A stretch of 51,040 bases of DNA from a virus. Its lineage: Duplodnaviria > Caudoviricetes. The notes below the pieces were generated by a model that made no database searches, had not been told where the DNA came from, and saw only the letters and a program-made list of their open reading frames with translations. Where the stretch lies: positions 1 through 51,040 of the IMG/VR virus record IMGVR_UViG_3300037424_001249; one strand, written 5' to 3'. A program made the translations under genes and the position numbers. This document shows, in pieces, positions 1 through 51,040 of this stretch; positions within the stretch are counted from its first letter, which is position 1, and every line of letters begins with the position of its first letter.

Positions 1-208
1 AGGTCCTTATTTTTCAGGTTTCTCACCTCGAGCCAACCACCCACCTATAAATCGTAGACTTGCTCACACCTAATTTCTTGCTTATTTCTTTAAGGGTTAG
101 TTTTTGTTCTGTGTACATTTTTCGTGCCTGCTCTTTTCGTGAGTCCTCCTCCGGTTCAGGTTCCTCGACTTCAACGCTGAATTCCTTGCGCTGCTTTCCG
201 TTCGGGAG
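1..208. repeat. Terminal overlap with the window end (circular or permuted assembly)
   Basis: 1-127 is identical to 50677-50803; 94-208 is identical to 50926-51040. Confidence 0.9.
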
Positions 209-1663
209 CGAGGTAACCCCGCGGAACGTGATTCGTACTTGGGCGCCCACGTCGACCTTGCGCATGCGCGCGTCGAGCTGTGAGGTCCCGGGCAACACGT
301 GGCGTCGCTTGGTTCCGAGTACAGTGTAGCGCTTCTGCCAACCGTAGATCGTACCCTCCTCTGTCGCGCCCTCGTACACGCCCTCGATGACTCGCCCGGG
401 AGTTGTCCAAGCAATCGACACTGGCGGTAGGTCTGACGCAGGTGTACGAGGAGTGTCTTCACTCGAGAATTCCTCTCGTTCCGCGTCTGGAATCGTGACC
501 AGCGCAGCACGTTCCGCAGCTTCGCGCGGCTTCTCCTCGCCACACGACGGACACTTCGACCCCGAAAACAACGCCAGGCACTTGGGGCAAGTGGTGAGCG
601 ACGGAGGGTCTTCGTTGCGCGCATGGAGGGAGTAGTCGCGCTCTTGGTCCGGTAGCCCATGCCGCTCGATGACGAAAGCGTGATCGTGGATCCGGGCGGT
701 GACATCGTTCCAGGGACGTCGAACGCGACCCATCATTTGGATCGCTCGCGTCAGGCTCATGGTGGGGCGTGCCAGCACGCAACACTTGAGGCGCGGGATG
801 TCAAGGCCCTCTACGGCGATCCCCACGTTGCACAGGACCTTGGTCACGCCGCTGTCAATACGTCGCAAGGTGGCGCGACGAGCCTCTAGAGGAGTTGACC
901 CGTCAAGGTGTTCGGCAGTCACGCCAGCGGCGCGGAACTGCGCAGTCAATTCCAGAGAGTGTTCCACGGTCACCGCAAATACTACAGTCGAGAGGTGAGA
1001 GGCGTGCGCAAGCCACTGTTCTACAACGTTGGCCACAAGCTGAGGCGCACGCATGGCGGCGGCTGACTGTTGCTCGTTGTACTCACCGCCCACCGTGCCG
1101 ACCTGCGAGAGATCTGGAGCCTTGTACGCGAATCCCACGTAGGGGCAAAGGTGGCCTTGACGACGCAACTCGTCCGGGCTTGAGACCACAATGGTTGCGT
1201 CATAACTGCCGGAGAGAGGCTTGCCGCCAAGTCGCCAAGGGGTGGCTGTGACTCCAAGGATCCATGCCCGGGGGTATTGGTCTAGGATCGTTTGCCATGT
1301 CTTCGCTGTTGACAGGTGGGCTTCGTCACAAATCACAAGCCCCGCGGGTGGGCACTCTCGACGAATCAATGTCTGGACGCTGGCGACCTGGACTCGAGCT
1401 GATTTGCGAGGTTCCTCCCCTGCCATGATCAGCCCGAAACCAACACCGAATTCTCGGAGTCGGTTGCAGGCCTGATCGGCAAGTTCTCGGCGGTGGACGT
1501 TGATCAACACCCTGCAAGGTACATCGCTCGCTAAGCTTGTGAAAATACTGGTTTTCCCAGAACCCGTGGGAGCAACCGCCAACACTCTGCGCGCACCTGC
1601 CCGAAATGCGTCAAGAATTGATTTGAGTCCATCGGCCTGATACGCGCGGAGTGTTTGTTTCAA
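23..1663 (-). CDS. SF2 (DEAH/ResIII-like) helicase with Zn ribbon, C-terminal OB-like domain and HTH
   Basis: Walker A APTGSGKT, DEAH, TATP, motif VI QMMGRVRR, CPKC..CPSC, C-terminal LTLKEISKKLGVSKSTIYRW HTH. Confidence 0.9.
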   Translation of the reverse strand: MKQTLRAYQADGLKSILDAFRAGARRVLAVAPTGSGKTSIFTSLASDVPCRVLINVHRRELADQACNRLREFGVGFGLIMAGEEPRKSARVQVASVQTLIRRECPPAGLVICDEAHLSTAKTWQTILDQYPRAWILGVTATPWRLGGKPLSGSYDATIVVSSPDELRRQGHLCPYVGFAYKAPDLSQVGTVGGEYNEQQSAAAMRAPQLVANVVEQWLAHASHLSTVVFAVTVEHSLELTAQFRAAGVTAEHLDGSTPLEARRATLRRIDSGVTKVLCNVGIAVEGLDIPRLKCCVLARPTMSLTRAIQMMGRVRRPWNDVTARIHDHAFVIERHGLPDQERDYSLHARNEDPPSLTTCPKCLALFSGSKCPSCGEEKPREAAERAALVTIPDAEREEFSSEDTPRTPASDLPPVSIAWTTPGRVIEGVYEGATEEGTIYGWQKRYTVLGTKRRHVLPGTSQLDARMRKVDVGAQVRITFRGVTSLPNGKQRKEFSVEVEEPEPEEDSRKEQARKMYTEQKLTLKEISKKLGVSKSTIYRWVVGSR

Positions 1664-2013
1664 GGGGTGAAGTCCTTGATTTTGCAGGGGTTCGGATCAC
1701 GTTTCGTGTGTTCGTACAGCCCGTCAACCCACGCGTTGATCTCGTCCGAGTGGTCAGGTGGGCTCAAATCAACCCCGTTGTTCTGAGTCGGCCCCCAGTA
1801 GGTGGCTGTGGGGGCGAAGCCGGATCCTGCGAGGTAGATTCCGACCGCTGGCTTCCCGTTCGACTTGACCCACGTCAGACCATCGGTCTTGACCAAGGCT
1901 CTGCGGGCGATTGCGGCAGTCCCGTTCGTACCGGTCGTCAGGCCAAAATAATCATCTCCATCAGGTGTCATGGGTCGGATAGTACTTCCTCGGACGATCG
2001 TGCGGTAATTCAT
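1660..2013 (-). CDS. hypothetical protein
   Basis: 117-aa ORF overlapping both neighbours by 4 nt, consistent with translational coupling. Confidence 0.65.
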   Translation of the reverse strand: MNYRTIVRGSTIRPMTPDGDDYFGLTTGTNGTAAIARRALVKTDGLTWVKSNGKPAVGIYLAGSGFAPTATYWGPTQNNGVDLSPPDHSDEINAWVDGLYEHTKRDPNPCKIKDFTP

Positions 2014-2204
2014 TCGCAGTGCTCCTTGATGTTGCGCGTGGCGACGACTCGTGCGCCATAGGCCTCCTTGGCGAGGTTCTCAAGACACGCGACCCTGGTC
2101 TCAAGGGCTTCGATGTGCTGGATCAAGATGCTTGTAATTACAACCTCGCGGTACGCTGGCCATGCGGCCGGGGGCAACCGCACAAGAATTTCATCAATGA
2201 TCAT
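2010..2204 (-). CDS. hypothetical coiled-coil protein
   Basis: ATG at 2204 overlaps the upstream TGA (ATGA). Confidence 0.6.
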   Translation of the reverse strand: MIIDEILVRLPPAAWPAYREVVITSILIQHIEALETRVACLENLAKEAYGARVVATRNIKEHCE

Positions 2205-2335
2205 GACTTGACCTGAGCCAAGCGATACCGGTTGACAATTTCCTGAGTCCAAGGCTGCCCCGGCTTGAGGCCGTACTTGGCTCGCTCCGCGGCCATCTCA
2301 ACTTCAAACGCCAGACATGCTTCGTAAAACGTCAT
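2201..2335 (-). CDS. small hypothetical protein (44 aa, MTFYEACLAFEVE...)
   Basis: Translated by hand; AAGGAG RBS upstream; ATGA overlap with the next gene. Confidence 0.6.
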   Translation of the reverse strand: MTFYEACLAFEVEMAAERAKYGLKPGQPWTQEIVNRYRLAQVKS

Positions 2336-2395
2336 TGTATTACTCCTTGCTGTTAGACTAGCTGAGGTGGGGAGTCGAACCCCACGGCACCACTC

Positions 2396-2629
2396 TCAGT
2401 TTGCGTCACACGATCCAGCAACGAGAGTGAGACCTCGCCGACCTGGGAGCGGGGCCTCAGTGTGGCAGAGCCCGGCGGCGCACGCACGACCCACGATCTG
2501 GTAGCCGTAGCAGAGAGAGCCGTGGGGGCCAATTTCGCTTGCGGCGTCGATCATAGCCATCGGCCCACGACGCTCCAGGAGGTCTGCCAGCTTCTGCATC
2601 TTCGGTCCGACTCGGTTGGGCTTGTTCAT
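2396..2629 (-). CDS. small hypothetical protein, possibly winged-helix; first gene of sigma54 cassette 1
   Basis: ATG 14 nt downstream of the -12 GC. Confidence 0.6.
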   Translation of the reverse strand: MNKPNRVGPKMQKLADLLERRGPMAMIDAASEIGPHGSLCYGYQIVGRACAAGLCHTEAPLPGRRGLTLVAGSCDAN

Positions 2630-2643
2630 GTGTTTGGAGTATT

Positions 2644-2735
2644 GCAGTTTGGGGGCCAAGGTTTCGCGTCAGTGATTATGACACGTTGGACTTCTACGGA
2701 GTGGGTCATTCGTTGACGGTGGGTGCCGATTGCGC
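2644..2735 (-). promoter_or_regulatory. sigma54-type promoter plus upstream motif, cassette 1
   Basis: TGGCCCCCAAACTGCA (GG-N10-GC) on minus; GGGTCAT..GGTGGGTGCCGAT at 2703 on plus. Confidence 0.7.
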
Positions 2736-2741
2736 TACACT
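2713..2741 (+). promoter_or_regulatory. sigma70-type promoter for the gpZ-endolysin pair
   Basis: TTGACG-N17-TACACT, with ATG 7 nt downstream. Confidence 0.6.
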
Positions 2742-2748
2742 TCGGGCC

Positions 2749-3297
2749 ATGGAATTGAAATTGGAGTGGAGTGCGCCAGCTTTCTGGCGTGCCCGGGGAC
2801 TCGAGAGGGCCTTGCTCAAGTCCCTGAGAATGGGCGGGAGAGACGCCATTCGAGCGATGAAATCCCAAGGAAACAAGACGGTTAGGGCGCGCAAGAAGCT
2901 CAAGGTTTCGCGTGTGAACAAAGGTATGGAAACCACTTCGCCGGTGGGCGCTAGCTCCATCAACGACCTTGTGTGGACCATGTCGGTGGACAACGCTCCG
3001 ATTCGCCTTGTGGACTACCCTCACCGTCAAGGTAAGCTTGGGACGACGGTGCAGGTCAACGTGGGTGCGCGTAAGTTGATCAAGTCGGCCTTCGAAGCCA
3101 AAATGAGGTCTGGTCATGTAGGCGTGTTCATGCGCGAAGGTACAGCCAGACTGAAGATCAACGAGCTTTTCACCTCCCGACTGACCGACGTGTTCAAGGA
3201 TCACGGTATGATTCCGGCGCTGCAAGAACGCGCACAAACTGCGTTTCAGAAGACGTTCGACCGAGTATTCCCTCTTGAGTGTGCAAAGGTGCGATAA
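2749..3297 (+). CDS. lambda gpZ-like minor tail / tail completion protein
   Basis: Basic protein with IKSAFEAKMRSGHVGVFMREG..RLKINELF, typical of the GPZ family. Confidence 0.65.
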   Translation: MELKLEWSAPAFWRARGLERALLKSLRMGGRDAIRAMKSQGNKTVRARKKLKVSRVNKGMETTSPVGASSINDLVWTMSVDNAPIRLVDYPHRQGKLGTTVQVNVGARKLIKSAFEAKMRSGHVGVFMREGTARLKINELFTSRLTDVFKDHGMIPALQERAQTAFQKTFDRVFPLECAKVR

Positions 3298-3731
3298 TGA
3301 AAGATATCCTCTCGAAGGTGTCACCGAAGTTTGCCGCGCAGATCCGCACGCTCCAGAGCGCGTGCAAGGCCCTCGGCCACGAGTACCGCCTCACCAGCGG
3401 TCTGCGTACGTACGCAGAGCAAGATGCACTTTATGCGCTCGGGCGCACCAAACCGGGTGGACGCGTGACCAACGCCAAGGGCGGGCAATCGTACCACAAC
3501 TTTGGTCTTGCGGTAGATTTCGTGGCGATCGTGGGTGGCAAGGTGAGTTGGGTCAAGTCTGACTACCAGACACTGGGAAAGGAAGCGCAACGCATGGGGC
3601 TTGTGTGGGGTGGTGTGTGGAAATTCGTTGACATCCCACATGTACAGCGCGGGGAGTATTCCCTAGCTGTGATGGACCGTGCGTTCAAGTCGGGCGGATT
3701 GCCCGCGGTGTGGTCCGCCGTGGGTGCTTGA
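3297..3731 (+). CDS. endolysin, M15 family L-Ala-D-Glu peptidase
   Basis: SGLRTYAEQDALYALGRT, SYHNFGLAVD, WGG.W.FVDIPHVQ. Confidence 0.9.
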   Translation: MKDILSKVSPKFAAQIRTLQSACKALGHEYRLTSGLRTYAEQDALYALGRTKPGGRVTNAKGGQSYHNFGLAVDFVAIVGGKVSWVKSDYQTLGKEAQRMGLVWGGVWKFVDIPHVQRGEYSLAVMDRAFKSGGLPAVWSAVGA

Positions 3732-3870
3732 TCTCGGTGAAGACGTCATTGGCCATGTCGTAGATTTCGGTCAAGTGGATCAGGTGAGCACCTGACCTGC
3801 CTTCTCGGTGCGCTGCAACGATTGCGGCCAACGACTTGAGCAATCGCGTGTGGGCTTGGGCGCGTGTCAT
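3685..3870 (-). CDS. hypothetical protein
   Basis: ORF coupled to the upstream membrane-protein gene; convergent overlap with the endolysin. Confidence 0.4.
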   Translation of the reverse strand: MTRAQAHTRLLKSLAAIVAAHREGRSGAHLIHLTEIYDMANDVFTEIKHPRRTTPRAIRPT

Positions 3871-4016
3871 GGCTTATTCTCTCCGGCCCCGAGGGCAAGC
3901 CACAGCCCGAGCAGGCACGCGGCGCACACGAGCGCTTGAAAGGTGGTCCCGAAAATCCCAAAAATCGTGAGCCACAAGACGCTTGCAGCTAGGCAAATTG
4001 CGACGAGTGATTTCAT
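3867..4016 (-). CDS. small two-TM membrane protein; first gene of cassette 2
   Basis: Two hydrophobic stretches; ATG 13 nt after the -12 GC. Confidence 0.6.
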   Translation of the reverse strand: MKSLVAICLAASVLWLTIFGIFGTTFQALVCAACLLGLWLALGAGENKP

Positions 4017-4029
4017 GATCGTTGTCCTT

Positions 4030-4125
4030 GCATCTTGAGGGCCAGCGCGCAACGCCCATCGAATTCAAGCGCTTGCAACTCGATGGGATGGGTCATTCAC
4101 CGTTGGTGGGTGCCGATTATCGGTC
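4030..4125 (-). promoter_or_regulatory. sigma54-type promoter plus upstream motif, cassette 2
   Basis: TGGCCCTCAAGATGCA; motif GGGTCATTCACCGTTGGTGGGTGCCGATTATCGG at 4090. Confidence 0.75.
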
Positions 4126-4939
4126 ACTCTGACGGGGTTGGTTCCTCAAGTTCCGCCACGAGTCCCACCTTCTCCCCCTCGAGAATCCAGATCGCGAAAT
4201 CCTTGACGTCCTGCGTCAGGCTGGCATCATACTTAGCGAGGAACTTCTTGATCGCCTTCTTGCCCGGGATCTTCGACGCAGGTTTTTCGCCCTTGCTCGC
4301 CTTGACCGCGGCCACAGTTTCCGCAACCGTTGCGCCGTCTTCCAAGGTCTCGAGCTGAGAATCCTGCTCCTCGCGTGCCAGGCCAGCGAGCTTGACCGCT
4401 GCGCTCAGACTCAACTTTCCGGCGCGCACTGCGGAGATCACCTTGGGGGAGCATTCCGAGAGCTTGAGCAGTGACTTGACGTAGCTCACCTCACGCGCGA
4501 AGGTGACCGCGCACTGCTCTTCGTCACGGCCAAGCGACATCAACCTCTGGAGTTTTTCCAGCTTGACGACGGGGTTGTCGTCCGTGCGACACTCGTTCTC
4601 AGCGATCAGGATCGCGACCTGATCTTTGTCACTCGAGCGGTCCACCTTGCAGGGCACCGAGACCAGCTCCTGCCCGTCTTTGGCGAGGATCTCGTTTGCC
4701 GCGAGGGCCCAACGGACACGCTGTCGCCCCGCGACGACTTCGAACGCGTCACCATTGCGCCGGATTACCACGGGCTCGATGATTCCGTGGGCGCAAACGT
4801 TGCGCACCATGGCGGGGTTGAGCGGCATTTCAACTCGCTCATCGTACAGTGGGTGACTCTTGTCAGTGATCAAGACAAGGTCCTCAGGGCGAAAGAAATG
4901 CAGATCCGAGCGGCCAACAGATTGCTTGATAGCTCCCAT
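4124..4939 (-). CDS. parB: ParB/Srx-family protein
   Basis: GIIEPVVIRR..FEVVAGRQR, AENECR, central HTH-like region. Confidence 0.8.
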   Translation of the reverse strand: MGAIKQSVGRSDLHFFRPEDLVLITDKSHPLYDERVEMPLNPAMVRNVCAHGIIEPVVIRRNGDAFEVVAGRQRVRWALAANEILAKDGQELVSVPCKVDRSSDKDQVAILIAENECRTDDNPVVKLEKLQRLMSLGRDEEQCAVTFAREVSYVKSLLKLSECSPKVISAVRAGKLSLSAAVKLAGLAREEQDSQLETLEDGATVAETVAAVKASKGEKPASKIPGKKAIKKFLAKYDASLTQDVKDFAIWILEGEKVGLVAELEEPTPSE

Positions 4940-5223
4940 TACTTACTCTCCTTGACAGTTGTCTGGTACTCTCGCCACGCCAGATCCATAATTTCCCTGG
5001 CCTTGCGTACTGCGTCACGTTCTACGATTTGAGCCTCGATGCAAATTCTGCGGTACTTGTGCCACGCTGCGAGGTCTTCTGGTGACTGATGTCTCACAGG
5101 GTCACCCGGACGATGTGGACCGCGAGCATGGTGCGCATAGCTTGCAATTCGCGCTCCAAGACCAGGGTCCACCCGAGGATATACGACTGACGCACGGACT
5201 CGGGCACGTGCTCCCCAAGACAC
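4939..5223 (-). CDS. hypothetical protein (start uncertain)
   Basis: Stop abuts the ParB start and carries its RBS. Confidence 0.4.
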   Translation of the reverse strand: MSWGARARVRASVVYPRVDPGLGARIASYAHHARGPHRPGDPVRHQSPEDLAAWHKYRRICIEAQIVERDAVRKAREIMDLAWREYQTTVKESK

Positions 5224-5441
5224 TCAAGCCACGTGGGGTCAAGCCCGTCAGACAACGCGCGCGTCATGGTGCTGGTCTGTGTGCCTTTGCGGCACGGGCC
5301 GATTGAGTGCCTTACATCTTGCAACAGGTCGATGACCCAGGTCATCGCATCATCAAGCCCCAAGGCCCCAGCGGCGTCAGGTGTCCAAGTTGGGGAAACG
5401 AGCGCTTGGTTAGTGCCTTCGAAGGCGTCGATCTGGTTCAT
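5094..5441 (-). CDS. hypothetical protein
   Basis: Part of an overlapping minus-strand gene chain. Confidence 0.55.
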   Translation of the reverse strand: MNQIDAFEGTNQALVSPTWTPDAAGALGLDDAMTWVIDLLQDVRHSIGPCRKGTQTSTMTRALSDGLDPTWLECLGEHVPESVRQSYILGWTLVLERELQAMRTMLAVHIVRVTL

Positions 5442-5635
5442 GACTGCGCCTCAGCATACACCGGGCCGTCCCACGCGCTGAGGTAGATTGCGCCCCATTC
5501 GCGGGCAAACGCAGGACTCACGTCATAGTGATCGCACCACTTGTTCCAGGCGACGCAGAAATCCGCGAAGGTAAGGGTTCCGCGCTTCGTCGCATACTTG
5601 TGATACAGCTTGATCAGTTCGGGTTGCATGGTCAC
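5438..5635 (-). CDS. hypothetical protein
   Basis: 4-nt overlaps with both neighbours. Confidence 0.55.
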   Translation of the reverse strand: MTMQPELIKLYHKYATKRGTLTFADFCVAWNKWCDHYDVSPAFAREWGAIYLSAWDGPVYAEAQS

Positions 5636-5868
5636 TTTCCCGCGCGAAACGCGCGTTCGGCCTCGATCTTCGCTTCCAGAGCCCGGCGCTCGACTTCCGC
5701 GGTGTGCTCCTCGATTACTGCGCCACGAAAGGCCTTCTCGGTGTCGCGAATGATTTGCGCCAAGGCCTTGGCACCCTTGAAGTCACTCTGCTCAACTGCA
5801 GTCACGACGCTTTGACGGAGGACATCAAGTGTGATTTTCAGTTCCTGGGCTCTGCTGAGGTCGTTCAT
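5632..5868 (-). CDS. helical hypothetical protein; first gene of cassette 3
   Basis: ATG 14 nt after the -12 GC. Confidence 0.6.
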   Translation of the reverse strand: MNDLSRAQELKITLDVLRQSVVTAVEQSDFKGAKALAQIIRDTEKAFRGAVIEEHTAEVERRALEAKIEAERAFRAGK

Positions 5869-5882
5869 GTCTCCCACGTATT

Positions 5883-5962
5883 GCTTTCTTCGTGCCACGT
5901 TTGTGGGTTGTATTTATGGTGGGTTACAGTCTACGATCGGAGGTCATTCGACGTCGGTGGGT
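5883..5962 (-). promoter_or_regulatory. sigma54-type promoter plus truncated upstream motif, cassette 3
   Basis: TGGCACGAAGAAAGCA; GGTCATTCGACGTCGGTGGGT at 5942. Confidence 0.7.
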
Positions 5963-6798
5963 CAATATGCTTCGGCCTCTTCTCGAGTTTTGAAAAAGTG
6001 AATCCCGGGAGCACACTCCACGCGGATGTCGTCAGAGTAGTTTGGTTCCACCACCCCGGCACCGACTGTGTAAGTGAATCTCGGATCGTGCGTGCTAACG
6101 TAAGGCCCTGCGCCTCCGTCAGACGCACTTAACACTACAGCTCTGTCGCACCTGCACTTCGAGCCCACGAGCGACGCTGTGCGGCGTCCAGTGACAAGCA
6201 GCTCCAACACAGTGCCGTTGACCACCTTTTTCCAGCCGATGAGACCTGCGCTCTGGAGCTGAAAGTCGGGAAGAATGGCACCCCTGAGGTTCGCGCACTC
6301 GAGGTTCGCACCCCTGAGGTTCGCGCACTCGAGGTTCGCGCCCTCGAGGTTCGCACCCCTGAGGTTCGCGCCCTCGAGGTTCGCGCACTCGAGGTTCGCA
6401 CCCCTGAGGTTCGCGCCCTCGAGGTTCGCGCACTCGAGGTTCGCACCCTCGAGGTTCGCGCCCCTGATGTTCGCGCCCTCGAGGTCAGCACCCCTGAGGT
6501 CAGTATACCTGAGGTTCGCGCCCTCGAGGTTCGCATACCTGAGGTTCGCACCCCCGAGGTTCGCACCCCCGAGGTTCGCACCCTCGAGGTTCGCGCCCCT
6601 GAGGTCAGCACCCCTGAGGTCAGCACACCTGAGGTCAGCACCCTCGAGGTTCGCGCCCTCGAGGTTCGCGCACTCGAGGTTCGCACCCCTGAGGTTCGCG
6701 CCCTCGAGGTCAGTACACCTGAGGTCAGCACACCTGAGGTTCGCACCCTCGAGGTTCGCGTCTGGCCTAATCGTAACTTCGTATCCGTTGATGTTCAT
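5962..6798 (-). CDS. pentapeptide repeat protein with C-terminal DUF5758-like domain; first gene of cassette 4
   Basis: About 30 A(N/D)L(R/E)(G/C) repeats (15-bp DNA repeat, ~6280-6760); C-terminal KCRCDRAVVL..ECAPGIHFFKTREEAEAY. Confidence 0.9.
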   Translation of the reverse strand: MNINGYEVTIRPDANLEGANLRCADLRCTDLEGANLRGANLECANLEGANLEGADLRCADLRGADLRGANLEGANLGGANLGGANLRYANLEGANLRYTDLRGADLEGANIRGANLEGANLECANLEGANLRGANLECANLEGANLRGANLEGANLECANLRGANLECANLRGAILPDFQLQSAGLIGWKKVVNGTVLELLVTGRRTASLVGSKCRCDRAVVLSASDGGAGPYVSTHDPRFTYTVGAGVVEPNYSDDIRVECAPGIHFFKTREEAEAY

Positions 6799-6812
6799 GT
6801 GTCGTTGTCCTT

Positions 6813-6908
6813 GCATCTTGAGGGCCACGTTGCCGTGGCCGCGATTTCAAGCACTTCGAGGCCCGTCTGGTGGGTCATTCGACGTCGGTGGGTGCCGATT
6901 ATCGGTCA
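6813..6908 (-). promoter_or_regulatory. sigma54-type promoter plus upstream motif, cassette 4
   Basis: TGGCCCTCAAGATGCA (same as cassette 2); motif at 6872. Confidence 0.75.
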
Positions 6909-7173
6909 GGTCGATTCCGGCGAGGCACGTCAGGGCCTGGCGCGCGTCGGCCAGTTGCTTCTGTAGGTCCTCGATTCGAGTCTGACGCACAGGCCCGGTC
7001 TGACGTGCGATTCTAAGGAGTCTTGCCGCGCCGATCGGCACAACCGACTCAGAGCACACGGCACCGGCGAGCGCAACCTTGTCTGCGTCCACCTTGTGGT
7101 AGTCAGCAATTTGGCTCTCCAGGTACGAGATCAGAATTACCACAGCATCGCAAATATCGCAGACACTAGTCAT
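6847..7173 (-). CDS. hypothetical protein
   Basis: ORF in the minus-strand chain; its 3' end runs through the cassette 4 motif. Confidence 0.5.
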   Translation of the reverse strand: MTSVCDICDAVVILISYLESQIADYHKVDADKVALAGAVCSESVVPIGAARLLRIARQTGPVRQTRIEDLQKQLADARQALTCLAGIDLTDNRHPPTSNDPPDGPRSA

Positions 7174-7174
7174 C

Positions 7175-7396
7175 TCAGACCCACGCGATCGAAAACGGAA
7201 CCCGGGCAGTCTGAGTCACAGGCAGGTCGTACAGTTTGATCCACGGGAGCGCCAACTGACCCGCGGTAGCCGCGTGCGCGTGATCTCGCACAACGTCACC
7301 CGTTACAGGTATCCTTACGGGAAACCTGAACACAGACTTCGAGTCGCCAGCCTTGGGACTCACGGTTACAACGTATTCACAAGTCATTGTTTTCAC
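7175..7396 (-). CDS. hypothetical protein
   Basis: Overlap-coupled ORF. Confidence 0.5.
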   Translation of the reverse strand: MKTMTCEYVVTVSPKAGDSKSVFRFPVRIPVTGDVVRDHAHAATAGQLALPWIKLYDLPVTQTARVPFSIAWV

Positions 7397-7581
7397 TGAT
7401 CACCTCGCATGAAATAATACACAATACCGTCGGGTGAGGTCGCGACGCCCATTGATCGAAACTTGGACAGCCGCCTAATGGTATCCGTGAGGACGGCGTG
7501 AGGATCGGTGCGCCGGGGAGTTACCTGCAACAGGTCGGTCAGGTCTGTGAGCACAGCTTGGAGCTTGTCATTCCAAGTCAC
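7393..7581 (-). CDS. hypothetical protein
   Basis: Overlap-coupled ORF after orn; GAGG RBS. Confidence 0.55.
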   Translation of the reverse strand: MTWNDKLQAVLTDLTDLLQVTPRRTDPHAVLTDTIRRLSKFRSMGVATSPDGIVYYFMRGDQ

Positions 7582-8168
7582 AAGACTACCTCACTCAACA
7601 CCTTGCGCCAATACTGTAATTCCGCGATCGAGCCCTCGAGGTCGGCCAAGGCCCTGTGGTAGGTGTGTCCGCAAATCGTCTCGTAGGTCCTACGGGCCCC
7701 GGGCACTGTCGCGAAACACAGTTCCTTGAGTGTTGACACGTCAAGATTGCGGTAGTGCAAGAAATCCAACACGCGCGGCATTTGCGCCGCGAGCATTGCG
7801 CGATCGAAGTGCACTGAACTACCTGCCAACACAGGGCGTTGGGCGGGGTCTGCGCTAGGGGTGCCGAGATGGCTCTCTAGCCAGTGACACACTCGGATCG
7901 TAGTCAACGCATTGGGCAGTTCCTCGCATGACCACAACTCCTGGAGCAGTCCGCTAGCTTTGTGCATGTCTCGCACATAGGGAGACATGAGGTTATGCAC
8001 ACGGTCAAGATCCTGTCGCACCACCCAACTGGAGCGCGCGACCTCAGTCATATTGTAGTCTGTGATGATGATTCCCACCTCAAGAATCAAATCCTTGGCG
8101 GGGTCGAGGCCGGTAGTCTCGACGTCAATCCAGACAAATCGCTTGAGATTCGCGGGTTCGTTGGGCAT
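7578..8168 (-). CDS. orn: oligoribonuclease (DEDDh)
   Basis: WIDVETTGLD, MHKASGL, LAGSSVHFDR, LHYRNLDVSTLKEL, HRALAD..SIAELQYWR match Orn signature motifs. Confidence 0.9.
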   Translation of the reverse strand: MPNEPANLKRFVWIDVETTGLDPAKDLILEVGIIITDYNMTEVARSSWVVRQDLDRVHNLMSPYVRDMHKASGLLQELWSCEELPNALTTIRVCHWLESHLGTPSADPAQRPVLAGSSVHFDRAMLAAQMPRVLDFLHYRNLDVSTLKELCFATVPGARRTYETICGHTYHRALADLEGSIAELQYWRKVLSEVVL

Positions 8169-8174
8169 GCACAA

Positions 8175-8236
8175 TACTTAATCTCGTTGGACGGGCCTGT
8201 CAAGGGCTTGCGTAACTGCCCGTCCGAGCGTATCTA
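8175..8236. promoter_or_regulatory. back-to-back sigma70-type promoters for orn (-) and primase (+)
   Basis: Minus: TTGACA-N17-TAAGTA-N6-ATG; plus: TTGCGT-N17-TATCTA-N6-GTG. Confidence 0.6.
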
Positions 8237-8242
8237 TTCCAA

Positions 8243-10714
8243 GTGCCTCAAGACTCTCTCGCTAGCTCCCCCGGGTTCGGTACGCGCGGACCGACGGGCA
8301 TAACCCGGGGTGAGCTAGCCCTTTTCCCCGTCACCTGGATTGTCGACGGGGCCTGTTCTTGCGGCAAATCCGACTGCGCGAGCCCTGGGAAACACCCCCT
8401 GGTTTCCGGTGGGTGCAAAGCCGCTACTACTGACGCCAAACAGATCGCAGAGTGGCAGCAAAGATGGCCTGACTGTAATTGGGGCGTGGCCACGGGTTCC
8501 AGCTTGGTTGTAATTGACCTGGATCGCAAACGCGGGGTCGACGGAGTTTCTGCGTTTCGGGCGCTCGCTCGAGAGCACGGGGGGGAGTTGCCGGCCACCT
8601 ACTCCGTGTTGACCGGGGGAGGGGGAGCTCACCTCTACCTGAGGACCTCAGTGCCGATCGCCTGCTCAGTCGGCAAGGTGGCCCCAGGAATCGACGTGCG
8701 AGGGGAGGGGGGCTACGTCATGGCCCCAGGGTCGGATCACGTGTCGGGGCGGTCCTATGAGGTCGCGCGAGATTTGCCGATCGCGGACATGCCCGCGTGG
8801 CTCGAGACTTTGTTGACGCCAGCAGTGACACCACAAGTCCAGTCGCCCACAGAACGAACCAACTTTGGCCCCGCGTCCCCTGAGGTACTGTCGCTTGCTC
8901 GCGCGGCACTGATCGAGTCAGGGCCCGCGGTCCAAGGTAGTGGGGGAGACGATCACACGTTCTGGGTTGGGGCGATGATGAGGCACAATTTCGCCTTGAC
9001 AGAGGCCGAAGCCCTGCCGCTGTTTCGGGAGTGGAACCTCACCTGCAAACCACCGTGGTCTGAGGCCGGACTACTCGCCAAGCTCCGAGGGGGCGCGAAA
9101 TACGCCAAAGGCAAGTTTGGTGATCGCCGTCAAGTCGATGTGTTGACTCAGGTCATGGCGCTGCTTGACGCGTATGCCCAGGGTGGTCAAGACAAAACGC
9201 GGCTACCAGAGTTAACAGCTAAAATCAATCAAATAATCGCCACAGGAATTCCTCAAGCCACGTGGGCTGTGATCAACCACGAAATCAAAATTGCTACAAC
9301 GCTCACGGCTAAGGCACTGGGGATCGGGAAACCGAACGCATTGAAGGCCGCGGGTGAGGCCCGAGTTGCAGCAAACCCGGGGGGAGTCATTGACCCCGAG
9401 TACTACGACAAGCAAGCCCTAGCCGTTCTGGACCCAACGCGCGATGAAGCCGGAATCCCCCTGTTGGCGAGGTGGGGCGAAGATTTCTGGAAATTCAACG
9501 GTGCATATTATGCGCCCGTTTCGTCCGAACACATTGACGTAGCGTCACGCAAGTGGCTCGGAGGAAAACTTGATACGAAGGGCGACGAAGTCAAGGCATG
9601 CAGCCATCACGTTGACGAGATTCGGAAGGCCTTGATCGGCCAAATCACTGTGACCGGAGGGGTTGCCCCAGCTTGGCGATCGGACGAACCATTCCCAGCG
9701 AACGAGGCGATCTGCTTCGCCAACGGTGTCCTGAGGCTCACCCCGCGCACCTGGTTGCCCGGCCCGAGACGGGATTTATTCTCTCTGAGCTCCACGTCGT
9801 TCGGATTCGACCCTGACGCACCAACACCCGCGAGATGGTTGGCGTTTCTCAACCAGATTTGGCCAAACGATCCTGAGGCGATTTCGACCCTGCAAGAGAT
9901 CTTCGGACTCATGCTCACAACTGATACGAGCTTTCAGAAGATCTTCATGGTGATCGGCCCTCGGAGGTCAGGCAAAGGGACGATCGCCAGGGTCCTGACC
10001 GAGTTGGTTGGGCAAACCGGAGTCTGTCACCCGACACTCGGGGGCTTGGGCCAGCACTTCGGACTTCAAGGCCTGATCGGCAAGCAACTGGCGGTAATTT
10101 CTGACGCACGCCTGTCAGCCAAGTCTGACGTGAGTCAAGCGACGGAAGCCCTACTGCGAATTTCTGGTGAGGACGGAATTTCAATCCCGCGCAAAAATCG
10201 TGAGGACGTCGCACTCAAGCTCAATGTGCGCTTTCTCCTACTCACGAACGAACTTCCATACTTGTACGACTCGGCGGGAGCGCTCGCGGCGCGATTCGTG
10301 ATCCTGCAAATGGCTCACTCGTTCTTGGGCCAAGAGACTCTTGATCTCACGCGACGCCTACTGACAGAACTTCCGGGCATTGCCCTGTGGGCACTCGAGG
10401 GGCTTGAGCGACTCTACTCGAGGGGCAGGTTGGTTCAACCCGCGAGCGGGAAACAGGCCATGGTAGAGCTTGAAGAAATCACGAGTCCAATCAAGGCTTT
10501 CGTCGAAGACAAGTGCGTCATCGGCCCGGGCATCTCATGTGCTGCCACTGAAATCTATCAGGCGTGGTGTGAGTGGTGCGCGCAATCGGGGCGCAAAGAA
10601 ACTGGCACGGTCCAGATCCTGGGGCGCAACCTCAAGGCCGCGTTCCCCTCCGTCACCTCGGTCAGAGTGGGCGAGGGTGGCCAGCGCCGCTTCGGAGGGG
10701 TCAGGGTGCGCTAA
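8243..10714 (+). CDS. bifunctional primase-polymerase fused to D5/P4-type SF3 helicase
   Basis: CSCGKSDC..PGKHP, VIDLD, TGGGGAHLY, IDVRGEGGYVMAPGS; GPRRSGKGT Walker A; C-terminal winged helix. Confidence 0.92.
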   Translation: MPQDSLASSPGFGTRGPTGITRGELALFPVTWIVDGACSCGKSDCASPGKHPLVSGGCKAATTDAKQIAEWQQRWPDCNWGVATGSSLVVIDLDRKRGVDGVSAFRALAREHGGELPATYSVLTGGGGAHLYLRTSVPIACSVGKVAPGIDVRGEGGYVMAPGSDHVSGRSYEVARDLPIADMPAWLETLLTPAVTPQVQSPTERTNFGPASPEVLSLARAALIESGPAVQGSGGDDHTFWVGAMMRHNFALTEAEALPLFREWNLTCKPPWSEAGLLAKLRGGAKYAKGKFGDRRQVDVLTQVMALLDAYAQGGQDKTRLPELTAKINQIIATGIPQATWAVINHEIKIATTLTAKALGIGKPNALKAAGEARVAANPGGVIDPEYYDKQALAVLDPTRDEAGIPLLARWGEDFWKFNGAYYAPVSSEHIDVASRKWLGGKLDTKGDEVKACSHHVDEIRKALIGQITVTGGVAPAWRSDEPFPANEAICFANGVLRLTPRTWLPGPRRDLFSLSSTSFGFDPDAPTPARWLAFLNQIWPNDPEAISTLQEIFGLMLTTDTSFQKIFMVIGPRRSGKGTIARVLTELVGQTGVCHPTLGGLGQHFGLQGLIGKQLAVISDARLSAKSDVSQATEALLRISGEDGISIPRKNREDVALKLNVRFLLLTNELPYLYDSAGALAARFVILQMAHSFLGQETLDLTRRLLTELPGIALWALEGLERLYSRGRLVQPASGKQAMVELEEITSPIKAFVEDKCVIGPGISCAATEIYQAWCEWCAQSGRKETGTVQILGRNLKAAFPSVTSVRVGEGGQRRFGGVRVR

Positions 10715-10945
10715 CTACCGCATCTTGCCAGCGGTCCAACGGGCGGGTTCCTCAACCTCAAACCGGTAACCGTCAGACACCTTGGTCTGCGTTCCGTCAG
10801 TGAAAGACACCGTCACCTTGCGCGTGTGCCTGAAGTTCTCCGGCCCCTCGACTATGCTTGCGACAGTGCGGCAAAGGCCGTTGTTTCGGTTGAGCACCAC
10901 GTCGCCAGACTGAAGATGACCGCTGTAGATTCGAACCGTGTTCAT
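10715..10945 (-). CDS. small beta-barrel-like (SH3/KOW-like) hypothetical protein; first gene of cassette 5
   Basis: LQSGDVV...TVASI...VTVSFTDG; ATG 14 nt after the -12 GC. Confidence 0.6.
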   Translation of the reverse strand: MNTVRIYSGHLQSGDVVLNRNNGLCRTVASIVEGPENFRHTRKVTVSFTDGTQTKVSDGYRFEVEEPARWTAGKMR

Positions 10946-10959
10946 GTCTCTAACGTATT

Positions 10960-11053
10960 GCTATTCACGTGCCACGTCTAGAAACACGAAAACCCGTGCC
11001 TTTACGAGCGCACGGGATGGGTCATTCTCGGTCGGTGGGTGCCGATTATCGGA
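10960..11053 (-). promoter_or_regulatory. sigma54-type promoter plus upstream motif, cassette 5
   Basis: TGGCACGTGAATAGCA; motif at 11019. Confidence 0.78.
10985..11016 (-). terminator. putative intrinsic terminator inside the cassette 5 spacer
   Basis: Minus strand CCCGTGC-N10-GCACGGG followed by TTTTCGTGTTT. Confidence 0.5.
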
Positions 11054-11201
11054 CAGTCAACGCGACCCCGATCGCTTCCTTAGACTCCTTGAGTCCAAGA
11101 CCAGTGCGACTCCGGTAGGCCTTGATTGCGGAGATCTTCAGTCGGGGTGAAATCCGTTGTTCAACAATCGGGTGTACAGCGTGGGGTGAATTCCGCCGCA
11201 T
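11046..11201 (-). CDS. ribosomal protein bL12 C-terminal-domain-like peptide (possibly a fragment)
   Basis: Translated by hand: KISAIKAYRSRTGLGLKESKEAI. Confidence 0.55.
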   Translation of the reverse strand: MRRNSPHAVHPIVEQRISPRLKISAIKAYRSRTGLGLKESKEAIGVALTVR

Positions 11202-11329
11202 TCTGTCTTAGTGTAAATCAGGCGAAACAGTGCGTCCAAGACAGCCTTGCGCAACTCTACTCGTCCAAGGACTGCGCACAGGGTGTCAGTGGGCGCGCCC
11301 CTGATCTCTGCCTCGAGTCGAGGGTTCAC
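11138..11329 (-). CDS. hypothetical protein
   Basis: GTGA-coupled to the upstream ORF. Confidence 0.5.
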   Translation of the reverse strand: MNPRLEAEIRGAPTDTLCAVLGRVELRKAVLDALFRLIYTKTECGGIHPTLYTRLLNNGFHPD

Positions 11330-11502
11330 TGTGTCACCTTGAACACGGTTCCAGGGTACTCAAGACGAACCATTTGAATCATGCGACCCTTGACGGGGTA
11401 GGAAACCGTAACCGAGCCATCGGGGTGCACCTCCTTGACAGTGCCAGTGACCGAACCCGGGGAAGCGCGAACCTTGTCACCCACCTTGCAGTTGTTCTTC
11501 AT
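11326..11502 (-). CDS. KOW/SH3-like small protein (paralog A); first gene of cassette 6
   Basis: KVGDKVRAS..GTVKEVH..VSYPVKGR..RLEYPGTVFKV. Confidence 0.65.
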   Translation of the reverse strand: MKNNCKVGDKVRASPGSVTGTVKEVHPDGSVTVSYPVKGRMIQMVRLEYPGTVFKVTQ

Positions 11503-11515
11503 GTCTCTACCTATA

Positions 11516-11606
11516 GCATTCGACGTGCCACGTTTACTTGCCAGTGATTTCAAGACTTACGTCGTCAGACCATGGGTCACTCATCGTTGGTGGGTGCCGA
11601 TTATAG
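11516..11606 (-). promoter_or_regulatory. sigma54-type promoter plus upstream motif, cassette 6
   Basis: TGGCACGTCGAATGCT; motif at 11574. Confidence 0.78.
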
Positions 11607-11625
11607 GTCGGTGCTGCGGCATGAG

Positions 11626-11943
11626 TTATGCTAGCTCAAACTTCGCTTGCTTGTCGGCTTTAGTGAGCTTGCGCACACCGAAGACACGCCCCAGCATGCC
11701 CACGCTGTACGTGGCGACCTCCTTGTCGTGCATGCTCCATGTGCTCAGACGTTCCACTTCTGGCACTAGCATCCAGGTGGGTGCGTTGTGATTCCAGCTC
11801 ACCTTGGCTGTGCTGTCGCAGACCTTCAAGATCTCCACAGGATACTCGCAGACGGTGTCCAGGGTCGTATTGCCAAACTTGCGCGTGTGTCGATCGTACA
11901 GCGTCATGCTAACCCTGACCTTTTCAAACTTGATTGCCATCAT
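11626..11943 (-). CDS. hypothetical protein
   Basis: AAGGAG RBS; 105-aa ORF. Confidence 0.65.
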   Translation of the reverse strand: MMAIKFEKVRVSMTLYDRHTRKFGNTTLDTVCEYPVEILKVCDSTAKVSWNHNAPTWMLVPEVERLSTWSMHDKEVATYSVGMLGRVFGVRKLTKADKQAKFELA

Positions 11944-11982
11944 CTCTCCTTATATCGGGTTAAAACCGTTGTTCAGCAGTCG

Positions 11983-12192
11983 TCACAGCACTTTGAAAAC
12001 AGTACCTGGGAATTCCAGGCGCACGATCGGGTACGTGCGACCCTTGACAGGGTAGGACACCTCAAGGGCCTCCCACGCACTATTTTCGCCGTTGCGCCGG
12101 TGAACCTCCTTGACGGTGCCAATGACTGAATTGAGTGAGGCGCGAACCTTGTCACCAACTTTGATGTTTTTCATGTTTTTATCCTCAGTCAA
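11983..12192 (-). CDS. KOW/SH3-like small protein (paralog B; start may be 12174)
   Basis: Clear paralog of 11326-11502. Confidence 0.65.
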   Translation of the reverse strand: MTEDKNMKNIKVGDKVRASLNSVIGTVKEVHRRNGENSAWEALEVSYPVKGRTYPIVRLEFPGTVFKVL

Positions 12193-12427
12193 AAAAGTCG
12201 CTACCGTGTTTGGTGCAAATGTGCTCCCGGATGCCCTTGAGCAAGTCGTTGATATCGCTCACCTTGACCGTCTCAGCGGCCTGGCAACGGACAATCGAGA
12301 GCACAGCAGCCGACACCAGCGCGGCGCGGATAGGGCCGGTCAGGTAGCCCGTGACGGCCCCGTTTTTGAAGTCGACGGTGTAGATGTCCTTAGCGTGTGC
12401 TGCGACTTGTTTAGTTGACCAGCTCAT
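12185..12427 (-). CDS. hypothetical protein; first gene of cassette 7
   Basis: ATG 13 nt after the -12 GC. Confidence 0.6.
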   Translation of the reverse strand: MSWSTKQVAAHAKDIYTVDFKNGAVTGYLTGPIRAALVSAAVLSIVRCQAAETVKVSDINDLLKGIREHICTKHGSDFFD

Positions 12428-12440
12428 GTCTCTACCTATA

Positions 12441-12530
12441 GCACTCGACGTGCCACGTTTTCTGGCCAGTGATTCCAAGACTTACGTCTGTGGACCGTGG
12501 GTCATTTACCGTCAGTGGGTGCCGATTGTA
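12441..12530 (-). promoter_or_regulatory. sigma54-type promoter plus upstream motif, cassette 7
   Basis: TGGCACGTCGAGTGCT; motif at 12499; near-duplicate of cassette 6. Confidence 0.78.
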
Positions 12531-12700
12531 GTACAGTTTCGATTCCGCCTGGCTCGTACCACCCATGTGATCCCGTCAGGAAAGCACACCGACCACTGGT
12601 TGCGCGGGGCCTGGAAGCGCTCACGTTCGCCAGAGTCTCGAAACCAGTAGGTCACAGGTACGAGCCGCGGGAACGTGTCCTCAGGCGTTTCCACTGTCAC
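12512..12700 (-). CDS. hypothetical protein
   Basis: GTGA-coupled ORF. Confidence 0.45.
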   Translation of the reverse strand: MTVETPEDTFPRLVPVTYWFRDSGERERFQAPRNQWSVCFPDGITWVVRARRNRNCTTIGTH

Positions 12701-12963
12701 GTATTCTCGTGGCGCTCAAGCAAGTTGAGCCGAGCGGCGAGGTCCGCAGCCTCAGCCAGAGCAACACGGTAGGCGCAACGCTCAGTAGAGCCCACGTTGC
12801 AGTTTTCCCACAGCTTGACGATCGCGTTGACTCCTCGTGCGTGTGTGGAGATCATCTTGACGGACTCAACGCCAGGGTCAACCTCGAGGACTGCGACCCT
12901 ACGGTAGGTCCCCCAGCACGTCGCGGAGGGGGTGGTGGCTGCTGTCTGTACGATGTAGGGCAT
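12697..12963 (-). CDS. hypothetical protein
   Basis: AAAGGA RBS; 88-aa ORF. Confidence 0.6.
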   Translation of the reverse strand: MPYIVQTAATTPSATCWGTYRRVAVLEVDPGVESVKMISTHARGVNAIVKLWENCNVGSTERCAYRVALAEAADLAARLNLLERHENT

Positions 12964-13042
12964 TTCAGGATCCTTTCAGGACTCAGGCACAAGCTGCTTC
13001 AAAATTCGACTCGCGCTTCGTTGCTCACGTCTCTCACGTACT

Positions 13043-13132
13043 GCTATTCACGTGCCAGCTTGCCGGACGAATCGTTTTCAATAGTTGCGAACTTCGCCCA
13101 TGAGTCATTTTGCGTGGGTGGGTGCCGAATAT
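13043..13132 (-). promoter_or_regulatory. sigma54-type promoter plus upstream motif, cassette 8
   Basis: TGGCACGTGAATAGCA; GAGTCATTTTGCGTGGGTGGGTGCCGAAT at 13102. Confidence 0.75.
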
Positions 13133-13252
13133 GCGACAGATCCCAACGAAGCCACGGGTAACACACTGGGCAACGCCATGCTCCCGCGACAGTCTCCCAC
13201 AGCCCAGTGGGCTCGTGGGCAGGCCAACCACCGTATCCGCCGACACATGTGG

Positions 13253-13489
13253 TCACAGGATCTCCACAGTGCCAACGGCCTCTAGCACGTGCACCGCGCG
13301 GAGTGTCCACCGAACAGTACACGGCGTGTGTGGTAGCACTTTGCGCACATGTTGGCACACGACTTGATCACACGCACTTGTTGACTCCGGAAACGCGCTT
13401 CCCAGGGCTATGCTCAGGGTGCTGCGGCCCATGAGGCCTGGCCGCTTGATTGTGCACACAATTTCCCACTTTGGGCCGTTGAGACTCAT
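13253..13489 (-). CDS. hypothetical protein
   Basis: TAAGGAG RBS directly after the upstream stop. Confidence 0.55.
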   Translation of the reverse strand: MSLNGPKWEIVCTIKRPGLMGRSTLSIALGSAFPESTSACDQVVCQHVRKVLPHTPCTVRWTLRAVHVLEAVGTVEIL

Positions 13490-13500
13490 AGCTTAACTCC

Positions 13501-14286
13501 TTACCAATCTGGTCTTGGTTTCTTGATTATGATGCCAACATACGTCGGGTTCGCCGTCTTACGACACTTGACGTCCTTCTTGAGATCCCTCAAACCAAAG
13601 CGCGCGAACAACCTGAATTCGGCCCTGTCCTTGGGTGGTGGCTTGAGTTTGGTGTCTAGGTAGTCGGCATACAGATCGTCAAGCGTAACGCTTGCGTCTT
13701 TGAATCGGAAATCACAGTAGTGCGCCAGGTACAATCTAACACTCTCACGCGGACACCAGGCATGCTTAATCTTCGCCCCAATCAATTCCATGTTCGGACC
13801 TGGGGGGTCAGGCTCCCGAGGGCACAAACCATACCAATACCCTTGACACTTGTACATGTGCGATGTGCGCTTGTATCGGAACGAATACGACGCAGTTTCT
13901 CGAGAAAGCCGCTCCAAGATTCGGCCGAACTGGCTACGGTCCACAGGGCCGCTATCCCAACTGTGTTTCCAGAAATGGTCCCAAAGCTGGTTTAGGGTCG
14001 AGTAGGCCTCAGGACCGAACGAGCAAGCGCGCTCCAGGAAGGTCCTAACCCCGCCAGTTGCGTCGTACCCGCTTCGTGGAGGGAGCGGGTCAGGGTACTT
14101 GAGCGGAAATCCCTCTCGAGTCGTGAGTCCTGCCCTCCAACGAGATAGGTCCCACTCAGGATCGAACGGATCCATGCACAACGCCACAGGACCATACTTG
14201 AGGGGCTGTGGCCCGTACTGTGGCCCGATCGGCCCCTGGGGGGTATCTGGGCACGGTTCGAGTGGTTTGGGCTCGTCCTGGGGCAT
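13501..14286 (-). CDS. protein with two primase-C-terminal-like (D5/P4 alpha-type) winged-helix domains
   Basis: VRTFLERACSFG..LWDHF..QFGRIL..WYGL and VRLYLAHYCDF..LYADY..YVGI resemble the primase C-terminus IKAFVEDKCVIG..IYQAW..ILGRNL..FGGV. Confidence 0.6.
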   Translation of the reverse strand: MPQDEPKPLEPCPDTPQGPIGPQYGPQPLKYGPVALCMDPFDPEWDLSRWRAGLTTREGFPLKYPDPLPPRSGYDATGGVRTFLERACSFGPEAYSTLNQLWDHFWKHSWDSGPVDRSQFGRILERLSRETASYSFRYKRTSHMYKCQGYWYGLCPREPDPPGPNMELIGAKIKHAWCPRESVRLYLAHYCDFRFKDASVTLDDLYADYLDTKLKPPPKDRAEFRLFARFGLRDLKKDVKCRKTANPTYVGIIIKKPRPDW

Positions 14287-14365
14287 TTCTTAAGACTAAC
14301 AGCCGTGGGGTTGGTTGTCAAATCCAGGATTTTTAGATCGTAAGTGCGCGTAAACACACTAGCTA

Positions 14366-14715
14366 GCACTTGACCGAAGCTATCGAGCAGTCTCCTAAGG
14401 CATCGAAATCACTATAAGTGTTCAACCTAATTACACGTGGTTAGCGCTTGACCTACTTTCACCGCTCGATGCGATCGACTCTCGGGCGCTTGGCTACTAC
14501 GACAGAGATCTATTCTCTTGACACTGTAACACACATAATAGTTTCTACAGGTCGCGTCCCTCTGAGAATCGATCTCTGTCGTAGTAGCCAAGTGGCCGAG
14601 AGTGAGATCGATCGAGCAGGAAATATCGGTCAAGCGCTAAGTGCCTGATATTGTGTTGAACACTTATAGTGAATTCAATAGGTTAGAAGACTGCTCGATA
14701 GAGTTGGTCAAGTGC
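14366..14715. repeat. long imperfect inverted repeat (two ~152-bp arms, 46-bp loop)
   Basis: Perfectly complementary blocks CTTGGCTACTACGACAGAGATC (22), TCACTATAAGTGTTCAAC (18), TTAGCGCTTGACC (13), TATCGAGCAGTCT (13), GCACTTGACC (10). Confidence 0.92.
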
Positions 14716-14846
14716 GAGTTGATCTCAAATGATAGGAGATCAAGAGAACGATTGACCTAGGACGATAGCAAGTCAAGTCTTGATATGGAACGATAGTAGA
14801 TCAAGTGTGCTCTTGACTTCGTATCCTTGTAGATCAAGAGAAGAGC

Positions 14847-14859
14847 TAAGTTGTTGATT
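14847..14859. promoter_or_regulatory. IHF consensus site
   Basis: TAAGTTGTTGATT matches YAANNNNTTGATW. Confidence 0.5.
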
Positions 14860-14949
14860 TTTGGGAACTTTTTGGATCGTGACCATATGTGACCATACAT
14901 GCAACATATTGAAATTATTGGTTTGAGGGGGTACACCCCTCCATGGGCA

Positions 14950-15000
14950 TAGGTTCTTCCGGGGTGATCCCGGTCAAGCGGGTAACACGGACGCGCGTTC
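14950..15000 (+). other. candidate lambda-like cos (packaging) site
   Basis: AGGTTCTTCCGGGGTGATCC resembles lambda cosQ-cosN flank GGGTCCTTTCCGGTGATCC; lies upstream of the terminase genes. Confidence 0.4.
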
Positions 15001-15214
15001 TGAGCACATGTATGATATCTTGAACTGTATACAAGTGACGTACAGTGTCCTACATTGTAGCTGATCGACTTGTGTGCGCGCTGTGTTTCTTGATGTACAC
15101 AATCAGGCACTCCTAAGGTTACAACTGGTGCACACCCTCAGCACGATCGCACCGTCTTGACACCTTATGAAGCACCATAGTAGATACCAAATAGGCACCA
15201 ACCAGGAGAGCAAC

Positions 15215-15478
15215 GTGGCACTAACGGACGAAGAAGCACTGTTGTTTGGCCAACCCAGTGCCAAGGAAGATAACGCGTCTGCACCGATAAGTGACGAAGC
15301 CACTTCACCGGCAGTCACCGCCGAGTCACCTAGTAGGCGCTACCCTGTTCCTTTGTCTGACACGCTCCGGCAAAGTTTGCGCGCACTGGCCAAGGCGAAC
15401 CACCAGCCTATGTGGTTCACTATCGTGAAGCTACTTGAAACAGGCGTTGTAGCCAGACACGGAAAGGGGCCGATGTGA
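15215..15478 (+). CDS. ribbon-helix-helix (Arc-like) DNA-binding protein
   Basis: AGGAG RBS and GTG start; RRYPVPLSDTLRQSLRALAKANHQPMWFTIVKLLE. Confidence 0.6.
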   Translation: MALTDEEALLFGQPSAKEDNASAPISDEATSPAVTAESPSRRYPVPLSDTLRQSLRALAKANHQPMWFTIVKLLETGVVARHGKGPM

Positions 15479-15846
15479 GTGACCTTGATCAGAAGCGACT
15501 CGCGGTGTGGCGGAAGTCTTATGGTGGTGTTTCCCGTGCGGCCTTTATGCTGAGGATTGACCTTGGCGACGCTGAGGCCGAAAAAGACTTGGCCCGTGTG
15601 ACTGCTACTGGGTTCGACCCGTGGGATCCGAAACACCCCGCGGAAGTCAAGACTCCGCTTGCATTCCCGCCAAAAACTGAATCTGCGAACGACGCCAGGT
15701 TTTGGACCACACGCGCCGCATGGTTCAACGCTCGCGCGGCCAAGGTGAACGCTGAGGAGAAGTTGACCAAGGAGGACGAAGACACCTCGGGGCTGATGGG
15801 GACCCTAAAGCAGATCCGCTCAGAAGGTGTTAAGGTCGACCCATGA
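15475..15846 (+). CDS. hypothetical protein sharing an N-terminal motif with TerS
   Basis: KRLAVWRKSYG..DLARV..GFDPW. Confidence 0.65.
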   Translation: MSDLDQKRLAVWRKSYGGVSRAAFMLRIDLGDAEAEKDLARVTATGFDPWDPKHPAEVKTPLAFPPKTESANDARFWTTRAAWFNARAAKVNAEEKLTKEDEDTSGLMGTLKQIRSEGVKVDP

Positions 15847-16484
15847 CCCCGGAAGAGTTGCATGCCAAACGCATGACCGCTTGGCGCAAGGCCTATGGGG
15901 CAAAGCCGCGGTCTGAGATCCCGCCTGGTGATCTTGAGCGGGCGGACAAGGCAGGTATAGACCCGTGGGCCTACATCTCGCTCACGGAGTTTGCGACGTC
16001 GCAAGGCGTGACCGTGGGAGCGGTGTCCAACGCTTGCCGCTCGGGTCGCCTCGAGAAGGCAGTGGTCTGGAACGAGGATCACACCAGAGTTGTCGGCGTG
16101 ATTCCAGACATCGCAGCAGTAGAATGGTCTCGGAACCGCGACCCCGCTCACGCGGATCAGGCCCCGCCATCCCCCGGCGAATCTGAATCCGAGGACAACG
16201 AGACCACCGAACTTGGTCCGGCCGCTCAAGCGAAGGTTCGGTCACTCATAGCTCAAGCGCGGCTTCACGAGCTGAAGTTGGTCAAAGAGGCTAGGCAGGT
16301 GGTACCCCTCAACGAGATGATCGACGGGGCCGGTAGGATGATCGTGGCCTACAAAACCGCAACTCTGTCGATCCCCTCGCGGTTCAAGCAAGCCGTTCCG
16401 CACCTCTCGATCGATGAGATGAGGATCCTCGAAGACCTGATCCGCGAGACGTTGACCCATCTAAACGAATGGTCCCCAAAATGA
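15843..16484 (+). CDS. terS: terminase small subunit (Nu1-like)
   Basis: HTH SLTEFATSQGVTVGAVS, coiled coil ARLHELKL, SIPSR; upstream of TerL. Confidence 0.75.
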   Translation: MTPEELHAKRMTAWRKAYGAKPRSEIPPGDLERADKAGIDPWAYISLTEFATSQGVTVGAVSNACRSGRLEKAVVWNEDHTRVVGVIPDIAAVEWSRNRDPAHADQAPPSPGESESEDNETTELGPAAQAKVRSLIAQARLHELKLVKEARQVVPLNEMIDGAGRMIVAYKTATLSIPSRFKQAVPHLSIDEMRILEDLIRETLTHLNEWSPK

Positions 16485-17083
16485 TCTCAGCTCTCTTTGT
16501 GCACAAAAACGGGGCCTACTTCGGGTTGCCTGACGTTGATCCTTGGGACGAAGAACGTGACGCGCGCCTCTACCGGGGGCCTCACCCCGTAGTCGCGCAC
16601 CCCCCATGCCAGCGATGGATCAACCTTGGCGTCATGAATTATGCTCGCTGGGGAGGTGATCACAATCGTCCGGGCAACGATGGCGGTTGTTTTAAGTCCG
16701 CTCTTGATTCCGTGCGCCGCTGGGGTGGTGTGCTGGAACACCCGGCGTATTCCAAAGCGTGGCCAACGTTCGGCCTACCTCGACCAGAGCCCGGAGGTTG
16801 GCGGGGGAACCTGTTGAATGGTTGGGTGTGTCAGGTCGAACAAGCGTGGTACGGGCACCCCGCCAGAAAACGAACCTGGCTATACGCTTGCAAGGTGACT
16901 ATCCTTCCTGAACTACAGTGGGGAGTGTTTCCGAAGCAAGACCTAAAAGCGCAAGTGTCGTGGTGTAAGAATCACACCAACCAATCCGACCCACGGAAGC
17001 GTGTGGGCAAAGACATCGCCGCAGCTACCCCAACGGCATTCCGCGATCTCCTCTTGAGCTTGGCGAGGAGCGTAGAACCATGA
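16481..17083 (+). CDS. truncated C5 cytosine methyltransferase-like protein
   Basis: VAHPPCQ (motif IV), VLEHP (VI), Q.WYGHPARKRTWL (VIII); no FxGxG motif I. Confidence 0.6.
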   Translation: MISALFVHKNGAYFGLPDVDPWDEERDARLYRGPHPVVAHPPCQRWINLGVMNYARWGGDHNRPGNDGGCFKSALDSVRRWGGVLEHPAYSKAWPTFGLPRPEPGGWRGNLLNGWVCQVEQAWYGHPARKRTWLYACKVTILPELQWGVFPKQDLKAQVSWCKNHTNQSDPRKRVGKDIAAATPTAFRDLLLSLARSVEP

Positions 17084-19083
17084 CAACCGCGCGCGAAGAC
17101 TTCCCAGAGTTGGCGACGTTTCAGGCGTTCATGGATCGCGTCAAGGCGCTTGTGTTACCACCTCCCAAGCTGACTCTCAGTCAGTGGGCGGATGAGCACT
17201 TTCAACTTTCAGCCACATCAAGTGCCCAGTCTGGAAAATGGCAATGCTTACCATACCAGCGGGAGATCATGGATTGCATCACAGACCCATCGATCGAACA
17301 AGTAACCGTAATGAAAAGTGCGCGTATCGGGTGGAGTCTTATGATTAGCGCCGCCATCGGCTACCACATCGCCCAAGAGCCCTGCCCCATCCTAGTTGTG
17401 CAGCCAACCATTGAAGATGCCAAGGGATTTTCCATCGAAACAATTACCCCCATGCTTCGTGACGTGCCTGTGTTGGCCGCAATTCACGTGCAAGATGAGG
17501 AGGGCCCGAAGGTCAAAGGGAAGCAGCGCGAGACGATTCTGTCCAAGACGTTCCCTGGCGGCGTGATCACGATGATCGGAGCCCAATCCGGATCCGGGTT
17601 TCGCCGCATTTCTCGCAGACTGGTTGCGTTTGACGAAGCAGACGCGTACCCACCTAGCGCCGGTGAAGACGGTGATCCAATCACGCTTGGGATCAAGCGT
17701 TCCGACTTCTATTGGAACCGCAAAATCCTGGTTGGGTCAACGCCCCTCACCGCCGGGATCTCCCGCGTTGAAGCGCACTTTGAGAAGGGCGATCGCAGGC
17801 GTTTTCACGTGCCTTGCCCAACGTGTGGCCACTTCGATTTCCTGGTCTTCAGCCCACGCAAGGATCTCCGCGGACACCGTATGGTTTTCAAGTCCGAAGA
17901 TCCGGACTCCGCTCATTTTGTGTGTAGCGCGAATGGTTGTAAGATCGAACATTCAAGCAAGCGAGACATGGTAGCCAAGGGCAAGTGGATTGCCGAGATG
18001 CCCACGAAGCGCCACGCGTCCTTCCACATTTGGGCTGCATACTCATACTCCCCGAATGCGTCTTGGGGTCAGTTGGTGAGAGAGTTTCTTGACGCCACCA
18101 AGGGAGGACGTGAGACGTTGCGCGTCTTTTTGAACACCGTACTAGGCGAGGTCTGGCGCGAATCTGGCGACATGCCTGATTGGGAAAAACTCATGGCCCG
18201 TCGCGAGTCGTGGGAGGTTGGGACGGTGCCCAAGGGAGTTGCGTTCTTGACGGCTGGTGTCGACGTTCAGCGCGACCGGTGGGTGTACGTTGTCCGCGGC
18301 TGGAAGGAGAACAGAGAGTCGTGGGTCGTTGACGCTGGCGTGTTGCCCGGTCGCCCGTCTAACGAAGCAGACTGGGCAGTCGTGGACATGCTCCTTGGGC
18401 GCACGTACGAGAGTGAGCAGGGGCCGATGGCAATCCGCGCCATGGCAGTGGACTCGGCTGACCAGACTCAAGATGTGTACAACTGGTGTCATCGCCACCC
18501 GAAGAATCGTGTCATGGCGATCCGCGGCACTGCTTCCCAACGCACATTGGTGGGGTCGCCCTCGGCAGTGGACCTCAAGACCAACGGGAAGAAGTTGTCG
18601 AAAGGGTATTCCTACTGGCCTGTGGGCGTCAGTATCGCGAAAACAGAATTGTACGGTTGGCTAGGGTTCGCCCGTCCTCCTGAGGGCGTGCCGCATCCAG
18701 CGGGGTACTGTCACTTTCCAGATTGGATCGGCGAAGACTTTTTCCTGCAACTCACGGCCGAACAGTTGGTCACCAGCGTTGGGAGCAACGGCCTTGCGAA
18801 ACAGGAATGGAAGATCTTGCCAGGGCGGGAGAATCACTACCTCGACACAATGGTCTACTCGCGTGCGGCGGCTTACGTCATGGGCCTTGATCGCATGAAG
18901 TTGCCCGTCGTTCCGGCGCTCCCGAAGCCCGCGCCAACTCCCGAAGCAGAGCAAGTCATCAAGGCCGAGGTTTTCAAGCAACTGGTCAACACGCCGCAAC
19001 CTCCGGCCCCAGTCAAGCCCACGACCCCGAAGCAACCCAAGACAAACTGGATCATGGGTAACCGCAAAGGATCTTGGCTCTGA
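17080..19083 (+). CDS. terL: terminase large subunit, lambda gpA family
   Basis: MKSARIGWS, FDEADAY, GSTP, VPCPTCG, TAGVDVQ, NHYLD. Confidence 0.95.
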   Translation: MTTAREDFPELATFQAFMDRVKALVLPPPKLTLSQWADEHFQLSATSSAQSGKWQCLPYQREIMDCITDPSIEQVTVMKSARIGWSLMISAAIGYHIAQEPCPILVVQPTIEDAKGFSIETITPMLRDVPVLAAIHVQDEEGPKVKGKQRETILSKTFPGGVITMIGAQSGSGFRRISRRLVAFDEADAYPPSAGEDGDPITLGIKRSDFYWNRKILVGSTPLTAGISRVEAHFEKGDRRRFHVPCPTCGHFDFLVFSPRKDLRGHRMVFKSEDPDSAHFVCSANGCKIEHSSKRDMVAKGKWIAEMPTKRHASFHIWAAYSYSPNASWGQLVREFLDATKGGRETLRVFLNTVLGEVWRESGDMPDWEKLMARRESWEVGTVPKGVAFLTAGVDVQRDRWVYVVRGWKENRESWVVDAGVLPGRPSNEADWAVVDMLLGRTYESEQGPMAIRAMAVDSADQTQDVYNWCHRHPKNRVMAIRGTASQRTLVGSPSAVDLKTNGKKLSKGYSYWPVGVSIAKTELYGWLGFARPPEGVPHPAGYCHFPDWIGEDFFLQLTAEQLVTSVGSNGLAKQEWKILPGRENHYLDTMVYSRAAAYVMGLDRMKLPVVPALPKPAPTPEAEQVIKAEVFKQLVNTPQPPAPVKPTTPKQPKTNWIMGNRKGSWL

Positions 19084-19102
19084 CACGAGGTCGTGGTAAT
19101 AG

Positions 19103-19246
19103 ATGTCGATGGTCGTACCTGAGGACAGAAAAGAGAAAATTCGCCAAGAGTACGACTCTGCTCACTGGAACCAAGAACAACTTGCGACTCGTTGGGGTTA
19201 CCCAGTTGAAGTCATCCGCTCGATCGTGCTAGAGGAACCGAAGTGA
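19103..19246 (+). CDS. small HTH protein (47 aa)
   Basis: Translated by hand: IRQEYDSAHWNQEQLATRWGYPVEVIRSIV; GTGA overlap with gpW. Confidence 0.55.
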   Translation: MSMVVPEDRKEKIRQEYDSAHWNQEQLATRWGYPVEVIRSIVLEEPK

Positions 19247-19464
19247 CAACCTGGACTTGGTCTACTCTCGAGATCACCACCCTTCGCACAGCGATCGCTA
19301 GCGGTGTGCTAACTGTTTCGTATTCCGGTCCACCGGCGCGAACCGTGACCTACCAGAGCCTGGACGCCATGCGCCGACTCTTGACGGAGATGATCTCCAC
19401 GAACAACGGCTCTGACGGGACTCGCCGCAGCTACCGCGTGGGCGCGATCAACAAGGATCTGTGA
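19243..19464 (+). CDS. gpW-like head-tail joining protein
   Basis: LRTAIASGVLTVSY..RTVTYQSLDAMRR; between TerL and portal. Confidence 0.85.
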   Translation: MTTWTWSTLEITTLRTAIASGVLTVSYSGPPARTVTYQSLDAMRRLLTEMISTNNGSDGTRRSYRVGAINKDL

Positions 19465-20960
19465 TGAGCAATTGGCTCGATCGCGTTGCGCTTGCAGTGA
19501 GCCCCTCGTGGGGCGCGAACCGTCTGAAGTCGCGATTGCTCGCCCGTCATTACGAGGGCGCGGCACCAGGGCGACGCACTGAGAATTGGCGTAGGAACGC
19601 CGGCGACGCAAACGCGAACCTGACCAGCGGAGCGATCGAACTGCGCATGCATGCTCGCGACCTCGCCCGAAACAACGGCTACGCTCAGCGCGCGTTGAAC
19701 GTCGTGACGAACAATACGATCGGTTGGGGCGTCGTTCCCAAGGCCACGCGCTCCACCCCGGAGGTTCGGGCGAAGGCAGCGGAGTTGTGGGATCGGTGGG
19801 CCAACACGACCGAGTGTGAATCAGAAGGCCGGATGACGTTTGCCGCGATCCAGCGCCTCGCCATGCGATCGGTCGCGGAGTCGGGTGAGGTCTTGATCCG
19901 AAGGCGTTGGAGGCGCGCGAAAGACGCTCTGTCCTTGCCCCTCCAACTCCAGGTGCTCGAGGCGGATTACCTTGACTCTGGCCGAACCGGGTTCACTGGC
20001 CCATCAGGCGGTCCCACGATCCAGGGCATTGAATACGATCTTCTTGGGCGCCGCACTGCCTACTGGCTCTTCAGTCAGCACCCTGGCTCGACCCTGATCC
20101 TGAACAACAATGCCACGTCAAGGCGGGTTCCTGCTGAGGACATCGCTCACGTGTTTCTACCCGAACGCCCTGGCCAGTCGCGCGGTGTGAGTTGGCTCGC
20201 GCGCGCAGTGGTCAACATGAAGGACCTCGACGAGCTTGATGACGCGGAGCTCGTGAGCGCGAAGATCGCAAGCTGCTTTGCCGCGTTCGTGACCGACACC
20301 GACGGAATGGGCGCCGCAATCGGGGCGACCGAGGCAGCACCAAACGATTTGGTAGAGACCTTGACGCCAGGCATGATCGTTCCCCTTCCTCCTGGGAAAC
20401 AGGTCACGTTCGGACAACCCCCCGCGACTCGCCCCGACACTCTCAGCATTCGAACGTTGCGCCGCGTGGCTGTTGGAATGGGAATCACATACGAAGACTT
20501 GTCCGGTGACTTCTCGCAGGTGAATTTCTCGAGCGCGCGCATGGCGCGAATTGCCCACCAAGGCAACGTAGATTCGTGGCGTGAATTCATGGTTATTCCT
20601 CAGCTCTGTCAGCCAATTTGGGATTGGGCCATGGAAGGCGCCGTTGCCTCTGGCGAGCTGCCGGAAGCCCCGGGAGCGAAGTGGACCGCTCCACCTCTCG
20701 CGTTGATCGAGCCCGACAAAGAGGGCCTGAGCCTGCAACGGCTCGTCCGAATCGGCGCCATGACTCCAAGCGAAATGGTTAGGGAACAAGGTCACGACCC
20801 CGAAGCGCACTGGGCAGAATACGCGGCAGACATGGCGATGCTTGACACCCTGAAACTGGATCTCGATTCTGACGTGCGCCGAGTCTCTCAAGCCGGCCTT
20901 ACACAGCAGCGCGTTGGGGCTCAACCCAAACCCGTTGACACCACACCCCCAAGCGAGTAG
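19464..20960 (+). CDS. portal protein, lambda family
   Basis: ARDLARNNGYA, LQVLEADYL, GQSRGVSW, LSGDFSQVNFSSAR. Confidence 0.95.
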   Translation: MSNWLDRVALAVSPSWGANRLKSRLLARHYEGAAPGRRTENWRRNAGDANANLTSGAIELRMHARDLARNNGYAQRALNVVTNNTIGWGVVPKATRSTPEVRAKAAELWDRWANTTECESEGRMTFAAIQRLAMRSVAESGEVLIRRRWRRAKDALSLPLQLQVLEADYLDSGRTGFTGPSGGPTIQGIEYDLLGRRTAYWLFSQHPGSTLILNNNATSRRVPAEDIAHVFLPERPGQSRGVSWLARAVVNMKDLDELDDAELVSAKIASCFAAFVTDTDGMGAAIGATEAAPNDLVETLTPGMIVPLPPGKQVTFGQPPATRPDTLSIRTLRRVAVGMGITYEDLSGDFSQVNFSSARMARIAHQGNVDSWREFMVIPQLCQPIWDWAMEGAVASGELPEAPGAKWTAPPLALIEPDKEGLSLQRLVRIGAMTPSEMVREQGHDPEAHWAEYAADMAMLDTLKLDLDSDVRRVSQAGLTQQRVGAQPKPVDTTPPSE

Positions 20961-20969
20961 GTCTGCACT

Positions 20970-21254
20970 ATGGTCAAAGATTTCTATCAGGCCGTTGACG
21001 TTGCGGCGGGAGGCTGGATCGAGGTCCCGATGGGCGATGTCCTTGACGGGCAAGGCGTGAACAACAATTCCGGTGTGGCCTGCGAAGTGTCATTTGACGC
21101 CGGAGTCACTTCGCTTGCTCTTCGTGCCACGGGCCCCACTTCTGCTCTGACCTGGGAATCCCATGCGCGATCCACAGTGTGGGTCAAGCGCACGGCGGGC
21201 ACAGGCGGTGGACCGCTGATCGTTGACGTGTACGGTTGGAGGGAATTGCGATGA
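20970..21254 (+). CDS. hypothetical beta-rich virion-associated protein
   Basis: Follows TTGACA-N17-TAGGTC-N6-ATG. Confidence 0.6.
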   Translation: MVKDFYQAVDVAAGGWIEVPMGDVLDGQGVNNNSGVACEVSFDAGVTSLALRATGPTSALTWESHARSTVWVKRTAGTGGGPLIVDVYGWRELR

Positions 21255-21733
21255 GGTTTCTCGGAGTAGCATCCCCAGCGGCCGGCGCAGTTGCAGTTAC
21301 ACCAGTTGGTGGAATTTCGTCAACCGATGTGCAGGGGGCGTTGGCCGAGCTCGACACCGAGAAAGCCACAGACTCCGCTGTTGTCCACGACACTGGAGCT
21401 GAGTCGATCTCGGGAGCCAAGCGTGGTACCGCCGCGGTCCTGACCTCTACCAGCGCTTCGATTGCGGTGGACCTCGCGCTGGCCAACAACTTCACCCACA
21501 CGACCTCAGAGGACACGACGCTCGCGAACCCCTCTAACGTCGTGGCGACGCAGGCGGGGCACATCGTTGTGACTCAGGGCGCGACCGCCCGGACCCTCGC
21601 GTTCGGGTCGCAGTGGAAGCCGATCAGCGGCGCACAGCCCGCGCTCACCCCGACCACAGGCGCGGTCGATTTGATTTCGTACCTGGTCGTGGACTCAACC
21701 CACGTCCTCTACTCTGTAGCGCCAGGGTACTGA
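21251..21733 (+). CDS. putative virion structural or fibre-type protein
   Basis: STDVQGALAELD repeat-like motif, then TLANPSN..QGATARTLAFGSQW..AVDLISY. Confidence 0.7.
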   Translation: MRFLGVASPAAGAVAVTPVGGISSTDVQGALAELDTEKATDSAVVHDTGAESISGAKRGTAAVLTSTSASIAVDLALANNFTHTTSEDTTLANPSNVVATQAGHIVVTQGATARTLAFGSQWKPISGAQPALTPTTGAVDLISYLVVDSTHVLYSVAPGY

Positions 21734-21735
21734 GC

Positions 21736-22374
21736 ATGCTCGGAGGACTCCCACATCTGTTGACGCGCTCTAGTCTGCGCAATGGGTTGGTTCACTACTG
21801 GGGCCTTGACGGAAACTCAGTCGACGCAATTACCGGACTTCCCAGCACTGACGCCGACGTTACCTACCCCGTGGGCAAGGTCGGGAGCGGTTGCGCCTCG
21901 TTCAACGGTACAACGTCATCTATCAAGGCAACGGTCGCTCAGCCCACCGGCTCGGCCCCATTCAGCGTGTCATTCTGGTTTTACAAAACCTCAGCAGCCA
22001 CACAGGTAATGTTCTTTAGAGGTGCCGCCTCAGGTCAGGCCCGCATTGAAATCTTCCACCTCACCGATGGGGGCGTTTACGCTGGCAACGGGGGACTCTC
22101 TCCTTGGATTGTTCCTGGGGTCGCACTGAATGCCTGGCATCACGTAGTGTTTACATATGCTACCGCCTCGGTAGGGGCACTGTATGTAGACAACGGCGCA
22201 CCCGCAACAGCGACAATGTTGCTTGATTTGAACCCCGCGCTACTTAATTTAGGCCAGGGAATTAGTATCTACCAATTGGCTGGTCAGATCGATGAGGTAG
22301 GCGTGTGGAACCGTGCTCTTACCGCGACCGAGGCCGCACAGCTCTACAACTCCGGTGTGGGTAGGAAGCCATGA
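21736..22374 (+). CDS. LamG/concanavalin A-like lectin domain protein
   Basis: GLVHYWGLDG, FSVSFWF, WHHVVFTY, LYVDN, GQIDEVGVWNRALTATE. Confidence 0.85.
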   Translation: MLGGLPHLLTRSSLRNGLVHYWGLDGNSVDAITGLPSTDADVTYPVGKVGSGCASFNGTTSSIKATVAQPTGSAPFSVSFWFYKTSAATQVMFFRGAASGQARIEIFHLTDGGVYAGNGGLSPWIVPGVALNAWHHVVFTYATASVGALYVDNGAPATATMLLDLNPALLNLGQGISIYQLAGQIDEVGVWNRALTATEAAQLYNSGVGRKP

Positions 22375-24674
22375 GCGACTTTGTTTACGACGGTACCTCC
22401 CTTCCTGGAACCAAGTCCGATTATGTGACTCGCCCAGACATTCCTGTCAGTCAACAAATAGTTGCGGCCGAGTTTAATACTGTGACAGCAGCCGTTGCAG
22501 ATCTGCGCTCAGCTACTCTGGCGGGCCAATTCCGTGGTCTGACGGACGGCGCGGCCACACTCCAAACGCGAGCGCGCGAGGGTCGTCTACAGTCACGCTA
22601 CTCTACAGGAGAGTGGCGTACTGACGTCGATCCGAACTCCCTTCACGTGCGTGACTTCGGCGCGGTCGGCGACGGAGTTACCGACGACTCGACCGCTATT
22701 CAGGCAGCCATCGCAGCCGCGCAGACCAGCGGGCAGGTGTTGTGTTTCGAGGGCCTGACCTACCGCTGTGCAAGGCCGCTGCATATTTGGCAACACTGCC
22801 GACTCATCGGAGTTGGACGGTCGCTGTACACTAAGACAAGGCTGGTGTTCCCGCTGCACTCTCCCGGTGTACTGTTGCACAGGGACACGTATTCAGTCTC
22901 CGGTGACGCTTTCGGCGCCACTATTTCTGGTATCTGTTTGGACGGAGGTACGCAGGCCAGCCGCGCCGTAGGACTACTCGGGTTCACGCGATTCCGCCTA
23001 GAGCGCGGGGCCATGCGACGGTGGGGTACCGGGGTAAGCGTGTACGGTCACGCTGTTGTGCGCGTGTCGGTCACAGGCAAGACAGGGTGGGCTTCTGGAG
23101 CCTTCGTGGCGTCACCGTCTGGCGCTACAGGCGCCATCATAGCCGATTCGACGGAGACCGGCAGTGGTGATGTCTGGTGTGACAGACTGCTTTCGGGCCC
23201 GAATATACTCGCTGGGGACACGCTCACAGTAGCCACCGCTGGTGTCACTATGAGCGTTTCCAGTGCCGCCACAGAAGTGTCTACCAACTCCAGCTCGTGG
23301 CAGATGGAGGACGTGTGGTGTGACGCTTTCAGTGTTGTCGGTATTCTGGTGAGGGGCGGCGACGCGAATGCGGGCGTCGCGCGTGATGTGGAAATTGAGA
23401 ACGCGCCCCTGGCGGTGTGGGACGATAGCTTTCTAGGCAACACGTGGGATCATGTGGTTACCGAGGGCAACACCAAAGGATTCCACGCTCCCGGATACGC
23501 ACAGACCGGACAGTTCGTTAACTGCTACTCTGAGAACAGTGTGCCCGACTTCATCGTCAGGCACAACACGATTTTGGGTGGTACGTGGGCGCTAACCAAC
23601 ACGGGCGGCTGCGCTCGAATCAACAACAGCGCCATCGCCAACGTCGAATTCCACACGCCACACACCCTTACGGCCGTGATTGGAAGCGCAGACGGAGGAA
23701 ACCAAGGTGCGCTCCTGTCCGTGGTAGACCCCACGTATGGGACGTCGTACCTGAATTACCGAAGGGACCCTTACGGGGTTACACAAGGGCATGGCGCGCG
23801 CATCTTTTTCTGGAACTCGCAGGGAGGCCCCGCCACTGCGTATGCGATTACAGCTCCTCGTACAGCTATGGGTGGCGGCGGGCAGTTTCTGGTCAGTGTT
23901 GGAGGTGTGGAGAAACTGGCCGAGCATGACGACGCACTCCTCAATTTCCCGCGCGCGCATTTTGAGAAGGGTCTGCGGCGCGAGGTCGGCTCACTGGCTG
24001 GCGTTGCTGCGCACCGGGACACCTGGGATGTCGGAAGCATCTTGTGGGATAGCGCTGCTGGAGACTCTCTAGGGTGGTTGGTAACAGAGGCCGGCACGAC
24101 AGGAGTGTATGGCTCTGCGGTCACAGCCACCGGGAACGGTACTACAACCGTGGTACTCAGCGCGCTGGATCCGCTGGTGTCAAATCAACTCCGCATCGGC
24201 GAATACCTGGTTGTTGGCACGACCCGTGTGCGTGTCGAAGCGTATGAAGACCTAGCTCTGTCGTTCACCGCCAGCGCCCCAGTCCCTGCCGGGAGTGGTC
24301 TCCCCGTAGCGTACGCCCCGCCGACGTTCGCGCCACTGATCCGACCTTCCCACCGCACGCTTGCGGTCACGGACGTTGCGGTCAACATGCCCGCCGGCTC
24401 CGCGGACCTGCTTCGCCTCGACCTGACCTCGGCCGCTCCTCTCACGTTCACCGCCGCACCCACGCTGGTCAAGGCCTCGGTCCAGGGCGCTGGCTCGGAA
24501 GTCACGTTGACCAACGTGGGCGCCAATGCCATTACACTTTCTGACCACGGTACGCTTTCAGGCTCCGCGTTGCACTTGTCTACCGCGACCTTTGCAATGG
24601 CCACTGGCGATAGTCTTAAGCTTGTCATTGACTCGCTCGGAGAGTTTCATGAGTCCTGGCGCATTGTGGTTTGA
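22371..24674 (+). CDS. tailspike-like beta-helix (pectate lyase 3-like) protein
   Basis: VRDFGAVGDGVTDDSTAIQAAI followed by a beta-helix-like region. Confidence 0.8.
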   Translation: MSDFVYDGTSLPGTKSDYVTRPDIPVSQQIVAAEFNTVTAAVADLRSATLAGQFRGLTDGAATLQTRAREGRLQSRYSTGEWRTDVDPNSLHVRDFGAVGDGVTDDSTAIQAAIAAAQTSGQVLCFEGLTYRCARPLHIWQHCRLIGVGRSLYTKTRLVFPLHSPGVLLHRDTYSVSGDAFGATISGICLDGGTQASRAVGLLGFTRFRLERGAMRRWGTGVSVYGHAVVRVSVTGKTGWASGAFVASPSGATGAIIADSTETGSGDVWCDRLLSGPNILAGDTLTVATAGVTMSVSSAATEVSTNSSSWQMEDVWCDAFSVVGILVRGGDANAGVARDVEIENAPLAVWDDSFLGNTWDHVVTEGNTKGFHAPGYAQTGQFVNCYSENSVPDFIVRHNTILGGTWALTNTGGCARINNSAIANVEFHTPHTLTAVIGSADGGNQGALLSVVDPTYGTSYLNYRRDPYGVTQGHGARIFFWNSQGGPATAYAITAPRTAMGGGGQFLVSVGGVEKLAEHDDALLNFPRAHFEKGLRREVGSLAGVAAHRDTWDVGSILWDSAAGDSLGWLVTEAGTTGVYGSAVTATGNGTTTVVLSALDPLVSNQLRIGEYLVVGTTRVRVEAYEDLALSFTASAPVPAGSGLPVAYAPPTFAPLIRPSHRTLAVTDVAVNMPAGSADLLRLDLTSAAPLTFTAAPTLVKASVQGAGSEVTLTNVGANAITLSDHGTLSGSALHLSTATFAMATGDSLKLVIDSLGEFHESWRIVV

Positions 24675-24707
24675 CACGCCGAGTGGCACTTGATAGAGGA
24701 TTAGACC

Positions 24708-26765
24708 ATGGCGCTTGAGACTCGGAAAGTTGGACCTGCACAGTTTCGCGCGCTGATCGATTCCGTTGATGTCGCGGCTCGTACCGCCACTCTCGTTTGG
24801 ACGACTGGCGCCAAGGTCCTGCGTTCGACGTGGGACGGGCCAGTGTTTGAGGAGTTGAGCCTTGACCCGACGCACGTTCGTATGACCCGACTTCAGAGTG
24901 GCTCCGCTCCCCTGTTGAGCGACCATTACGCGAGCGTCGCCAACGTGATCGGCGTAATCGAATCCGCGGCGCTTTCCGCTACCGAGGGCACTTGCCGAGT
25001 CCGGTTCGCCAAGGCCGAAGACGATCCCGAGGCCGACAAGATCTTCCGCAAGGTCTGTGACAAGATCGTCAGGAACGTCTCGGTGGGTTACCGGACATAC
25101 AAGAGCGAGCGACTTGTTGACCCGAAGTCTGCGGTCGTCACCATGCGCGCGGTTGACTGGGAACCCTACGAGGTTTCAATGGTTGGAATCGGCGCTGATG
25201 CTGGGGCAGGAACCCGATCCGAGAGTGCTGTAACCAACGACTGTGAAGTGATCTCCTCACGTAGCGCCGGCCCCAAGGAGGGGCACGAAATGACCCCCGA
25301 AGAGCAGGCCAAGATTGACGCCGAATTGGCGAAGCGAAGTGCGGAACTGAAGAGCGCGACCGAGAAGGCGGCTCTTGCCGAACGCGCGCGCATGAGCGCG
25401 ATTCAGACCTCGTGCCGTGCGGCGAAGTTGGATCCGTCGTTCGCAGAAAAGATGATCGCCGATGGCACCTCGGTTGACGCGGCCCGCGCTGCGGTCATTG
25501 ACGAGATGATGGCTCGTGACGCGAAGGCTGGCGCGACGTTCGCCCCCAACGATTCCGGTATCACCATGGGCGAGTCGGCTCGTGAGAAGTTCGTCAAGGG
25601 CGCTACCGCTCGCATGCTGGCAATCGGTTCCGATGGCTCGCAGGCTGTTCAGCAGGCTCGCGCTCTTGCGGCCAAGTTGACCGCGGAAGGCAAGCCCCTG
25701 CCCGAGCCCCTTCAGAACGTTGGTCAGATTGAGCGTGACGTGGGCGAATTCCGCGGCGCCTCGATCGCGGACATCGCGCGCCGATGCCTGGCCCTCGATG
25801 GCGTCAAGACTGACGGGATGACTCGTTCTGAGCTCGCGGCGCTCGCGTTCACACACCGTTCCAGCGGCATGGGCACGATCAGTGACTTCCCCGTCCTCCT
25901 CGAAAACGTGATGTACAAGACGCTGCTCGCAGCGTACGCCACGACTCCCGACACCTGGTCGCGCTTCTGCAAGACGGACACTGTGGTTGACTTCCGAGTC
26001 GCGAATCGCTACCGCGCGTCATCGCTCCAGTCGCTCGAGACTGTGACCGAGCATGGTGAGATCCACTCGGTGCCCATGAGCGACGGAGAGAAGTCGACGA
26101 TCTCCACCTCGACCAAGGCCGGCATTCTGGCCATCACCCGTCAGTTGTTCGTGAATGACGACATGGGCGCCCTGACGGACCTCGCCACCAAGCTTGGTCG
26201 CTCGGCTCGACGCGGGATCGAAGAGGACGTCTATGCCCTCCTCGCGCTCAACTCCGGCCTCGGTCCCACCATGGCTGATGGATACAGCCTGTTCCACGCC
26301 AACCACGCGAATATCAGCACTGGAGCTGCTCTCTCCGTGGCCGCTCTCGACGCGGACCGAGTCACCTTCCTCTCGCAGCGCGACGTCGGAAATCACGAGT
26401 ACCTGGACCTTGCTCCCGCGGCACTCCTTCTCCCTGTCGGCCTCGGTGCGTCGGCTCGAGTTATCAACCGCTCCACCTTCGATCCCACGACTGGCACCGC
26501 GACTCTTCAGCGACCGAACTCGGTCCTTGGTCTCTTCAGCGACATCATTGACACCCCCCGGCTCACTGGTACTCGGCGATACATCTTCGCGGATCCGAGT
26601 GTCGCGGCTGCTCTGACCGTGGTCTTCCTTGAGGGTTCTGGCCAGGGTCCGCAGCTGTCCTCGCGTCTCGGCTGGAACATCGATGGGACTGAGCTCAAAG
26701 TCGTGATCGACTACAAGGCCCAGGCCTTCGACTGGAGGGGCGCAATCACCAACGCGGGAGTTTAG
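24708..26765 (+). CDS. prohead protease-major capsid protein fusion
   Basis: N-terminal APLLSDH..NVSVGY..WEPYEVSMV.IGAD protease; C-terminal SDFPVLL, ITRQLFVNDDMGAL capsid region. Confidence 0.88.
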   Translation: MALETRKVGPAQFRALIDSVDVAARTATLVWTTGAKVLRSTWDGPVFEELSLDPTHVRMTRLQSGSAPLLSDHYASVANVIGVIESAALSATEGTCRVRFAKAEDDPEADKIFRKVCDKIVRNVSVGYRTYKSERLVDPKSAVVTMRAVDWEPYEVSMVGIGADAGAGTRSESAVTNDCEVISSRSAGPKEGHEMTPEEQAKIDAELAKRSAELKSATEKAALAERARMSAIQTSCRAAKLDPSFAEKMIADGTSVDAARAAVIDEMMARDAKAGATFAPNDSGITMGESAREKFVKGATARMLAIGSDGSQAVQQARALAAKLTAEGKPLPEPLQNVGQIERDVGEFRGASIADIARRCLALDGVKTDGMTRSELAALAFTHRSSGMGTISDFPVLLENVMYKTLLAAYATTPDTWSRFCKTDTVVDFRVANRYRASSLQSLETVTEHGEIHSVPMSDGEKSTISTSTKAGILAITRQLFVNDDMGALTDLATKLGRSARRGIEEDVYALLALNSGLGPTMADGYSLFHANHANISTGAALSVAALDADRVTFLSQRDVGNHEYLDLAPAALLLPVGLGASARVINRSTFDPTTGTATLQRPNSVLGLFSDIIDTPRLTGTRRYIFADPSVAAALTVVFLEGSGQGPQLSSRLGWNIDGTELKVVIDYKAQAFDWRGAITNAGV

Positions 26766-26872
26766 TCTTAGCGTGTGACCACTCCAGTAGGCTGGCAGGG
26801 CGCTTCGAGGCGCCCAAGTGGTAATCAATAATTGTCGAGGAATCTCTCCTCACAATCACAGGGGTACACTCG

Positions 26873-27523
26873 ATGCAGAATTTTATCCAAGAAGGTACGG
26901 TCCTCACTCTCGTTGCGCCCCGCGCCCTGACGTCTGGTGAAGGTTTCCTGGTAGGCTCTCAGTTTGCCGTTGCCACGAGCGCGTCACTGATCTCGGTCGA
27001 CGTCGAAGGCCTGACGGAGGGCGTTGTCAGCCTCCCCAAGACTTCGGCTCAGGCCTGGACTCAAGGCCAGAAGATTTATTGGGACAATACGAACTTCCGG
27101 TGTGACTCGACCTCGACGATCGGGATTCTGATCGGCGTGGCCACCGAAGTTGCTGCGAACCCAAGCTCGACCGGTGTCGTCAAGCTTTGCGACTGTCCGC
27201 CCGAGATGCTGACCGGCACTGTTGCCACGATCGCGGCTCTCACCGACAGCACTGGTGCGGGCGCCGCTGACAGCACTCTGGCCGATGGCCTGACGTCCGT
27301 TGCCCCCGATGCGTTCACCGCCCCGATCGCAGGCGCTGTCACTGTCACCTCGAACGCGGCGACCGACCTGTCGGGCATCGTTGCTCCCGCTGTCGCGAAC
27401 CTGCGCGGCGTCGTGGCAACCCTGGTCACTGACGTGACTACCGCCAATCAGAACGTTGCTGACCTTGGAGCCAAGGTCAACGCGATCCTCGTGGCGCTCA
27501 AGGCCGTAGGAATCGTGGCTTAA
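26873..27523 (+). CDS. DUF2190-family capsid cement protein with C-terminal extension
   Basis: MQNFIQEG..EGVVSLPK..GQKIYWD; tail ending VNAILVALKAVGIVA. Confidence 0.8.
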   Translation: MQNFIQEGTVLTLVAPRALTSGEGFLVGSQFAVATSASLISVDVEGLTEGVVSLPKTSAQAWTQGQKIYWDNTNFRCDSTSTIGILIGVATEVAANPSSTGVVKLCDCPPEMLTGTVATIAALTDSTGAGAADSTLADGLTSVAPDAFTAPIAGAVTVTSNAATDLSGIVAPAVANLRGVVATLVTDVTTANQNVADLGAKVNAILVALKAVGIVA

Positions 27524-27850
27524 GTGTCGTTCGCCAATCTCCTCACCGTGAGCGATCGACTCATCAGGGTTAGCCTTGGTGAGTCGGTCGTTTACACCTC
27601 CGGGACCGGCGTTGCGGTGACAGTCGTTGGAATTTTTGATGAGCCTGACGTGACCGTCGACCTCGGCACGCTAGGAGTTGCATCCCAAGGCCCTCGGGTG
27701 GCGTTGACAGTAGCTGACCTGTCGTCTGACCCTGACACCGATTCAGCCTCAACCGTGACCCGAACGTTGACCGGGAAAACGTACATCGCCCACGACGCAA
27801 AGCCCGATGGCATGGGCATGGTAGTTTTGTTTCTCCATGAGACAACGTGA
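27524..27850 (+). CDS. head-tail joining protein (gpFII-like)
   Basis: Synteny; LGESVVY..GIFD..PDGMGMVVLFL. Confidence 0.7.
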   Translation: MSFANLLTVSDRLIRVSLGESVVYTSGTGVAVTVVGIFDEPDVTVDLGTLGVASQGPRVALTVADLSSDPDTDSASTVTRTLTGKTYIAHDAKPDGMGMVVLFLHETT

Positions 27851-28404
27851 GCCACGAACGCACGCTCATTCGGAATGCTGTCGTCGCCCAACTGACCGGG
27901 GTGTCACCAACGTTCCGAACGGCCTGTGGAAACAGAATCTACAAGACGCGCATGGGCCCTGTCCGCGAACACCTTCTCCCGTGCATTTGTGTTTACGTTA
28001 CGTCTGATGACGTCGATCCGCGAAGCAAACTCAATGGTCCGCGCGAGCTGATCCGTACTGCGTCTGTTGTGGTAGAGGGGTGGGTTGCGGCGATTCCTAG
28101 CGCCGACATTGACGCCTCACTTGACGATCTTGGTCTCCAGATTGAGACGGCGATGGATCTCGATGTGACGTTTGACAAAAACGCCAGCGATTCAATCCTC
28201 ACGGCTACGTCGTTCGGGTTCGCCCCCGAAGGTTCACGTCCCATGGCGTGCATACATATGGAGTATGATGTTGACTACTTCACTGGTCTTAGAGTCGCCG
28301 AGCCGGTAGACATCTTCGACGTTGCTGGTGTAACGTACAAACTTTCTCCGACCCAACCTGATGCCGATCGGTTGAAGTCGCTGGTGGAAGACATTCATGA
28401 GTGA
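27847..28404 (+). CDS. tail terminator (gpU-like)
   Basis: IRNAVVAQL..RIYKTR..LPCICVY..LDDL..QIETAM. Confidence 0.7.
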   Translation: MSHERTLIRNAVVAQLTGVSPTFRTACGNRIYKTRMGPVREHLLPCICVYVTSDDVDPRSKLNGPRELIRTASVVVEGWVAAIPSADIDASLDDLGLQIETAMDLDVTFDKNASDSILTATSFGFAPEGSRPMACIHMEYDVDYFTGLRVAEPVDIFDVAGVTYKLSPTQPDADRLKSLVEDIHE

Positions 28405-28564
28405 CCCCGTCTTCGTGATACCAACCCCCGGCGTTGTGGTTCGTGATCCGCACACGAAGAGAGTGTTACCCGAGTCGGGTCAACTTGTTTTGCCCACTGT
28501 GTTTTGGACACGTAGAATTCTGGTAGGCGATGTGCTAGTGAGGACACATGACGATCTCGTTTGA
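28397..28564 (+). CDS. DUF2635 Mu-like small protein (55 aa)
   Basis: Translated by hand: PTPGVVVRDP..LPESGQLV..FWTRRILVGDV, directly before the sheath. Confidence 0.75.
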   Translation: MSDPVFVIPTPGVVVRDPHTKRVLPESGQLVLPTVFWTRRILVGDVLVRTHDDLV

Positions 28565-30026
28565 TTCCGTTCCGTCTGCCCTTCGCGTTCCGCTTGTGAC
28601 TGCGGAATTCAATTCTGCGCGCGCCAACGCAGGCCCCGCGGCGCTGCGATACCGTGGCCTTTTGATCGCGCAGAAGCACTCTAGCGGCACTGCGGCTGCT
28701 AACAGTTTCATCCAGGTCACGAACGCAGCGCAGGTGATTCCGCTTTGCGGTCGCGGTTCCATGGCTCACCGAATGGCCCTCGCTTGGTTCGCGGAAAACA
28801 AGACGACCGAACTTTGGATCGGAGTCCTTGCCGACGACCCCGCTGGTGTTGCTGCGGCTGGCACGATCACGGTCACTGGCACTGCCACTGCCGACGGTAC
28901 CTTGTCGCTGTACGTGGGCGGACAGCTTGTGCGCGTGGCAGTGTCGAGCGGGAACGACGCTACCGCAGTTGCTGCGGCGATTGCTGCGGCGATCGGCGCC
29001 ACTGCCGGATCGTCCGACCTCGCCGTTCACGCGACCAACACCTTGGGTGTGGTCAACGTCGTGGCCAACAACAAGGGCGAGTGTGGAAACGAGATCGACA
29101 TTCGGGTGAACTATCAGGCCAGTTCTGAGGCTCTCCCCGCTGGCGTGTCGCTCGCGATCGTGGCAATGGCCAGCGGCGCGACCAACCCTGTCCTCACCAC
29201 CCTGATCTCGACCCTCGGTGACACCTGGCTCCAGGTTTGGGTCAACCCGTACACCGATGCTACGAGCCTCACTGCAATCGAGGCCGAGCTTGAATCTCGC
29301 GCGGGCCCGATGCGCATGATCGATGCGGTTGCCATTTCAGCGAAGTCTGGAACTTTCGGCACTGTCGCGGCGCTGGGCAACTCGCGCAACGCAAAGCGCG
29401 TAAGTATCTTCCGCACCAACACGAGCCCCACGGTTCCGGAAGAGTACGCGGCTTCGATGGCGGCGCTCACCACCCCCGCGGCTCAGACGGATCCTGCCCG
29501 CCCGTTCCAGACCCTGGCCAGCACCTGGGTCAAGGCCCCAGCCGAGTTGGACCGCGACACCGTCGAGGAGCGCAACCTTCTGTTGTACGACGGGATCAGC
29601 ACGACCAAGGTGTCAGCCAGTGGTCAGGTGGTCGTTGACCGAGTGATCACGACGTTCAAGACTGACTCGAGCGGCGCTGCGAGTGAGGCCTACCTCGATC
29701 TCAACACGCCCCTGACGCTCATGTATTTCCGCTTCACATTCAACAACCGGATTTCGAGCAAGTACCCTCGGCACAAGCTCGCTGATGACGGCGCGCGCCT
29801 CGCTCCCGGTCAGGCGATCATGACCCCAGGGCTCGGCAGGGCTGAAGCCGTTGGTTGGTTCTCCGAGATGGAGGATCTTGGTCTTGCCGAAGGTAAGGCC
29901 CAATTCAAGACCGACCTCGTGTGCGAGCGCGATGTGACGAACCGCAATCGGCTCAACTGGCTGATCAGCCCTGACCTCATCAATCAATTCATCGTGGGCG
30001 CTGCCCAGATCCAATTCATACTGTAA
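28548..30026 (+). CDS. tail sheath protein (Mu gpL-like)
   Basis: LRVPLVTAEF, GRGSMAHRM, DPARPFQTL, KYPRHKLA, PDLINQ. Confidence 0.93.
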   Translation: MTISFDSVPSALRVPLVTAEFNSARANAGPAALRYRGLLIAQKHSSGTAAANSFIQVTNAAQVIPLCGRGSMAHRMALAWFAENKTTELWIGVLADDPAGVAAAGTITVTGTATADGTLSLYVGGQLVRVAVSSGNDATAVAAAIAAAIGATAGSSDLAVHATNTLGVVNVVANNKGECGNEIDIRVNYQASSEALPAGVSLAIVAMASGATNPVLTTLISTLGDTWLQVWVNPYTDATSLTAIEAELESRAGPMRMIDAVAISAKSGTFGTVAALGNSRNAKRVSIFRTNTSPTVPEEYAASMAALTTPAAQTDPARPFQTLASTWVKAPAELDRDTVEERNLLLYDGISTTKVSASGQVVVDRVITTFKTDSSGAASEAYLDLNTPLTLMYFRFTFNNRISSKYPRHKLADDGARLAPGQAIMTPGLGRAEAVGWFSEMEDLGLAEGKAQFKTDLVCERDVTNRNRLNWLISPDLINQFIVGAAQIQFIL

Positions 30027-30038
30027 CGGAGAGAGCAC

Positions 30039-30410
30039 ATGTCAGGGACTCAGAATTGCAGGGGCGGAATCATTCAGATCCAGAAGGACGGCGTTCTCTA
30101 CGAAGCGAAAGGCGATTGTGAGTACAACCTCGGTCACCCCAAGCGGGAGACGATCGTTGGTTCCGACTCGCCGCACGGGTTCAAGACGATTCCCCAAGAG
30201 TCCTATATCCAGTGCGCCACCACTGACCGCGGCACCTTGGACGTTGGTGCGCTCTTGGATTCTGATGACGTGACGATCACCCTGACCACGGCAAGCGGTA
30301 AGGTCATCGTGTGGCGCAACGCGTGGTATTCGGCCGATGGTAAGATCACGACTGCGGAAGGTGAGATCGAATTCAAATTCTCGTCTTCGAAGTACGCCGA
30401 GGAAGTCTAA
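30039..30410 (+). CDS. tail tube protein (Mu-like)
   Basis: KRETIVGSD.PHGFK; follows the sheath. Confidence 0.85.
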   Translation: MSGTQNCRGGIIQIQKDGVLYEAKGDCEYNLGHPKRETIVGSDSPHGFKTIPQESYIQCATTDRGTLDVGALLDSDDVTITLTTASGKVIVWRNAWYSADGKITTAEGEIEFKFSSSKYAEEV

Positions 30411-30664
30411 TGAAGATGACCCTGAAGACCCCGGTCACTGTCGGCAGTGAGCTGGTGACCGAGTTGACGTTTCGCGACACCTGCGTCAGTGGCGATCTCC
30501 GCGGTTGCTCTTGGACCAAGATCTCTGAGAATGACCACGACACGATCATGAAGGTGGCGGGCCGTCTTTGTGGTCAGACTGACGTTGTCATGGCTGGCAT
30601 GTCGATCGAAGACACCTGCGAGGTCGCCAAGTTCGTGTTGGGTTTTTTCGCGAAGGGGAGCTAG
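30410..30664 (+). CDS. tail assembly chaperone
   Basis: LKTPV..ELTFR..GDLRG..MSIED; ends LGFF. Confidence 0.8.
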   Translation: MKMTLKTPVTVGSELVTELTFRDTCVSGDLRGCSWTKISENDHDTIMKVAGRLCGQTDVVMAGMSIEDTCEVAKFVLGFFAKGS

Positions 30665-30810
30665 GTCAAGGGTTCCCCACCGATTGGGAAGATGCGCTAG
30701 CCGTCATCGCTTCCACGTTTCACTTTTCTCTGGTAGACTTGAATAGTCTCGATGGTACAGATCTGCGTTTCTGGGTAGACCGCGCGCTGTGGTTGCGCAA
30801 GAAAGGTTGA
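30640..30810 (+). CDS. -1 frameshift extension of the tail chaperone (P2 gpE'-like)
   Basis: Slippery GGT TTT TTC at 30641; -1 frame reads ..WEDALAVIASTFHFSLVDLNSLDGTDLRFWVDRA.. to TGA at 30810. Confidence 0.75.
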   Translation, partial: GFFREGELGQGFPTDWEDALAVIASTFHFSLVDLNSLDGTDLRFWVDRALWLRKKG

Positions 30811-30811
30811 C

Positions 30812-32470
30812 GTGAGCGGTTTCAATTCAGAGCTTCGGTTGGTCATCAAGGCCGTTGACAACGCGACAATCCCGCTCGCGAGTATGACGCGTAAGCTCAA
30901 CGTCATGGCCAAGACTGCCGAGCGCATAGGCAAGCCGTTTGCGAACTTCGGGTCTGCACTCAAAGGGTTCGGCGAAAAGACTGGGCTCGTGGCGCTGGGC
31001 AAGTCTGTTGGCGACGTCGGTAGCGCGGTGGGCACGGTCGCGAAGCGGTTCGCAGGTCTGGCTACGGTCGCTGGCGCTGGGCTGTACGCAGTGATTCACT
31101 CGTCGGTTGAGGCTGGCGACAAGCTCTCGGAGATGTCGAAGCGCACAGGGATCGCAGTAGACACGTACGCGGCGCTACAGTATTCTGCGGCGCAAGCCGA
31201 CGTTGAACAAGAACAATTCAACGCGGCAATGGACAAGTTCAACCGCAACCTCGGTGCGGCCAAAGCGGGCGGCGGATCCCTGCTTACACTCTTGAACAAA
31301 ATCTCCCCCGCGCTGGCCCTCCAGGTCAAGGGTGCGAAGAGTACCAGCGAAGCCCTTGGACTCATGACCGAGGCGTTCACCAAGACCACTGACACTGGCA
31401 AGCGCGCGGAGTTGTCGGGCGCTGCGTTCGGTAGGTCGGGCCTGCAAGTGGGCACGTGGCTGGCCCAAGGCACCTCCGAGATCCAGAAGCAAAGCGATGC
31501 TTACATTCTCATGGTTGGGAGCCAGAAGCGATACGCCGCAGAGTCGGACAATTTAGACAACACCTTGCGCGATAGTAAGATGGCGTTTCTGGGTGTGCGC
31601 AACGTCATAGCGACCGAGCTGTTTCCTGTGGTGGGCGATCTTGCCAAGGAGTTGACCAAGTTCCTGGTGTCGAGCCGGTCTGAGATCTCGCGCTGGGCTA
31701 GAGAGTCTGCCACGCTGATTCGAGCGTGGGTCAAAGGCGGCGGGCTCAGGCAACTCAAAGACGATTTCTTGGTCGTCGCTCACGCGGTCGCTTCTGTTGT
31801 GCGTTGGTTGGGCCCGACGAAGACCGCGGTCGCTGGCGTGACTGCGGTTTCGTGGCCGCTGGTCAACGCTCTTGGCGGGCTGTCGTTCAACATGATCGCT
31901 GTGGCCGTCAAGGCCGCTCCCATGTTGGTCCAGTCACTGGGCTGGATAGTCACCACAGCGCTTCCTGTCGTGGGCGTACTTGCCTCAATGGGCGCCGCGG
32001 CTGGGATGCTGTGGGCAATCATGCACCCAGCAGAAACGTCAACGTTCCTCGGAACGATGCTCCGCGAGATCGACGCGTTGAAACCCGCGTTCGCATGGCT
32101 CGATGACAAGGTCAAAGGCATCGATGCTGAAGTCAACAAGAAACTTGGAATCACGCCAGGCCATGGGCGCAACATCAACAACCTGACGCGAGAGCAGCGC
32201 GATCAACTTGGGGCCCAAGACACCCGTGCCATTCTCGACAATGGTCTCTCCCCCGCTGGGTTGCTCAAGTCCGGAACTGCGTGGTGGGGTAACCAGTTGC
32301 CAAGCCAGAAATGGTCGCACGGAACGGATGCGGCCGCAATCGTGCGAGCCCCTCCCACCGCTGAGACCAAGGTCACGGTAGATTTTGTTAACGCCCCCAA
32401 GGGCACGCGCGTCAAGCCGGAACCAAGTTCCGTCGACTTCGATTGGTCGTTGGGATTCTCAAATCAATAG
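30812..32470 (+). CDS. tape measure protein
   Basis: LVIKAVDNAT N-terminus; Ala/Gly-rich helical sequence; synteny. Confidence 0.88.
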   Translation: MSGFNSELRLVIKAVDNATIPLASMTRKLNVMAKTAERIGKPFANFGSALKGFGEKTGLVALGKSVGDVGSAVGTVAKRFAGLATVAGAGLYAVIHSSVEAGDKLSEMSKRTGIAVDTYAALQYSAAQADVEQEQFNAAMDKFNRNLGAAKAGGGSLLTLLNKISPALALQVKGAKSTSEALGLMTEAFTKTTDTGKRAELSGAAFGRSGLQVGTWLAQGTSEIQKQSDAYILMVGSQKRYAAESDNLDNTLRDSKMAFLGVRNVIATELFPVVGDLAKELTKFLVSSRSEISRWARESATLIRAWVKGGGLRQLKDDFLVVAHAVASVVRWLGPTKTAVAGVTAVSWPLVNALGGLSFNMIAVAVKAAPMLVQSLGWIVTTALPVVGVLASMGAAAGMLWAIMHPAETSTFLGTMLREIDALKPAFAWLDDKVKGIDAEVNKKLGITPGHGRNINNLTREQRDQLGAQDTRAILDNGLSPAGLLKSGTAWWGNQLPSQKWSHGTDAAAIVRAPPTAETKVTVDFVNAPKGTRVKPEPSSVDFDWSLGFSNQ

Positions 32471-32477
32471 GTGACCC

Positions 32478-33671
32478 GTGGGCTCGTGGAACTGGACAGA
32501 CAAAGTAAGGGCCACCTTCAGAGGAGTGGAGTTTTTTGTTGACGCCACCACACGCATGGGCGGTAGGCGTATCGCGACACACGAGATCCCGAATTCCGAG
32601 AAGCCCCCGATCCAGGAAGACCTTGGCGCCAAGGGCAGGCTGTTCCCGACCGAAGCGTTCGTCTTCGGGGCAGGGTACCAAGACGCTCGAGAGGCATTGG
32701 CTGCGAAACTTGATGCTCCAGGATCTGGTGAACTTGTTCACCCCGCGTACGGTACGCGGCGCGTTGTGGTCACCGACTGGTCAGTGCGCGAGACTCGTAC
32801 GGAAGGCGGGGTTGCTCAGTTTTCGATCGATTTCGTGGAAACGTCTGACCCGAGTTTCCCTGAGTCAGCTCCCGATCCTACAAGCGAAGTTGCCACCAGC
32901 GTAGGCGCCGCGACCGAGGCTAGCTCGACGCAGTTTCTCAGTGTGTTCGAGCGTGTGTCTGCGCTCAATGAGAGCGTGACCGCTGCGTTGCAATCGGTTG
33001 CCGATGCCGTGGAAGCTGTGGGCGAGGCCCAGTCTCTCGGCGCTCAAGAACTCGCGGCTCTCAAGAAACAGGTCAACGAGATTCACACCACCGCCGCAAT
33101 CATGACCCCAGCAGAAGTGGTTGACTCTCAGGTGGCGCTGTTTCAGTCCCTCGCCGATGGGCTCTTGACCAAGGCCAGCGGTATCAACCCCGTTACCGCG
33201 CTGCTGAGTTTGTTCGACGTGAGCCTTGGGGACCGGCCCCCTGCCACCACACCGAACCGCGCGCAAGAGCAAGCCAACTTCGATGCGATCCAGAATCTCA
33301 GCCAAAGGTTAGTTGTGGTGCAAGCGAGCAAGACGATCGTCGAAGTCGCGTTCGCTAGCTACGATGACGCGGTTGCTTCGCGCTCCGAGATTACCGACAA
33401 GATCGACGCTCAGATTGACGCCGCAACTGATGACACTTTCCAGGCTCTCACAGACCTCAGAGCCTCCCTTGTGCGATCCGTGCCAGGGGCAGACTCAGAC
33501 CTTCCGCGGTTGCAGGAAGTCACCTTGGTTTCGTCTGCCCCTTCGTTGGTCTGGGCACACCGACTCTACGGCAGTATCGAGCGCGAGCTGGATCTGGTAA
33601 GCAGAAACCACATTCGGAATCCGTTGTTCGTTCCCGCGGTCACACCCCTTGAGGCGCTCATTGAAGACTGA
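32478..33671 (+). CDS. Mu-like DNA circularisation / tail initiator protein
   Basis: ATFRGVEFFV, EDLG, GELVHP.YG, LYG....ELDLVSRNHIRNPLFVP. Confidence 0.88.
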   Translation: MGSWNWTDKVRATFRGVEFFVDATTRMGGRRIATHEIPNSEKPPIQEDLGAKGRLFPTEAFVFGAGYQDAREALAAKLDAPGSGELVHPAYGTRRVVVTDWSVRETRTEGGVAQFSIDFVETSDPSFPESAPDPTSEVATSVGAATEASSTQFLSVFERVSALNESVTAALQSVADAVEAVGEAQSLGAQELAALKKQVNEIHTTAAIMTPAEVVDSQVALFQSLADGLLTKASGINPVTALLSLFDVSLGDRPPATTPNRAQEQANFDAIQNLSQRLVVVQASKTIVEVAFASYDDAVASRSEITDKIDAQIDAATDDTFQALTDLRASLVRSVPGADSDLPRLQEVTLVSSAPSLVWAHRLYGSIERELDLVSRNHIRNPLFVPAVTPLEALIED

Positions 33672-34815
33672 CGTGGCCCTTGTGATCGGTGACCGCAGAT
33701 ACCGCGGGTGGTCTGCCGTCAGGGTCACGCGCGGTATTGACGCCATCGCGGGCGCGTTTGAGCTTTCCATTTTTGAGCGCTGGTCTGGACAGCAAGCGCC
33801 CTGGCCAATTTTCGAGGGTGATGCTTGCTCGATTCTCCTCGCTGGTGAGACGCTGATTACGGGCTTTGTGGACAAGGTAGATCTGGCCCTTGGTCCTGGT
33901 GAGCACAGCATCACGATTTCCGGACGCGACGCAACGGGGGACTTGGTTGACTGTTCGGCGAGGCTCGACCGTTGGGAGTTTCGCAACACTGACGTGCTGG
34001 CCCTCGCGCGCAAGATTGCCGCGCCGTATGGGATCAGCGTGAGTTTGCAACCAGGACTTCCGGCTTCCACGTACACAAACAAAAAGAAACACTCAATCGA
34101 CCCTGGCGACTCTGCTGCCAACGCGATTGAAACCGCGTGCCGAATCCCGGGACTACTCCCTGTGTCTGATGGTTTGGGGGGGCTGGTGTTGGTGCAGGCT
34201 GGCAACACCCGCTGCCCTACCGAGCTGGTTGAGGGAGAGAATATTCTCGCGGGTCGTGCATCGTTCGATTTGACCAACAGGTTTCGAACCTACTTCGTGT
34301 TGGGATCTCACAGTGGCGTCGACTCGCAGTGGCGTGACCAGAACACGGAAGACCCAAGCCTTGATGACTCGGCAAGCGCGGTTGAGCGGGTGACCTCGGT
34401 TCGGGGGAGCGCTCAAGATCCGAACGTGCGCACGGGTCGCGTGCTCTTCGTCCGCCCTGAAAGTTCGGTCACCGCAACTCAGGCGCGTACGCGCGCGCAA
34501 TGGGAAGCCACAGTCCGAGCCGCGCGTGGAGTTGTGGCCAGTGTTACGGTGCAGGGGTGGGTAACTGGAGACGACAAGCCGTGGCCCACCAACTCCGTTG
34601 TTCGGGTGAGGTCGTCTTCCTTGAGACTCAATGGTGACATGCTCGTCATCCGTGCCACCCACAACCTCGGGCCCGATGGTTCCACGACCCAACTTGACCT
34701 CGGCTTGAAGGACTCGTTCAAACCCCAACCCGAGATTCCACCGTCTTCCGGGCTGTGGACTGATGTGTCTCGTGGCGTGCCGAAGCCCACGGGTTCCGTC
34801 TGGAAAAAACCATGA
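33661..34815 (+). CDS. baseplate hub (Mu gp44/gpP-like)
   Basis: GWSAVRVTRGI, LITGFVD, GRDATGDLVDCSA. Confidence 0.88.
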   Translation: MKTDVALVIGDRRYRGWSAVRVTRGIDAIAGAFELSIFERWSGQQAPWPIFEGDACSILLAGETLITGFVDKVDLALGPGEHSITISGRDATGDLVDCSARLDRWEFRNTDVLALARKIAAPYGISVSLQPGLPASTYTNKKKHSIDPGDSAANAIETACRIPGLLPVSDGLGGLVLVQAGNTRCPTELVEGENILAGRASFDLTNRFRTYFVLGSHSGVDSQWRDQNTEDPSLDDSASAVERVTSVRGSAQDPNVRTGRVLFVRPESSVTATQARTRAQWEATVRAARGVVASVTVQGWVTGDDKPWPTNSVVRVRSSSLRLNGDMLVIRATHNLGPDGSTTQLDLGLKDSFKPQPEIPPSSGLWTDVSRGVPKPTGSVWKKP

Positions 34816-35471
34816 ACCTCGATCAATTTCGCCGGGCCGTTGCCCCGATTCGAAATCAGATTTTCAACCTCCTCGGGCGCGGGCTTGTGTCGCGCGTTGA
34901 CGACTCTACCGCGCTGCAACAGATCCAAGCCCGCTTGCACGTTGGCGAGACTCGCGACGAGATGGAGCGATTCCAGAATTACGGAATCACGTCTAAGCCT
35001 TTCGTTGGAGCTGAGGCCCTCGTGGTGTTTCTCAACGGTCACCGCGATGACGGGATCGTGGTGGCGATCGACGATCGGCGTTACCGTCTGACAGGGCTTG
35101 TCGAAGGCGAGGTTGCGCTGTACACCGATGAGGGCGACACGATCGTGATCAAACGAGGTGGGCACATTGAGGTCAACGGGCACGGCTCGGTCAAGGTCGC
35201 CGCACCTGAGATCGAGGCGAACGCTACCACGAGGGCGAAGGTCTCGGGCCCGAACGTGGAAGTTGTGGCCACAACCAAGGTCACGGTCACGAGCCCTCTC
35301 GTCGAGATGACTGGGGCACTGAGTGTCACCGGGGCTGTGACCGCGGGGTCCGTCACGGCCGGTGGGATTGGACTTGCGTCTCACTCTCACGGAGTCGTGG
35401 GCGCTGTGACCTCGGCGCCAGGTGCGGTGACCTTCGCCCCCAGCGGCGTGACCTTGGGGCCAGTGCCATGA
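34812..35471 (+). CDS. baseplate spike (Mu gp45-like)
   Basis: ERFQNYGITSKP, DDRRYR..GEVALY, terminal HSH metal motif. Confidence 0.9.
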   Translation: MNLDQFRRAVAPIRNQIFNLLGRGLVSRVDDSTALQQIQARLHVGETRDEMERFQNYGITSKPFVGAEALVVFLNGHRDDGIVVAIDDRRYRLTGLVEGEVALYTDEGDTIVIKRGGHIEVNGHGSVKVAAPEIEANATTRAKVSGPNVEVVATTKVTVTSPLVEMTGALSVTGAVTAGSVTAGGIGLASHSHGVVGAVTSAPGAVTFAPSGVTLGPVP

Positions 35472-35905
35472 GCGACATCAAGTTGTGGACAGGCGACTTG
35501 GAGATCTTGAACAACGACCTCGCGACCGACGAAGGTCTCAGGACCGCCGTCATCCTCTCCGTGTTCACCGATCGAACCGCAGATCCCAACGATGTTCTGC
35601 CTGATGGGTCGCCCGATCGGCGTGGTTGGTGGGCAGACGGGGTGCCAGTGACCGCTGGCGATCAATGGGGTTCGCGGCTGTGGCTTTTGGAGAGGTCTAC
35701 CTTGAGTGAGCGCAATCGTGCCCGCGCCGAAGAATACATCAAAGAGTCTTTGGCTTGGTTGGTAGTAGACAAGGTTGCTAGCGCTGTAGCTGTGGTCGTG
35801 GTACGTGATCGATCTGGCATGACCTACAACATTTCAGTCACGCAACCGAGCGGGGTCAAACAGTTTCAGTTTACGCCGCATTGGCGCGCTGAGGAGGTTG
35901 CGTAA
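35468..35905 (+). CDS. baseplate protein (Mu gp46-like)
   Basis: AVILSVFTDR, RGWWAD, GSRLWLLER. Confidence 0.9.
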   Translation: MSDIKLWTGDLEILNNDLATDEGLRTAVILSVFTDRTADPNDVLPDGSPDRRGWWADGVPVTAGDQWGSRLWLLERSTLSERNRARAEEYIKESLAWLVVDKVASAVAVVVVRDRSGMTYNISVTQPSGVKQFQFTPHWRAEEVA

Positions 35906-36954
35906 TGGCTTGGGCTCGCCCGACACTTGCCGAGTTGGTCACTCGGATCGAGGCCGACTTTGTCTCACGGCTCAGTCTGACGGGTGCCGTGCTTCGTCGC
36001 TCGATGATCTATGTCGTCGTTCGGGTGTTCGCCGGAATCGCCCACCTACTCTATGGTGCGCTTGAGTGGCTGGCCAGGCAACTCTTTGCAGACACCTCGG
36101 AAGACGAGTTTCTTGTTCGTCAAGCTGCGGTATGGGGTATCACCAAGATCGCGCCCACGTACGCCACTGGCACGGCTTCGGTCACCGGCACCGATGGCAC
36201 TGTGATTCCGGCGCTCACGGTCGTCTCGCGATCCGACGGAGCGGAGTACACTGTCAACGCCGATGTCACGATCGCCGCTGGCGTTGGCACGCTGGCCCTA
36301 ACCGCGTTGGTGGCGGGGTCGCTCGGCACGTTGGGTGTTGGGGTCGTGCTGGCGTTTGAGTCGCCGATCACAGGTGTTTCGGCCAACGCTACTGTGACTG
36401 CGTCGACCACCGATGGGGCCGACCAAGAGACGACCGAGGCTTTGCGGATCCGGTTTCTGGAGCACCTCGCGACCCCGGCGCACGGTGGGACCGATGCGGA
36501 CTACATTGCGTGGGCCAAAGAGATTGCTGGCGTAACGCGGGTGTGGGTCACCGCCCTTGGCCTCGGTCCTGGAACCGTCGTTGTCCGGTTCGTTCGTGAC
36601 GGCGATGTAGACCCGATCCCGTCTGCCGGGGAAGTGGCTGTCGTCCAAGCTCACCTTGACGTTGAGAAGCCCGCGCACGCCACGGTCACGGTTGTTGCTC
36701 CTGTGCTAGCGCCTGTGGCGTTCACGATCGCGGTCGTTCCGAACACGGTAGCCGTCAAGGCCGCAGTCACTGCCGAGCTGACCGACCTGATCTCGCGAGA
36801 AGGTGCCCCCGGAATCACACTGCTTCTGTCTTCGATCCGCACTGCAATCGGAACCGCGTCAGGTGTGACCGATTACACGTTGACCGTACCCGCGGCCAAT
36901 GTGACGTTCACCACTAACCAACTGCCGAGTCTTGGCACAATCACTTGGGTCTGA
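35905..36954 (+). CDS. baseplate J-like wedge protein (Mu gp47-like)
   Basis: GADQET.EALR.R, GGTDADYIAWA, GPGTV. Confidence 0.92.
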   Translation: MAWARPTLAELVTRIEADFVSRLSLTGAVLRRSMIYVVVRVFAGIAHLLYGALEWLARQLFADTSEDEFLVRQAAVWGITKIAPTYATGTASVTGTDGTVIPALTVVSRSDGAEYTVNADVTIAAGVGTLALTALVAGSLGTLGVGVVLAFESPITGVSANATVTASTTDGADQETTEALRIRFLEHLATPAHGGTDADYIAWAKEIAGVTRVWVTALGLGPGTVVVRFVRDGDVDPIPSAGEVAVVQAHLDVEKPAHATVTVVAPVLAPVAFTIAVVPNTVAVKAAVTAELTDLISREGAPGITLLLSSIRTAIGTASGVTDYTLTVPAANVTFTTNQLPSLGTITWV

Positions 36955-36957
36955 CCC

Positions 36958-37602
36958 GTGTCATTCCCGTACGACACCCCATTTTCGAACAACAATAAGG
37001 TCGACCTCGACACGTACCCCGCTGTCGCCGTGGTCAACAAGGTGTTGGCCCCAGAATTCAACGCAGTTGTCACCGCGATCAACGCGCTCGCCACAGCCCT
37101 GACCGAGGGAAACTATCATGGTCTGGTCTCCACACCTGGGGCAGCTGTGTCACCTCCGAGCGGTGTCAGGATCCGAAACAACGGGGGAGCGCTTGAGGTC
37201 AGCCTCAACGGTGCAGCCTACAGCAGCGTGCTCAACTCGTCCCACGTTGACGCGGATCACATGGTCTTCCAAGGTCCGCTCACAGTTACCGGATCTGAGA
37301 CCTTGGTCGTCACGCAACTCAGTGACAACTTCGTGCCGCTCACAGGCACGGGTCCGGTCACGTTGACAGCCACACCGCTGCTCGGAACTGGCGTCAACAA
37401 CCCAACGCGCGTGACAATTTTCAACGAGTCCGTCACCGGCGGGGTGACAGTGCCGCACGGGGGTTCCTCGGGCTGTTTCCTGCGAGACTCGCTCGCGGTT
37501 GAACTTTTGGTTGGTTCCTCAATCACGCTGTACTACGTGACTAACACCGTTCCCGACACCGGTACTTGGTACGAGGTCGGTCGCTCACTGGTGGGTGTGT
37601 AA
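36958..37602 (+). CDS. virion protein paralogous to both termini of the 767-aa tailspike
   Basis: LAPEFNAVVTAINAL..GNYHGL versus VAAEFNTVTAAVADL..GQFRGL. Confidence 0.65.
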   Translation: MSFPYDTPFSNNNKVDLDTYPAVAVVNKVLAPEFNAVVTAINALATALTEGNYHGLVSTPGAAVSPPSGVRIRNNGGALEVSLNGAAYSSVLNSSHVDADHMVFQGPLTVTGSETLVVTQLSDNFVPLTGTGPVTLTATPLLGTGVNNPTRVTIFNESVTGGVTVPHGGSSGCFLRDSLAVELLVGSSITLYYVTNTVPDTGTWYEVGRSLVGV

Positions 37603-38246
37603 TGGCTGCTCCTGGACCTCTCGCGTGGGTGTTCGGCGAATACCTTGCCCCGCCTGTTGTGGTAGGTGAGTCGTGGCCTTGGCCGTGGCCCTACGCAGAC
37701 CCGTGGCCTTCGCCTTGGCCTTCGCAGATTGCGCAACTCTTGCCTCCAAGCGCAGTGTTGTGGGACATGGGCCCAACGTCCAAGCTTCGTGGGTTTCTCG
37801 AAGCCATTGGATTCGAGTGTGAACGAATCCGAAGGCGAAATCTTGACTTGATCGAGGAGTCTGACCCACGCACTGCTACTGAGACGATCGAGAATTGGGA
37901 GCAAGCGCTCGGACTTCCTGATGACCAAGTTCCCGTGCTTCCCACAACGTTGCCCGAACGACGAGCCGTGGTTGTGGCCAAGCTCACGGGCAGAGCTGGG
38001 CAGAATTACGATTTCTTCGAGGCGCTTTGCTTGTCGTGCGGCTATCCGCTGGTCTCGATCACCAACCCCCAAATGATGCGCGTTGGCGCGCGCGTGGGCG
38101 ATCGAGTCTATGGCGCGGCATACGTCTACACAATGATCCTCACACTCGGCCCGGCCCCCACTGGCGCAATGTCGCACGCCGATTTTGAGCGCGTGATCCG
38201 AGCCGCAACCCACAGCCACATCGTTGACATTTTCGTCTACACCTGA
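37602..38246 (+). CDS. baseplate protein (Mu gp48/YmfQ, DUF2313-like)
   Basis: QLLPP..W, E.DPRTATETIENWEQALGLPD, ER.IRAATHSH. Confidence 0.85.
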   Translation: MAAPGPLAWVFGEYLAPPVVVGESWPWPWPYADPWPSPWPSQIAQLLPPSAVLWDMGPTSKLRGFLEAIGFECERIRRRNLDLIEESDPRTATETIENWEQALGLPDDQVPVLPTTLPERRAVVVAKLTGRAGQNYDFFEALCLSCGYPLVSITNPQMMRVGARVGDRVYGAAYVYTMILTLGPAPTGAMSHADFERVIRAATHSHIVDIFVYT

Positions 38247-38258
38247 CAGGGTTGACCT

Positions 38259-39056
38259 ATGCATCGTACCGATGGTGACGCAAATTACCCCGCTGGTTTT
38301 TTCTCCGAGGGCGATCCGCTCATCCCGCGACAGCCAACGCAGATCGATGAGACGTGGCTTAACGCGGTCCAAGAGGAACTTGTTGCGATCGTGTTGGCCG
38401 CTGGGTTGACGCTGACCAAAGGTGCCATCCAGCTTGGAGCGGTTGTTGCCAACCTGAACGTGGCTCAGACATTCACCGCCCTCAAGACGTTTGCAGCAGG
38501 CATCGTAAGTACTGGCGCGACGTCTACCACTGACCACAACCCTGGTGTGACTGGAGACGGTGGCACCTACAACGGCATGGCGCACGGACATTCGCCCGGG
38601 GGGCTTTTTCGGGGGACGGATTACGGTAAGGGAGTGGAGGGTTACGGGGGTCTGAATAGTGGCGAGGGCGGTTATTTTGCCCGACGCGACGGGCTCTCAG
38701 GTCTGGCTAATCCTGCGATTAACACTCCCGGAAGCGTCGCCATTGGGGGAGATGTCGGAGCTGTGCACGCGGAGTTTGTTGGTTCGGCCGTCAAGGCCCC
38801 ATTGAACTTGGCACAGTCAGCCGCTATCCCCACGTCGCCAGTGGCGGGCGACGTCGCCGCACTTACCGGAGCGCTCGCCGACGGTCGCCCTATCTACTAC
38901 ACAGGGGCCGGGAACGTGTGGCTTCCTCTTGGGCTCATGCGCAACGGGTCGGGTGGCTCTGAGCCAACGCCCTACTCGGTTGGAGAGCTGTACTTCAACA
39001 CCACGATCAGTAAGCCCACGTGTTGGGACGGATCAAATTGGGTAGCACTCTACTAG
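38259..39056 (+). CDS. tail fibre protein (Mu gp49-like N-terminus)
   Basis: MHRTDG..FSEGDP..PTQIDETWLNAVQEELVAIVLAAGL. Confidence 0.8.
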   Translation: MHRTDGDANYPAGFFSEGDPLIPRQPTQIDETWLNAVQEELVAIVLAAGLTLTKGAIQLGAVVANLNVAQTFTALKTFAAGIVSTGATSTTDHNPGVTGDGGTYNGMAHGHSPGGLFRGTDYGKGVEGYGGLNSGEGGYFARRDGLSGLANPAINTPGSVAIGGDVGAVHAEFVGSAVKAPLNLAQSAAIPTSPVAGDVAALTGALADGRPIYYTGAGNVWLPLGLMRNGSGGSEPTPYSVGELYFNTTISKPTCWDGSNWVALY

Positions 39057-39102
39057 CAACTACAGTGAAATTTTCCACAGTCAGTGTTACGGTTGTAGAA
39101 CT

Positions 39103-39321
39103 ATGTCTCCCCAAGAAATCCTCACGCTGCTCACGTCTGGTGGATACGGTCTAGCGGCGATCGAGGGTTTCGTGATCTGGAAATTGTACGGTCAGGTTCG
39201 CGAGTCTGAGGACAAGCGGATCGCCCTGATGGAGCGGGTAGCCACTCTCGCGGTCACGATTCCCGAAGCGGTCAACAAGCTTCACGATGCCACCGAGAAA
39301 CTGGAAAGGCGCACACCATGA
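39103..39321 (+). CDS. putative holin (single TM)
   Basis: N-terminal TM plus coiled coil; follows the tail fibre. Confidence 0.55.
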   Translation: MSPQEILTLLTSGGYGLAAIEGFVIWKLYGQVRESEDKRIALMERVATLAVTIPEAVNKLHDATEKLERRTP

Positions 39322-39488
39322 GCGTTGGATTTTTGAAGACCTTGGTCACGAGGCGAGGATCCAAAGACGAAGCAATGGAAGCCGTCTATCGTCTCTGTCG
39401 TGAAGCTGAGCTGAAAATCCAAGAGCTGAATCGTCAAGCGGAAGAGCGGCGAACCGAACGGCATGACCAGGGGGAGCACGCTTGCTGA
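39318..39488 (+). CDS. small coiled-coil hypothetical protein (56 aa)
   Basis: Translated by hand; ATGA overlap with the holin stop. Confidence 0.5.
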   Translation: MSVGFLKTLVTRRGSKDEAMEAVYRLCREAELKIQELNRQAEERRTERHDQGEHAC

Positions 39489-40000
39489 CCGATTGGAAGT
39501 TCTGGACTTGCTGCGCGGTCGCCTTGGTCGCGGGAATCGCGGGGGGCTACTGGTTGTCGCCCACCAAGGTCGAGACTCGAACCGAGGTCAAGACCGAGTG
39601 GAAGATCAAAGAGGTCGAGAAGCGCGTTGAAGTCGCTGGCAAAGAGGTTGAGCGAGTCAAGATCGTCTACCGCACAATCGAGCGCAAACCTGACGGCTCT
39701 GAGCACGTGACCGAGCTTGAGGACTCAAGTAGTCACACCTTGAGCGTGAGCGCGCTGCACCTGGATCGCACGACTGACGCTACGGGCAAGCAGGCCTCAG
39801 TCACCTTGACGCGCCCTGTGGGCCCTGATTGGAGGGTAGCTGTCTTGGCTGGGGCAAGTCTCAAAGAGCCTCTCCTGCCCATCGCAGGGCCGCTGGTGTT
39901 GGGCCTCGAGGTGGACCGCAGAATCATCGGCCCGTTTTGGTTGGGCGCTTGGGTGTCGACGTCTGGGGCCGCTGGTCTCGCCGTATCCGGGGTGTTCTGA
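39482..40000 (+). CDS. membrane protein, possibly spanin-like
   Basis: N-terminal TM, charged rod, C-terminal amphipathic strands ending in Phe. Confidence 0.55.
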   Translation: MLTDWKFWTCCAVALVAGIAGGYWLSPTKVETRTEVKTEWKIKEVEKRVEVAGKEVERVKIVYRTIERKPDGSEHVTELEDSSSHTLSVSALHLDRTTDATGKQASVTLTRPVGPDWRVAVLAGASLKEPLLPIAGPLVLGLEVDRRIIGPFWLGAWVSTSGAAGLAVSGVF

Positions 40001-40003
40001 TTC

Positions 40004-40984
40004 ATGGTTGAAACGCAGTCGCAAAAACGAAATCGCCTGCATCACGAGAGAGCCCACGACCTCAAAGCCGCGCTGAAGGACAACCGCCGCTTGACGGAGG
40101 ACCTCGCCGCAACACTGGCCGTACCGAAGCCGCAGATCCGACGCATCTCCTTGGGTACGTCGGGCAAGAGCGAAGCCGTGGCCTGCACCGTCCTGAGCGA
40201 CGTTCATTGTGATGAGGTCGTGCATCGAGACCAGGTCAACGGGCTAAACGCGTTCAACCCCAGCGTCGCGAGTAAGCGTCTTGACGCGTACTTTCGCAAC
40301 TCGCTCACGCTTGCGCACCAAGTTGCGCGCGATTCTCACGTGACAACGATTCACTGGTCAATCCTTGGGGACCTGTTCTCAGGGTGGATCCACGATGAGC
40401 TTGTTGAAAACAACTCCATGACCCCGGTCCAGGCGGCTCAATTCGTGGGAGACAAGCTTGCGTCAGGACTAGCCTACTGGTTGGAGCACAGCGAGTTTCA
40501 GGTCGTGGGAGACATGGTCGTGGGAAACCATGGTCGTCTCACCAAGAAACTTCGGTCGGCCCCAGTAGGCACCTCGCTCGAGAGTTTGGTCTATGCCCGG
40601 CTCGCGGAGAAGTTCTCGGGTAACCCCCGCGCGTCCCTGACCGCGGCTCCAGGTGGGCGGGCCTACAGGCGCATCGGTGACTTCACCATGAGGCTGATCC
40701 ACGGCTACGAGATTGGCTACGGTGGGGGAATCGGTGGGGTCACGATTCCGATCAACAAAAAGATCAGCCAGTGGGACAAAGCGATCCGTGCTGACCTGAC
40801 TGTCCTTGGGCATTTCCACCAACTGCTCAACGGTGGGAACTTCATCGTGAACGGGTCGGTCATCGGCTACTCTCCATATGCTGAATTCATTGCGGCTTCG
40901 CCTGAGCCAGCGCGCCAAGCTTTCTTCTTGATCCACGCCAAGCACGGGCTCGCGTTGACTGCCCCAGTTTGGCTTGATACGTAA
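40004..40984 (+). CDS. calcineurin-like metallophosphoesterase
   Basis: SDVH, LGD, GNHG, HG, GHFH motifs. Confidence 0.85.
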   Translation: MVETQSQKRNRLHHERAHDLKAALKDNRRLTEDLAATLAVPKPQIRRISLGTSGKSEAVACTVLSDVHCDEVVHRDQVNGLNAFNPSVASKRLDAYFRNSLTLAHQVARDSHVTTIHWSILGDLFSGWIHDELVENNSMTPVQAAQFVGDKLASGLAYWLEHSEFQVVGDMVVGNHGRLTKKLRSAPVGTSLESLVYARLAEKFSGNPRASLTAAPGGRAYRRIGDFTMRLIHGYEIGYGGGIGGVTIPINKKISQWDKAIRADLTVLGHFHQLLNGGNFIVNGSVIGYSPYAEFIAASPEPARQAFFLIHAKHGLALTAPVWLDT

Positions 40985-41001
40985 CACAGTGGGGGTTACG
41001 C

Positions 41002-41301
41002 GTGCGATTCAACAACGTTGGTCCGCAAGGTCCGCGGGGATACACCGGGCCGCAAGGTCCTCCTGGCGAGAGTGCTCCGCGCGTTGGAGGTAGAGAGAAA
41101 GTCGAGCCTGACCAGACGGAGTTGACGATCGAGGCCGAAGTCAAGGGCAACGAAGTTATTGCCGCGGTGTGGGAAAGGGCTGACTCTACTAGCCCAATTG
41201 CCGTTCTGGTAGAGGAACGACGAGTCACGTTCACGTGGGTCCGCCCTCCTCGCGAGCCAGGGGCGTTTAGATGGCACGTTGCGGGAAGGCTTGACTACTG
41301 A
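41002..41301 (+). CDS. hypothetical protein with a short collagen-like stretch
   Basis: GPQGPRGYTGPQGPPGE. Confidence 0.6.
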   Translation: MRFNNVGPQGPRGYTGPQGPPGESAPRVGGREKVEPDQTELTIEAEVKGNEVIAAVWERADSTSPIAVLVEERRVTFTWVRPPREPGAFRWHVAGRLDY

Positions 41302-41325
41302 GCAGCGCTAGCTTAGTATTTAAGC

Positions 41326-41553
41326 ATGTCCACCAGACGAATCCTGACGCACAGGTTGTCGGATAGAATCACAGCAACTGACGAGGTCTCGGGTCATGAG
41401 CTTGTAAAGTTCGTTGACGCCAAGAGGCCCGATGAGTTGCAGTTTCACGAAGCTGCGGCGCGGTCCCTCGCCCGAGTGTTCGGTTTCCCTGAGGCAAAGA
41501 TGACAGTCGACGAAGTGAGAAGCAGTGGGTTCACCTTCACGTGGGAGAATTGA
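41326..41553 (+). CDS. hypothetical protein
   Basis: Preceded by TTGACT-N17-TAGTAT-N6-ATG. Confidence 0.6.
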   Translation: MSTRRILTHRLSDRITATDEVSGHELVKFVDAKRPDELQFHEAAARSLARVFGFPEAKMTVDEVRSSGFTFTWEN

Positions 41554-41881
41554 TTCATGTCAAGCACTAGGGCGAGTTTCGGGATTGACCGCAAGTCGGA
41601 CTCTGACCACAGCCCGCGGGGCACGGTCTCAGGCCAGGCGATTCCGGACGAGGTTAAGCGACCCCGTCCAGGGTCTTCCCCGAGATCGTCTTCACCAGCG
41701 TGGTACCGTTCGCAGACCCTGGCGCCGTTTCGCGCGAAGCGTGGTGGGCGATGACCTCAGAACTTCGTGAGGCTTTGCGTGCCCTCTTTGTCGAGGCCGC
41801 ACTTGCCAACCTTGGACTCCGAGGGGCAACCGCCGTAGCAGCGATGGCCAGCGCAGAACGACTCCTGAAGGCGACAACCCC

Positions 41882-42103
41882 GTGAAGCAGACCAAAGAAC
41901 GAATCATCAACCTGATCGGTGAGACTCCTCGCACAGCTCGAGACCTGTCCACCATCCTCGGGATCTCCCTCCCAACGATCTCGAATCACCTCAAGGATCT
42001 CCAGACCATGGGGCCGCCGATCGGGTTCAGCCTCGTTCGCCAGGGCCTGCGCGGACTTCCCTCAAAACAGTGGTTCTTGATTGGTGGTTCACATGTCCCA
42101 TGA
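41882..42103 (+). CDS. winged HTH DNA-binding protein
   Basis: TARDLSTILGISLPTISNHLKDL. Confidence 0.8.
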   Translation: MKQTKERIINLIGETPRTARDLSTILGISLPTISNHLKDLQTMGPPIGFSLVRQGLRGLPSKQWFLIGGSHVP

Positions 42104-42842
42104 CCCACAGGGTTGGTTCGGACCTGACGAGTATCCACACCGCGGGGCGTGCGACGCAGGAACCACGTGCGACAAGATCATGGCTTCGGGCGCGTGCTAC
42201 AGTCAAGAGTGTGAACACCACAGGCCACAGGGCCCTTCCCCCGCGCTTCCCCCCACGATGACACGAGACGACGATCGTCCAGTGTTCGGGCCAGGGTGGG
42301 CAGCTACTCCGGACCCTGCCACATTGGGCGCCTCACATGAGGTACTCCCAACACCCGGAGTTGTGCCCAACGGTTCAGTTGTCACCCCACCTACTTACGA
42401 ATCTGGTCTTCCGGGGCTCGCGCTGCTTCTGAAAGACGGAAACCCGAAAGACGCGGTCGGCTCACGCAAGGTCTCGGTATCGTGCGTCCCACAGCAAGTG
42501 ATCGGGGAGATCGGTCTTGCCCTCACCGAGGGGGCACTCAAGTATGGCCGCCATAACTACAGAGTGGCAGGCGTCAGGGCGAGTGTGTATTTCGACGCTG
42601 CATGGCGACACCTCGCGGCATGGTGGGAGGGCGAAGACCTTGACCCTGACTCTGGTCTCTCTCACGTGACCAAGGCCATGGCAGGGCTCGCAGTGCTTCG
42701 CGACTCGATGATCCGAGGTAACTGGAACGATGACCGCCCCCCTCGCCTCGGTCCGCAGTGGGTTCAGGCGTTGAACCTCAAGGCTGCTGAGGTCATCGGC
42801 AAGTTTCCCGAGCCCAAGCCACCACACACTCAACAGTCGTAA
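42093..42842 (+). CDS. dATP/dGTP diphosphohydrolase-domain (DUF5664-like) protein
   Basis: NPKD, GALKYGRHNYR, YFDAAWRHL..WWEGEDLDPDSGLSH. Confidence 0.85.
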   Translation: MSHDPQGWFGPDEYPHRGACDAGTTCDKIMASGACYSQECEHHRPQGPSPALPPTMTRDDDRPVFGPGWAATPDPATLGASHEVLPTPGVVPNGSVVTPPTYESGLPGLALLLKDGNPKDAVGSRKVSVSCVPQQVIGEIGLALTEGALKYGRHNYRVAGVRASVYFDAAWRHLAAWWEGEDLDPDSGLSHVTKAMAGLAVLRDSMIRGNWNDDRPPRLGPQWVQALNLKAAEVIGKFPEPKPPHTQQS

Positions 42843-42850
42843 GACATGCG

Positions 42851-42882
42851 AAAGCCCACCCCAGAGCATCGAGGTGGGCTTT
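42851..42882. terminator. bidirectional intrinsic terminator
   Basis: AAAGCCCACC-N12-GGTGGGCTTT between convergent operons. Confidence 0.75.
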
Positions 42883-42888
42883 GTTGCG

Positions 42889-43263
42889 TCAGTGAGACAA
42901 CGTGCGCAGCAACTCTGGCAACAGACGGATCATCGTGACACCACTTGGCAAGTGGTAGAACACGCAATCGCGCTCGACTTCACCCAGCACGTACACTGGA
43001 ATCCCGTAACCTAAGGCCATGCCCATTTCTACCATGGCGCCATATGCCTTGGGTGCTGGGAGCAGTACCACGGCATCGGCCGCAGCAACTCCACATCGAT
43101 CTTTGTGCGCGCAAAGCCCACGGTACTCAAGATCTGTTACGTACCGTTCCGCGTCCTCTCGTGTCCAATCCGCGGTAATGGTGTGCCCAGCGGACTCAAG
43201 AGCCCGCTGCACAAACTGCACAGTGGGTGCATTGTCAAATGCACTTGCGACGTAGATTCTCAC
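42889..43263 (-). CDS. nucleoside 2-deoxyribosyltransferase-like protein
   Basis: RIYVAS, D..GVAAADAVVLL, GAMVEMGMALG.GIPVY. Confidence 0.75.
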   Translation of the reverse strand: MRIYVASAFDNAPTVQFVQRALESAGHTITADWTREDAERYVTDLEYRGLCAHKDRCGVAAADAVVLLPAPKAYGAMVEMGMALGYGIPVYVLGEVERDCVFYHLPSGVTMIRLLPELLRTLSH

Positions 43264-43814
43264 GTGTGTTGCTCCTTTGGATACTCGTTACCCCAACCGT
43301 CCCACCCAGCTACGCGCTCGCGCGCGAACAACTCGATGCGCGGGAGGTCTCCCATGAGCTTTACGATCCGCTCACGAACCTCTGGCGGCTTCGCGCTGTG
43401 ACTCCCAACGGGCGAAGCGACCAATTCGTCGCCCATTACGATCTGCGATACTGCGGAGTCAATTCGCTGAGGCTTGCCCTTGACGGCGAGGTAGCAGCCT
43501 TCCGTGTTGCCACGCGTCCAGTGACCGAGGCCGAAAAACGGTTCTTGGTTCTTGCGGTTGAGCTTGACCCACTGAAACGCAAGGGTCTTGTACCTGAAAC
43601 CCCATGCCTCGATTACGCGAAACATGTTTGGCAACGTTGGGTATGTACCCCACACGAACAACGCACAATTGTCTGCGGCAAGGTTGTTGACGGGGAGCTT
43701 GCAAATATCATCGAGAGACATGGTCTTGTAGTGACCTTCGGCCGAGCCGCGGATCCCTCGGTCATCGTACGACCAAGGTGGGTCTGCGTAGATGATTTCA
43801 AATCGACCGCTCAT
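43260..43814 (-). CDS. MT-A70 family N6-adenine methyltransferase
   Basis: IYADPPW, HYKTM, WGFRYKT, HSAKP, IELFAR, WGNE. Confidence 0.92.
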   Translation of the reverse strand: MSGRFEIIYADPPWSYDDRGIRGSAEGHYKTMSLDDICKLPVNNLAADNCALFVWGTYPTLPNMFRVIEAWGFRYKTLAFQWVKLNRKNQEPFFGLGHWTRGNTEGCYLAVKGKPQRIDSAVSQIVMGDELVASPVGSHSAKPPEVRERIVKLMGDLPRIELFARERVAGWDGWGNEYPKEQHT

Positions 43815-45796
43815 TGTTTGGGCTCCCATACCATCAATCGTCCGTTGGTATCTCTAACGGTTTGCATGCTCTTTGTCATGGTGCGACACAACGCAGGTTC
43901 CGCTTCAACGGCCTTGGCGAGGTCTGGCACCACCTCTTGCAACGACTCTCTCATAATCAGCGCCATGCGTTCGGCGGACTCGGGCGCGCTATGTTCAGCC
44001 ATCTCCGCGATCAATTCGTCGTGAACGTTCAGCACCAGGCGATCTCCGAACATGGGTGACGCTTGGTCACAGTACATCTCACGTGACACGCGAATCATGG
44101 CCCTCTTGGTAGCAACCGCCAAGAGCCCTTGGAACGGGGTGTTCAGGTATTGGGTGTAACCGCACTTTCCGCGCACCACTTTGGACACTGGGATCGTTGC
44201 CGTGATCCAGCGCCCTGCCTTGGACAACTTCGAGGCGAGGTCGAATCTGGCTTTTTGCTCTGGCCAGGCCTTGAGCCACCCGATATCCAGTTGCTTGGCG
44301 ACGTCAAGGCACGCTGCGCAAACCCGGCGCTCCTTGCCTTGCACTTTGATCACGACCTTGCGCGCGCCACAGCACTTAGACACGTCTGTCAACAGGCAGA
44401 ATCGGGACCCTTCGTAGACTCTCCCGTCAGGCCCCACCGTGGTTCCGTTTTTCCCGTTGCGAGCGTTGTATGTCATCGCGCCCGCGCCCATGCCCCCTCC
44501 TTTACCGAAATTGAAAACCTTGCCCAGATCGCGGAAGACCTTGACTCGTGGCTCGTGAGACTTGTGCATCGCAACGACGGAATCGTAGGTCAGCCCGCCC
44601 ATAAACGACGCAGCGGCGATGAGGTGGAGGTCTTGCCCAGCGATCAGCGCGTCTGCCATGCGCGAGAAGTGGACATCCCAAATCGCGACCTGGGCCATTG
44701 TCCTCAGCTCGCCACCACCGTAATCGACCGAGCAATACACCTTGCCCTGTCGCGCCTCGAAACACTCCCTGACGCCCCCTTTCTGCGGAAACTGTTGAGC
44801 GTTGGAGCTGACTCTGGTCGTCGCCACAAGGATGTTGAATTCCGGGTTCCAGGGCTGATCAACCCCAGCATCCAGTATGGGAATGTAAGTGTTTAGGTAC
44901 TTGTCGTTCTTCCCAGCCTTGGCGTAACTCTCGAGGAGCGCGCTACCCGACTCGGCCAGGGTGTCACGGTCGCTCGAGACCTGACCCTCAGGGTAGCGCT
45001 TGGTTGGTTTCGTCTTCGGCGGCGCTCCGTCGTAAGCCTTGGTCACCAACTCGGCAAGTCGCTTTTTGTCCTCCGTTCCGTCTACCCTGATGATCCTGCA
45101 CTTCTGAAATTCGAAGGTGGCTGCAAGGTCTGCGGCTTCGACACGCGCGCGAAGCTTGGTCACGGTCGCACCGTTGGCACGCACGCCCCAAATGGACATG
45201 AGTTGAAGTGCGAAAGCCGCTCCCATTTGCGTGGGCTCATCGTGTAAATTTAGCCCCCCGACCTGTTGGCGGTAAATCTCGAGCGGGAATGCGACGTCGC
45301 GCAACGGATACACTCGCGCCGCCCACGGCCAAAGTTCGATCGGGGTGTGGGCAAGCTCACCGTAGCGCTTGCGCCAAGCGTCGGGCGACTTCTTTTCGGC
45401 CGCAAGGTCAAGACCAAGGTAGCGTTGGGCGAGGAGTTTTAGACCGTACCGGATGCCAATCCCGTCCTCGCCTCGGTCTACCAGCTCGCCTTTGCCGATG
45501 TCGATCAACGCCTCACGGATTGCCACGTCATGCAGTCGGCCGGAGTCACACGCTTCGTAGATCGGGTCAACGAGCGACGGGTCAACCGCGCACAGGCACC
45601 CTAGGTCGTACACCAGATTGCACCCCACAACGTGAGCCTTGGGGTCGCGAATCTGTTTCTGGAACCACGCCAGGGCTTGCGCCGGAGTCAACAGGTGACA
45701 CCCGGTGTCGTTGGCAACGGAACCGCAAACGATCTCGGGCGCGGCTACCCCCGGGCGAGACAGGTAGGTTTCAAGATCGAATGCGGCCATGGTCAC
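43811..45796 (-). CDS. polA: family A DNA polymerase with 3'-5' exonuclease
   Basis: FDLET, N..YD, motif A DYGGGELR, motif B R..GKVFNFG, motif C VHDE. Confidence 0.9.
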   Translation of the reverse strand: MTMAAFDLETYLSRPGVAAPEIVCGSVANDTGCHLLTPAQALAWFQKQIRDPKAHVVGCNLVYDLGCLCAVDPSLVDPIYEACDSGRLHDVAIREALIDIGKGELVDRGEDGIGIRYGLKLLAQRYLGLDLAAEKKSPDAWRKRYGELAHTPIELWPWAARVYPLRDVAFPLEIYRQQVGGLNLHDEPTQMGAAFALQLMSIWGVRANGATVTKLRARVEAADLAATFEFQKCRIIRVDGTEDKKRLAELVTKAYDGAPPKTKPTKRYPEGQVSSDRDTLAESGSALLESYAKAGKNDKYLNTYIPILDAGVDQPWNPEFNILVATTRVSSNAQQFPQKGGVRECFEARQGKVYCSVDYGGGELRTMAQVAIWDVHFSRMADALIAGQDLHLIAAASFMGGLTYDSVVAMHKSHEPRVKVFRDLGKVFNFGKGGGMGAGAMTYNARNGKNGTTVGPDGRVYEGSRFCLLTDVSKCCGARKVVIKVQGKERRVCAACLDVAKQLDIGWLKAWPEQKARFDLASKLSKAGRWITATIPVSKVVRGKCGYTQYLNTPFQGLLAVATKRAMIRVSREMYCDQASPMFGDRLVLNVHDELIAEMAEHSAPESAERMALIMRESLQEVVPDLAKAVEAEPALCRTMTKSMQTVRDTNGRLMVWEPKQ

Positions 45797-46032
45797 GGCT
45801 GGCGCTCAACGCACACTTGCTCGTCGTGTGCAGGGACTGTTTCGTACGACTCGCACATGAACGCGTTGCACCGTCGACCCGCCAAAGTCTCGTTCACGTG
45901 CTGAGGTTGGTACTTGACGCAAGGCGCGTTACGTCGACGAACTTCACCAGACCCCAAGACAAGGACTGTTGTGAAAACGACCGTGCCAACGATGGCAATC
46001 ACGAGGGTTGGCCAATCCACGTATTTTAGCAT
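45793..46032 (-). CDS. small membrane-anchored Cys-containing protein
   Basis: N-terminal TM, four Cys; coupled to neighbours. Confidence 0.55.
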   Translation of the reverse strand: MLKYVDWPTLVIAIVGTVVFTTVLVLGSGEVRRRNAPCVKYQPQHVNETLAGRRCNAFMCESYETVPAHDEQVCVERQP

Positions 46033-46397
46033 GTCTTACCCCCGTGACGGTGTGGGCGCGTCTCGTTGTACCGTGCCTTGAGGCTCACGGCGAGGCCCAG
46101 GTTGATGCCAAGAGCACCTGCCAAGTCGGCCACGCGAATGATGATGTCAGCCAATTCGACCGGAACTCCCTCGGGCTTGAGTGACCCAGCGTTGTAGTAG
46201 GTCTCGCACAAGTGTCCGTTGCGGTACTCCTCAAGGACTTCCGAGGCTTCCGAGTGGATCAAGGCGATCTTCTCGGGAATCGTTTTGGCCACCTTGGCGG
46301 GATCGAGTGTCTGAGAGCCGTTGTCCAACTGGTCATCCCACCAGCCCTTGCGGCGTGAGCGATCGTGTGAGTCGGAAACAAGTTCGTCGAGATTCAC
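46026..46397 (-). CDS. MazG-like NTP pyrophosphohydrolase
   Basis: ALIHSEASEVLEEYR, VELADIIIR..D, K..YN..R..RHGGK. Confidence 0.85.
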   Translation of the reverse strand: MNLDELVSDSHDRSRRKGWWDDQLDNGSQTLDPAKVAKTIPEKIALIHSEASEVLEEYRNGHLCETYYNAGSLKPEGVPVELADIIIRVADLAGALGINLGLAVSLKARYNETRPHRHGGKTC

Positions 46398-46603
46398 AGG
46401 GGCAGTCCTCTCACGGCATCGGCGGGAACCATAGAAGGGTAACCCCATGGGGTTGGTCCCTCGGTCACGGCTACGAGATCAAGCAGGCGATCGTTGGGGA
46501 GAAAGAAGGCCAGATCCCAACCGTAAGTCCCCTCTCCGATTTCAATGGTTTCATCTGCGTAGAACTTACCTGACGGTTTGAAGAAATTGACTCGAACTTT
46601 CAC
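46394..46603 (-). CDS. hypothetical protein
   Basis: FFKPSGKFY motif; GTGA coupling. Confidence 0.6.
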   Translation of the reverse strand: MKVRVNFFKPSGKFYADETIEIGEGTYGWDLAFFLPNDRLLDLVAVTEGPTPWGYPSMVPADAVRGLPL

Positions 46604-47979
46604 TTGGACCCCCGGATCAGTGCGGCGATTGCATCAAAGAGCTTGGCGAGGTTCTCTCGGTTGTCGCCCGTGGGCAGTGGGCCGCCTGGCAACTCTTCGC
46701 CTGGCAACGTTTGCACGGGCAAAGGCAACGACACTTGCCCGTGCAAAGGCAACGACACTTGCACGGGCAAAGGCAACGACACTTGCGCGGTCGCCACAGC
46801 ACGTGGCTTGCGAGCCTTAGGAGTCAGGGCAGTGGCGATGTCAGCACGTTCCGCCGGGGTCGGTGCGCTCGGGGAGTCCAGAGCACAACCAATGTGCTTC
46901 CAGCGCCCGTCGGGCAGCCTCGATCCGTTCGTCGGGTTGAGCGCAGCGCCACAGGCACACGCGGGGCCGGGCATGTCGGGTGGGGTCACAGATTCCGTCT
47001 TCGGCTCAGGCAGGTCCAAGGGCGAGACGCTTTGCCGCAAGGTCTGAAACCGCCGCAAAACCTCCGCGGATTCTTCGGGAGTTGGGAGCCGGTGCTCATG
47101 CCTCAGCTCAGTCTTCGGGGTCTCAAGCTTCGGTTCTGTCTTCGGGGCGAGGTCGTCAAGTCCTGCGAACAGCGCTTCTTCTTCGGGCGTTAGTGCCACG
47201 TGTGTTGCTCCTTTGAAAGCTTGACAGATTGATTGGTGAGGACAGCCGTTCCACGCTTCACATGCTCGCGTTGCGCCACGGTGGTTCGATGGCACATCTT
47301 GCTGGTGTTCCACGTTGTAGATCTCGCCTATACTGGCGACGAGTTTTTCGATTGCGGCCTTGCGCTCAAAGACCTGGTCAAGCGTTACAACAGCAGACCT
47401 GATGAACGAATCAACGCCCTTCTTGCTCACGTTGTGGTGTACGATTCTCCACTGTTTTGCGTCTGGCCAGTAGGGGAGCTGACTCAGCACGTACACCGGC
47501 ATTTGGACGGTTCGGATCAGCGCGCTGGCCTGCTTCGCGTTGGCGTGAATGTCCGATCCGAACTTGTGATCCCAGATTTCTGGGATGTTTCCGCGCCGAA
47601 ACGCCAAGTCAATGAATCCGTCGAACGGCACGCCCCAGATCGTGAGAGTCTCGTCAACGTCGACTGGAATCCAGTTTCCCGAGGTGTCAAGTTTCGGCTG
47701 ACCTGAGAACCGATCTTCCACTCTCATGTCTGACCCGGGTGAGGGCAACTCGCCCTTGACGATAGCACCTGTAACGGCCTTGCCCATCTTGACACGGCCC
47801 TTGGGCTTCTCTCCGGTCAGGAAGTAGTTGGCCAGGAGGGCGTGGCCCGCCTCGCCGTCGCTCTGAGCTTTGGTCTGATCAGGTCTGAGATCGTTGACCC
47901 GCTCAAACCACCAACGCCGATTGCAACCGCCCGTCTGAGAGTGATCGAACGACTCCACCTGAGACGTGCTGAGGATCAT
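46600..47979 (-). CDS. PD-(D/E)XK (Cas4/RecB-like) exonuclease with low-complexity C-terminus
   Basis: S.SQ..C.RRWW, G...H, GFIDL, WDHK, Q..VY, C..C.H..IC. Confidence 0.8.
   Translation of the reverse strand: MILSTSQVESFDHSQTGGCNRRWWFERVNDLRPDQTKAQSDGEAGHALLANYFLTGEKPKGRVKMGKAVTGAIVKGELPSPGSDMRVEDRFSGQPKLDTSGNWIPVDVDETLTIWGVPFDGFIDLAFRRGNIPEIWDHKFGSDIHANAKQASALIRTVQMPVYVLSQLPYWPDAKQWRIVHHNVSKKGVDSFIRSAVVTLDQVFERKAAIEKLVASIGEIYNVEHQQDVPSNHRGATRACEAWNGCPHQSICQAFKGATHVALTPEEEALFAGLDDLAPKTEPKLETPKTELRHEHRLPTPEESAEVLRRFQTLRQSVSPLDLPEPKTESVTPPDMPGPACACGAALNPTNGSRLPDGRWKHIGCALDSPSAPTPAERADIATALTPKARKPRAVATAQVSLPLPVQVSLPLHGQVSLPLPVQTLPGEELPGGPLPTGDNRENLAKLFDAIAALIRGSK
46711..46786. repeat. 3 x 24-bp in-frame tandem repeat (QVSLPLPV/HG)
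   Basis: TTGC(A/C)CG(G/T)GCAAAGGCAACGACAC repeated three times. Confidence 0.9.
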
Positions 47980-48171
47980 CCGAACACCGTCACACACTCG
48001 TCAGAGCAGAGGTGGGGCGGCGGTAGGTCTGGCTCGCCCGGTCCCACCCACTGGGTTGGGGAGCCGCACACGACGCAAGGCGACACCCTGCCCGAGGCCT
48101 CCATGACACCTTTGATCGGGTTCGGCTCAGGCTCAAAGCGCACCATGGCGGAGACCTCAGGAAACTGGGCG

Positions 48172-48510
48172 TCAAATTTCATACGGTCGCTCCAGTAGAG
48201 CAAGGTCGAATGCGCACACACAATCAACTCCAAGGTCTCGAGTGTATAACAACAGATTTCTGGGGTGTGAGGAGAGTGCCACGATCTCGCCGCGCGGGTC
48301 CACAAGCCGCCAACGGTCGGTCATGCCCTCCACTTGCTCGATCTTGAGGGTTTCGCCGTCCTTTGGCTCAATGTACCTGTCAACGTTCCGACGAGTCACG
48401 GCAGGTACCTCAGGGCCACGATGATCAGCGGAGCCACTGCCACGCCAACGCAGAACGCTGCGAGTGAGACCAGCACGAGACTCGAGGTCTTCTGGACCGA
48501 TCGTGTGCAA
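48172..48510 (-). CDS. hypothetical protein (start uncertain)
   Basis: Minus-strand chain between the ATPase and the nuclease. Confidence 0.4.
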   Translation of the reverse strand: MHTIGPEDLESRAGLTRSVLRWRGSGSADHRGPEVPAVTRRNVDRYIEPKDGETLKIEQVEGMTDRWRLVDPRGEIVALSSHPRNLLLYTRDLGVDCVCAFDLALLERPYEI

Positions 48511-48578
48511 CGGCGCTCCTCAAGCCTGCGCTCGATTTCGGCGTGGTCGTTCCGGATGTACCCCCAAGACGCGCTCAC
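48396..48578 (-). CDS. small membrane protein
   Basis: GTGA overlap with the ATPase stop; C-terminal TM. Confidence 0.5.
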   Translation of the reverse strand: MSASWGYIRNDHAEIERRLEERRCTRSVQKTSSLVLVSLAAFCVGVAVAPLIIVALRYLP

Positions 48579-49498
48579 GAGACACCGTCAAGAGGGTCTG
48601 CGTTGGCAGCTTCGTTTTCGGCCTTGCGCGAAAGGTAGGCCTTGCCGATCAACGCGAGGTCCTCAGTCGTGAGGCTTCCGGCCGTCTTGAGGTCTGCGAT
48701 CTCCTTGCCCAGCGCTGCGAGGGTCGTGGCATCGTTCGCGAACTTGAGTCGCTCGATCAGCTTCTCGGCGGGAGTGGGCTCCGCTCCAGTCTCAAGCCAA
48801 GACTTGATTGCGTCGGCTACTTTGGGCCAGTCGCCGATCTCCTTGGTGCCAGGCTCCCCCCGTCGCAAGAGAGACCCCGGACTCAGGCCAGGGCAGCGTG
48901 ACTTGGCAACGTTGACGTTGCCAGAGGTATCGAGATCCAACACAACGTCAAACTCGTATTCCTGCCCCTCACGGGCCACAGCCGCGAGCCCGATCTTGCG
49001 AGGCTCACTCTTGCCCTTGGCGTTTTGCTCAATCACATACTCGCTCTTGGAGCGCATGGTTACGATCACGTGCCCTGGGTACGAGAGGATGGTGTCAACA
49101 AGCTTCGTCACGAGAGGACTGATCACCTTCCAACCGCCAGTGAACTTGTTCCCGCCGATCGCGTCAACCTGTTCCAGGGCTCCCAGCCACGAGTGAGAGT
49201 AAGAGTCGACGATCAAGACCTCGTACCCAGCAGCGCCAGCCGCTTGAATTGCCTCGATGAAGGCACTCACGTTACGCTCATCAAGCACCCCGCCGTCGGC
49301 CACGGGTCGGCCCTGCGCGTCGTATGCTGCTGCGCACTTGGCCAGTGAGCCGCGCTCAGAGTCAATTGCAGCGATCCTCTTGCCGAACATTTGGGCAAGG
49401 GTGAGCGCCGCGTAGGTCTTACCGCCACCACTCACGCCCTGGATCGCGAGCCTCAGGTAAGCTTGCTTTCGGGCAAGTGGTTTAAACGCAAAAGCCAT
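48575..49498 (-). CDS. Sak4-like AAA_24 ATPase (recombination)
   Basis: GVSGGGKT, IDSERGS, IVDSYSHSW, HVIVTMRSK, EYEFD, KSRC. Confidence 0.85.
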   Translation of the reverse strand: MAFAFKPLARKQAYLRLAIQGVSGGGKTYAALTLAQMFGKRIAAIDSERGSLAKCAAAYDAQGRPVADGGVLDERNVSAFIEAIQAAGAAGYEVLIVDSYSHSWLGALEQVDAIGGNKFTGGWKVISPLVTKLVDTILSYPGHVIVTMRSKSEYVIEQNAKGKSEPRKIGLAAVAREGQEYEFDVVLDLDTSGNVNVAKSRCPGLSPGSLLRRGEPGTKEIGDWPKVADAIKSWLETGAEPTPAEKLIERLKFANDATTLAALGKEIADLKTAGSLTTEDLALIGKAYLSRKAENEAANADPLDGVS

Positions 49499-49628
49499 GG
49501 TCGATCTCCTTGGTTGTTGTGGGCACGTCGAAGATCTAACAGACGACTCAGGTTGGCGCAAGGGCTTGCGTAACTGTTTCGGGAGCGCTATATATTCGAG
49601 GCCCACAACAACCAAGGAGCACCACACA

Positions 49629-50012
49629 ATGGCGTACAAAGAGATTGACCCTGGCCCCGCGCCCGAGATGGGGACGTTTTACAAGTTCACGGCAATTGGT
49701 CAGAAATTCGCAGGGATCTTCGTGAGCTTCTCGACCGAGGAAGGGAACTTCGGCAAGGAGAACCGTTGGGTTTTCCGCAACAAGGATGGCCCGTTCACGA
49801 TCACTGCGAACTTCGACCTTCACCGTCGCCTGCTCAAGGCAGACCTTCGCCCGGGGCACAAAGCGTTGATTGAGTACCTCAAGGATGCCCCTGCCAAGCC
49901 CGGCCAGTCGGGTATGAAGCTGTTCTCACTCAAGGTCGACTCTGACCCGTCGACGCCAGCGGTTGAGACCCCAGCCAACGCGACTCCCCCCGCGAATGAT
50001 CTCCCGTTCTAA
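49629..50012 (+). CDS. ssb: single-stranded DNA-binding protein (OB fold)
   Basis: AAGGAG RBS; beta-rich core; acidic tail ending DLPF. Confidence 0.7.
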   Translation: MAYKEIDPGPAPEMGTFYKFTAIGQKFAGIFVSFSTEEGNFGKENRWVFRNKDGPFTITANFDLHRRLLKADLRPGHKALIEYLKDAPAKPGQSGMKLFSLKVDSDPSTPAVETPANATPPANDLPF

Positions 50013-50201
50013 ATTCGACCGATCAAGAGCGGCATGGTTGCGCGAGGTTCACGCGCGCACCATGGCGCTTCTCGTTAAGACTGACGTCTATCGCGACCTC
50101 AATCTCTTGACCGAGTGTTTCTCGCACAAGCTGCACAGGTGGGATGAGACTGACGAATCGTGGTACGTGGCTCACTGCCGAGCCCTGGGGTGCAGGCCCC
50201 A

Positions 50202-50537
50202 CTACCCACGACGGGCGCGGAACGCCGCGATTGCCGCTTCGACGTCTTCGACCGAGCGAGCCACAACGTAGAGAGCACCAAGCGAGTTGAATGTTGATTG
50301 GAAGGCCACCTGATCTTCGGACTGGTGGCCTTTTTCAGTTTTGACCTCGATACCGATTGCGACACCAAGGCCCTTGACCGTCAAGATTCCGTTGATGTCA
50401 GGCAGACCTGGGGGGTTGAATTGAACCCACCTCGGGCCCATCTTGGCTCGACCTACGTTGGTCCGCCACAGGCGGATTCCAGGCCTAGCGCCGAACGCTA
50501 CAAGGATGTCATGCTGAATCTGCGCTTCGGTGGTCAT
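50202..50537 (-). CDS. VRR-NUC domain nuclease
   Basis: EAQIQ..I, GLPDI, IEVK..KG..S..Q..F, VARSVED. Confidence 0.88.
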   Translation of the reverse strand: MTTEAQIQHDILVAFGARPGIRLWRTNVGRAKMGPRWVQFNPPGLPDINGILTVKGLGVAIGIEVKTEKGHQSEDQVAFQSTFNSLGALYVVARSVEDVEAAIAAFRARRG

Positions 50538-50698
50538 GCTCGCGCAGTCTAGCAGCTTCTAGCGCGCCACGCACCCACCCACCCTCTTTACCCCAATTAT
50601 ACACGGTACTCATTGCCACACCTAACTTAGCCCCCACGTCGGCCAACGTCATACCTTTTTGTACAACTTTCGCGCTAGGTCCTTATTTTTCAGGTTTC

Positions 50699-51040
50699 TC
50701 ACCTCGAGCCAACCACCCACCTATAAATCGTAGACTTGCTCACACCTAATTTCTTGCTTATTTCTTTAAGGGTTAGTTTTTGTTCTGTGTACATTTTTCG
50801 TGCGGCCTCCACACGCGCAACATCCTGCTCTTTAGTTTCGGCGCTAGACCGCAACCACCCACCTTTACGCCCCAACCTATGAATCGTAGACTTGCTCACA
50901 CCTAATTTCTTGCTTATTTCTTTAGGGGTTAGTTTTTGTTCTGTGTACATTTTTCGTGCCTGCTCTTTTCGTGAGTCCTCCTCCGGTTCAGGTTCCTCGA
51001 CTTCAACGCTGAATTCCTTGCGCTGCTTTCCGTTCGGGAG
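50699..51040 (-). CDS. 3' end of the SF2 helicase, version with two tandem HTH units
   Basis: Overlaps window positions 1-208 but carries an extra 156-bp HTH unit. Confidence 0.75.
   Translation of the reverse strand, partial: LPNGKQRKEFSVEVEEPEPEEDSRKEQARKMYTEQKLTPKEISKKLGVSKSTIHRLGRKGGWLRSSAETKEQDVARVEAARKMYTEQKLTLKEISKKLGVSKSTIYRWVVGSR

Follow-up and report, generated by a model that had tools for sequence, protein, structure and literature searches.

In the usual description, early transcription in phages is driven by sigma-70 and needs no activator. The window analyzed here, the whole 51,040-nt stretch, is a complete 51-kb myovirus from an uncultured sediment phage (labelled G000 in the comparisons below), in which eight early gene groups are preceded by a repeated control unit with a sigma-54-type core. 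The question is what reads these units. The reading that we favor with moderate confidence, from the sequence and its comparisons, is that the eight units are host sigma-54 promoters triggered by one host enhancer-binding protein. Use of sigma-54 by a phage has a precedent in YuA.

Architecture of the Repeated Unit

Each unit comprises, in order, a 33-nt upstream site, a 42–44-nt spacer, the core, and a start codon 12–13 nt after the core. The upstream site is an imperfect direct repeat, ATAATCGGCACCCAC-N9-ATGACCCA, and the core is TGGCMC-N7-GCW, with the GG-N10-GC spacing exact in all eight units. The minus-strand cores proposed in an earlier sequence-only reading were recovered exactly, at 2644, 4030, 5883, 6813, 10960, 11516, 12441, and 13043. 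The common upstream motif of that reading is present at all eight starts proposed for it, exact in seven and degenerate at 5940–5972. Its formulation with a single N finds zero matches even at three mismatches; GGGTCAT and GGTGGG are in fact 8 nt apart. The proposed fixed distance of 45–47 bp agrees with the 42–44-nt site-to-TGG spacer measured in 8/8 copies. The palindrome attributed to several copies occurs in its perfect form, CCGATTATCGG, in three (4030, 6813, and 10960), and the remaining copies lack that form. The features are as follows.

13101..13133, minus strand: upstream site, cassette 1 (CATATTCGGCACCCACCCACGCAAAATGACTCA)
13042..13057, minus strand: core 1, sigma-54-type, TGGCACGTGAATAGCA; 11/12 to consensus
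13026–13028, minus strand: GTG after core 1, opening only a 9-codon ORF
12697–12963: next real gene after core 1, with its own ribosome site, AAAGGAT
12498..12530, minus strand: upstream site, cassette 2
12440..12455, minus strand: core 2, TGGCACGTCGAGTGCT; 11/12; ATG at 12425–12427 opens an 80-aa ORFan
11573..11605, minus strand: upstream site, cassette 3
11515..11530, minus strand: core 3, TGGCACGTCGAATGCT; 11/12; ATG at 11500–11502 opens a 58-aa ORFan
11018..11050, minus strand: upstream site, cassette 4; the stop codon of ORF 11046–11201 is the TAA of this site
10975..11017, minus strand: spacer, cassette 4; terminator-like hairpin with a U-run after it (−14.2 kcal/mol)
10959..10974, minus strand: core 4, TGGCACGTGAATAGCA; 11/12; ATG at 10943–10945 opens a 76-aa ORFan
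6871..6903, minus strand: upstream site, cassette 5; the copy closest to the cross-phage consensus (22/22)
6812..6827, minus strand: core 5, TGGCCCTCAAGATGCA; 9/12, weak alone; AAGGA overlaps the −12 region
6796–6798, minus strand: ATG after core 5, opening a 278-aa pentapeptide-repeat/DUF5758 protein
5940..5972, minus strand: degenerate upstream site, cassette 6 (TGACCCAC...TGACCTC)
5882..5897, minus strand: core 6, TGGCACGAAGAAAGCA; 10/12; ATG at 5866–5868 opens a 78-aa ORFan
4124–4939: ParB-like gene to which the operon of cassette 6 extends
4089..4121, minus strand: upstream site, cassette 7; begins directly after the TGA of the ParB-like gene
4029..4044, minus strand: core 7, TGGCCCTCAAGATGCA; 9/12; ATG at 4014–4016 opens a 49-aa hydrophobic ORF
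2702..2734, minus strand: upstream site, cassette 8; overlaps a divergent plus-strand sigma-70-like leaderless promoter
ATG at 2713, plus strand: that sigma-70-like leaderless promoter, TTGACG-N17-TACACT-N7-ATG
2643..2658, minus strand: core 8, TGGCCCCCAAACTGCA; 9/12; ATG at 2627–2629 opens a 77-aa ORFan
23–1663: helicase reached by the operon of cassette 8
41882–42103: ArsR-type winged-helix protein (HTH_5, E 8.9e-9), downstream of a sigma-70-like leaderless promoter

The composite of site, 36–48 nt, and core is found seven times in the window against 0.00 expected, the eighth copy being degenerate. The site alone, searched as GTCAYT-N6-10-GTGGGTGCCGA, is exact in seven copies (0.00 expected), and TGGCMC-N7-GC has 14 matches against 5.87 expected, the eight cassette cores among them. 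Scored alone against TGGCACG-N4-TTGCW, which we take to be the extended sigma-54 consensus, four cores score 11/12 (0.42 expected) and a fifth 10/12; the other three, with TGGCCC, are at 9/12, which is background level (35 observed, 26.45 expected). The Salmonella site list in PMC3844500 supports this consensus, and the cassette cores resemble the experimentally bound Salmonella sigma-54 promoters given there.

Only two of the eight spacers fold strongly and one has no fold at all, so it is length that is conserved rather than RNA structure. Additional conservation within this phage comprises ACG before TGG and AGAGAC before ATG. In two of the three TGGCCC units, AAGGA is located 9–11 nt before the ATG. 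In read-through RNA this AAGGA could serve for ribosome binding; the predicted sigma-54 transcript would not contain it. Relative to the predicted start, the upstream site spans approximately −69 to −101, which agrees with the range of ∼70–150 bp given for upstream activator sequences in PMC3844500. The review PMC7057263 places activator sites at 100–150 bp; the predicted site is closer to the core than this, asymmetric, and in a single orientation, which counts against a sigma-54 enhancer.

The driven genes were described in the sequence-only reading as accessory. This holds for most of them, which are ORFans, and all 10 of the small downstream ORFs that were tested lack a PHROG family; the description does not extend to the pentapeptide-repeat gene, the operon ending in the ParB-like gene, or the helicase operon. 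The phage also contains sigma-70-like promoters placed close to a start codon: five sites of the form TTGACN-N16-18-TAnnn(T/A)-N5-8-ATG/GTG are observed versus 0.47 expected. Promoters of this type would serve a 261-aa protein (13501–14286, beside an iteron region), an exonuclease operon, and two rightward genes, and a leaderless layout appears to be usual for this phage. No sigma-70-like site is found on the minus strand of 2400–15400 at the scan threshold.

Recurrence in Other Phages and Metagenomes

The comparison set consisted of three uncultured phage records (G001, G002, and G003) and short metagenome contigs. The same architecture is found in phages with few or no proteins detectably in common with G000 and in the short contigs, with further copies at loci L083, L085/L091, L092, and L089. 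The pattern TGGC-N9-GCW-N11-14-ATG exceeds its count in shuffled sequences in G000 (8 versus 0.87), G001 (8 versus 0.5), and G003 (10 versus 0.53). Across 24 instances from the four phages and the contigs, the orientation of the site is fixed, the spacer measures 40–44 nt in 19, and the start codon follows GCW by 12–13 nt in 21. The five outlying spacers (31, 33, 34, 54, and 55 nt) differ by about one helical turn in either direction. This constancy, with outliers displaced by about one turn, argues for an activator site that acts at the level of DNA.

The same GG/GC spacing holds in the sites of G001–G003. Among 31 sites from the four phages, chosen solely by TGG-N10-GCW and an ATG 12–13 nt later, the free positions show C after TGG in 24, A at the next position in 20, and a pyrimidine (C or T) after that in 27; the base before GC is T in 24. 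The unconstrained core positions thereby appear to follow the sigma-54 consensus. The original identification of the core as sigma-54-type is borne out, with an upstream site at a fixed, helically phased distance and a layout that recurs from phage to phage. The single unit of G002 contains a perfect TGGCACGCACGTTGCT and then a 31-nt leader with AGGAG; together with cassette 1, it indicates that the unit would work without an adjacent ATG.

G000 and G001 have only a handful of proteins in common, none of which is regulator-like, and the site blocks TCGGCACCCAC and ATGACCCA are identical across G000 and G001/G003. With so few shared proteins and no regulator among them, the site is most simply explained by a host factor that these phages have in common. 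The presence of the repeated unit in unrelated phages suggests that the phages carrying it probably rely on a host activator protein, and its design there suggests an under-described transcription strategy of uncultured phages.

Search for an Activator and a Host

The earlier observation that no phage-encoded activator is seen was borne out for canonical activators: a six-frame profile search for PF00158 (Sigma54_activat) returned no match in G000–G003, and no GAFTGA-like motif is found in G000. The window encodes no RpoN; a search for PF04552 in G000 and G001 gave only sub-threshold helix-turn-helix matches in G000 and none in G001. ORFs of the size of a phage RNA polymerase are absent from G000, G001, and G003.

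The host side was addressed with two scans. A strict form of the site was searched in a species-representative collection (one genome per species, ∼185,000 species), which returned 63 loci. In none of the 62 bacterial loci listed (L007 was left out of the listing) does the site precede a sigma-54 core at the cassette distance, and these loci resemble coding-sequence matches; the expected host copies of the motif upstream of sigma-54 promoters were thus not recovered. A looser pattern matched 10 of 401 sampled genomes, none with the first half-site or a nearby ATG, and the suggestion of a Myxococcota host gained no support from this sample. All sequencing runs found to contain the DNA are DNA runs.

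Proposed Mechanism

The sequences show an architecture that exceeds chance, keeps a constant spacing, and recurs in other phages, and these phages have no canonical activator gene; the mechanism favored on this basis is as follows. Host RNA polymerase with sigma-54 (RpoN) would sit on TGGCMC-N7-GCW as a closed complex, each unit being paired with a single upstream activator site ∼69 to 101 nt ahead of the predicted start. The imperfect direct repeat, (G/T)(C/G)ACCCAC-N10-TGACCCA, would be bound on the proper face of the helix by a host AAA+ enhancer-binding protein, which would then open the complex. Transcription would begin ∼12 nt after the GC, near 13031, 12429, 11504, 10948, 6801, 5871, 4018, and 2632. 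This start would lie 2–3 nt before the start codon, such that the messages are predicted to be nearly leaderless; against this reading, no description of a sigma-54 promoter with a start codon at +3/+4 was found. Many copies in other phages have a terminator hairpin in the spacer, which would shield the unit from read-through. Most leftward early transcription units would fire only while one host activator is active, and a few other genes would run from the sigma-70-like leaderless promoters. That early phage transcription should await an activated host ATPase is biologically demanding, which speaks against this mechanism.

If the mechanism is correct, infection would depend on the signalling state of the host, since a single activator, acting on sigma-54, would control most early units. 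Host prediction would gain a handle, in that the host must have rpoN and the cognate activator, and loss of that activator would be a possible route to host resistance. The unit itself would be a small, insulated promoter module that depends on an activator and has a leaderless start built in. A broader and rather unlikely extension is that unrelated sediment phages of one host lineage run leaderless early genes from sigma-54 promoters under a single enhancer, the activator being either an infection-triggered host enhancer-binding protein of the alarm type or a non-AAA+ phage factor. An alarm-type activator would, speculatively, be analogous to PspF or RtcR; a non-AAA+ phage factor could conceivably open sigma-54 complexes in a new way.

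Alternative Explanations

The core could be a sigma-54 core and the upstream site still be bound by a phage-encoded DNA-binding protein, acting as a repressor, a co-activator, a tether for a host activator without a DNA-binding domain, or an unorthodox activator. The absence of a host copy of the site from the genome scans favors this unlikely arrangement, and candidates exist: in G000, the ArsR-type winged-helix protein at 41882–42103, the 261-aa tandem-domain protein, and an SF2 helicase-like ATPase whose true C terminus contains two tandem HTH_23 units; in G001, G003, and L091, an HTH_23 protein of 177–191 aa encoded directly upstream of the best-matching site. Identical site blocks, however, need one conserved DNA-binding domain, and no candidate is common to G000 and G001/G003. 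The HTH_23 proteins of G001/G003 weakly match terminase small-subunit models and may thus have a role in packaging, the G000 helicase is encoded downstream of cassette 8 and therefore cannot start the circuit, and none of the candidates contains the sigma-54 activator ATPase domain.

The other two explanations dispute the nature of the unit itself. That the TGGCAC...GCA block is a sigma-54 look-alike, a phage-specific middle promoter read by a diverged sigma factor or a phage-modified polymerase, seems improbable: the free positions match the sigma-54 consensus in four phages, a −35/−10 reading gives no conserved −35, and neither a sigma-70-family region 2 nor an RNA polymerase gene was seen among what was searched. 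In its favor, the start codon is unusually near the block, three cores are weak, and nine promoters of YuA that have a phage-specific motif are believed to require phage factors (PMC10914365). The conservation of ACG and AGAGAC in G000 goes beyond the sigma-54 consensus, but both are absent from the G001 and G003 sites. It is very improbable that the units are mainly recombination or insulator modules, like the promoter-early stem-loops (PeSLs) of T4-type phages, or an RNA-level element rather than activator-dependent promoters. They do border small ORFans within an early region that varies, a few copies with similar spacers are nearly identical duplicates (11530/12455; 17016/17317/19458 in G001), many copies outside G000 have the terminator hairpin, and PeSLs, which consist of a promoter and a stem-loop, mediate shuffling (PMC2839356). 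PeSLs are also promoters, though, so a shuffling role is compatible with a promoter role, and phages whose spacers are unrelated still keep the same distances to core and ATG. As for an RNA-level element, folding is good in only the two G000 spacers mentioned above, no Rfam family matched the window, and the upstream small ORF is in frame in only five of eight copies by hand count, with an early stop in at least one of these.

Comparison with Known Systems

The closest precedent for host sigma-54 promoters in a phage is YuA (Yuavirus, Pseudomonas), the development of which is described as strictly dependent on host sigma-54 (PMC5053324) and for which a sigma-54-like promoter was mapped by start-site sequencing (PMC10914365). 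Similar to YuA, the present phage has no RNA polymerase or activator of its own and is predicted to use host sigma-54 for part of its program. In that account, a single sigma-54-like promoter was mapped in YuA, next to sigma-70-like and phage-specific promoters, whereas eight units are observed here, with a common putative enhancer, predicted near-leaderless starts, and sharing by unrelated phages, as read from sequence.

Like the bacterial promoters glnAp2/NtrC, pspA/PspF, and zraP/ZraR, the units have a −24 GG and a −12 (T)GC at fixed spacing, and as in enhancer-dependent sigma-54 promoters (∼70–150 bp; PMC3844500 and PMC7057263), an upstream site is found on the same DNA. The differences are that the units are phage-borne and present in eight copies with one site, that the site, an asymmetric direct repeat, has a single orientation and ends only 40–44 bp from −24, and that the start codon is predicted at approximately +3/+4, with no ribosome-binding leader.

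The PeSLs of T4-type phages (PMC2839356) are likewise short repeated units of promoter and terminator stem-loop that flank small non-essential ORFs, in early regions that are plastic. PeSLs are sigma-70-like and activator-free, in contrast to the sigma-54-type core and putative enhancer seen here, and a clear hairpin is present in only two of the eight G000 copies. With leaderless genes, defined by ≤5 nt between the transcription start site and the start codon (PMC12754779), such as those of Deinococcus-Thermus and the actinobacteria, the units share a start codon placed a few nucleotides from the predicted start. The leaderless cases described in PMC12340547 use a sigma-70-family −10 element, whereas the promoter here is of the sigma-54 type.

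Architecture of the eight units

A pattern search of the window places the eight sigma-54-type cores (minus strand, units 1-8 at 13043, 12441, 11516, 10960, 6813, 5883, 4030 and 2644) and the eight upstream motifs exactly where the sequence-only reading had put them. The motif as typed in that reading, with a single N, has no match in the window, the real gap being 8 nt, and the palindrome that it ascribed to several copies is perfect (CCGATTATCGG) in three of the eight, with the remaining copies lacking the perfect form. On the coding (minus) strand, the upstream site reads (G/T/C)ATAATCGGCACCCAC-N9-(A/G)TGACCCA and is followed by a spacer of 42-44 nt, a core of the form TGGC(A/C)C-N7-GC(A/T), a further 12-13 nt, and ATG, the start codon of unit 1 being GTG. 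The composite of site and core has seven matches in the window versus 0.00 expected, and the site copy at 5940-5972 is degenerate.

Scored against TGGCACG-N4-TTGCW, the sigma-54 consensus, four cores reach 11/12, a level at which 0.42 sites are expected in the window, and one further core reaches 10/12. At 9/12, the three TGGCCC cores are at background level (35 observed versus 26.45 expected in the window); it is their context, not the core itself, that supports them.

Related phages and contigs

When viral contigs were searched for the upstream site, G001 was recovered, a record of 43.7 kb that bears terminal repeats; the composite pattern added two further uncultured phage records, G002 (49.7 kb) and G003 (36.1 kb). 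Counts of sigma-54-like cores followed by an ATG after 12-13 nt are 8 for the window, 8 for G001, and 10 for G003, versus 0.87, 0.5, and 0.53 in shuffled sequences, respectively. Many cores of G001 and G003 have a variant upstream site, and these variants show that the site is an imperfect direct repeat, TGAC(C/T)CA-N11-TGAC(C/T)CA. The single unit of G002 has a spacer of 43 nt between the site and a perfect TGGCACGCACGTTGCT, and AGGAG lies in the 31-nt leader that precedes its ATG. A metagenome scan provided five convincing further copies on short contigs (L083, L085, L089, L091, and L092) and three more that resemble chance matches.

The proteins common to the window and G001 are an endolysin, a phrog_284 exonuclease (63% identity), a MazG-like pyrophosphatase, and a few structural or unknown proteins. 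The two phages are not close relatives. A near-identity search of GenBank phages returned no match to window positions 1-25000 or G002 positions 1-20000, and the primase query found no relative among viral contigs. Protein searches gave distant relatives only: 44.6% identity for the terminase (an Acetobacter phage), 42.7% for the capsid protein (Bordetella phages), and 28% for the polymerase.

G001 and G003 also have in common a second conserved element of ~60 nt (GGCCAGGACACCACCCGGACCGAGATCGTCGTTCCTGAG..AAATGCGGCGGTC), which is not found in the window and is followed by a sigma-54-like core in three of five cases; it could represent another enhancer class or be unrelated to the units. A conserved protein of 177-191 aa with a C-terminal HTH_23 motif, giving weak matches to terminase small subunits and sigma-70 region 4, is encoded in G001, G003, and L091, always immediately 5' of the upstream-site copy closest to those of the window. 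In G001 and G003, its gene comes after the common phrog_284 exonuclease gene.

G001, 6321 and 7849 (+): second ~60-nt element
G003, 8023 (+), 27829 and 25849 (-): second ~60-nt element
G001, 24140-24673 (-): HTH_23 protein
G003, 12365-12907 (+): HTH_23 protein
L091, about 506-1080 (+): HTH_23 protein

Genome organization and sigma-70-like promoters

The window is an entire IMG/VR virus record (51,040 bp, 58.8% G+C, CheckV completeness 100). Its rightward arm encodes a lambda-type large terminase and portal, a protease-capsid fusion, a tail sheath, and a Mu-like baseplate. The leftward arm encodes an SF2 helicase-like protein, a ParB-like protein, a pentapeptide-repeat protein, an RNase T-type exonuclease, a family A DNA polymerase, a PD-(D/E)XK nuclease, and an AAA_24 protein, with a PrimPol-D5 primase on the + strand within it. 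The largest ORFs (823, 685, 667, and 661 aa) are all assigned, and this gene content describes a myovirus without an RNA polymerase of its own. Positions 1-127 recur unchanged at 50677-50803, and 40-208 have a 98% match in 50871-51040, so the genome is circular or permuted; the leftward arm extends beyond base 23 into the 50-kb end of the record, and the IMG/VR annotation of the record is linear. The helicase gene (23-1663, minus strand) in truth terminates in two near-identical tandem HTH_23 units. No tRNA genes were found in the window or in G001-G003. Details of three genes are as follows.

24708-26765 (+): prohead protease (Peptidase_S78)-major capsid protein (Phage_capsid_4) fusion, one 685-aa ORF; the same fusion is present in Bordetella and Stenotrophomonas phage relatives (38-43% identity)
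5962-6798 (-): pentapeptide-repeat protein, 278 aa, C-terminal DUF5758, under unit 5; coded by ~30 tandem 15-bp DNA repeats (about 6290-6760)
41882-42103 (+): ArsR-type winged-helix protein, 73 aa (HTH_5, E 8.9e-9), a candidate phage regulator, 3' of a sigma-70-like leaderless promoter

The pattern TTGACN-N16-18-TAnnn(T/A)-N5-8-ATG/GTG occurs at five sites in the window versus 0.47 expected. The promoters listed below have a TTGACA-type -35 element, a 17-nt spacer, and TAnnnT/A, and end 6-7 nt before the ATG; the genes behind them are probably leaderless.

14321 (-): promoter of the first leftward gene, encoding a 261-aa protein
8203 (-): promoter of the exonuclease operon
2713 and 41291 (+): promoters of rightward genes
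G001, 20343 (+): promoter in the related phage

Taken with the sigma-54-type units, these sites suggest that the phage uses two promoter classes, each abutting start codons; against this background, near-leaderless starts of the sigma-54 units would be less surprising. The 261-aa ORFan (13501-14286, minus strand) contains an internal tandem duplication whose halves align at E 1e-5, and part of the atlas clusters nearest to it carry Pox_D5. It adjoins a region without genes (14290-15200) in which G+C is apparently lower and CTTGATCT/CTTGAC iterons occur along with long inverted repeats. The region and the protein probably constitute a replication origin with its initiator.

Promoter assignment and alternative readings

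Thirty-one sites from the four phages were pooled, with TGG-N10-GCW and an ATG 12-13 nt later as the sole selection. At the positions left free, TGG is followed by C (24/31), A (20/31), and C/T (27/31), and T stands ahead of GC in 24/31. The putative cores are of the sigma-54 pattern at these positions, and they resemble the bound Salmonella promoters that PMC3844500 lists. We consider it fairly probable that the units are host sigma-54 promoters served by one activator on the direct repeat. From binding onward, we infer that the host sigma-54 holoenzyme would bind the cores, that the activator, at about -69 to -101, would open the complex, and that transcripts would begin 2-3 nt before the ATG. 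In two units AAGGA and the -12 region overlap, which counts against this mechanism, as do the asymmetry of the site, its closeness to the core, and the outcome of the bacterial genome scans given below. That the core is a sigma-54 look-alike read by another factor, a reading favoured by the background score of the TGGCCC cores and opposed by the pattern at the free positions, seems quite unlikely.

Site scores of 15 or more were reached by 24 instances, and in 19 of these 40-44 nt separate the site from TGG; the outliers (31, 33, 34 and 54, 55 nt) are about one helical turn shorter or longer, and at least two of them are doubtful sites. GCW lies 12 nt from the start codon in 14 instances and 13 nt in 7. 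The spacer sequences of the window are unrelated to each other, with strong folding in two only (-14.2 and -17.0 kcal/mol) and no structure at all in one. What appears to be conserved is length and helical face, which fits a DNA-bound protein reaching polymerase and fits an RNA element poorly. Outside the window, the spacers often contain a terminator-like hairpin and U-run, which would shield each unit from read-through. A primary role of the units as recombination or insulator modules of the PeSL kind is very improbable in our estimate.

Other readings of the site were rejected. A small RNA (a -10-like ATAAT and then a hairpin) lacks a conserved -35, and most window copies have no hairpin; Rfam gave 0 matches in the window. 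An upstream ORF from the ATG within ATGACCCA is in frame in five of eight copies by hand count, and at least one of these five stops early. For a T7-like phage polymerase promoter, CTATAGG is present in two copies only, and a polymerase-sized ORF is absent. G001 contains, at about 23570 (-), a 13-nt match to the T7 class III promoter core (CACTATAGGGAGA). No polymerase-sized ORF is found in G001 or G003, and in such a phage the match is probably coincidence.

An activator encoded by the phage was not seen in the sequence-only reading, and this part of it holds, as does the core pattern: Sigma54_activat is absent from all six frames of the window and G001-G003, with positive controls matched in 14 of 14 control genomes. 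No GAFTGA-like motif is present in the window, and a search of the window and G001 for the sigma-54 DNA-binding domain gave nothing beyond two sub-threshold helix-turn-helix matches in the window. The 261-aa protein was rejected as activator, having no relative in G001; a function at the neighbouring iterons is more likely. A true sigma-54 promoter whose upstream site is bound by a phage-encoded protein is unlikely.

Overall, the sequence-only observation stands, and its interpretation does so in part; the suggestion of a Myxococcota host was not supported. A looser pattern matched 10 of 401 sampled Myxococcota genomes (1 in the control), but all 10 lack both the first half-site and an ATG nearby, and by a rough estimate 10 is the number expected from real sigma-54 promoters alone. 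The cassette pattern was found in 0 of 401 sampled Acidobacteriota genomes. A species-wide genome scan returned 63 loci, and the upstream site precedes a sigma-54 core in 0 of the 62 bacterial loci listed. The capsid protein gave three weak matches (30-38% identity) in 301 genomes from the class of a Polaromonas genome, and no host is inferable from the distant terminase, capsid, and polymerase relatives. Sequencing runs containing window sequence are DNA runs only, from sediment metagenomes.

Comparison with known systems

The literature searched offers no account of a phage with repeated enhancer-plus-sigma-54 cassettes, nor of sigma-54 promoters that abut start codons or are leaderless. PMC5053324 calls sigma-54 use by a phage "rare, not unprecedented" and names YuA as its example, and PMC10914365 reports one mapped sigma-54-like start site in YuA. 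Compared with bacterial enhancers, the site in the units described here is asymmetric and lies nearer to the core than the typical 100-150 bp (PMC7057263).

Follow-up and report, generated by a model that had tools for sequence, protein, structure and literature searches.

The largest non-coding stretch of this phage genome, an 880-bp region (14287-15166) between two divergent operons, contains from left to right a candidate promoter, a 356-bp imperfect palindrome, four dyad-symmetric iterons, an exact IHF consensus, an AT-rich tract and a predicted cos. We tentatively interpret it as an iteron-type replication origin combined with a control hub, putatively bound by a 261-aa protein encoded next to it. 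The phage appears to be a lytic-looking myovirus, and the region would be its control hub, situated at the right end of the mature chromosome; taken as a whole, this is our best explanation, held with rather less than even confidence. All coordinates refer to the stretch of 51,040 nucleotides that was analysed (herein the window) and are collected in Table 1.

To our knowledge, the origins of uncultured lytic phages that bring their own primase-helicase have almost never been defined. Here the candidate cis elements (iterons, AT-rich tract, IHF site, symmetric array and cos) all fall within 700 bp, and the candidate binding protein is encoded beside them. The locus may thus provide a compact test bed for the recruitment of SF3-type helicases in bacteria.

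Table 1. Positions of the elements discussed in the text
Feature	Position	Strand	Basis or remark
Prim-pol/SF3 C-terminal winged-helix domain, possible second reader of the sites	10463..10711	+	Pfam RFX_DNA_binding, E 6.1e-6 (isolated C-terminus)
261-aa orphan protein gene (P0001)	13501..14286	-	ORF open; codon score weakly positive
Candidate sigma-70-type promoter of the 261-aa gene	14293..14321	-	TTGACA (14321-14316), 17 nt, TAGTCT (14298-14293)
Palindrome, left arm (blocks A-D)	14363..14517	.	Complementarity to the right arm
Palindrome, centre (46 nt, non-palindromic)	14518..14563	.	Starts with the third CTTGAC
Palindrome, right arm (mirror of the left)	14564..14718	.	121/155 positions complementary
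Iterons E1-E4 (25-26 bp, dyad-symmetric)	14719..14838	.	Starts 14719, 14752, 14780, 14813
AT-rich tract, candidate unwinding element	14840..14920	.	GC 0.36-0.46, within the genome's longest low-GC stretch
IHF consensus AATCAACAACTTA, exact	14847..14859	-	Sequence match
Cos region, predicted	14950..15010	+	Conserved 13-mer, block-A copy, predicted left end

The palindrome and the iterons

Self-BLAST identified the palindrome as the sole long inverted repeat of the 51-kb record. Its arms pair without gaps and extend slightly beyond those drawn in the first-pass annotation (14366-14517 and 14564-14715 around a 46-bp loop). That annotation had also described perfect blocks of 10-22 bp between diverged spacers, a pattern that holds up statistically: the perfect blocks measure 10, 14, 18, 13, 7, 8, 22 and 6 nt, the mismatches are clustered into 19 runs (P=0.0007), and 77 arm bases lie in perfect runs of at least 10 (P=0.0011; 20,000 permutations in each case). 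The longest run, 22, is unexceptional by itself (P=0.089), and small compensating indels account for part of the clustering. Conserved blocks separated by diverged spacers fit selection on discrete protein sites. In the left arm these are block A (TAGCRCTTGACC, at 14364 and 14442), block B (ATCGAGCRG, at 14382, with an inverted copy at 14464), block C (TCACTATAAGTGTTCAAC, at 14409) and block D (CTTGGCTACTACGACAGAGATC, at 14489), of which B, C and D are unique to the intergenic region. The centre is moderately AT-rich overall (GC 0.34-0.52 in 50-nt windows), with a more AT-rich left part (0.34-0.44). A telomere-resolution site was rejected because this centre is not palindromic, and parS because just a CACGTG core is present, confined to one arm.

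An inverted repeat of this kind might be a passive or selfish one, that is, either an inverted duplication of old date or a mobile element, itself palindromic, that settled at a tolerant intergenic site and does nothing for the phage. The arms are just 78% alike, the element is single-copy, and no relatives of the region were detected either by blastn of 13400-15900 against phages or by a search of IMG/VR with the block-A pair pattern. Nonetheless, we regard this origin of the repeat as very improbable, given the non-random clustering of the mismatches, the lack of any copy of the 22-nt block elsewhere in viral or genome collections, and the presence of block motifs also in the iteron half-sites and at 14972, outside the arms. 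Moreover, the nearest relative has a palindrome in the same slot, while palindromes of such size occur in only one of 97 related IMG/VR loci.

Two further possibilities raised in the first-pass annotation, a structured RNA and an invertible DNA segment, have become extremely improbable. For a 372-nt stretch, folding does predict a long hairpin (-119.9 kcal/mol, z -17), an outcome inherent in any inverted repeat. However, Rfam has no match in the window, G.T-compatible mismatches (7 of 34 per strand) are about as frequent as chance predicts and reveal no wobble bias, and a scan of the region found no terminator-like site. As for inversion, the genome encodes no serine or tyrosine recombinase (PF00239 and PF00589, E<=0.1), in a search whose controls were positive in 13 of 14 and 14 of 14 genomes. 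In addition, a contig of run X1 (contigs only, 73% read, possibly the source sample, with 13058-14980 not covered) contains no alternative joint, the palindrome itself lying outside that contig.

Block A and the iteron half-sites have the hexamer CTTGAY in common, and the density of this hexamer reaches its genome-wide peak here, where 500 nt contain 10 copies, compared with 1.5 on average. The earlier remark that CTTGAC hexamers recur within and beyond the palindrome is borne out by counts: CTTGAC/GTCAAG occurs 9 times in the 880-nt region versus 1.8 expected (104 copies in the 51-kb window), and CTTGA occurs 15 times versus 4.4 expected (255 in the window). Plus-strand copies of CTTGAC lie at 14369, 14447 and 14517; those at 14629, 14707 and further right are on the minus strand.

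Three repeats had previously been reported at about 14737-14838. The three copies of AGATCAAG (at 14737, 14798 and 14831, half of the six in the window) are real, but they form the right halves of dyad sites that number four. These sites, E1-E4, follow the consensus TTGAYNT-N11-ARNTCAA(G) at spacings of 33, 28 and 33. All zero-mismatch matches to this pattern in the window are E1-E4 themselves, from which the pattern was derived, so that the result speaks for uniqueness to the locus only. Between the iterons on one side and the AT-rich tract on the other sits the exact IHF consensus, confirmed where it had first been seen (14847). Matches to the IHF consensus WATCAANNNNTTR number four in the window versus 0.40 expected, a count reached in none of 100 shuffles. 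The AT-rich tract contains GTGACCATA twice, at 14879 and 14889, and the intergenic region as a whole has the lowest GC of the genome (0.46 versus about 0.59). It contains no DnaA boxes. GC skew, proposed earlier as a check, does turn at the region, but gene orientation changes at the same place and the skew is therefore confounded as evidence for an origin.

The 261-aa protein and the primase-helicase

The gene at 8243-10714 encodes a prim-pol/SF3 helicase with Prim-Pol, D5_N, DUF5906 and RFX_DNA_binding domains. Its C-terminus also gave faint matches to Pox_D5 (Pfam, E 0.16) and, in a six-frame search of the window, to PF03288 (E 0.014), the latter matching the primase only and not the 261-aa protein. 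A query with the primase returned no relatives, and the region search with its C-terminus found only itself.

The 261-aa protein, which has a proline-rich N-terminus, is the product of the first gene of a 3.5-kb leftward operon reaching 10715. The first-pass annotation saw in it two repeats resembling the winged helix of the primase. At the profile level this resemblance is present: a profile built from 13 primase C-terminal domains could be aligned, in register, with residues 80-128 and 183-255 (hhalign scores 24.8 and 21.6, P 8.5e-4 and 3.5e-3). The top score was equalled by 2 of 200 shuffles and the score of the second match by none, and 12 other window proteins scored 8.3-12.7. The likeness does not extend to pairwise or family searches, since BLASTP against the primase C-terminus was non-significant (E 0.3) and Pfam gave no match at E<=10; BLASTP between the two halves of the protein detected no similarity. 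PHROG gave no match for the protein, and a PDB sequence search with it or with the primase C-terminus returned nothing meaningful. With the whole protein as query, 14 of 30 language-model neighbours were Pox_D5-bearing clusters; with residues 165-261, 24 of 30 were (scores 0.91-0.92). Of 256 features, these matches have 149-164 in common with the query, fewer than the 170 usual among true family members. Of the comparisons suggested earlier, the profile one gave the hhalign likeness described above, and single-sequence AlphaFold2 yielded a model with a mean pLDDT of 30.6, which is unusable.

No alignment can be built for the 261-aa protein because it has no homologues. None is detectable among 1.84 billion cluster representatives, an exhaustive HMMER search retrieved only an identical 96-aa gene call from its own record, and a word-index search yielded none among 476 candidates. 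A protein pattern scan of IMG/VR found no relative, nor did tblastn searches of 80 and 79 related loci in which the protein and its neighbours served as queries. With no homologue, the protein would be a new, free-standing variety of the P4-alpha/D5 origin-binding domain.

The promoter assigned to this gene is a candidate based on its sequence. It sits 42 nt from the palindrome, and the ATG (14286) lies six nt past the -10 element, which implies a leaderless mRNA. As its -10 element matches the consensus at only three of six positions, it is absent from the list of a consensus scan. No sigma-54 promoter was seen in the intergenic region for either flanking operon.

The closest relative, L020, bears on how this arrangement is to be read. 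Its corresponding intergenic slot also holds a palindrome, with 104-nt arms and unrelated sequence. The leftward gene beside that palindrome has a weak winged-helix match (HTH_43, E 0.0033, under the Pfam cut-off), but its product gave no match to the D5 C-terminal profile (score 15.0, P 0.05). The replication module of L020 includes a DnaB-like helicase and lacks an SF3 primase, a combination that speaks against a site specific to the primase. The palindrome in itself therefore does not go together with this replication module, and may serve transcription.

Regulator genes often adjoin their own operators, and the region could accordingly be a pure transcription switch, in which the palindrome and the dyad sites are operators of the divergent leftward (early) and rightward (packaging and structural) promoters. 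The protein encoded by the neighbouring first gene would bind them, repressing or activating by way of IHF-aided looping and without any role in replication. Both divergent operons have to start within 14287-15166, the candidate promoter is close to the palindrome, and in L020 the slot combines a palindrome with a leftward, weakly winged-helix gene despite a different replication module. We consider such a switch unlikely, though a serious contender. The consensus scan found no sigma-70 promoter pairs in the region versus 1.8 expected, and an array with 155-nt arms is far larger than any phage operator known to us. In addition, a layout of iterons beside an AT-rich tract is typical of origins, and the palindromes of the two phages share no sequence (the best local score between the intergenic regions, 24, was reached by 32 of 300 shuffles and is not significant).

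If the region is instead an origin, as we tentatively prefer, the iterons, the IHF site and the AT-rich tract would most likely make up the origin proper. The 261-aa protein would be a sequence-specific origin binder, placing two P4-alpha/D5-type winged helices on CTTGAY half-sites, and the palindrome would contribute these sites and others in two mirror-image sets. Through such sets the leftward promoter next to them could be auto-regulated and the SF3 primase-helicase placed in two orientations; how the two proteins might divide the labour is likewise conjecture. The first-pass annotation had proposed a symmetric origin read by the primase with a dedicated helper. The array, the SF3 winged helix and the in-register profile match are in keeping with that proposal; the distance from the primase gene, whose end (10714) lies 3.6 kb from the palindrome with the leftward operon in between, and the occurrence of a palindrome in L020 without an SF3 enzyme are not.

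A bolder version of this proposal seems to us distinctly unlikely. In it, the 261-aa protein is a free-standing, duplicated origin-binding winged helix that acts as dedicated loader or competitor at a giant mirror-symmetric site. There, at 260 nt from the end of a lytic phage's chromosome, two helicase hexamers would be set head to head. If true, bacterial viruses would have a counterpart of the palindromic SF3 origins that eukaryotic DNA viruses use, equipped with its own accessory protein. Analogues of such an accessory are papillomavirus E2 for E1, and P4 Cnr for alpha.

The predicted cos and the slot to its left

The palindrome shares its intergenic region with a predicted cos, which the first-pass annotation missed. 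The 13-mer TAGGTTCTTCCGG at 14950-62 is shared with relatives, whose contigs begin with GGT, and which repeat the 13-mer followed by GGT 14-18 nt on. By this pattern, the left end of the mature DNA is predicted at 14981 (GGTAACACGGACGCGCGTT...), precisely where an independent contig of run X1 stops. A fifth, one-mismatch copy of block A, CCGCTTGACC, at 14972-81 abuts the predicted cut. An nhmmer profile of 45 contig starts from distant relatives left 14981 unscored, its best match in the window (E 2.3) lying elsewhere. A single TerL query, run against IMG/VR and metagenomes, returned only relatives of at most 41% identity. The gene at 16469-17083 was rejected as a synteny marker, as it is a mobile methylase-like gene. 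With the conserved cos motif, the physical ends become predictable for a whole family of uncultured phages and prophages.

Lambda cos includes IHF sites, and with a cos at least 143 nt right of the iterons (E1-E4 are 143-262 nt from it) and a block-A copy at the predicted cut, the dyad and IHF sites, possibly together with the palindrome, might be binding sites for terminase and IHF that form part of cos, comparable to lambda cosB or cosQ. This is improbable for several reasons. In 45 contigs of relatives the conserved elements of cos are found no more than about 45 nt to the right of the left end, directly upstream of terS. The sites discussed here are on the side that is packaged last. In L020, two genes and 1.45 kb separate the palindrome from cos. 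Finally, dyad iterons beside an AT-rich tract resemble no terminase site layout that we know of.

A second relative, L119, points to replication. About 460 nt left of its cos are a gene for a lambda-O-like initiator (phrog_270, E 4.2e-6) and four TCACCGGTGA dyad iterons; in at least one relative, therefore, an origin occupies the slot to the left of cos.

Comparison with known systems

The predicted cos resembles the lambda-type cos of phages with a gpA-type terminase, since the phage encodes a gpA-type large terminase and a conserved motif precedes a GGT left end in it and its relatives alike. This likeness is confined to 14950-15010.

The winged-helix domain of P4 alpha binds octamer iterons at two loci, ori and crr, whereas no second iteron cluster was found in this phage. 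Its primase-helicase has the same order of primase, SF3 helicase and C-terminal winged-helix DNA-binding domain as that given for alpha in PMC2777425, but its primase is of the prim-pol type. No separate protein carrying this domain twice is known to us from P4.

In iteron plasmids (RepE, RepA, pi), Rep auto-represses at an inverted repeat. RepE consists of WH1 and WH2 (PMC4980987), and the order in this phage of AT-rich tract, iterons, inverted repeat, candidate promoter and a gene with two putative winged helices is similar. Rep_3 (PF01051) is absent from the genome (E<=1) and from the 261-aa protein (E<=10). The plasmid inverted repeat spans a few tens of bp versus 356 bp here, where it is carried by a lytic phage genome.

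With its four imperfect-dyad iterons and an AT-rich tract immediately next to them, the phage matches ori-lambda in layout, which PMC7466680 describes as four iterons, each a 19-bp imperfect inverted repeat, with an AT-rich flank. The lambda iterons lie inside the initiator gene, while those of this phage are 25 bp long and intergenic. Moreover, the phage brings its own primase-helicase and PolA, and its 261-aa protein matches no family resembling the O initiator. An intergenic origin has a parallel in lactococcal c2-type phages, whose origins, according to PMC7150918, lie in the region between divergent early and late genes.

A further parallel comes from the SaPI/PICI origins of self-loading SF3 helicases (Rep1, PriRep5). 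SF3 helicases with a winged-helix C-terminal domain are described, in bioRxiv 10.64898/2026.10.17.759575, as using origins of about 300 bp with short iterons that face each other across the centre, and the C-terminal domains of the SaPI helicases as binding such symmetric iteron origins. Likewise, this phage has an SF3 helicase with a C-terminal winged helix, and an element of about 300-350 bp in which CTTGAC(C) iterons face across the centre, with some inverted copies on each side. The SaPI/PICI origins are simple hexamer arrays lying directly downstream of the rep gene, whereas the phage element has long, block-conserved arms around an only moderately AT-rich centre and lies 3.6 kb from the helicase gene. 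The phage differs further in encoding a separate protein, predicted to contain tandem domains, right beside the element.

Inverted repeat, dyad iterons and IHF site

The intergenic region at 14287-15166 is most likely, though only tentatively, to be read as a replication origin combined with a control hub. The large palindrome described in the first-pass annotation is real: its arms (14363-14517 and 14564-14718) are complementary at 121 of 155 positions without gaps, and they enclose a 46-nt centre that is itself non-palindromic. Self-comparison revealed no other long inverted repeat in the genome. Mismatches between the arms are clustered (19 runs, P=0.0007), for which compensating indels account in part, and perfect runs of at least 10 nt account for 77 arm bases (P=0.0011); for the longest of these runs taken alone, P=0.089. 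Each arm carries TAGCRCTTGACC twice, ATCGAGCRG twice, one 18-nt block and one 22-nt block. No wobble bias was found among the arm mismatches (7 of 34 per strand), the window has no Rfam match, and the hairpin energy (z -17) is that expected of any inverted repeat.

The three AGATCAAG copies noted earlier are present, not as stand-alone elements; each is the right half of a 25-bp dyad site, and there are four such sites. These four are the only zero-mismatch matches to the dyad pattern in the window; as the pattern was derived from them, their uniqueness alone counts as a result. The exact IHF consensus at 14847-59 was confirmed, and the window holds 4 such matches against 0.4 expected.

The 261-aa protein beside the palindrome

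Sequence searches of Pfam, PHROG and PDB with the protein encoded next to the palindrome gave no match, and the related loci contain no homologue. A word-index search yielded none among 476 candidates. In an exhaustive search, the sole match among 1.84 billion representatives was a 96-aa gene call from this very record. Of the 261 codons in the ORF, the source annotation assigns just the final 96 to a gene (13501-13791); in a second assembly the full ORF is called.

The proposal that this protein contains two winged-helix repeats like the primase C-terminus is supported in part. BLASTP against the primase was not significant, both best segments falling on primase residues 750-776, and a single-sequence structure model (pLDDT 30.6) was useless. 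Profile comparison points to two segments. Against a profile of the window's primase C-terminal domain and those of 12 named phages, hhalign placed residues 80-128 on columns 3-53 (score 24.8, P 8.5e-4) and residues 183-209 on columns 3-28 (score 21.6, P 3.5e-3); the last strand was matched by residues 248-255. Shuffled sequences reached the top score in 2 of 200 cases and a second match of that size in none of 200; 12 other window proteins scored 8.3-12.7. Language-model neighbours agree with the profile result, with feature counts below the level of true family members. On account of these segments and neighbours, the protein likely has two P4-alpha/D5-type domains.

Genome layout and a predicted cos site

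The window comprises all 51,040 nt of an IMG/VR virus record. Because the record ends overlap (1-127 equals 50677-50803, and 40-208 matches 50871-51040 at 98% identity in self-comparison), we take the record to be a circularly permuted assembly, broken within a duplicated HTH-coding module; though classed linear, it looks complete. At the overlapping ends (1-208 and 50677-51040) this short module is duplicated in tandem, and it also forms the C-terminal tail of a helicase gene (23-1663). The phage is a lytic-looking myovirus, with genes for sheath, tube, baseplate, portal and a protease fused to the major head protein. PolA and an SF2-like helicase are also present; neither integrase nor resolvase is encoded in the window. 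Codon scoring assigns 10715-14286, left of the intergenic region, to a leftward operon, and thus this 880-nt stretch, the longest non-coding and lowest in GC (0.46) genome-wide, separates divergent operons.

A gene for a highly repetitive protein (5962-6828, minus) has internal DNA repeats offset by multiples of ~15 nt over 6278-6760; a homologue occurs in G001, the record of the nearest relative (L114 4625-6136). The early-gene (minus) strand carries six sigma-54-like -24/-12 motifs (TGGCACG-N4-WWGCW), several of them shortly before a start codon; if up to one mismatch is allowed there are 10 matches against 2.8 expected, and no sigma-54 activator domain is encoded by the phage. Seven copies of ATAATCGGCACCCACC, each with the small palindrome CCGATAATCGG, lie on this strand, four of them ~75 nt upstream of such a motif, a placement that may be like that of an upstream activator site.

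Coordinates of features in the window and in related loci
Feature	Position	Remark
Large terminase, gpA-type	17080-19083	gene annotation
Small-terminase-like gene	15843-16484	gene annotation
Prim-pol/D5_N/SF3 helicase	8243-10714	gene annotation
Leftward operon	10715-14286	first gene, 261-aa ORF; codon scoring
Second gene of leftward operon	13253-13489	AAGGAG ribosome-binding site
Dyad sites	14719, 14752, 14780, 14813	25 bp each
AT-rich tract		right of IHF site; contains doubled GTGACCATA
Sigma-54-like motifs	13042, 12440, 11515, 10959, 5882, 4365	minus
ATAATCGGCACCCACC copies	13117, 12514, 11589, 11034, 6887, 4105, 2718	minus
Conserved cos motif	window 14950-15010; L117 1807; L020 5516; L034 112; L051 6382; L016 2620; L119 1631; L123 2748	as found
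Roseomonas-group prophage palindromes	L155 1312-1559; L157 327-423; L158 896-1009; L163 1323-1426	

The first reading of the sequence missed the predicted cos. Among related contigs gathered by TerL alignment, 45 begin 500-900 nt upstream of TerL with the common motif GGT...CTAGGCA, and a profile built from their starting sequences locates the site within three longer contigs, at an equal distance (E 3.8e-4 to 5e-3); in the window it did not score the cos site, the best match (E 2.3) lying elsewhere. An independent contig of the sole public run holding the sequence ends exactly at 14981, the sequence at that point being GGTAACACGG, with its other end within the terminal repeat. The 13-mer TAGGTTCTTCCGG (14950-62) has just two exact copies in the 906,198 bases of window and loci. 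The second belongs to the relative G005, whose contig start is arbitrary (127-nt assembly overlap); GGT stands 16 nt on there and 18 nt on in the window. Two or fewer mismatches admit 24 rows, of which seven have the GGT layout upstream of terS/TerL (window, L117, L020 and its duplicate L115, L034, L051, L016) and the others are scattered; L119 and L123 are two further cases of the layout. This conserved architecture, which consists of T(A/G)GGT(T/C)CTTCCGG, a spacer of 14-18 nt and a left end starting GGT, extends across a large family of phages and prophages with gpA terminases. From the contig end and the 13-mer/GGT layout in relatives, cos is predicted at ~14950-15010 with fair, though incomplete, confidence, and consequently the last ~620 nt, at the right end of the mature chromosome, would be taken up by the palindrome together with the iterons, the IHF site and the AT tract. 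A packaging role for these elements ranks third among the readings and is improbable.

Relatives and known systems

The nearest phage, L020, shares 56% identity in TerL and 54% in both portal and sheath. Its genes are arranged as in the window: the leftward orphans are followed by a long intergenic region and two small ORFs, after which come terS, an inserted mobile gene and TerL. The inserted gene is methylase-like in the window (16469-17083) and a homing endonuclease in L020 (6235-6984). The intergenic palindrome of L020 has 104-nt arms (85%) with 174 nt between them, a size unique to it among 97 IMG/VR and metagenome loci; the largest among 79 genome loci, in L155 and L168, occupy other positions. 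The window and L020 palindromes share no significant sequence. The protein encoded beside the latter gave a sub-threshold winged-helix match only and no fit to the D5 profile, the replication genes of L020 are a DnaB-like helicase and RecET without an SF3 primase, and its cos lies 1.45 kb right of the palindrome. These comparisons link the palindrome with the divergent junction and its first leftward gene, not with cos or the primase as such. A pure transcription switch at this junction is the main rival of the origin reading, and rather unlikely.

In L119, an O-like initiator gene occupies the slot to the left of cos, and four TCACCGGTGA dyad iterons lie inside it (gene 552-1556, lambda-O-like; iterons 1086-1174; ~460 nt left of cos; MAG contig labelled Acidobacterium). 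In prophages of the Roseomonas group, imperfect palindromes of 100-250 nt precede the large terminase gene by 6.5-7.7 kb.

The layout of this putative origin and control hub starts with the AT tract and the IHF site, continues with the four dyad iterons and the large inverted repeat, and leads by way of a candidate promoter to the gene for the protein with two probable winged helices. It unites traits of four known systems: ori-lambda (PMC7466680), iteron plasmids with two-winged-helix initiators (PMC4980987), the symmetric origins that self-loading SF3 helicases use (bioRxiv 10.64898/2026.10.17.759575) and the domain order of P4 alpha (PMC2777425). Membership in the lambda-O, Rep_3 and SaPI families fails in each case on at least one tested feature; therefore, the system would work like these while belonging to none.
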